Source of the DNA: Malassezia furfur
Taxonomy: Eukaryota
NCBI GenBank assembly: GCA_052055015.1
Contig: JBQJIT010000019.1
DNA: 20,000 nt
Strand: one strand, 5' to 3'
Part shown: positions 1-20,000 of the stretch, piece after piece
How the letters are laid out: every line of letters begins with the position of its first letter
Numbering within the stretch: position 1 is the first letter of the stretch
Made by a program: the position numbers and the translations under genes
The notes under the pieces: model-generated
Databases searched by the model: none
The model's input: the letters and a program-made list of their open reading frames with translations, nothing else
Told to the model about the DNA's origin: nothing

Positions 1-1508
1 GCCTCGGCCTCGAGGGAGTCGATCGATTCGTGAAGGTGTTCGGCAAGGATCCGGCGTTTCATGCGGTCCATGGTGGGGTCCATGCGTTTGAGCTCGTCTG
101 CGAGCTCCGAGTAGAGCCGCTTTTGGTGCAGGAACTCGCGGCGGTGCTGCTCGAATACCTGCTCCAGCACGCGCAGCTCGGCGTCCGAAAGGAAAGGCGC
201 CGGCGACTCTTGCAGGCGACGGAGAAGGACCTCGCTCGTGATGTCCGCGGCCTCGCGCGAACGCAAGCCGGCACGGATCCGGTCCTTGCGCGAGCGCCTC
301 AGGTGTGCGTCTGGGCTGGTGGGCAGTCCCATGGCCTCGGCCACGGCACGGCAGACTTGTTCGTAGCGCTCCTGGGTCGAGTGGATGTTGTTCCGCGCAG
401 AGTCTGGAGCGTGCGGTAGGTCTGGGGTGCGCCAGGAGGCGTCGTCGGCGTGCGTGGGCACGGCGCGGCTCGGTTCGAAACGAGTCGGGCCCGCTTGCCA
501 CGGGGAGTGGCTCGGTTTTTCGTACGGCGGCGTGAGTGGCGCGCCCCGGCGGGAGGCAGACGCAGGACCCTGGAGCTGTTCGAGAGTGTGTGAGATGCGC
601 GCAAGCTCCTCGTAGAGCCGTGCGATGGTCGTCGCCATCTCGGGGCCTGTCTCGGCTGCAGGCGATGGACGAGGACTGCGAACGGGTGGGTCAGACCGTG
701 GTGCGCCCTGCAGCGCAGATGCGAGCTGGCGCGCGAGGCGATCCATCGGCTCAGGCACGCACTGGGCCTCGTGCGCGCGGAAGGATGTAGTGAGGTGCGC
801 AAGCTCCTGCTTGTGTGCGTCAACCTCAGCTTCCAGCGCCGAGGTGCGCTGCATCAGCGCCTCGAGCCCCGTCTTGGCCAAAGGTGTCCCCGAGCGGATC
901 TCACTTACTTCGCGCTCCATGTTGCGGATGCACGAGACGAGCGCCTCGAGCTGGTGCTCGGCCCACCGTACGTGTTCGGGGAGGTGCGCCGGGGTTTCCT
1001 CGTTCACCTTGGTCTCGGCGCTGGAGTGCCGGCTGCCCTGGGGGCTGGGCCCGCGTGTATGGGTGCGCGGCGGAGCTGGCGGCTTGGCGGGAACGTCGTC
1101 ATCCGAGGCGTCCTCGACGCGTGCGATGCGCGAAATGTCGAGGTGCTCCTTCGCCTCGCGGCTCAGGCGCGGACGGACGTGATGGTTCAGGCGGCGCCCC
1201 TTGTCGCGCGGCGTCGCGAGGAACACAGTGTGGTTCCCGGTAGACTGTGAGAGCAGGTGTGGAATCTGATCTTCGTCGGACGTCTCAGAGGCCTCCGAGT
1301 CGCTGGTACGGCGCGCGCGCGCGAGGCGACGGGCGTACGCCTTGCGCGTCGTGCTGTGACGCAGGCTGTTTTCGTCGATGAACGAGCTGGTGCGCACACG
1401 TTCCGGTGCATCAAATTGCATGTCGAGCTCGCGTTCGACGTCACGCCTGTGCTGCTCCTCGGCGGACGCCGGGATGGAGAACGAGGCGCCGAGACGCGCC
1501 CACGACAT
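1..1508 (-). CDS. Coiled-coil protein with a C-terminal Cep57 microtubule-binding-like domain (spindle pole body/centrosome); 3'-truncated by the window edge
   Basis: Manual translation of the minus strand gives one open frame from ATG at 1508 (MSWARLGASFSIPASAEEQHRRDVERELDMQF...) to base 1 with no stop, so it is absent from the ORF track. The terminal segment LRVLEQVFEQHRREFLHQKRLYSELADELKRMDPTMDRMKRRILAEHLHESIDSLEAEA resembles the fungal Cep57_MT_bd pattern (recognised from memory, not searched). Confidence 0.7.
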   Translation of the reverse strand, partial: MSWARLGASFSIPASAEEQHRRDVERELDMQFDAPERVRTSSFIDENSLRHSTTRKAYARRLARARRTSDSEASETSDEDQIPHLLSQSTGNHTVFLATPRDKGRRLNHHVRPRLSREAKEHLDISRIARVEDASDDDVPAKPPAPPRTHTRGPSPQGSRHSSAETKVNEETPAHLPEHVRWAEHQLEALVSCIRNMEREVSEIRSGTPLAKTGLEALMQRTSALEAEVDAHKQELAHLTTSFRAHEAQCVPEPMDRLARQLASALQGAPRSDPPVRSPRPSPAAETGPEMATTIARLYEELARISHTLEQLQGPASASRRGAPLTPPYEKPSHSPWQAGPTRFEPSRAVPTHADDASWRTPDLPHAPDSARNNIHSTQERYEQVCRAVAEAMGLPTSPDAHLRRSRKDRIRAGLRSREAADITSEVLLRRLQESPAPFLSDAELRVLEQVFEQHRREFLHQKRLYSELADELKRMDPTMDRMKRRILAEHLHESIDSLEAE

Positions 1509-1586
1509 GGCGGCTCGTGTTTCTCTCCGGCGCGTCGGCCGCGTTGGGCACGTGACATACGCACGGACGGGTTGGCCTCTTGCATC
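1509..1586. promoter_or_regulatory. 78-bp bidirectional promoter region with CACGTGAC (Cbf1-type E-box) at 1549-1556
   Basis: Divergent ATGs at 1508 (-) and 1587 (+); the motif sits in the middle of the spacer. Confidence 0.6.
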
Positions 1587-3164
1587 ATGAAACCAAGCGT
1601 GGGGTTCGTGCACCCCGACCTGGGGATCGGCGGCGCAGAGCGGTTTGTCGTGGATGCCGCCGTGCGTTTGAAGGAACTTGGACATGAAGTGCGCATCTTC
1701 ACCTCGCATTACGACGCGTCCCACGCATTCGAGCCCACGTTCGACGGCACGCTCTCGGTCGTGCACGCGGAAACGCGCGTGCCCCGCTCCATCTTTGCGC
1801 GGCTGCACCTGCCGATGGCAATTCTGCAGCAGCTTTCGCTGGTTTGGCAGCTTTGCTGGGCCACGCACGGTGCGCAGCTCGCGCAGCGTGCGCCCCTGCT
1901 CTACGCGATGCTGACGAGTCTGCCGCCCTCGGCACTGCCCGACGTGTTCGTGGTCGACCAGCTGCCCGTGGCGATCCCGCTGCTCAAGCTGCTGTGTGCG
2001 CGGCGCGTCCTGTACTACTGCCACTTTCCAGACAAGGAAATTAGTGCGTCACTCGCGGCACAACGCAAGGCGACGGGCTGGCTGCGCTCGCTGTACCGCC
2101 TGCCGCTCAACGCACTCGAGGAGGTCACGACGGCATTTGCCGATCGTACCGTGGCCAATTCACGTTTCACCGCATTGCATTTCCGACGCGCATTCCCTCG
2201 CATCCAGTACACACCCCATGTGATTTATCCGGGTGTGGACGAACAGGCCTACCAGTCCGCGCAAGTGTCGCGTGCGTTACTGGCATACGAGGCGAAGCAC
2301 ACGAGCAGCATCGACAAGCAAATGTTTGACGCGGTGAGCGCCGTGCTCTCGGTCAATGACCGCCCGACGTTTGTCTCGGTGAACCGCTTTGAGGCGAAAA
2401 AGAACATTGCGCTCGCGCTCGAGACGGTCGCGCGGCTGCGCTCCGTGTCGCAGAGCAATCTGCCGCGCCTGCTCGTTGCGGGTGGCTACGACCAGCGTGT
2501 GCACGACAATGTCGAGACGCTCGCTGCGCTACGCGCACAGGCGACGCGCCTCGGTATGCCACACGTCACGCTGTGGTGTGCACCGCCCGCCTATGAGCCC
2601 CCGCAGTCGCCGCCGCCGCTCGAAGCGGTGCAGAAGGCGGCAGTGGTCTTCTTCCCGTCGCTGCCTAGCCCGTTGCTGCACACACTATTGCTGAACAAGT
2701 CGGTGTGCGCGTTGCTGTACACACCGAAAAACGAACATTTTGGGATCGTGCCGCTCGAGGCGATGGCCTGCGGCGTGCCGGTGATTGCGACCAACACGGG
2801 CGGGCCCCTCGAGACCGTGGTGGACGCCGACGTGGATGCTCGTGGCCTACCACAGGCTTCCGACGCCACGGGGCTGCTGCGCGCGCCCGAGCCGCGTGCA
2901 TGGGCACACGCTTGCGCGCTTGTGCTCGACTGGGACGACGCGACGCTCGAGCGCATCGCAACCAACGCCAAGCGGCGTGTCGCGCTACTCTTTTCGGTGC
3001 GCACGATGGGCGAGCGCCTCGACACGGACACGACGCGCCTCGCGGCCTTACCGCCGGTGACGCTCGTCGAGCGCGCCGAGGCTCTGGCGCTGATCGCAGC
3101 GCTGCTGGTGCTCGTGGGCACGGCACTGGCGTATGCCATAGGCTTTGTGGTACATCGGCTGTAA
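1587..3164 (+). CDS. ALG2: Alpha-1,3/1,6-mannosyltransferase Alg2 (GT4 family), 525 aa
   Basis: The true start is ATG 1587: MKPSVGFVHPDLGIGGAERFVVDAA. Further motifs are YYCHFPDK, SVNRFEAKKNIALAL, AGGYD and LYTPKNEHFGIVPLEAMACGVPVIATNTGGPLETV, followed by a C-terminal hydrophobic helix. The ORF-track extension to 1257 is antisense to the neighbouring gene. Confidence 0.95.
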   Translation: MKPSVGFVHPDLGIGGAERFVVDAAVRLKELGHEVRIFTSHYDASHAFEPTFDGTLSVVHAETRVPRSIFARLHLPMAILQQLSLVWQLCWATHGAQLAQRAPLLYAMLTSLPPSALPDVFVVDQLPVAIPLLKLLCARRVLYYCHFPDKEISASLAAQRKATGWLRSLYRLPLNALEEVTTAFADRTVANSRFTALHFRRAFPRIQYTPHVIYPGVDEQAYQSAQVSRALLAYEAKHTSSIDKQMFDAVSAVLSVNDRPTFVSVNRFEAKKNIALALETVARLRSVSQSNLPRLLVAGGYDQRVHDNVETLAALRAQATRLGMPHVTLWCAPPAYEPPQSPPPLEAVQKAAVVFFPSLPSPLLHTLLLNKSVCALLYTPKNEHFGIVPLEAMACGVPVIATNTGGPLETVVDADVDARGLPQASDATGLLRAPEPRAWAHACALVLDWDDATLERIATNAKRRVALLFSVRTMGERLDTDTTRLAALPPVTLVERAEALALIAALLVLVGTALAYAIGFVVHRL

Positions 3165-3166
3165 GT

Positions 3167-4762
3167 CTACATCTCGGTCCACCCGTCGCCCGTCTGGCGC
3201 TCACCCGTAATGAGCGTCAGGACAAACACGAGGAGGTTGGCGGTGAAGCCCATGCCAAAGCCGCGGAACAGGTTACGCAGGCCGCCCACGGAGCTGTACC
3301 CGCGCGCCACGAGCGACTGCACACTCAGCCCGCTCTGCGCGGGACGCAGCTGCGGGTCAATCGAGGTCTCCTCGGAGACAATCCGGTACATGCACTCCAG
3401 TACACCCGTGTACGGCGCCGGGCGCGTCTCGACGCACGTCCGCAGCCCCACGCGCGCCGTGTTAGCGCTGCGCACACGCCCGAAGCCGGCGGAACGCGCG
3501 CTGTGCAGTGGCGGGTGGTACTGCAGCTGAAGGCGGCGGCGCACCGTCTCAATCGGCAGCGTGATGCACAGCGACAGCGTCGAGAGCAGCAGCTCACCGA
3601 GTGCATACGACACTGGCACCGCACTCGGGTCGAGGTGGAAAGTGTTCTCGAGCAGCAGCGGCGCACCCAAGGTCATCACCGAACGGAACAGGTAGTCGAG
3701 CACCGTGGGCACGAACAGCAGCGGTGTGAAGTAGGTCGTGCGCCAGCCGCCCTCCTCGCGGAAGATGGTGCGCAGCGCATCGAGCGGGCCGGCGTACTTG
3801 CGGTGCGACGGCAACGTCGACTGCGCCACCAGACGCGTGCGCACCAGATCCAGCGGCGACACCACCGCGCCCGTCACCACGTGCGACAGCGTGAGCAGAC
3901 CGAGCGTCGTGAGCGGCTGCGGCGAAAAGGCAATCGGCATGGCGTTCAGTGCACCCGGCGCAAACAGCGACAGGAAGCCCGTGACAATCGACTGGATTGC
4001 ATTCGTCGACACGTCCAGCACAAACGTGGTCAGCGTGCCCTTCCACAGACCCATCCACCCCTCCTTGCTGCGTGCCACCGCCTTGATCATCTCCCATACG
4101 CCGCCCCGCGCGACGATCGGCATGACAAACTCGGGCCGCGCATCCTCGTCGTAGAGGCTATGGCGTACCACGTACCCACTCCCGTCCGTTCCGTGCGGCC
4201 GGCTGGCACTCTCGCGGCGCTCCAGCGGCGGCGCCGACACGTTGCGGAAGTAGCGCTCGGGGTCCGCATCGTCTTCTTCCTCCTCGGCCTCGCTCTTCTC
4301 CTGCCACGCGGAACGCCCGGACCACGGATCCTCCGTGTCGATGTCGTCCGAAGCCATGGGTGTTGCCTTGCTCTTCTGCGGCGCATTCATCCGGTCCCAC
4401 GCTTGCTCGTTTGGCACCCACTGCACTTGCAGCAGCAGCTTACCGACCTCGAACGGCATTGCCAGGAAATTGCTCGTAAACTGCAGTGCAGCACTCATTG
4501 CGATGCCTTTAACCACCGCCCCAGGCGACAGGCGCTCGGCACCGCCCAGCTCCGCGAGGTCCGCCTCGGATGTCATGTACCGGTTCGTCGCCCCGGACGG
4601 CAGCGCAATCATCGGCGTGCTGTTGGCGCCACGCACGGGCGCCGACGCAGCCTCACCACCCGGAGGGTGCACAGAATTCAGCATAGGAGCAGTCGCAACG
4701 AACGACATTTCGTCGCGCGGCTTGTAATACGGCCGCAGCCGGTGCGCATCCGCGGAGTCCAT
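3167..4762 (-). CDS. UGO1: Mitochondrial fusion and transport protein Ugo1 (mitochondrial carrier-like), about 531 aa
   Basis: The first ATG is at 4762 (MDSADAHRLRPYY). The sequence has an N-terminal LRPYY motif, carrier signatures PFEVGKLLLQVQ, SPLDLVRTRL and LPIETVRRRLQLQ, EGWMGLWKG, and an acidic insertion. No intron is needed. Confidence 0.85.
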   Translation of the reverse strand: MDSADAHRLRPYYKPRDEMSFVATAPMLNSVHPPGGEAASAPVRGANSTPMIALPSGATNRYMTSEADLAELGGAERLSPGAVVKGIAMSAALQFTSNFLAMPFEVGKLLLQVQWVPNEQAWDRMNAPQKSKATPMASDDIDTEDPWSGRSAWQEKSEAEEEEDDADPERYFRNVSAPPLERRESASRPHGTDGSGYVVRHSLYDEDARPEFVMPIVARGGVWEMIKAVARSKEGWMGLWKGTLTTFVLDVSTNAIQSIVTGFLSLFAPGALNAMPIAFSPQPLTTLGLLTLSHVVTGAVVSPLDLVRTRLVAQSTLPSHRKYAGPLDALRTIFREEGGWRTTYFTPLLFVPTVLDYLFRSVMTLGAPLLLENTFHLDPSAVPVSYALGELLLSTLSLCITLPIETVRRRLQLQYHPPLHSARSAGFGRVRSANTARVGLRTCVETRPAPYTGVLECMYRIVSEETSIDPQLRPAQSGLSVQSLVARGYSSVGGLRNLFRGFGMGFTANLLVFVLTLITGERQTGDGWTEM

Positions 4763-4950
4763 CGCCTTGGGAGACAAGCCACGCGACGTATTCGTCTATG
4801 GACCTAATAGGGTATATGGGTGTTGGCGGCACAAGTCGTCGTCGCAACCTCTGCACCTCCGTGCGTACGGCGGCGCGCAGCCGAACGTGCGGCGAAAGCC
4901 CTTGCGGTGGTATGCTAGATGCGATGCACCAAGGAGTTGCAGCGCAGGGA

Positions 4951-5148
4951 TCACCGCCGGCCGAACACATCGCCCTCCGAGTGGTCAGCTCGCGTCACGG
5001 TTGGCGCGCTTGGCGTGTGTGCGCTTGGTGCGCGTGCATCATGGTTGGATTTTTTGACGCTTTTCGCCTTGTTCTCTTCCATATTCCGGCGCATGTCTTC
5101 CACGTCTTGCTTCGTGAGCCCCAGCGCGGTGGGCGGACGGCGGATCAT
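4951..5148 (-). CDS. CDC26: Anaphase-promoting complex small subunit Cdc26-like, 65 aa
   Basis: ATG 5148 gives MIRRPPTALGLTKQDVEDMRRNMEENKAK..., matching the N-terminal M(L/I)RRxPTxLxLxxxD signature of Cdc26/Hcn1/APC12, followed by a low-complexity tail. It fills the gap between UGO1 and NCL1. Confidence 0.8.
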   Translation of the reverse strand: MIRRPPTALGLTKQDVEDMRRNMEENKAKSVKKSNHDARAPSAHTPSAPTVTRADHSEGDVFGRR

Positions 5149-5210
5149 GGTCGGCGGCCCCAACGCGTACGTCACGTGGAGGTGAAATTTTGTGCTCATT
5201 CTCAACCAGC
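5149..5210. promoter_or_regulatory. 62-bp bidirectional promoter region with GTCACGTG (5171-5178), ACGCGT (5163-5168) and an RRPE-like TGAAATTTT (5183-5191)
   Basis: Divergent ATGs of the CDC26-like gene (5148) and NCL1 (5211). The motifs are read directly; their function is inferred. Confidence 0.55.
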
Positions 5211-7883
5211 ATGGCCCGAGGCAGAGGCAAGCATCGTGGACGTGGCCGTGGCGGTCGCCAGGGTGGCGGTCGCAGCGAGGGAGAGCGCCACGGCGCGTAC
5301 TCGATTATCGACCAAAAGAACCCCAAGTTTGAGGCGTACTACCTGGGCCAGGAGATTCTGCCACGCGAGGAATGGGACGCCTTCCTGGAGGCGATGCGCA
5401 CGGCGCTTCCCACTACCTTCCGCATCACCTCGGGCAAGCCAACTTCGCGCCAGCTTCTGGATGCGATGCACGACATCTACCTGCCATTCTTGAGCAACGT
5501 CGAGTTTGAGGGCGAAAAAGTCGCCCCGCCGCGCCAGCTCGAATGGTACCCCGAGGGCCTTGGTTGGCACCTAGACGTGCGCAAGAACGTGCTGCGCAAG
5601 TCGCCCGAGTTCAAGCGGTTCCAGCAGTTCCTTGTGCACGAGACGGACGTCGGCTCCATCTCACGTCAAGAGGCCGTGTCGATGCTGCCGCCGCTCTTCT
5701 TGGACGTGCGCCCGGAGCACTTGGTGCTCGACATGTGCGCCGCTCCGGGCTCCAAGACGGCGCAGCTGATCGAGGCGATCCACTCCCCGGTGACATCAAA
5801 GCCTGATGCATTTGACCCGCTGCCGCTCGGCGTGGTGGTCGCCAACGACTCGGACACGAAGCGGGCCCATATGCTCGTGCACCAAGCACAGCGCCTCCCG
5901 TCGCCCAATCTATGTGTGACCAACGTGGACGCAAGCAGCTACCCCAACGTGAACGTCGCGTGGAAGGGCCCTAACGCGTCCGACAAGGTGGTCCAACGCG
6001 AGCTCAAGTACGACCGGATTCTTGCTGATGTGCCGTGCTCGGGCGATGGTACGCTCCGCAAGAACATTGCTATCTGGAAGGACTGGACTACCGGAAATGG
6101 TGTGGGTCTTCATGCGTTGCAGACGCGCATCCTGATCCGCGGCCTACAGCTCCTGCGTCCCGGCGGCCGCTTGGTGTACTCGACCTGCTCACTTAACCCG
6201 GTCGAGAATGAGGCGGTGGTGGGCGCCGCGCTGCGTCATTTCAAGGGTGACGTCGAGCTCGTCGACTGCTCCGATCTTCTCCCTGCGCTCAAGCGCCGGC
6301 CCGGTATGACCTCGTGGAAGGTCGCCCCCGGCCGTGGTGCGCATCTCTTCCCCAAGCAGGAGGGCGAGGCTGCGCCCACCGAAAAGCCCACTGAAGAGAG
6401 TGTACAGGATGAGGCGGCCGAGGTGGCGCCCGCAGACGCCCAGGCTGATGCCGCTGCGCCCCCGAAGCTGCCGCGCATTCCGTGGGTCGAGTCGTGGGAC
6501 GTGCTGCAGACGCTCGATGCCGACCTGGCTGCCCGCCTGCCGCGCAGCCTCTGGCCGCAAGGTGACGAGGCAGCGCTGCAGCTGGAGCGCTGCGTGCGTG
6601 TCTACCCTCACATGCAAAATACGGGCGGGTTCTTTGTGGCATGCCTCGTAAAGAAGGAGACCACCCCTGAGGACTCGGAGTCGCTTGCGGAGGGCATGGT
6701 GCGTGCCATGCAGGCGCTGGACCAGGAGCGCAGCAAGGAGACCGTCGTGGCCGAGGCCACGGCGGAATCCGGTGCGAAACGCGGTATCGAGGAGCCGAGT
6801 ACGGGTACGGACGAAGAGCCGGCCGCAAAGCGGGCGCGCTCGGACGGCTCGGAGGCGACAAGCGGCCCTGCTGAGGCGGACAAAACATCCGACGAGACGC
6901 CTGCCGCCATCGATGCTGCGCTGCCTGCTGCGGATAAGCACGAAGAAGATCGCAAGACGGCACAGAAGAAGCGCACGCAGCCAGAAGGAGTGGCGATTGG
7001 GCCTGGCGGAATGCCGTACCGCGAAGATCCGTTCGCCTACGTCAATCCCCAGAACGCTGAAGTGCAGTCGTGCGTGGAGTGGTTTGGCCTGCACGACTTC
7101 CCGGTGGGCAACTTGCTCGTGCGCAACGCGGAGCAGGTGCCGCTGCGCAGCATCTACCTCACATCGAGCTCGGTGCGTGCCATTGTGGCCGGCGGCGGAG
7201 TGGGCGTGGGTGTGCACCCGACAATGAACCCGATTCGCCTGCGTCTGCTCAACTGTGGTGTCAAGGTCTTCGGACGCCAGGAGTCAGTGAGCAAGGCGAA
7301 CCAGGCTGCGTTGCAGGCGGGCAACGCCGACGCGGATGCGCGCCGCGAGAGTTTGTCGACGTCGCTGACGTGCCGCTGGCGTGTTGTGTCCGACTCGCTG
7401 CATTCCATGCGCCCGTTTCTGAGCGACAAGGTGGTGATCCGTGCGTCACTGTCGGATCTGGCGTTCTTTATCAAGAACTATTACCCTGTGCTCGATAGCG
7501 TTCCGGGCGAAGTCGGTGCGCGTGTGCGCGAGTCAGCGATGGGAAGCTACGTGCTGGACATTGAGCCCAGCGAATACGAAAACCACAAGCTGACGGTGCC
7601 GCTGAGCTACCCAATCTGGCGCTCGATCGCCTCGGTGAACCTTATGCTGGACAAACAAGAGAAGAGCGCCCTCTCGTTCCGCTTGTTTGATACGGACCTG
7701 TCGGACCCGGAAGGACAGCGACAATTCTCGGCGAACCCGCGGAACCGCAACAACAAGAAGAACGCGGCCGAGCAGGTGGCAGGGGACAGTGCTGTGCTTA
7801 ATAACGAAGGCACAGACACCACCACCGAGCCCACCGAGCCGATGGAGGCCTCCGAGCCTGCAGAACCGGCCGCAGAGTCATAA
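5211..7883 (+). CDS. NCL1: tRNA (cytosine-5)-methyltransferase Ncl1/Trm4 (NSUN2 family), 890 aa
   Basis: ATG 5211 (MARGRGKHRG). Motifs include ISRQEAVSMLPP, VLDMCAAPGSKTAQL, DRILADVPCSGDGTLRKN, VYSTCSLNPVENEAVV (both catalytic Cys present) and RVYPHMQNTGGFFVA. Confidence 0.95.
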   Translation: MARGRGKHRGRGRGGRQGGGRSEGERHGAYSIIDQKNPKFEAYYLGQEILPREEWDAFLEAMRTALPTTFRITSGKPTSRQLLDAMHDIYLPFLSNVEFEGEKVAPPRQLEWYPEGLGWHLDVRKNVLRKSPEFKRFQQFLVHETDVGSISRQEAVSMLPPLFLDVRPEHLVLDMCAAPGSKTAQLIEAIHSPVTSKPDAFDPLPLGVVVANDSDTKRAHMLVHQAQRLPSPNLCVTNVDASSYPNVNVAWKGPNASDKVVQRELKYDRILADVPCSGDGTLRKNIAIWKDWTTGNGVGLHALQTRILIRGLQLLRPGGRLVYSTCSLNPVENEAVVGAALRHFKGDVELVDCSDLLPALKRRPGMTSWKVAPGRGAHLFPKQEGEAAPTEKPTEESVQDEAAEVAPADAQADAAAPPKLPRIPWVESWDVLQTLDADLAARLPRSLWPQGDEAALQLERCVRVYPHMQNTGGFFVACLVKKETTPEDSESLAEGMVRAMQALDQERSKETVVAEATAESGAKRGIEEPSTGTDEEPAAKRARSDGSEATSGPAEADKTSDETPAAIDAALPAADKHEEDRKTAQKKRTQPEGVAIGPGGMPYREDPFAYVNPQNAEVQSCVEWFGLHDFPVGNLLVRNAEQVPLRSIYLTSSSVRAIVAGGGVGVGVHPTMNPIRLRLLNCGVKVFGRQESVSKANQAALQAGNADADARRESLSTSLTCRWRVVSDSLHSMRPFLSDKVVIRASLSDLAFFIKNYYPVLDSVPGEVGARVRESAMGSYVLDIEPSEYENHKLTVPLSYPIWRSIASVNLMLDKQEKSALSFRLFDTDLSDPEGQRQFSANPRNRNNKKNAAEQVAGDSAVLNNEGTDTTTEPTEPMEASEPAEPAAES

Positions 7884-7966
7884 CTTTGATGATAGTCGTA
7901 CTATGCTTATTCTAACCCATGGTATGCGGGACATTGATCCATTCGGACATGCCAATGGCACGACCC

Positions 7967-7999
7967 CAAAAAAAAAACCGAGAAAGCGAAAACAAAAAT
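7967..7999 (-). terminator. RNA polymerase III oligo-T terminator of the tRNA-Gly gene
   Basis: On the minus strand the tRNA 3' end is followed immediately by T5, T4 and a long T run (A runs on the + strand, 7967-7998). Confidence 0.75.
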
Positions 8000-8000
8000 A

Positions 8001-8082
8001 TGCGCCAAGGGGGAATCGAACCCCCGGCACAGCTACATCTTTGCGATGGCAAAGCTGTATTTTACCACTAAACCATTGGCGC
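8001..8082 (-). tRNA. tRNA-Gly (anticodon GCC) with an 11-nt intron at 8036-8046
   Basis: Minus strand: acceptor stem GCGCCAA/TTGGCGC, D arm TGGTTTAGTGGTAAAAT, anticodon stem CAGCT/AGCTG with loop TT-GCC-A^T, intron TCGCAAAGATG after position 37, T arm GGGGG-TTCGATT-CCCCC, discriminator A. Mature length is 71 nt. Confidence 0.96.
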
Positions 8083-8308
8083 TTGTTGTTGAAGGCAAAG
8101 CATCTTTGTTCCTCTATAACCGGCCAAGACGGCCACGATGCACAAAAAAAAATTAGAATCGTACAGACATGACTATCGATCGGCGTCACGTTCTTTTTGT
8201 GAGCCAGTCCCATGCACGGCCAAACATGCGTGCAATGTTGCCTAATGACGAGCTCGGTGTCAACCAGGTCCAACAACTTGTGACCACCCGTATCCCGGGC
8301 GGTCCAAA

Positions 8309-9959
8309 TCAGGACGCACCAGTTTTGTCTTCCTTGTCCTTGGCGTCGGACTTATCCTTCGACTTGTCCTCGGGCGCCGCGTCGGCGCTCGGCTTGTTAC
8401 CCTGCGCGTCAGGCTGTGCCTTGGTTTTGGACGCCGCATCGCCCGCCGGCTCATCCTGCGGCCCCAGTTCGCCGCCCCAAATCGGGCGTGCGGGAGCCTT
8501 TTTGGTGTCGGCAGGCTTTTCGGCGTCCTTGGTCTTGGTCGTCTTTTTGTCCTGCATCTTGGCACGCGACTGCCGGAGGGCCTCGGTCACGGGCCGCGCA
8601 CCTTCCACGTCGTCCACAAACTCTTGCAGCAGCTCTTTCTGTCGCTTCGTAAGAGATCTAGGGTTAGCCGTGCGGAAGAGGGGGTACATACCTTGGGATC
8701 GTAATGTCAAATTGCACCATCAAATCGCCGTGCGACTCGTAGCTCTTGCGGTTCGTCAGGCGCGGTACGCCGCGGCCGCGCAGCACCATCTCCTCGCCCG
8801 GCTGCGTGCCCGACGGCACACGGACCTCGACGTCGCCGTCCAGCGTAGGCACACGCACTTTGCCACCGAGCACTGCCGTGTAGAAGGGAATGTGTGCAGG
8901 GTAGAACAGGTTCGTACCTTGGCGGCGCCAGATGCGGCTGGGCGCGACGTTGATACGCACCACAAGCGAACCTGCCTGCCCGTCACCCATGAGCGGCGCA
9001 TCTCCTGCTCCGTCCATCCGAATGCGGTAGCCATCGTCCACGCCCGCAGGGATGTTCACCGAAACCGTCCGCTTGATGCGGACGCGGCCGGCGCCCGAGC
9101 AGGTGTTGCACTCGTCACCGGGTGCAACCGTTGAGCCCGTGCCGTTGCAAGCAGGGCAGCTGCTTGCCATCTGGAAGCCGCCCTGGATCACAAACGTCCG
9201 TGTGCCGGTCCCGTTGCAGACCTCACACGTCTTGCGCTTCGCCTCAGGCTTGAGGCCCGACCCGGAGCAGGGCGTGCACCGCTCAATGGGCGAGATGGTC
9301 ACGGTACGGGTCGTACCCTTGCAAGCCTCATCAAAGGTGATGTTGATCGACGTGTCAATGTCTTCGCCACGCGTGTCCGCGGCAAAGCCGCCGCGCGCCG
9401 AACGGCCACCACCGAACGCGCCGCCGCCAAAAGCACCTCCAAAGAGCGACTCGAAGATGGACTCGGCACTACCCGCTGCATGGAAGCCGCCGAAGCCCGC
9501 GCCACCGAAGGGCGAACCGCCGCCGCCGAACGGATTGAAGCCGGCGGAGCCATCGGTAGTGCCAAACTTGTCGAACGAAGAGCGCTTCTCTGGGTCACTC
9601 AACAGGTCGTACGCGGCCTGAATCTCCACAAAGCGCTCCTTGGCGCCGGGCTCCTTGTTCGCATCGGGGTGGTATTTTTTGGCGAGTTGGTAGTATGCGT
9701 TCTTAATATCCTTAGCAGACGCGTCTTTGCTAACGCCCAGGGTCCCGTAAGGATCTTTGGGCACGCTCTCCCGGCGATTGCTCGTGCTGAACGAGCGCAC
9801 GCCGGCAATTAGCGCACCCTCGCGGCGCAGTGCATGGGTATGTTGGCGGCTCGCCTTGCGCGTGTGTGGCGTACAGGAAGTGAGCGTGCAGAATTGCGCG
9901 GAACGAGTCGGATGGCGTGCAGACGACCGGGAAAAGGCCCGGAGTCCTCCCATCGCCAT
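8309..9959 (-). CDS. MDJ1: Mitochondrial type I DnaJ chaperone Mdj1, about 538 aa; exons 9959-8692 and 8657-8309
   Basis: Arg/Ser-rich presequence-like N-terminus, J domain (KDPYGTLGV...LAKKYHPDANKE), G/F-rich region, four CxxCxGxG repeats and a DnaJ C-terminal domain. A 34-nt intron at 8658-8691 (GTATGT...GCTAAC-CCTAG) joins ITIPR to SLTKRQKELL. The start is uncertain (ATG at 10004, 9959 or 9953). Confidence 0.9.
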
Positions 9960-10152
9960 CTCGACACCTCCTTTCCTAGGTTGTCCAACAACGGATCCAG
10001 TCATGAGAAGGAGAGACGCGCGTGCGGCCGTGCTGCGTCGTTTATGTTCCGACCGAAATTCGGGTCGAGCTCGGCTTCCTACACTCCAGAAAATTCTTTC
10101 TATTGGCAAGCCACCCCCTCTTCCACGTGGGCGTGTGGAGGTTCGCTCGGCC

Positions 10153-10817
10153 TTACAATTGGGCCGGGGGAACCAGCTTGAGCGCGGCCAGGAAGGCCTG
10201 CGAGTACCTGGATGTCAGTCGCGTCAAGGCGGTCCACATACTGCAAGCATTGATCGTATACGGTCTGAAACGCATGATCGCCGAGCTTGAGTTAGTAAAG
10301 GCACATCGTACATACATAGTAAGGATCGTAAATCGTCTTCTTATCGTCGCTGAGTGAGTGTAGACCACGCACAATTCGGAAAAGAGCATGACCCTGATGT
10401 CAGCAAGAGCCACATACTGTGCTTTGGTCCCCTTCGGTTGGATACGCTTGAGGTTCTTGATGTTGTTCGAGCTGCCATTAGCCCATGCGTGCAGACGTAC
10501 TCCATGCCAAAGATGTAGTCAAACTTGTCGAAATCGCCCCGGTCAATGCTCCGTGCGAATGAGTTGATCGGCACGTTGTTCTTCCGGCAGATTTGTGTGG
10601 TGCTGCGTGAGCATGATGGCGCCTGGGTGCGTACATACCGCAGATCGGGCTCCTCGCCGACGTGGTAATCGGCGGTACCGCACGAATCAATCACACCAAA
10701 CTTATCCTGGACATTGTTCCGACGGACCGATTCGGCAAACACGGCCTCTGCCATAGGACTACGGCAGATGTTGCCCAGGCAGCAGAACAACACGTTGATC
10801 TTGTCTGCTCCACCCAT
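10153..10817 (-). CDS. LTP1: Low-molecular-weight protein tyrosine phosphatase, 162 aa, 7 exons
   Basis: Active-site loop VLFCCLGNICRSPMAEAVF. Removing six introns (10603-10638, 10472-10500, 10394-10417, 10350-10372, 10286-10315, 10208-10241) restores FDYIFGMDSNNIKNL, VMLFSEFDD, IYDPYY and FQTVYDQCLQYSQAFL, and gives a family-typical length. Confidence 0.92.
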
Positions 10818-10893
10818 CGTAGCAAATAACCGGGCGCACAAATCCCCGCTGATGTAAAAAGGTCCAATTTTTTGGCCAGTGGGTCTACCTCAT

Positions 10894-13031
10894 CTACGGC
10901 GCCACGGCGCCAAGCGCTGCCAGTGCGTGGAGGAAACCGGCCGGGTTGAGAATCTCGGTGCTCCCGTAGGTGATCTGCTTCAGGCTGCTTGTCCCCGGGG
11001 CCACTCCACCGGTGGCCGCCACCGAGCGAGCCACATACTCCTGCAGATTGGCGTATTCGACATAGCCGCCGCCGCCCACCACAAACACAATGGCATGCGC
11101 AAACGGCTGTCGTGCTTTGGCCCCGCCAGCCGCCATGGCAGTCCCGCGACCACGCGGCTGCCGAGGGTCAATGTAGAGGTACTCGTCCGTCTCCTGGAGC
11201 GCCTGGGCATTGCTCGCCGCCGGGTCCATGATAGAAGCAACCAGGCGGGTCACTGTAAAGTCCTTCTGAGCGGGTAGGAAGTTCTTCACACCGGCCACCA
11301 GATTCTCTAAGCGCGAGTCCTTTAGCCGGTCGGTAAGGCGGCTACCAAACGAGCTAAAGCCGCGCAACAACTCGCCGCCGCTGCTCTGCGCCGGCTGCGG
11401 CGCCGATGCCGCCAGGGAGAGCTGCGTGAGCTGCCGAATCTTTTTAACATATTCCAGCGCAGCAAGTTCCACGCCCTGTTCTTTGAGCACTGCCTCGAAT
11501 TCCTCCATGTCCTTCTCGTTCAGTGCATGGTTGGGGAGCGACAGGTAGTAGATCAAAAAAAGGCGCAGTTTGTCTTCCGCACCCTTCATCTCGGGGTTGC
11601 GCAGCGCTTCCAAGATTGCCGTCTTCGACTGGCGCGTGATGGATTCCTCCAGCTGATACAGCTCGTCCAGTCCTCGCGTCTTGATCCCCTGCAATAACGC
11701 CGTTGCAATGTTCATATGGGCGTCGATCGTCTGTTTCCGCGCCGTGAGTTTCGGCAGGGCGGTGACGGCGGCTTTGAGATGCGACGCGTTCGACGACGCA
11801 TCCAGCTGGCCAACTTCGTCCATGCTGCTGATTCCAGTCGAGCGCATAATCTCGTTCGCCTCGGTACGGTAGTTGTTCAGCTCGGCATCAATGTCCTCGG
11901 CGACCTGGGGGAAGGGTAGCTCGGCGTTCTTTGCCCAGAAGTAGTCCCGCGCATCCAGGTCGTAGGACCGCTTGGCCGCCGCTGGCTTCTCCGGGTCCTG
12001 CACCGTCACACGGTTCAGCTTGGTGTCTAGCACATCCTGCACCAATGCCTGGTAGGTCCATGAGTGAGCAATCATCGGGACCAGATCGACATTACGGTCC
12101 AGCAGCACCAGAACGGGCCGGTTGTTCATCCATGCAGCCGTTCCCACATTGCTCGACGCAAACAGCCCCGTCGCACCGCGCGAACCGGCGGTCTGCTCGC
12201 GCAGCTTCGCCTCCAGTTTCCGCGCGACCAGCTCGGCAGCACTGCCCCGCGGCGCACGAATGATGGGGACGGTCCCCATCGTGGCCAGCATGGAAAGAAG
12301 ACCGCCGGCAATCCGGTCCGTCTCTGCCTCGACTTGCTCCTGGCCCAACCCGGGGTGGTGGAGACGCTCGTAGGTCGTAGGAACGCGCTGCGGCGCTGAT
12401 CCACGCTGCGCAGGCGCCGCGGACCGCGGGAGCAGCTGGAACAGGTTAGGCTGCAGCACGATGAAGTTGAGGTATTGATCGTAGACCTGACGCACTTGGA
12501 CACCATTTCCCGTGCGAGCGACCTGCTGTGCCAGCTCATCTAAAAGCGGACGCGGCACGGCCGAGGTAAAGTTGATGTAGATAGACTCATACAGACGCGC
12601 ACCAACATCCTTAGCGATCCGCGCAATGTTTTCGCTGGTCGGAGAAACAAAATACACGGCAGGCACGTCGGGGAGCGGCGGCCGCTCAGAATGCAACTGC
12701 CTGCCGGTGAGTTTCCGTGTACGTACAAATGGAGCGTCACGCCATTCTCACGCAGGTCCTGTACCCGCAAGCTGGTGGACAGGATATCGGTGCTCGTTGG
12801 GTCCATGACGAGCACCTTCCACACGGGCGGTGCTTTGGGCACACTGGCCTTCGCTTCGTCGTCGCCGCCCGTTTTGTTCGCACCTAGGTGCGTAAAGTCG
12901 GGATCATTGAAGTTGAGCAGTGACACAAGTGAACGCATCTGTGCTCCGCGCAGCTGTCCCAATGCATCTTTGGAATAGGTACCGGCACCTGCCGATCCAT
13001 TCCCTGCGCTGGCCCCGCCTCCAGATGCCAT
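10894..13031 (-). CDS. SLY1: Sec1/Munc18-family ER-Golgi trafficking protein Sly1, 703 aa; exons 13031-12727 and 12700-10894
   Basis: PVWKVLVMD...[15 protein letters not shown] joined to [21 protein letters not shown] through a 26-nt intron at 12701-12726. Further motifs are [31 protein letters not shown] and [14 protein letters not shown]...YGSTE. Confidence 0.95.
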
Positions 13032-13182
13032 AATGCGCGTTGGGCTGATGGGAAGTACACGCGACGGGTCATGCCACGTGCGCCGAATAAATTTGGTCAG
13101 CAACCGGCTACCGGCTGATGCGGGGTGCATACGTCGCCTTAAAAAATCTTGGCTCGCGTGCGCCGTGCCTTTATCTGAAGCC
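13032..13182. promoter_or_regulatory. 151-bp bidirectional promoter region (SLY1/TES1) with CACGTG at 13075-13080 and short A/T tracts
   Basis: Divergent ATGs at 13031 (-) and 13183 (+). Confidence 0.55.
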
Positions 13183-14344
13183 ATGTCCTCGACGCAGTCC
13201 CTCACGCCTCAGCAATGGGACGAACGGCTCCGTGAATTGACACAGGTAGAGGAGATTGGGCCTCTCCTTTTCGAAAGCTGCTCCGACGTACGTTTTCTAT
13301 CTAACGCAGACGTCGTATAAACCCGCTGCAGGGCGCGCTGTCTTTGGCGGCCTCCTCATCGCGCAAGCAATGGATGCGGCCAATCGAACCGTTCCTAAAG
13401 GGTACCACCAGCATGTACGTCGTCTCACTTACGTTTGAGGAAATGCATGTGCGTAGCGCCGCGCTAATTTAGGGAAAGTTCTTGAATCCAGGTCAAACCC
13501 GCAAATTCCACTTCGAGGTAACGCGACTGCGTGATGGTCGCTCCTATGCAACCCGACGCGTCGACGCTATCCAAGATGGCATTCTCGTTTTTACCGCGTC
13601 CATGTCGTTCCAGCGACCGGAGCAAGACCAGCCCGAGTATTTCGCTCCGCCGCCTGTTGTGAACGCCGCGAGCAAATTCGAACTGCTGCGCGAAGTCCCC
13701 GATGGACACAGCAACGTTGCGACACATGTACTCCCTCCGGAAATGTGCTTGTCTGGTGAGAACCTGTTCGACTATGCCATGGAAAATATGTCCAAGGACA
13801 GCAGATGGTATGCTTTCTTGGAAGCGACCAAGCGACACCAGGAATGGCTGCCGGTGGAGTATCGGTACGTGGCCGTCTTACCCAGCGTTGCTGTGCCCAC
13901 CATGTTCAACAAAATGGGAATGTACCAATTTGGTACCAAGGTTGCATTCTGGTTGCGGTCAAAGGGACCGTGCGTTGGCAACGAGAATTATCAACGCACC
14001 GTACTTGGATTCCATGTTGAGTACGTTTAGGTTCTTATTCAGCCAATTCCTGCTGGGAGCAATGCAGGCAAACATCAACAAAGGCCCTCCTTCCATGATG
14101 GCAAGCCTGGACCATACCATGTGGTTTTCCAACGCGTTCCACATGAGCGACTGGCTTCTAATGGTCGTGTGTATTCACTTTTGCTTACCCAGATTGAAAA
14201 TCAATCCACCAGCAATGGCCGTGCACTCATATTGGCCCGTATTTACAACAGTAATGGTGTCTTGGTTGCAACTACGGTATGCTATGGCATCGCTTATGAC
14301 AGATCCAAGAGGGCGTCCTCCGTTACAAGGCATCCAGGCTATAG
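13183..14344 (+). CDS. TES1: Peroxisomal acyl-CoA thioesterase II (TesB/ACOT8/Tes1 family), about 331 aa, 8 exons, C-terminal PTS1 (SRL)
   Basis: Motifs GRAVFGGLLIAQA, RLRDGRSYATRRVDAIQ, MMASLDHTMWF, GRALILARIY and IQEGVLR. Introns are at 13288-13309, 13415-13439, 13449-13472, 13865-13885, 14021-14042, 14167-14192 and 14277-14302. The spliced end reads YKASRL-stop. Confidence 0.88.
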
Positions 14345-14378
14345 AACACCACAGACATTAACACCTCCACATCTGTAT

Positions 14379-15840
14379 ATGGTTCCCAACGCGCGGAGCG
14401 TTGCTGTGTTGGAGAGCGTTCCGAGTTATGACGATTTTTTGGTACGCGCGAGGGGCTGATACAGAATACATACTTGCTCCCAAACATCCCTGTGATTATC
14501 CCATTTGACCTCGTCCAAGATTGGCCCGCTTATACCGACCTCGTTGATGGAGGCAAGGTGCATTGGACAGCACTCGCGTCTCGCTATGGTGATCACGAGG
14601 TGCCCGTCATCACCAAGAGCGACGAGGGATGTCACCCTAAGACACAGAAACTAGCTGAAGCGATTAAGCAGATCGAAAGAGCATCAAATGTGCCAATATA
14701 CATCAAAGATTGGCACCTGGTTCGCACAGCGCGAACCGATGCCTTGTCGCGTACTTCTGACGATCCCTCGAGCCGCACCTTGCCCTATCGTACACCCTTT
14801 CTGTTTGCTGATGACTGGATGAACAATGTTACACTTCCCGCGAAGAGCGATGCCGCCCCCTTTCTACCCGACGCGTGGCTCCTCTCAGAGCGTGGGGTAC
14901 CCCTTGAGTCAGATGATTTCCGGTTCTGCTATGCTGGCACAAAGGGTTCTTCTACACCTCTTCACCGAGATGGTAGGTACAGAGTACCACTGACACAGTC
15001 TGTTCGTACTAAACCTAATGCAGACGCGTCCTATTCCTGGAGCACCAATATTGCTGGACGGAAACGTTGGCGTCTTTTCGCGCCGGAGGATGCCCATTTG
15101 TTACGACGTACGTCGGATGCTCACAACAGGATTCCCTGATCGGCGTACCTCCGAACTTGCCCCCTCATTTGCAGTCATGGAGGCGTGGCGTGCCGACGGA
15201 AAGCTCGGACCGTACAGCGACGGCCTCGAAGGATGGACAGGGTGGGAGGAAGTTCGCTCGCGTGTATATACAGTGGAACAAGAGGTACGCGTGCTTTTAA
15301 CACAGCCGGGGCAAACTATATTTGTTCCATCAAATTGGTACCATGAAGTTGAGAACCTTACGGATTGCTTGAGCGTGCGTTGCAAAACATCACACAGCTT
15401 AATCACAATTGGTGCAACTCGGTGAACCTCATCAGCATGTATGAAGCCATGGAACACGAGGTATGTTGTGGACACGCCGCTGAGTCAGACCGACGATGTC
15501 ACGGAGGCGTTGAGCGATGTCCGCGAGATGCTTCAGCAGAACAACCCATCGGACTGGCAAACTGAGTTTGCAGGTCTTGTCCAAGACATTGTGCGCCAAG
15601 ATGCAGGCTGGGCCTGGGAAGGATTCTGGCACATGATCTTGCATAACATTACCCAGGTACCGTGTCAGGTACGTCGCGTCACTAATAAAGTCTATCTACC
15701 GCCCTTCCGAAGATTTTGTCTACGCTCGTATTCGTACGCTGATCAGCCGCTTCTCTCACCGAGAGGAAGCCGCCTGGCTTCCAGCCTCGGTTACAACAGA
15801 GCTTCGCCAGCTTTCGGCTGCGGTGGGACGGAACAATTAG
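14379..15840 (+). CDS. JMJD4: JmjC-domain 2-oxoglutarate/Fe(II) oxygenase, JMJD4-like, about 424 aa, 9 exons
   Basis: The spliced product contains PSYDDFLNTYLLPNIPVII, YIKDWHL, FADDWMN, DDFRFCYAG...TPLHRDVYASYSWSTNIAGRKRWRLF and QEPGQTIFVPSNWYHEVENLTDCLSLNHNWCN. Introns are at 14442-14464, 14973-14998, 15002-15023, 15108-15129, 15285-15305, 15375-15397, 15461-15488 and 15669-15690. Confidence 0.85.
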
Positions 15841-15907
15841 TCAGCATGTAGAAGAAGACGTCCCTCGCGGTAGGATGCAACGTTGCTCTTTTCTGCCTTC
15901 TTGCTCG

Positions 15908-18002
15908 ATGAACCACTCGGACGCGTTCGCACACAGCTCAAAGTACCGCTCTGGAAGTGCATGGGATATGCACCAAAACAACATTCGACCCTATTGGGAA
16001 ACGAACTCTCCAGCTGCCGAAAAGTATGCATCTCCGTCGATCCCGGCTGCTGCGCAGCTCCCCACGATGCTCCAATCGATGTATGTGGGCGAGCAACCGG
16101 CACCAACCCCGAATTGGTCGCCTGATCAGCAGCAATGGCTCTACCTTGATCCGAATGGGAATGTACAAGGCCCCTTTGCAGCCACGTCGATGCAGTCCTG
16201 GTACGAGCAGCAGTATCTTTACATGGACTTATTGGTGCGTAAAGCCGAAGAGACCACCTTCCGCCCGCTCTACAGCGTCGTGCAGGAAACGGCCAACTCG
16301 GTCACTCCATTCTTGGTCCCACCTATAGCGACCAAGAGTGCACCACACACGCCCAAACAGCCGGCTCGCACGACATCGGCGGGGGTTGCTACCCCCTCGG
16401 CGTTTGCGGCGGCCCCAGCGGCGGCTCCTTCTCCGGCGCGCGTACCGCAGGCCGAGGCGCTTGAGTCCGCACGCTCCCAGGTCGTTCCAGAACCGGAGCC
16501 CGCGTCGAATGCGGACACCCAGCCGCCGTCTAATCTCACGCCCGAAGATCTGAACACAGCCCTCCGTGTGATGAAACAGCTAGAGTCGATGCTCGTTAAA
16601 AATGGCGCATCGGAGGTTCAAATTACCGAGATGCTTCAGCGCGCAATCTCTACAGCGATGCCGCATGCCAATGCGGCTGGCATTGACCAGATGCAGGCTG
16701 CCGTGCGGGACCAGCGCGGGGAAGCTGCTGCTGAACGAGCCACGTCTGCACCGCAACAGGCTGCGCGGGAAGAGCCTGCGCCGGAAGCGCCGGCAGAGAA
16801 CGTGTCGAGCAAGTCCACGGCGCCTTCTTTGCCAGACGATACCCAACCCTCGTCACAGGACACCCCGAAAGAGAAGCCCAAATCACGTCGCGCAGCGAAG
16901 CGCGAGGCACAGGCCGCTCGTGAAGCGCAGGCTGCTGAGGCTGCGACTGCGTCGGAGCCAGGTACCACCGCCCCGGAGATGGTGGCTCAGGCGTCGGACG
17001 CGCCGGCCGAACCTGTGTCCTCGGGGTCCTCGTCTGCGCTCCCTCCGAAGCCCAAGGTGGCTCCGTGGGCGTCGCCCGCGCAGAAAGGGCCCGCGCAGAC
17101 TTCGCCTGCACCCAAATTGCGTGAGATTCTCGAACGCGAGGAGCGCGAGCGTGCTGCGCGCCTCGCCCAAGAAAAGGCACTGGCTACTGCGCGTCTGGCA
17201 CACGAGGGGGCAGCGCCTGCGCCTGTTCAGACGACACCGACTCGCTCGTCGTCTGGTGCTGCCTGGAGTATACCTACCAAGACACCGGCCGCGAAGTCGC
17301 TTTCTCAGATTCAGCAGGAGGAGAGTCTCGCAGCGGAGCGTGCCAAGGCGGCGCTGCCGCCGCGTCCTGCGGCATACAGCAGCTCTGCTACGCGTGGTGC
17401 GACTACAGCTGAACCGCCCCGCCACAATGAGCCATGGACCAAGGTAGGTGCCCAGGGCAAACCCGTGCCTGCCGCTGCGCCGAAGCCTGCAGCGCCCCCG
17501 AAGCCTGCGGCTGCGCCGAAGCCTACCGCTTCGAAGCCTGTCACGGCGTCAGTGTCCGCACTGGCCGTCGACCCGACGCCCGCGTGGACCGACAGCGAGA
17601 GTGGGTGGGTCACGAAAAAGTCCAAGGGTCAAGTGCGCCGCGACGCGCTAAGCCAAATGAACGACGGGATTCCCCGCCCGACGGGCGCTCCTGCTGGGCT
17701 TTCCGCACCACAACCGCAACGAACGGCCCCCTCTACGACGCCGCTGCCGCCCAGCCCCGAATTCTTGCGGTACTGTCGTGAGCAGCTGCGCGATCTCCAA
17801 GCGAATGGTATGTTCTGTTTCTAACGCAGTCGACGAGTTCTTGGACATGCTCCTGTCCTTCCCCCTGAACCCGTCGCCCGACGTGGTCGAGATCATTGCC
17901 GAGGCAGTGTACGCGAACAGCAAGACGCTTGATGGCCGTCGCTTTGCGGCCGATTTTGTCAATCGGCGCAAGAAGGACGCGTTCCGTGCAGTAGCTTTGT
18001 AA
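15908..18002 (+). CDS. GYF-domain protein (Smy2/Syh1/GIGYF-like), about 690 aa; intron at 17808-17829
   Basis: GYF-like domain QWLYLDPNGNVQGPFAATSMQSWYEQQYLYMDLLVRK, a long Pro/Ala-rich middle region with LREILEREE and SLSQIQQEE motifs, and a conserved C-terminus PSPEFLRYC...NVDEFLDMLLSFP...LDGRRFAADFVNRRKKD after removing a 22-nt intron. An alternative in-frame ATG lies at 15875. Confidence 0.85.
17471..17539 (+). repeat. Coding minisatellite of three 18-nt units plus a 15-nt degenerate unit (AAAPKP-AAPPKP-AAAPKP-TASKP)
   Basis: gccgctgcgccgaagcct / gcagcgcccccgaagcct / gcggctgcgccgaagcct / accgcttcgaagcct. Confidence 0.8.
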
Positions 18003-18026
18003 TGAATTAGCAACAGAGGGCAAGTT

Positions 18027-19904
18027 CTATGAGGGCTGGTGCGCACCAGAGGGGGTATGCCCGTCCGCCGAGGGGGGCACAGCCGGCGTCGGTGCCGCCG
18101 CCGCGGCGCTCGGTTCGGCGCCCTTCTGTTGCGGAGGCGCCAACGGAGCCTGCACGGGCGCGGGCGGCCCCGGTGCGGGTGCAGGTGCGGGTGCGGCAGA
18201 GGCTGGTGCATTGGCCGACTGCGCAGGCGGCGCCGCGAGCGGCTCGTTGGCGTCCCCTGCCGCCGGTGCAGCGCTGTGCGTTGGCTGTCCTACCGGTTCG
18301 GCCGCCGAAGCCGGTACCCCCGTGGGCTCCTCCGGGTCCACCTCCATCTCGGTCGGCGCCGGCCGCGGCTCGACGGCCGGGGCAGGCGTCGGCTGCTGCG
18401 GCTCGGGTCGGTGGGAGTGCACGTTGCGGCGGCCGCCCTCGCCCTCGTCCTCTGAATCGCTCAGATCGCCATCGCGCTGGATCCGCTTGTCACGCAAACG
18501 TTGAATTTTGCTCGCACGCTCATCGGGGTTGTCCATATCATCGTCTTCGTCGTCGAGCGCCATGTCGTGGGCCAGGCGCGGCTCCACATGGCCTTGCACC
18601 GACGGCGCCGGTGTGATGTGACGCAGGTTCTCAAACACCTGTTCTTTAACCTTGTCGAGGTACTCGCGTGTGTTGAGATTTTCCATGTTGCTCGGGCGCA
18701 CGTCCAAGCGATAGTCTGGCCCAAAGTACTCGTAATACTCGTTCACCGGCACGATCGGGTTCAGCTCTTGCCCCGCCGCGAGGCCCGTTTCGTAGGCCCA
18801 CGCGCGGCTCACGTTCCGCATCGTATAGCCACCACCACCAAGCAGCAAGAGGGGCAAACCAAAGCTTTTGACAAACTCGACACAATTTGCATGCCCACGC
18901 ATCGACAGGTTGAAACAGCCCAGCTTGTCGCCCGACAGAGAGTCGGAACCACACTGGAGCACCACGGCCGAAGGCTGGTACTGTTCCATAATCCGCCGGA
19001 TAACCGGCTCAAACACGTATTTGTACGACTCGTCAGTGATCCCATCGCGCAGGGGAACATTGCACGCATAATTCTTCCCCTTTCCAATGCCCGTGTCACG
19101 CAGCTCACCCGTGCCCGGGAAAAACTCGCCATATTTATGGAAGGAGCACGTCATCACACGGTCCGTCGTGTAGAAAGCCTCCTCAACACCATCTCCGTGG
19201 TGCACGTCGATGTCGATATACAGGACGCGCGGATGGTAGCGCAACAGTTCGAGGATACCCAGGACAATGTCGTTGATGTAGCAGAACCCGCTCGCCTCGC
19301 CCTTTTTGGCATGATGCAATCCGCCGGCCCAGTTTACTGCAATGTCGCACTTGTCGCGCGAGAGACGCGCCGCGCCCTCTGAGGTTAGCAGGATTCACGC
19401 TTGGCTACGCACCCATTGATCCGCCCGCGGAGATCGAGCAGTATTCAAAGAGGCCATCAAATACAGGACAATCGTCACCCACGTTGTCTGCTGTCAAGGG
19501 CTCGACACGTACATTTGGCCTGCTCGCGCACATAAGCGTCCACGTTGTCCGGCGTCACGCGGTGCAAAAAGTCAACGTAGTCGTCGGTATGAAATTGCGA
19601 CATCTCGCGCTTGGTCGCCGGCTTGGCACGCTACCGTCAGACATTCACGTACAAAAATCTCCATCTTCTTGTACAGGCCATAGTTCATCACCAGCGAGTG
19701 ACACATCCGAATACGCGTGGGTTTCATGGGGTGCCCCGGCCCATAATGGTAGTTTCCGATATCCGAGTCGAAGAAGTAGCACACCCGGGACGGATTGCTT
19801 GAACCTTTAGACACAGGTTCCATGAGCGGCATGCCGCCCGCTCCAGGAATTGCAGGCCCTGAGGAGCCGCCTGCGGCATTCGAAGGCAGAAACGTCGAGC
19901 TCAT
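18027..19904 (-). CDS. RPD3: Class I histone deacetylase Rpd3/Clr6, 598 aa, 4 exons
   Basis: Motifs [94 protein letters not shown] and the acidic [13 protein letters not shown] tail. Introns are at 19631-19652 (22 nt), 19488-19512 (25 nt) and 19379-19412 (34 nt). Confidence 0.97.
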
Positions 19905-20000
19905 CAGGCGCCCTTGCACAGTGAGAAGGTAAGCCGCGTGTGCTTGCCACGTGGCCCCACGAGCACGGGTCGCCGACACGCCTCCGCGCCGATCCACAGT

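What the first reader, a model, noticed from the sequence alone, without database searches (positions are those of the whole stretch)
8658..19652. A population of ultra-short spliceosomal introns (27 introns, 21-36 nt, median 24)
Seen in sequence: seven genes only yield family-typical proteins after removing 27 GT-AG segments. Their lengths are 21 (x2), 22 (x7), 23 (x3), 24 (x2), 25 (x2), 26 (x4), 28, 29, 30, 34 (x3) and 36 nt. Each consists of a GTAYGT/GTGCGT-type donor, a few spacer bases, a CTRAC/CTCAC/CTTAC-like branch site and AG a few nt later, with no polypyrimidine tract. The branch A lies only about 16-17 nt from the donor G in the smallest (e.g. GTACGTGGCCGTCTTACCCAG). Established: most Dikarya introns are substantially longer, introns near 20 nt are known mainly from ciliates, nucleomorphs and microsporidia, and Malassezia is known for short introns. 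Inference: this lineage may use an altered spliceosome assembly route, because U1 and U2 can hardly co-occupy such introns, and gene finders with default minimum intron lengths will mis-annotate these genes.
Basis: partly seen in the sequence, partly recalled or inferred. Interest (0 to 1): 0.8.

Follow-up and report, generated by a model that had tools for sequence, protein, structure and literature searches.

The report
Tiny introns in Malassezia furfur genes
Seven neighbouring genes of the skin yeast Malassezia furfur are interrupted by 27 apparently genuine but extremely small introns (21-36 bases), a trait already known for this genus that still misleads automatic gene annotation.

Summary
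The window is Malassezia furfur nuclear DNA. I rebuilt the seven genes and found the same 27 GT-AG segments with the same length list (21-36 nt, median 24). After removal, every junction is collinear with intron-independent references: orthologue alignments, Pfam profile positions, numbering on solved Rpd3 and Sly1 chains, and a bacterial DnaJ. A strict donor/branch/AG pattern hits 22 times against 2.3 +/- 1.6 in shuffles, and all 22 hits lie at these introns.

Two tiny exons lie between introns. A 9-nt exon (EMH) and a 3-nt exon (TCT) are each needed to restore a conserved motif.

The kind is known. Curated M. sympodialis introns average 30 bp with 99% RNA-seq support, and the M. restricta median is 30.

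The mis-annotation inference is supported: public M. furfur models use only 7 of the 21 introns that could be compared, and they fuse two genes.

The "altered spliceosome" idea is untested. No RNA reads or genome were available. This is a real, tidy case of modest novelty.

The parts
8309..9959 (-). g1: mitochondrial-type DnaJ (Mdj1-like) CDS, 2 exons, 538 aa
   Evidence: Pfam DnaJ, DnaJ_CXXCXGXG and DnaJ_C. NCBIfam TIGR02349 positions 3-336 of 354 end exactly at the end of exon 1.
8658..8691 (-). g1 intron, 34 nt, GTATGT...CTAAC...TAG
   Evidence: The spliced model aligns without a gap across the junction (DITIPR|SLTKRQKELLQEF) to an uninterrupted bacterial DnaJ, L015. Unspliced, the frame stops inside the intron.
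10153..10817 (-). g2: low-molecular-weight phosphotyrosine phosphatase (LTP1/stp1) CDS, 7 exons, 162 aa
   Evidence: Pfam LMWPc: exon 1 covers profile positions 1-48 and exon 2 covers 52-84. Collinear with 16 aligned orthologues.
10603..10638 (-). g2 intron 1, 36 nt
   Evidence: The junction EEPDLR|TTQIC is collinear with the orthologues. It is also used in the public model P0156.
10472..10500 (-). g2 intron 2, 29 nt
10394..10417 (-). g2 intron 3, 24 nt
   Evidence: It brings in the 21-nt exon encoding VMLFSE(F), which matches the conserved v.LFG[DE] block of Ustilago, Tilletia, mucoralean and yeast orthologues.
10373..10393 (-). g2 21-nt exon
   Evidence: Present in the aligned non-Malassezia orthologues. 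Skipped in 3 public Malassezia models: P0156, P0161 and P0168.
10350..10372 (-). g2 intron 4, 23 nt
10286..10315 (-). g2 intron 5, 30 nt
10208..10241 (-). g2 intron 6, 34 nt
10894..13031 (-). g3: Sly1 (Sec1 family) CDS, 2 exons, 703 aa
   Evidence: Pfam Sec1. The best solved relative is yeast Sly1, 1mqs_A.
12701..12726 (-). g3 intron, 26 nt
   Evidence: Sec1 profile positions 1-28 (exon 1) and 33-574 (exon 2) are continuous once the unmatched residues and the junction codon are counted. Chain numbering is also continuous: SCFD1 46-80 then 83-159, and Sly1 55-88 then 93-663.
13183..14344 (+). g4: acyl-CoA thioesterase II CDS, 8 exons, 331 aa
   Evidence: Pfam 4HBT_3, Acyl_CoA_thio and 4HBT_3C on the exons. 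Same length as the M. pachydermatis protein P0005 (331 aa) and collinear with it apart from one 1-residue gap away from any junction.
13288..13309 (+). g4 intron 1, 22 nt
   Evidence: collinear with P0004 and P0005.
13415..13439 (+). g4 intron 2, 25 nt (ends GAG)
13440..13448 (+). g4 9-nt exon GAAATGCAT (Glu-Met-His)
   Evidence: It restores H-x-x-H directly before G-x-F-L. The spacing from RTV is 10 residues, the same as in uninterrupted homologues (VHSLH|GYF in L001-L006 and L010) and as HEIH in P0004 and P0005.
13449..13472 (+). g4 intron 3, 24 nt
   Evidence: Also used by the public model P0001.
13865..13885 (+). g4 intron 4, 21 nt (one of the two smallest)
   Evidence: The junction PVEYR|VAVPT is collinear with P0003, P0004 and P0005.
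14021..14042 (+). g4 intron 5, 22 nt
14167..14192 (+). g4 intron 6, 26 nt
   Evidence: 4HBT_3C profile positions 76-105 then 110-134 are continuous.
14277..14302 (+). g4 intron 7, 26 nt
14379..15840 (+). g5: JmjC/cupin hydroxylase-like CDS, 9 exons, 424 aa
   Evidence: Pfam JmjC and Cupin_8 on the exons. Collinear with 13 full-length orthologues.
14442..14464 (+). g5 intron 1, 23 nt
14973..14998 (+). g5 intron 2, 26 nt (donor GTAGGT)
14999..15001 (+). g5 3-nt exon TCT (completes the codons G|TC and T|AC, giving Val-Tyr)
   Evidence: It gives HRDVYASYSW. Of the 13 aligned orthologues, 11 have D-V-Y-x-SYSW. A related uninterrupted ORF, P0011, reads LHRDVYTSYSW. A single 51-nt intron would give HRDDASYSW.
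15002..15023 (+). g5 intron 3, 22 nt (donor GTTCGT)
15108..15129 (+). g5 intron 4, 22 nt
15285..15305 (+). g5 intron 5, 21 nt (branch TTAAC)
   Evidence: The next exon matches Pfam JmjC positions 87-109.
15375..15397 (+). g5 intron 6, 23 nt (branch ATCAC)
15461..15488 (+). g5 intron 7, 28 nt (branch CTGAG)
15669..15690 (+). g5 intron 8, 22 nt
   Evidence: ITQVPCQ|SIYRPS is collinear with ..TPPCAPSLRPP.. of the orthologues. The public model uses a 34-nt alternative that deletes VPCQ.
15875..18002 (+). g6: GYF-domain protein CDS, 2 exons, 701 aa (the true start may be the second ATG, near 15908)
   Evidence: Pfam GYF. N-terminal alignment.
17808..17829 (+). g6 intron, 22 nt
   Evidence: LRDLQAN|VDEFLDMLLSFPL is collinear with 16 aligned orthologues, including Tilletiaria, Violaceomyces and Ceratobasidium. 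Unspliced, the frame stops inside the intron.
18027..19904 (-). g7: class I histone deacetylase (Rpd3 orthologue) CDS, 4 exons, 598 aa
   Evidence: Pfam Hist_deacetyl. Solved Rpd3 and HDAC1/2 chains.
19631..19652 (-). g7 intron 1, 22 nt
   Evidence: Exon 1 matches residues 9-64 and exon 2 matches 65-103 of yeast Rpd3, 7yi0_B.
19488..19512 (-). g7 intron 2, 25 nt (ends CAGCAG; the 22-nt alternative would add one residue)
   Evidence: Exon 2 ends at Rpd3 residue 103, the junction codon is 104, and exon 3 covers 105-128.
19379..19412 (-). g7 intron 3, 34 nt
   Evidence: Exon 3 covers Rpd3 105-128, the junction codon is 129, and exon 4 covers 130-431.

Best explanation
These are ordinary U2-type GT-AG spliceosomal introns in the minimal form typical of the compact Malassezia genome; the window is M. 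furfur.

Each intron consists of four parts:
- a 6-nt donor (GTRYGT-like);
- a spacer of 6-21 nt;
- a 5-nt branch motif (CTNAY-like);
- 4-7 further bases ending in AG.

All three splice signals therefore sit within 21-36 nt. Recognition is presumably by intron definition. The 3' site is taken as the first usable AG five or more bases after the branch A, without a polypyrimidine tract.

Where two such introns lie 3 or 9 nt apart, the bases between them act as constitutive micro-exons, and the two introns must be removed one after the other.

What is shown: the sequence signals, frame restoration, collinearity with relatives, and the failure of public gene models. What is inferred: actual excision in RNA, the branch points, the order of removal, and the intron-definition mechanism.
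For: Organism: an exon is 99% identical to an M. furfur protein.

Junctions: all 27 of 27 are collinear with references that do not depend on my splice choices.
- g2: 16 orthologues.
- g5: 13 orthologues.
- g6: 16 orthologues.
- g4: Malassezia orthologues plus uninterrupted homologues.
- g7: numbering on yeast Rpd3 runs 9-64, 65-103, 105-128 and 130-431, with one junction codon in each one-residue gap.
- g3: Pfam Sec1 profile and Sly1/SCFD1 chain numbering.
- g1: an uninterrupted bacterial DnaJ.

Signals: all 27 have GT...AG; 25 of 27 have G at position 5 followed by T at position 6, and the other two have C at position 6. 23 of 27 have CTNAY. The branch A is 5-8 nt from the 3' end in all 27. 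The 3' site is the first AG after that A in 26 of 27; the exception skips an AG only 3 nt away.

Specificity: 22 strict-pattern hits against 2.3 +/- 1.6 in 200 shuffles, all at these introns and all on the sense strand.

Precedent in the genus: 5350 curated M. sympodialis introns with mean 30 bp, 99% supported by RNA-seq (Zhu 2017, PMC5389616, Table 2 passage). M. restricta intron average/median is 37.2/30 (PMC9241646, Table 1 passage). A review states 'very short introns' (PMC7426719, passage).
Against: There is no RNA evidence for this locus.

The g4 orthologues are all predicted Malassezia proteins. Exon 5 of g4 has no Pfam hit of its own.

The two donors flanking the 3-nt exon (GTAGGT and GTTCGT) are the two least typical of the set. 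Three public models of other species read HRDD there, as a single intron would give: M. vespertilionis P0318 and the two Ceraceosorus models. I do not know whether those models had RNA support.

Four branch motifs depart from CTNAY.

The expected depletion of 3n introns is not significant (6 of 27, P = 0.15).

The strict pattern was derived from the same introns.
Confidence: 0.9

Rival explanations
1. One reading: the lineage uses an altered spliceosome assembly route or composition, because U1 and U2 cannot sit together on introns whose donor-to-branch distance is only 16-31 nt. Possibilities include changed or lost U1 snRNP, SF1/U2AF or SF3b parts, or sequential rather than simultaneous recognition.
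For: The donor G to branch A distance is 16-19 nt in 17 of 27 introns. Only 5-8 nt follow the branch A, which leaves no room for a classical U2AF65 tract. For Stentor (15-16 nt introns), an abstract reports non-conserved regions of branching factors and reduced protein sizes, so such adaptations are conceivable (PMC9505925, abstract). My searches found no paper on the Malassezia spliceosome.
Against: Nothing in the window bears on it: Rfam finds only a tRNA, and no genome was available. Donor, branch and AG signals are canonical. In Stentor all snRNAs are present, and in myxozoans with introns under 30 bp the authors report canonical U2-dependent recognition and U2AF1/2 (PMC13644364, passage). 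So short length alone does not demand a new route.
Confidence: 0.12
2. One or both micro-exons are not used, or not used constitutively. In that case 14973-15023 is removed as one 51-nt intron (giving HRDDASYSW), 13415-13472 is removed as one 58-nt intron (losing EMH), or both happen. There would then be 25 or 26 introns, two of them longer.
For: Both single-intron versions keep the frame (51 and 58-9... i.e. differences of 3 and 9 nt). Public models read HRDD in M. vespertilionis P0318 and in two Ceraceosorus species, and read QQ---HGKF in M. yamatoensis and M. psittaci. The donors beside the 3-nt exon are atypical.
Against: Of 13 aligned orthologues, 11 have DVYxSYSW, and an uninterrupted related ORF (P0011) encodes LHRDVYTSYSW. 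The 3 nt supply exactly the T and T needed for Val and Tyr. Uninterrupted homologues have VHSLH|GYF with the same spacing as HQHEMH|GKF. Each internal intron has its own donor, branch motif and AG in the standard geometry. The public models that lack the residues come from pipelines that demonstrably skip small exons at this locus.
Confidence: 0.18
3. The segments are not introns at all. They would be assembly or sequencing insertions, or disabling insertions in pseudogenes, or sites bypassed at translation.
For: No direct RNA evidence was obtainable.
Against: All 27 segments carry GT...AG, a donor consensus and a branch motif in fixed geometry, which random insertions would not. The same intron positions appear as frame breaks in ORFs called on independent assemblies: P0006-P0013 and P0157 stop or read through at the same places. 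All seven genes are conserved housekeeping genes with intact exons.
Confidence: 0.01

Closest known systems
Malassezia sympodialis curated intron set (Zhu et al. 2017, NAR, PMC5389616; passages and Table 2 read; legend of supplementary Fig. S8 only)
   Same: Same genus. It has 5350 introns with mean size 30 bp, 99% supported by RNA-seq. Micro-exon search and a 10-bp minimum intron length were needed. Automatic models gave longer apparent introns (means 50-65 bp) and fused neighbouring genes.
   Different: Different species. No per-intron architecture, minimum length or micro-exon statement was seen in the text I read. The 27 introns here have mean 25.6 and median 24, somewhat below the published mean, but this is a small local sample.
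Malassezia restricta re-annotation (PMC6473144; PMC9241646 Table 1)
   Same: The annotators set the minimum intron length to 20 and then 15 nt. Intron average/median is 37.2/30 bp.
   Different: The median there is 30 against 24 here. No analysis of splice signals was seen.
Tiny introns of ciliates (Paramecium and Nyctotherus about 25 bp, PMC5014332 abstract; Stentor 15-16 nt, PMC9505925 abstract)
   Same: Whole populations of GT-AG introns of 15-30 nt are removed by a spliceosome that has all snRNAs. The same steric question arises.
   Different: A distant lineage with AT-rich genomes. Stentor introns are shorter and nearly uniform in length. Here the length varies (21-36 nt) through the spacer only, with a yeast-like strong branch motif.
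Other lineages listed as having introns under 30 bp: Microsporidia, Dicyemida, myxobolid Myxozoa (PMC13644364, passages)
   Same: Reduced or compact genomes with ultra-short introns. Canonical U2-dependent signals and U2AF are reported for myxozoans.
   Different: That 2026 list does not mention Malassezia. Microsporidian short introns are reported there as inefficiently spliced (median about 25%), whereas the M. sympodialis introns are 99% RNA-seq supported.
Ultra-short coding micro-exons (Coprinopsis cinerea: 27 exons of 3 nt from long reads, PMC12230235 passage; plants: Yu et al. 2022, PMC8831610 abstract)
   Same: Exons of 1-15 nt that encode conserved residues, are routinely missed by annotation, and break or shorten gene models when omitted.
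   Different: Here the flanking introns are themselves only 22-26 nt, so the whole intron/exon/intron unit is 51 or 58 nt. There is no RNA evidence yet.

Membership tests
U2-type (major) GT-AG spliceosomal introns | GT at the 5' end and AG at the 3' end | tested here: met
   27 of 27. The last three bases are CAG x21, TAG x3, AAG x2 and GAG x1.
U2-type (major) GT-AG spliceosomal introns | Extended donor consensus able to pair with U1/U6 (GTRNGT-like) | tested here: met
   GTACGT x10, GTATGT x7, GTGCGT x4, GTACGC x2 and four singletons. All 27 have G at position 5.
U2-type (major) GT-AG spliceosomal introns | Branch-point motif with an A upstream of the 3' splice site | tested here: met
   CTNAY in 23 of 27, with near variants in the other 4. 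The A is 5-8 nt from the 3' end in all 27. The branch points themselves are inferred from the motif, not mapped.
U2-type (major) GT-AG spliceosomal introns | Removal restores an open frame that is collinear with homologues | tested here: met
   27 of 27 junctions.
U2-type (major) GT-AG spliceosomal introns | Excision observed in RNA (spliced reads, lariats) | not testable with these tools
U12-type (minor) introns | Donor [AG]TATCCTT and a TCCTTAAC-type branch (motifs recalled from memory) | tested here: not met
   None of the 27 donor hexamers is GTATCC or ATATCC.
Malassezia short-intron population | The DNA is from Malassezia | tested here: met
   98-99% identity of exons to M. furfur proteins. 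The next best hits are other Malassezia species.
Malassezia short-intron population | Lengths in the range published for the genus | tested here: met
   Mean 25.6 and median 24 here, against mean 30 in M. sympodialis and median 30 in M. restricta. The published length distributions were available only as a figure.
Constitutive coding micro-exons (15 nt or less) | Bounded by a functional acceptor and donor, and supplying conserved residues | tested here: met
   The 9-nt exon restores HxxH-GxF with the spacing of uninterrupted homologues. The 3-nt exon restores DVY.
Constitutive coding micro-exons (15 nt or less) | Inclusion seen in mRNA | not testable with these tools

The most novel reading that the evidence does not exclude
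Malassezia furfur routinely splices introns whose donor-to-branch distance is only 16 nt, including pairs separated by a 3-nt exon. It manages this because its early spliceosome (U1 snRNP, SF1/U2AF, SF3b) has changed in composition or in order of assembly. That would make this genetically tractable basidiomycete yeast the shortest-intron system in the Dikarya and a practical model for how a spliceosome handles introns near the physical minimum.
Probability: 0.12. Interest if true: 0.7.

Novelty: new member of a known kind. Interest (0 to 1): 0.3.

Why it matters
There are three modest reasons.

1. Annotation. At this one locus the public M. furfur models use 7 of the 21 comparable introns. They fuse two genes, drop a JmjC exon that carries conserved catalytic-core residues, and skip a 21-nt exon of a phosphatase. 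Several other Malassezia annotations repeat these errors. Proteomes used for comparative and functional work on this skin commensal and pathogen are therefore locally wrong, and they could be corrected with simple rules: minimum intron about 20 nt, branch A 5-8 nt from the AG, and micro-exon search.

2. Overlooked example. The intron-evolution literature I read lists ciliates, microsporidia, dicyemids and myxozoans as the exceptions with introns under 30 bp, and does not mention Malassezia. The genus is a free-living-style, culturable, transformable fungus with thousands of such introns.

3. Architecture. The geometry is very regular: a fixed branch-to-AG distance, with only the spacer varying from a floor of 6 nt. 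The 51-nt and 58-nt intron/micro-exon/intron units give concrete substrates for testing the minimal requirements of splicing.

Tried and rejected
- Whole genome: none is held, so I made no genome-wide intron distribution and no snRNA or splicing-factor inventory.
- Rfam on the window found only a tRNA.
- The metagenome scan for Malassezia DNA around the micro-exons returned 14 loci. None is a close Malassezia relative: the best segment is 67% identical over 33 residues, and the others are 38-63%. They served only as uninterrupted homologues for the HxxH spacing.
- For the C-terminal exon of g1, the PDB search gave 0 matches and NCBIfam gave no meaningful hit. A bacterial dnaJ locus was used instead.
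- Depletion of 3n introns, or in-frame stops as in ciliates: 6 of 27 are 3n (P = 0.15) and 2 of those 6 carry an in-frame stop. This is not informative.
- The 22-nt version of g7 intron 2 (my first model) was rejected in favour of 25 nt, because Rpd3 numbering and the Pfam profile allow only one junction residue.
- The nested donor at 10634 (32 nt) was rejected because it breaks the frame.
- The earlier-findings look-ups gave nothing on this genome or on Malassezia.
- Literature searches for a Malassezia spliceosome or branch-point study found none. Searches for an M. furfur intron description also found none: 'intron' occurs 0 times in the main text of the M. furfur genome paper PMC9040865 and of PMC10410736. 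Supplements of those two papers were not examined.

Full report
**What the window is.** The 20-kb window has 51-67% G+C. One exon of the fourth gene is 99% identical to a protein named 'hypothetical protein CBS9595_001072 [Malassezia furfur]'. Exons of two other genes find M. furfur or other Malassezia proteins first. I therefore treat the window as nuclear DNA of M. furfur or a very close relative. Everything below rests on sequence and comparison, not on RNA.

**Checking the observation.** I scanned both strands for donor-like starts followed by a branch-like motif and AG. I then built models for seven genes by joining frames, using coordinates only. The genes are:
- a mitochondrial-type DnaJ (minus strand, 1 intron);
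- a low-molecular-weight phosphotyrosine phosphatase (minus, 6 introns);
- Sly1 of the Sec1 family (minus, 1);
- an acyl-CoA thioesterase II (plus, 7);
- a JmjC/cupin protein (plus, 8);
- a GYF-domain protein (plus, 1);
- an Rpd3-type histone deacetylase (minus, 3).

Pfam assigns these families to the individual exons. The 27 introns have lengths 21x2, 22x7, 23x3, 24x2, 25x2, 26x4, 28, 29, 30, 34x3 and 36, with median 24 and mean 25.6.

**Are the junctions right?** Each junction was tested against something that does not depend on my splice choices.

- Phosphatase (g2). The search with exon 1 returned 577 proteins. I aligned 16 chosen across Malassezia, Ustilaginomycotina, Mucoromycota, Saccharomycotina and Glomeromycota. 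The model is collinear with the non-Malassezia sequences at all six junctions, including the 21-nt exon that encodes VMLFSE(F).
- JmjC gene (g5). The exhaustive search with exon 2 gave 190 proteins at E <= 0.001. Of the 150 listed, 33 were 380-480 residues long. I aligned the 13 with the best full-length score and dropped the other 20. The model is collinear at all eight junctions.
- GYF gene (g6). 39 proteins were found and 16 aligned, using the last 130 residues only. There is no gap at the junction.
- Thioesterase (g4). Only 5 proteins were found, all Malassezia. The model has the same length as the M. pachydermatis protein (331 aa). It aligns to it with one 1-residue gap, which lies away from the junctions.
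- Deacetylase (g7). The four exons match yeast Rpd3 chain 7yi0_B at residues 9-64, 65-103, 105-128 and 130-431. That is contiguous, with exactly one junction codon in each one-residue gap. This excludes the 22-nt alternative of intron 2.
- Sly1 (g3). The Pfam Sec1 profile (1-28, then 33-574) is continuous once the unmatched end residues and the junction codon are counted. The same holds for the numbering on rat SCFD1 (46-80, then 83-159) and yeast Sly1 (55-88, then 93-663).
- DnaJ (g1). Exon 1 ends at position 336 of the 354-position NCBIfam DnaJ model. The spliced protein aligns without a gap across the junction to an uninterrupted bacterial DnaJ...TIPR|SLTKRQKELLQEF against ...TPVNLSPEEQDLLVQF.

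All 27 of 27 junctions are therefore supported by collinearity. None is supported by RNA.

**More than chance?** I applied a strict pattern: donor GT[AGT]YG[TC], CTNAY with its A 5-8 nt from an HAG end, and total length of 36 nt or less. It hits 22 times on the two strands of the window. 200 dinucleotide-preserving shuffles give 2.3 +/- 1.6 hits, with a maximum of 7. Of the 22 hits, 21 are among the 27 introns and the 22nd is a nested donor inside one of them. The six introns that the pattern misses have a variant branch motif, a variant donor or a GAG end. The pattern was derived from these introns, so the excess is partly built in. The complete absence of hits on antisense strands and in the rest of the window is not built in.

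**Anatomy.**
- Donors: GTACGT x10, GTATGT x7, GTGCGT x4, GTACGC x2, and GTGTGT, GTATGC, GTAGGT and GTTCGT once each.
- Branch motifs: CTAAC x5, CTCAC x4, CTAAT x4, CTGAC x4, CTTAC x3, CTTAT x2, CTGAT x1, plus TTAAC, TTGAC, ATCAC and CTGAG.
- The putative branch A lies 5 nt (x15), 6 nt (x9), 7 nt (x2) or 8 nt (x1) from the 3' end.
- Length varies only through the spacer between donor hexamer and branch pentamer. The spacer is 6-21 nt and is never below 6.
- The 3' site is the first AG after the A in 26 of 27. The exception skips an AG only 3 nt after the A (a CAGCAG end).
- The spacer is 52% pyrimidine, so there is no polypyrimidine tract there.
- Intron G+C is 52%.
- Phases are 12, 6 and 9 for phases 0, 1 and 2.
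- Six of 27 introns are multiples of three (P = 0.15 for depletion), and two of those six carry an in-frame stop.
- Exons are as small as 3, 9, 21, 34, 42 and 44 nt.

**Two micro-exons.**

Between the 25-nt and 24-nt introns of the thioesterase lie 9 nt (13440-13448, Glu-Met-His). With them the protein reads RTVPKGYHQHEMH|GKFLNPG. Uninterrupted homologues on metagenome contigs read RTVAPGRLVHSLH|GYFMRPG (L001-L006, and similarly L010). They have the same ten residues between RTV and G-x-F, and the second His aligned. M. pachydermatis and Malassezia sp. CBS 17886 read HEIH. A single 58-nt intron would delete three residues, including that His.

Between the 26-nt and 22-nt introns of the JmjC gene lie 3 nt (14999-15001, TCT). 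They complete G|TC and T|AC to give Val-Tyr, so the protein reads HRDVYASYSW. Of the 13 aligned orthologues, 11 have D-V-Y-x-SYSW. A related ORF called on an uninterrupted stretch (P0011, 429 aa, source unnamed) reads LHRDVYTSYSW.

Several points count against the 3-nt exon:
- A single 51-nt intron also keeps the frame, giving HRDDASYSW.
- One M. vespertilionis model and both Ceraceosorus models read HRDD.
- The two donors involved are the least typical of the 27.
- The whole 51 nt has no in-frame stop, so full retention would also be in frame (P0006).

I put the 9-nt exon at about 0.9 and the 3-nt exon at about 0.8.

**How it most likely works.** The signals are those of ordinary U2-type introns, reduced to the smallest layout that still holds a donor, a yeast-like strong branch motif and an AG. 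I infer three things from the geometry, none of which is shown:
- recognition is across the intron;
- the 3' site is chosen as the first AG at a permissible distance from the branch;
- introns that flank a micro-exon are removed sequentially, because the downstream donor and the upstream acceptor are only 3 or 9 nt apart.

Nothing here tests it. In other tiny-intron lineages the papers I read report complete snRNA sets and core factors: the Stentor abstract and the myxozoan passage.

**What is already known.**
- A review says Malassezia genes contain 'very short introns' (PMC7426719, passage).
- The manually curated M. sympodialis annotation has 5350 introns of mean 30 bp, 99% supported by RNA-seq. 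Automatic runs gave means of 50-65 bp and many fused genes. The authors used an intron range of 10-2000 bp and micro-exon search (PMC5389616, passages and Table 2). Their length distribution is only a figure.
- M. restricta was re-annotated with minimum intron lengths of 20 and then 15 (PMC6473144). Its intron average/median is 37.2/30 (PMC9241646, Table 1).
- An earlier MAKER annotation of M. globosa reports an average of 76-79 bp (PMC4634964). In the light of the above, that probably reflects the same annotation problem.
- For M. furfur itself I found no statement on introns. The genome paper annotated with the AUGUSTUS web server trained on M. restricta, and the word 'intron' occurs 0 times in its main text (PMC9040865). 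The 2023 multi-species paper used funannotate and also has 0 occurrences (PMC10410736). The supplements of both were not read.
- A 2026 paper on the shortest animal introns lists ciliates, Microsporidia and Dicyemida as the exceptions below 30 bp, without Malassezia (PMC13644364).
- Exons of 1-3 nt are documented in another basidiomycete, Coprinopsis cinerea (27 exons of 3 nt; PMC12230235), and in plants (PMC8831610, abstract).

**Public models at this locus.**
- The M. furfur protein P0001 (559 aa) starts inside thioesterase intron 2, skips thioesterase exon 5, and joins thioesterase exon 7 to JmjC exon 2.
- It also skips the JmjC exons that encode VYASYSWSTNIAGRKRW... and PGQTIFVPSNWYHEVENLTDCLS. 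The latter matches Pfam JmjC positions 87-109. From memory, its His is one of the iron ligands.
- It uses a 34-nt alternative to the last intron. In all it uses 3 of the 15 introns of these two genes.
- M. yamatoensis P0002 is a similar chimera.
- The M. furfur 'stp1' model P0156 uses 4 of 6 introns and skips the 21-nt exon, as do the M. pachydermatis and CBS 17886 models. The M. vespertilionis model reads through three introns.

These models come from strains 98-99% identical to the window, not necessarily from the same assembly.

**Verdict.** The thing is real. Its kind, ultra-short canonical introns in Malassezia, is in print for sister species. The M. furfur instances, their regular geometry, the two micro-exons and the concrete annotation errors are new details rather than a new phenomenon. 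The altered-spliceosome idea remains an open, untested possibility.

Noticed in passing
window 8001-8082 (-): A tRNA gene (Rfam tRNA, 57.5 bits). ARAGORN could not name it and reported a 2-letter 'anticodon'. By eye it looks like a Gly(GCC)-type tRNA with a short intron of about 10-11 nt after the anticodon loop. It lies between the NSUN2-like gene and the DnaJ gene.
   Followed up: partly
window 13183-15840 (+), compared with P0001 and P0002: The public M. furfur (559 aa) and M. yamatoensis (553 aa) proteins are chimeras of the thioesterase and the neighbouring JmjC gene. They are made by treating intron+exon+intron stretches, and the 34-nt intergenic gap plus flanking introns, as single long introns.
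   Followed up: yes
window 10373-10393 (-): A 21-nt exon of the LMW phosphatase, which encodes the conserved v.LF..[FD] block, is skipped in 3 public Malassezia models (M. furfur, M. pachydermatis, Malassezia sp. CBS 17886).
   Followed up: yes
P0040 and P0322 (Ceraceosorus guamensis and C. bombacis) and P0318 (M. vespertilionis), at the HRD site: These models read HRDD-TSYSW, exactly what skipping a 3-nt exon between two phase-1 introns would give. The intron pair around the Val-Tyr micro-exon may therefore be older than Malassezia and may be mis-modelled elsewhere in the Ustilaginomycotina. No DNA of those species could be examined.
   Followed up: partly
window 19488-19512 (-): The second Rpd3 intron ends in CAGCAG. 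The proximal AG is only 3 nt after the putative branch A and appears unused. This hints at a minimum branch-to-AG distance of about 5 nt, and at possible NAGNAG-type alternative splicing.
   Followed up: partly
window 1-7883: Four genes appear as single long open frames with no need for introns: a Cep57-like coiled-coil protein (minus strand, runs off the window), a GT4 glycosyltransferase of ALG2 type, a mitochondrial carrier, and an NSUN2/Trm4-like RNA methyltransferase. Intron density is therefore very uneven: 0 in about 8 kb against 27 in about 11 kb (2.6 per kb of CDS). The upstream models were not checked against orthologues.
   Followed up: partly
window 14973-15023 (+): The 51-nt intron/3-nt exon/intron unit is a multiple of three with no in-frame stop. 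Full retention would insert 17 residues after HRD without breaking the frame, as in the ORFs P0006, P0315 and P0316 called on other assemblies.
   Followed up: no
window 15875-15910 (+): The first ATG of the GYF gene model adds 11 residues that have no counterpart in the M. psittaci protein. The second ATG (about 15908) is probably the real start.
   Followed up: partly

Follow-up and report, generated by a model that had tools for sequence, protein, structure and literature searches.

We identified a JMJD4-like gene on the + strand at positions 14379-15840 of the window, i.e., the whole 20,000-nucleotide stretch of DNA that was analysed; its spliced model has a CDS of 424 aa and consists of the following features:

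14379..14441, + strand: exon 1, with the ATG at 14379; MVPNARSVAVLESVPSYDDFL; N-terminus like those of P0006 and P0153 (..AVPSY.AFL..)
14442..14464, + strand: intron 1, 23 nt; GTACGC...CTGATACAG; its excision joins ..DDFL to NTYLLPN, as in homologues
14465..14972, + strand: exon 2, 508 nt; its 3' end holds the His codon CAC (14963-14965), the Asp codon GAT (14969-14971) and the first base of Val, G; Cupin_8 match
14973..14998, + strand: intron A, 26 nt, phase 1; GTAGGT...CTGACACAG
14999..15001, + strand: putative microexon TCT, 3 nt; Val bases 2-3 (G+TC) and Tyr base 1 (T+AC)
15002..15023, + strand: intron B, 22 nt, phase 1; GTTCGT...CTAATGCAG
15024..15107, + strand: exon 4, 84 nt; (Y)ASYSWSTNIAGRKRWRLFAPEDAHLLRR; holds the Trp and the Lys of GRKRW; gap-free alignment to JMJD6
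15108..15129, + strand: intron, 22 nt (gene model)
15130..15284, + strand: exon 5 (gene model)
15285..15305, + strand: intron, 21 nt (gene model)
15306..15374, + strand: exon 6, 69 nt; PGQTIFVPSNWYHEVENLTDCLS; second iron-binding His; JmjC Pfam 26.4 bits; aligned to JMJD6 GETVFVPGGWWHVVLNL
15375..15397, + strand: intron, 23 nt (gene model)
15398..15460, + strand: exon 7 (gene model)
15461..15488, + strand: intron, 28 nt (gene model)
15489..15668, + strand: exon 8, ending ..NITQVPCQ in model A, where homologues have PPC
15669..15690, + strand: intron, 22 nt (gene model)
15691..15840, + strand: last exon, with the stop TAG at 15838-15840

The DNA comes from a Malassezia, since a protein named M. 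furfur shares 100% identity with the window across exon 2. The ORF at 14994-15425 scores 26.4 bits against Pfam JmjC (cut-off 24), and the unspliced fragment 14465-15136 scores 24.9 bits against Cupin_8, which is under the cut-off of 27.4; the homologue P0010 passes both cut-offs, with 70.6 bits for JmjC and 66.5 bits for Cupin_8. The HxD...H iron-binding triad is present, consisting of H-R-D at 14963-14971 and the second His in NWYHEVEN in the exon 15306-15374, and in the alignment to JMJD6 HRD corresponds to HID and the NWYHEVEN His to that of WWHVVLN. A fragment of the window matches proteins named JMJD4 in a one-way search, namely, P0106 (E 8.9e-10) and P0135 (E 1.6e-8), and animal proteins named JMJD4 share the SxSWSxN motif with the window protein. 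The gene has the same Cupin_8/JmjC architecture as JMJD4, which is reported to be a 2OG/Fe(II)-dependent C4-lysyl hydroxylase of eRF1 (PMC3991326). Among solved structures, JMJD6 is the closest (3ld8, 3k2o and 6mev), and its HxD...W...K...H layout continues gap-free across the microexon region: a profile of 28 homologues matched 3ld8 with an E-value of 2.3e-38, with no gap across TplHaDVytSYSWStNivGrKrW. However, JMJD6 belongs to a different subfamily, having P-L where the JMJD4-like family has V-[YFL]. The unspliced ORF gave no match to PDB sequences at E <= 0.01 using phmmer.

A sequence-only reading of this DNA had placed a 3-nt exon between two tiny introns directly after the HxD motif, and its coordinates and letters for the intron-TCT-intron block agree exactly with the window sequence. 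Upstream of intron A lies CAC CGA GAT G, whose last base is at 14972; intron A (14973-14998, 26 nt) reads GTAGGTACAGAGTACCACTGACACAG, and intron B (15002-15023, 22 nt) reads GTTCGTACTAAACCTAATGCAG and is followed by AC GCG TCC TAT TCC TGG. Each intron indeed has its own branch site and acceptor, with GTNNGT, CTRAY and YAG present in both A and B; the intron B donor, GTTCGT, is the least typical donor of the gene. The remaining six modelled introns measure 23, 22, 21, 23, 28 and 22 nt (range 21-28), and a mean intron length of 30 bp is given for the curated M. sympodialis annotation in PMC5389616, so that introns A and B match the local intron type. A strict tiny-intron pattern has 12 matches on the + strand and nine on the - strand of the 20 kb window, and the A/B pair is the only one with a separation of 3 nt, whereas the chance expectation for one exact offset, calculated from the + strand count, is ~12 x 12/20000 = 0.007.

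If TCT is included, the spliced join GAT G + TC T + AC encodes Asp-Val-Tyr, and the protein reads HRDVYASYSWSTN, i.e., HRD-VY-ASYSWSTN. If TCT is skipped, 51 nt are removed and the protein reads HRDDASYSW, with five residues from Asp to Trp and neither the V nor the Y, and if the whole block is retained, the product is HRDGRYRVPLTQSVRTKPNADASYSW, in frame and stop-free within the ORF 14432..15139. Other splice choices (a donor at 14977, and removal of A alone or of B alone) were tried and rejected, as all of them are out of frame; removal of intron A alone gives ...HRDVCSY and then a stop, and removal of B alone loses the frame as well.

We compared these readings with a homologue set made of the best 150 matches to the window's ORF, 116 of which bear the motif. 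The gap between Asp and Trp is six residues in 110 of the 116 (107 by script, plus P0034, P0055 and P0129 by re-measurement), and P0026 alone has a five-residue gap. In the 107 script-typed homologues, position +1 is Val (105) or Ile (2), and position +2 is Y (46), L (30), F (27), M (2), A (1) or G (1). With TCT included, the protein regains the motif of the family, HxD-V-[YFL]-x-S-[YF]-S-W-S-x-N, with V-Y and the six-residue gap, in agreement with the JMJD4 spacing that the sequence-only reading had given. The human motif that it cited, HADIFRSFSWSVN, does occur in P0319 and P0317, both named Homo sapiens JMJD4, and comparison of the proteins named human JMJD4 (HADIFRSFSWSVNVCGRK) with the window protein (HRDVYASYSWSTNIAGRK) reveals the same motif with identical spacing. 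Orthologues without V-Y after HRD, which would have spoken against the microexon, were looked for, and nearly all orthologues have V-Y. When TCT is included, the GRKRW Lys is located at Asp+15, the position that it has in JMJD6 (D...GHKRW) and the proteins named human JMJD4, and when TCT is skipped, it is located at Asp+14; in JMJD6 and FIH, the conserved Lys has a 2OG-binding role. In the AlphaFold model of P0010 (pLDDT 91), V201-Y202-T203 form a short turn from the His198 strand to the Trp207 strand, Asp200 comes directly after the His198 strand, and Lys215 is on the strand after that of Trp207. A one-residue deletion would therefore be predicted to hit the connection beside the metal site. 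Inclusion of TCT is thus needed for the conserved protein sequence.

The same intron/T-Y-T/intron layout is found in five other DNA lineages (metagenome contigs) besides the window, so that the comparison with orthologues that had been proposed as a check bears out the conservation of the microexon:

L001/L002: G, 32 nt, TCT, 26 nt, AC
L003: G, 23 nt, TTT, 24 nt, AT
L004/L005: G, 23 nt, TTT, 24 nt, AT
L006/L007: G, 38 nt, TTT, 48 nt, AC
L018: G, 51 nt, TCT, 50 nt, AC

With the window counted, all six DNA lineages have T at the first and third positions of the microexon, as GTN (Val) and TAY (Tyr) require, and the middle base, the sole variable one (TCT or TTT), is synonymous. The flanking introns, on the other hand, are unrelated in sequence and length across the six lineages. 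The position of intron A is common to L001-L007 and L018, and is implied by the HRDG... tails of P0002-P0004, P0007, P0008 and P0012; that of intron B is common to L001-L007, L018 and L010, and naive ORFs with HRDVC... tails imply it as well. L010 has intron B only (GAT GTT T/GT..CAG/AT), the P0012 group has intron A only (HRD-GTQRQCTHT-VYTSYSW, a 27-nt in-frame retention), and in L008/L009 and the non-fungal loci GAT GTA TAC is uninterrupted. Relatives with A only, B only or no intron thus have GTN TAY at exactly the site of the microexon. When the unnamed proteins P0002-P0033 were compared with the fetched loci by tblastn, no pair had at least 75% identity over more than 21 residues, and therefore the protein-only lineages are additional to the DNA lineages, with intron sequences visible solely through retained-intron translations. 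The tails of P0002 (..SDTVCT..) and P0004 (..PSLYV..) fit CAG/TCT/GTACG in two different frames, a fit by degenerate back-translation that is only suggestive.

Based on the fixed spacing in the family and the layout conserved in related lineages, we infer that TCT at 14999-15001 is very probably a genuine internal exon that as a rule ends up in the mRNA of the gene, which encodes a JMJD4-like JmjC 2-oxoglutarate/Fe(II) oxygenase; its anatomy, coding logic, conservation and family spacing are as documented above. On either side it has a complete GT...AG intron that contains a branch motif, both here and in the five further DNA lineages.

The alternative that survives best is regulated alternative splicing, in which inclusion and skip (HRDD...) forms would both be made in meaningful amounts, the skip form being catalytically altered or dead and escaping NMD. 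This is what is left of the switch between isoforms that the sequence-only reading had proposed, and we regard it as quite unlikely. The two sites that skipping would join, the donor of A and the acceptor of B, are good ones, alternatively spliced 3-nt microexons with isoform-specific function are described in animals, e.g., in Drosophila homothorax (PMC7392893), and skipping removes exactly 51 nt, keeping the frame. However, in-frame skipping holds for any 3-nt exon by arithmetic, and is therefore no evidence of regulation; nor does anything in the sequence or the relatives point to it. Furthermore, the skip form is one residue short where the length is fixed in nearly all homologues, and puts Asp in place of the near-invariant Val and the hydrophobic residue. 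Low-level skipping of TCT may occur as splicing noise.

The microexon is present in none of the public gene models examined (the locus and named orthologues), and six named public models of the gene or its orthologues are wrong at the microexon region. P0151, named M. furfur CBS9595_001072, is a thioesterase-JmjC chimera without the microexon, the 84-nt Trp/Lys exon and the 69-nt second-His exon; the same region is missing in the models of M. yamatoensis, M. vespertilionis and M. equina; and the models of Ceraceosorus guamensis (P0026) and Exobasidium rhododendri (P0161) contain HRDD, the skip form. We read the absence of the microexon from these models as a failure of the predictors. Alternatively, there might be no microexon, 14973-15023 being one 51-nt intron and the protein HRDDASYSW, as the HRDDTSYSW of P0026 and P0161 would suggest. 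This is the simplest gene model, and splicing from the A donor to the B acceptor is physically possible and in frame. Nevertheless, we consider it very improbable, since it leaves unexplained the AG-T-Y-T-GT core at the matching place in six lineages with unrelated introns, the restriction of the constrained bases to exactly what Val and Tyr need, and the GTN TAY of the one-intron and intronless lineages. Moreover, a 51-nt intron would be about twice as long as every other intron of the gene, and the two HRDD models are automatic predictions, P0026 being the only one of the 116 motif-bearing homologues with five residues.

As to retention, the three in-frame readings are as the sequence-only reading gave them, and its three functional isoforms with a catalytic switch are not supported, since an in-frame, stop-free block is limited to the window and its close relative P0235. 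In the five other DNA lineages the block measures 61, 50, 50, 89 and 104 nt, all out of frame, and in three of them it contains stops as well; in-frame retention, as expected of alternative forms kept by selection, is thus conserved in none of the five. A functional isoform carrying the 17-residue insert GRYRVPLTQSVRTKPNA has therefore next to no probability, even though the block is open in the window and has the same length in P0235, given that each of the naive ORFs P0002, P0003, P0004, P0007 and P0008 runs into a stop within the block, that the window and P0235 are identical at only 11 of the 17 residues of the block peptide versus 28 of 28 in the next exon and 138 of 169 in exon 2, that those residues of the block which are conserved fall on splice signals (GRY on a donor, LTQ on branch and acceptor, VRT on a donor), and that the 17 residues would be inserted immediately behind the metal-binding Asp.

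The JMJD4-like microexon adds a case to a phenomenon known from another basidiomycete, in which exons no longer than 3 nt have been described. In Coprinopsis cinerea, long reads support 27 three-nucleotide exons, distributed over 26 genes, together with 57 exons of 2 nt and 13 of 1 nt (PMC12230235); hence, the sequence-only reading's description of the splicing as mechanistically remarkable is fair, but the phenomenon has a precedent. The two cases are alike in that very short internal exons (1-3 nt) of a basidiomycete are constitutive coding parts, whose omission breaks gene models; they differ in that the Coprinopsis set is a genome-wide catalogue from an Agaricomycete with ordinary fungal introns and RNA evidence (PMC12230235), whereas ours is known from DNA and protein comparison. 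In the Malassezia case, furthermore, the flanking introns are merely 26 and 22 nt long within a unit of 51 nt, and the exon is conserved across Ustilaginomycotina classes and codes for residues adjacent to the active site. Animal 3-nt microexons rely on exon definition and enhancer factors. Those of Drosophila homothorax (micro-Ex8, PMC7392893) and human MAP4K5 (a three-base exon, PMC8632122) are reported to be likewise internal, to be conserved in evolution and to add or change a single residue, but the animal cases have long flanking introns and are often alternatively spliced, whereas the introns in Malassezia are minimal and presumably intron-defined, with no sign of regulation. Our literature searches (microexon with Malassezia or Ustilago; 3-nt exons) found no description of a JMJD4-like microexon, and among the matches listed for 3-nt exons there was no title on a fungal nuclear microexon and one on fungal mitochondrial genomes.

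In stwintrons (fungal spliceosomal twin introns) and 'near intron pairs', adjacency precludes independent processing and implies consecutive splicing, and introns A and B resemble them in being two spliceosomal introns too close to each other to be processed independently. In a stwintron, however, the inner intron interrupts a splice signal of the outer one, which can be spliced only after the inner one is removed. We rejected such an arrangement for this locus, as both introns have an intact donor, branch and acceptor in the unspliced sequence, with the coding TCT between them.

Intron A has its putative branch motif, CTGAC, at 14990-14994, ~8 nt from the intron B donor, so that two spliceosomes could not plausibly sit there at once. 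Introns A and B would then be excised one after another, by intron definition. As for their origin, intron B would be the older one, widespread in fungi, intron A would have been gained 3 nt upstream of B in an ancestor within Ustilaginomycotina, and B in some lineages and both introns in others would have been lost later. This history of gain and loss is only a sketch, since 10 of the 21 inner branches of the exon-2 protein tree are open. In this tree, the placement of L006, L010 and L018 is unreliable, their translations crossing another intron (ADD/W) out of frame; P0018 and P0020, missed by the motif cut, are left out; and the intronless row P0005 falls among Malassezia-like rows, in what is a weak tree. 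A bolder proposal, which we put forward as doubtful, is that the 51-nt unit (26-nt intron, 3-nt exon and 22-nt intron) might be an obligatorily ordered two-step substrate, kept across Malasseziomycetes and Exobasidiomycetes and, judging from spliceosome footprints, probably smaller than the region that one assembling spliceosome occupies, with low, tunable skipping that would yield an in-frame, NMD-immune, catalytically impaired form of a putative translation-termination-factor hydroxylase.

For the family, a first consequence is that it would be misleading to conclude from public models that Malassezia lacks a functional JMJD4. Two intron positions lie 3 nt apart in the family, and every combination of them occurs (both introns, A alone, B alone or neither); if the history sketched above is right, they would show clearly how an intron is gained next to one already present, with independent losses later on. 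Finally, a 3-nt exon that is conserved and flanked by introns of 22-26 nt represents an extreme, experimentally tractable case of intron-defined consecutive splicing, and, if the ordered two-step proposal is true, the unit would be a natural minimal model for an intron-defined spliceosome re-using a just-ligated junction.

We re-read the + strand of the window around the HxD iron-binding motif of the JMJD4-like gene, where the sequence-only reading had placed a 3-nt exon between two tiny introns, and its letters and coordinates proved exact:

ends 14972, +: exon 2, ...CAC CGA GAT G
14973-14998, +: intron A, 26 nt, GTAGGTACAGAGTACCACTGACACAG
14999-15001, +: microexon, TCT
15002-15023, +: intron B, 22 nt, GTTCGTACTAAACCTAATGCAG
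from 15024, +: next exon, AC GCG TCC TAT TCC TGG

As had been claimed, each intron has its own branch site and acceptor, namely a GTNNGT donor, a CTRAY motif a few bases from the end and a YAG acceptor. Translation likewise reproduced the three proposed readings: HRDVYASYSWSTN when TCT is included, HRDDASYSW when the whole block (A, TCT and B) is skipped, and HRDGRYRVPLTQSVRTKPNADASYSW, in frame and stop-free, when it is retained. Removal of a single intron causes a frameshift, the A-only product stopping after HRDVCSY. In the 20-kb window, the strict tiny-intron pattern occurs at 12 + strand and 9 - strand sites, among which only the A/B pair shows a tandem spacing of 3 nt.

The gene has six more tiny introns (23, 22, 21, 23, 28 and 22 nt), and with all introns out a single open frame of 424 aa runs from the ATG at 14379 to the TAG at 15840. 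Such introns are consistent with Malassezia, since those of the curated M. sympodialis annotation are reported to average 30 bp (PMC5389616). A 12-nt stretch directly 5' of the intron 15669-15690 (GTACCGTGTCAG, 15657-15668) resembles a miniature GT...AG unit, and its additional removal would leave a 420-aa protein in frame; we treated it as coding (VPCQ) because homologues have PPC there. Exon 2 is 100% identical to a protein named by NCBI M. furfur CBS9595_001072, and in Pfam the unspliced ORFs score 26.4 bits for JmjC, against a cut-off of 24, and 24.9 bits for Cupin_8, below its cut-off of 27.4. At E <= 0.001, 503 hits were obtained among the 1.84 billion representative proteins searched. 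Named relatives, from Ustilaginomycotina and Agaricomycotina, are called "JmjC domain-containing" or "clavaminate synthase-like", and two animal matches (P0135 and P0106) have members named JMJD4. The human JMJD4 motif given in the sequence-only reading is correct, since HADIFRSFSWSVNVCGRK is present in proteins named human JMJD4. The named matches and this shared motif suggest that the gene is JMJD4-like; JMJD4 is reported to be the eRF1 C4-lysyl hydroxylase (PMC3991326).

The HxD...SW[SN]xN motif was found in 116 of the best 150 of the 503 hits, the other 34 being fragments short of the motif, ORFs with stops in the intron there, or slight deviations from it. Exactly six residues separate Asp from Trp in 110 of these 116 (107 by script, plus P0034, P0055 and P0129, which have six each and were mis-measured because the regular expression took an upstream HxD), in agreement with the earlier claim that inclusion matches the JMJD4 spacing. 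The six exceptions comprise P0001, which is the unspliced ORF of the window itself, a 27-nt intron retention (P0012), insertions after HxDV[FL] (P0040, P0076 and P0144), and P0026 with five residues (HRDDTSYSW). The Val-Tyr pair expected after HRD in orthologues was found as Val at position +1 in 105 of 107 hits (Ile in 2) and mostly Y, L or F at position +2 (Y 46, L 30, F 27, M 2, A 1, G 1). A profile of 28 full-length homologues matched the solved JMJD6 with E 2.3e-38, and the alignment is gapless from the His through HxD and Trp to the Lys of KRW. In the AlphaFold model of the homologue P0010 (pLDDT 91.2), V201-Y202-T203 form a short turn between the His198 strand, which Asp200 directly follows, and the Trp207 strand, with Lys215 on the next strand. 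Together, these comparisons indicate that inclusion would reproduce the family's residues and spacing, and that skipping would delete one residue from a fixed-length connection adjoining the metal site.

Scanning metagenome contigs with the exon-2 alignment gave 28 loci, whose DNA was read after the Asp codon (GAT/GAC). The intron/TCT or TTT/intron layout recurs in five other DNA lineages, bearing out the microexon conservation that was to be checked:

L001/L002: G, 32-nt intron, TCT, 26-nt intron, AC ACC TCG TAT TCG TGG
L003: G, 23 nt, TTT, 24 nt, AT ACC TCC TAC TCG TGG
L004/L005: G, 23 nt, TTT, 24 nt, AT ACC TCC TAC TCG TGG
L006/L007: G, 38 nt, TTT, 48 nt, AC ACC TCG TAC TCA TGG
L018: G, 51 nt, TCT, 50 nt, AC ACG TCC TAC TCG TGG

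The intron sequences have nothing in common across lineages but splice signals. Microexon bases 1 and 3 are T in 6/6 lineages (window counted), as GTN (Val) and TAY (Tyr) require. Both C and T occur at the middle base, which is a synonymous third codon position, and also at the Tyr codon's third base, which the next exon supplies. At the sequence level, this fixed T-Y-T with synonymous variation is the hallmark of an exon that is spliced in and constrained by its coding role. The block is likewise 51 nt long in the close relative P0235, available just as a naive ORF, with F in the retained frame where the window has S, so its microexon would be TTY. In L006/L007, intron A starts with GTATGTTCTAATGCAG (the first 16 nt after GAC G), which already contains a donor, a CTAAT resembling a branch site and an acceptor (CAG); this miniature unit may be chance or a remnant.

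These comparisons make it highly probable that the microexon is real. The sequence-only reading had also proposed that three in-frame isoforms could act as a catalytic switch, which is unsupported: skipping stays in frame for any 3-nt exon, and of the relatives compared only P0235 shares with the window a retained form that keeps the frame and lacks stops. Block lengths of 61, 50, 50, 89 and 104 nt put the other five DNA lineages out of frame, with stops in three, and the naive ORFs of five further relatives stop within the block. Between the window and P0235 only 11/17 residues of the block peptide are identical, versus 138/169 for exon 2 and 28/28 for the exon after the block, and the shared block residues fall on the splice signals (donor, branch and acceptor). 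In-frame retention thus looks like an accident of length, given that one random block length in three is divisible by 3.

About 8 nt separate CTGAC (14990-14994), the putative branch motif of intron A, from the intron B donor at 15002. Given spliceosome footprints, complexes on these two sites cannot plausibly coexist, which suggests that A and B would be removed consecutively by intron definition. Whichever intron went first, an ordinary substrate would remain for the second step, the half-spliced RNA being out of frame; the sequence gives no basis for the order.

Other intron states occur in the family. Intron B alone is present in L010 (GAT GTT T|GT...CAG|AT), intron A alone in the abundant P0012 group (HRD, a retained 27-nt intron, VYTSYSW), and neither in L008/L009, P0005, P0029 and all non-fungal loci (GAT GTA TAC...). 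Intron B is widespread, since naive ORFs end in HRDVC (P0046, P0053, P0077, P0086, P0092, P0123 and P0163) or HRDIC (P0097), T|GT being read as Cys; HRDG... tails, the mark of intron A, are confined to the Malassezia-like group and L018. Intron B would then be older, A having been gained 3 nt upstream and losses having followed, a history that the tree built here is too weak to prove. Elsewhere in the gene, L001, L003, L004, L006, L010 and L018 have an additional tiny intron that splits ..ADD from WMNN (window equivalent 14808-14822), visible as retained readings such as ADDCMCYFLMPGMNNV, and the window and P0002-P0006 have contiguous FADDWMNNV, so intron presence varies considerably in this family. 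The full-length relative P0153 (413 aa, 3549-nt contig; correct motif, 53% identity across exon 2 of the window) has one uninterrupted ORF across all intron positions; either the gene is intronless or the contig derives from spliced RNA.

Public gene models read the region as follows:

P0151 (named M. furfur): upstream acyl-CoA thioesterase joined to the JmjC gene; HRDG|FPDRR and EQE|LNHNW
P0152 (M. yamatoensis): thioesterase-JmjC fusion like P0151
P0006 (M. vespertilionis): HRDGRKRW
P0241 (M. equina): jump from SDD to RKRW
P0026 (Ceraceosorus guamensis): HRDD
P0161 (Exobasidium rhododendri): HRDD

The P0151 junctions imply loss of the microexon, of the exon with the Trp and Lys, and of the 69-nt exon (15306-15374, PGQTIFVPSNWYHEVENLTDCLS) that carries the second iron-binding His. 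The upstream gene (13473-14344, +) is an acyl-CoA thioesterase (Pfam 4HBT_3). Without its 26-nt intron 14277-14302 it ends in ...IQEGVLRYKASRL with a stop at 14344, 34 nt from the JmjC ATG, and its C-terminal SRL resembles a peroxisomal PTS1 signal. P0151 splices ..VATT into NTYLLPN, giving a chimera that lacks both this SRL terminus and exon 1 of the JmjC gene. Downstream lies a GYF-domain gene (15743-17829, +; Pfam GYF, E 9e-17) with a 22-nt intron-like unit at 17808-17829. The window has 61% GC, and both of its strands carry tiny intron-like units (22-34 nt), among them:

13288-13309 and 13449-13472, +
10394-10417, 10472-10500 and 19631-19652, -

In Coprinopsis cinerea, long reads document exons of 3 nt (27), 2 nt (57) and 1 nt (13), in a source that calls microexons "barely studied in fungi" (PMC12230235), and 3-nt microexons are also reported in animals (PMC7392893, PMC8632122). 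Among the papers listed by our literature searches for Malassezia microexons, Ustilago micro-exons and 3-nt exons, none described the TCT exon or Malassezia microexons. The present exon is like those of Coprinopsis cinerea and animals in being 3 nt long, while its inclusion is deduced from sequence comparison. It is conserved across Malasseziomycetes and Exobasidiomycetes (the latter from the L018 DNA and the HRDD models), and what stands out are its minimal flanking introns, its conservation in two classes and its position adjoining the catalytic Asp.
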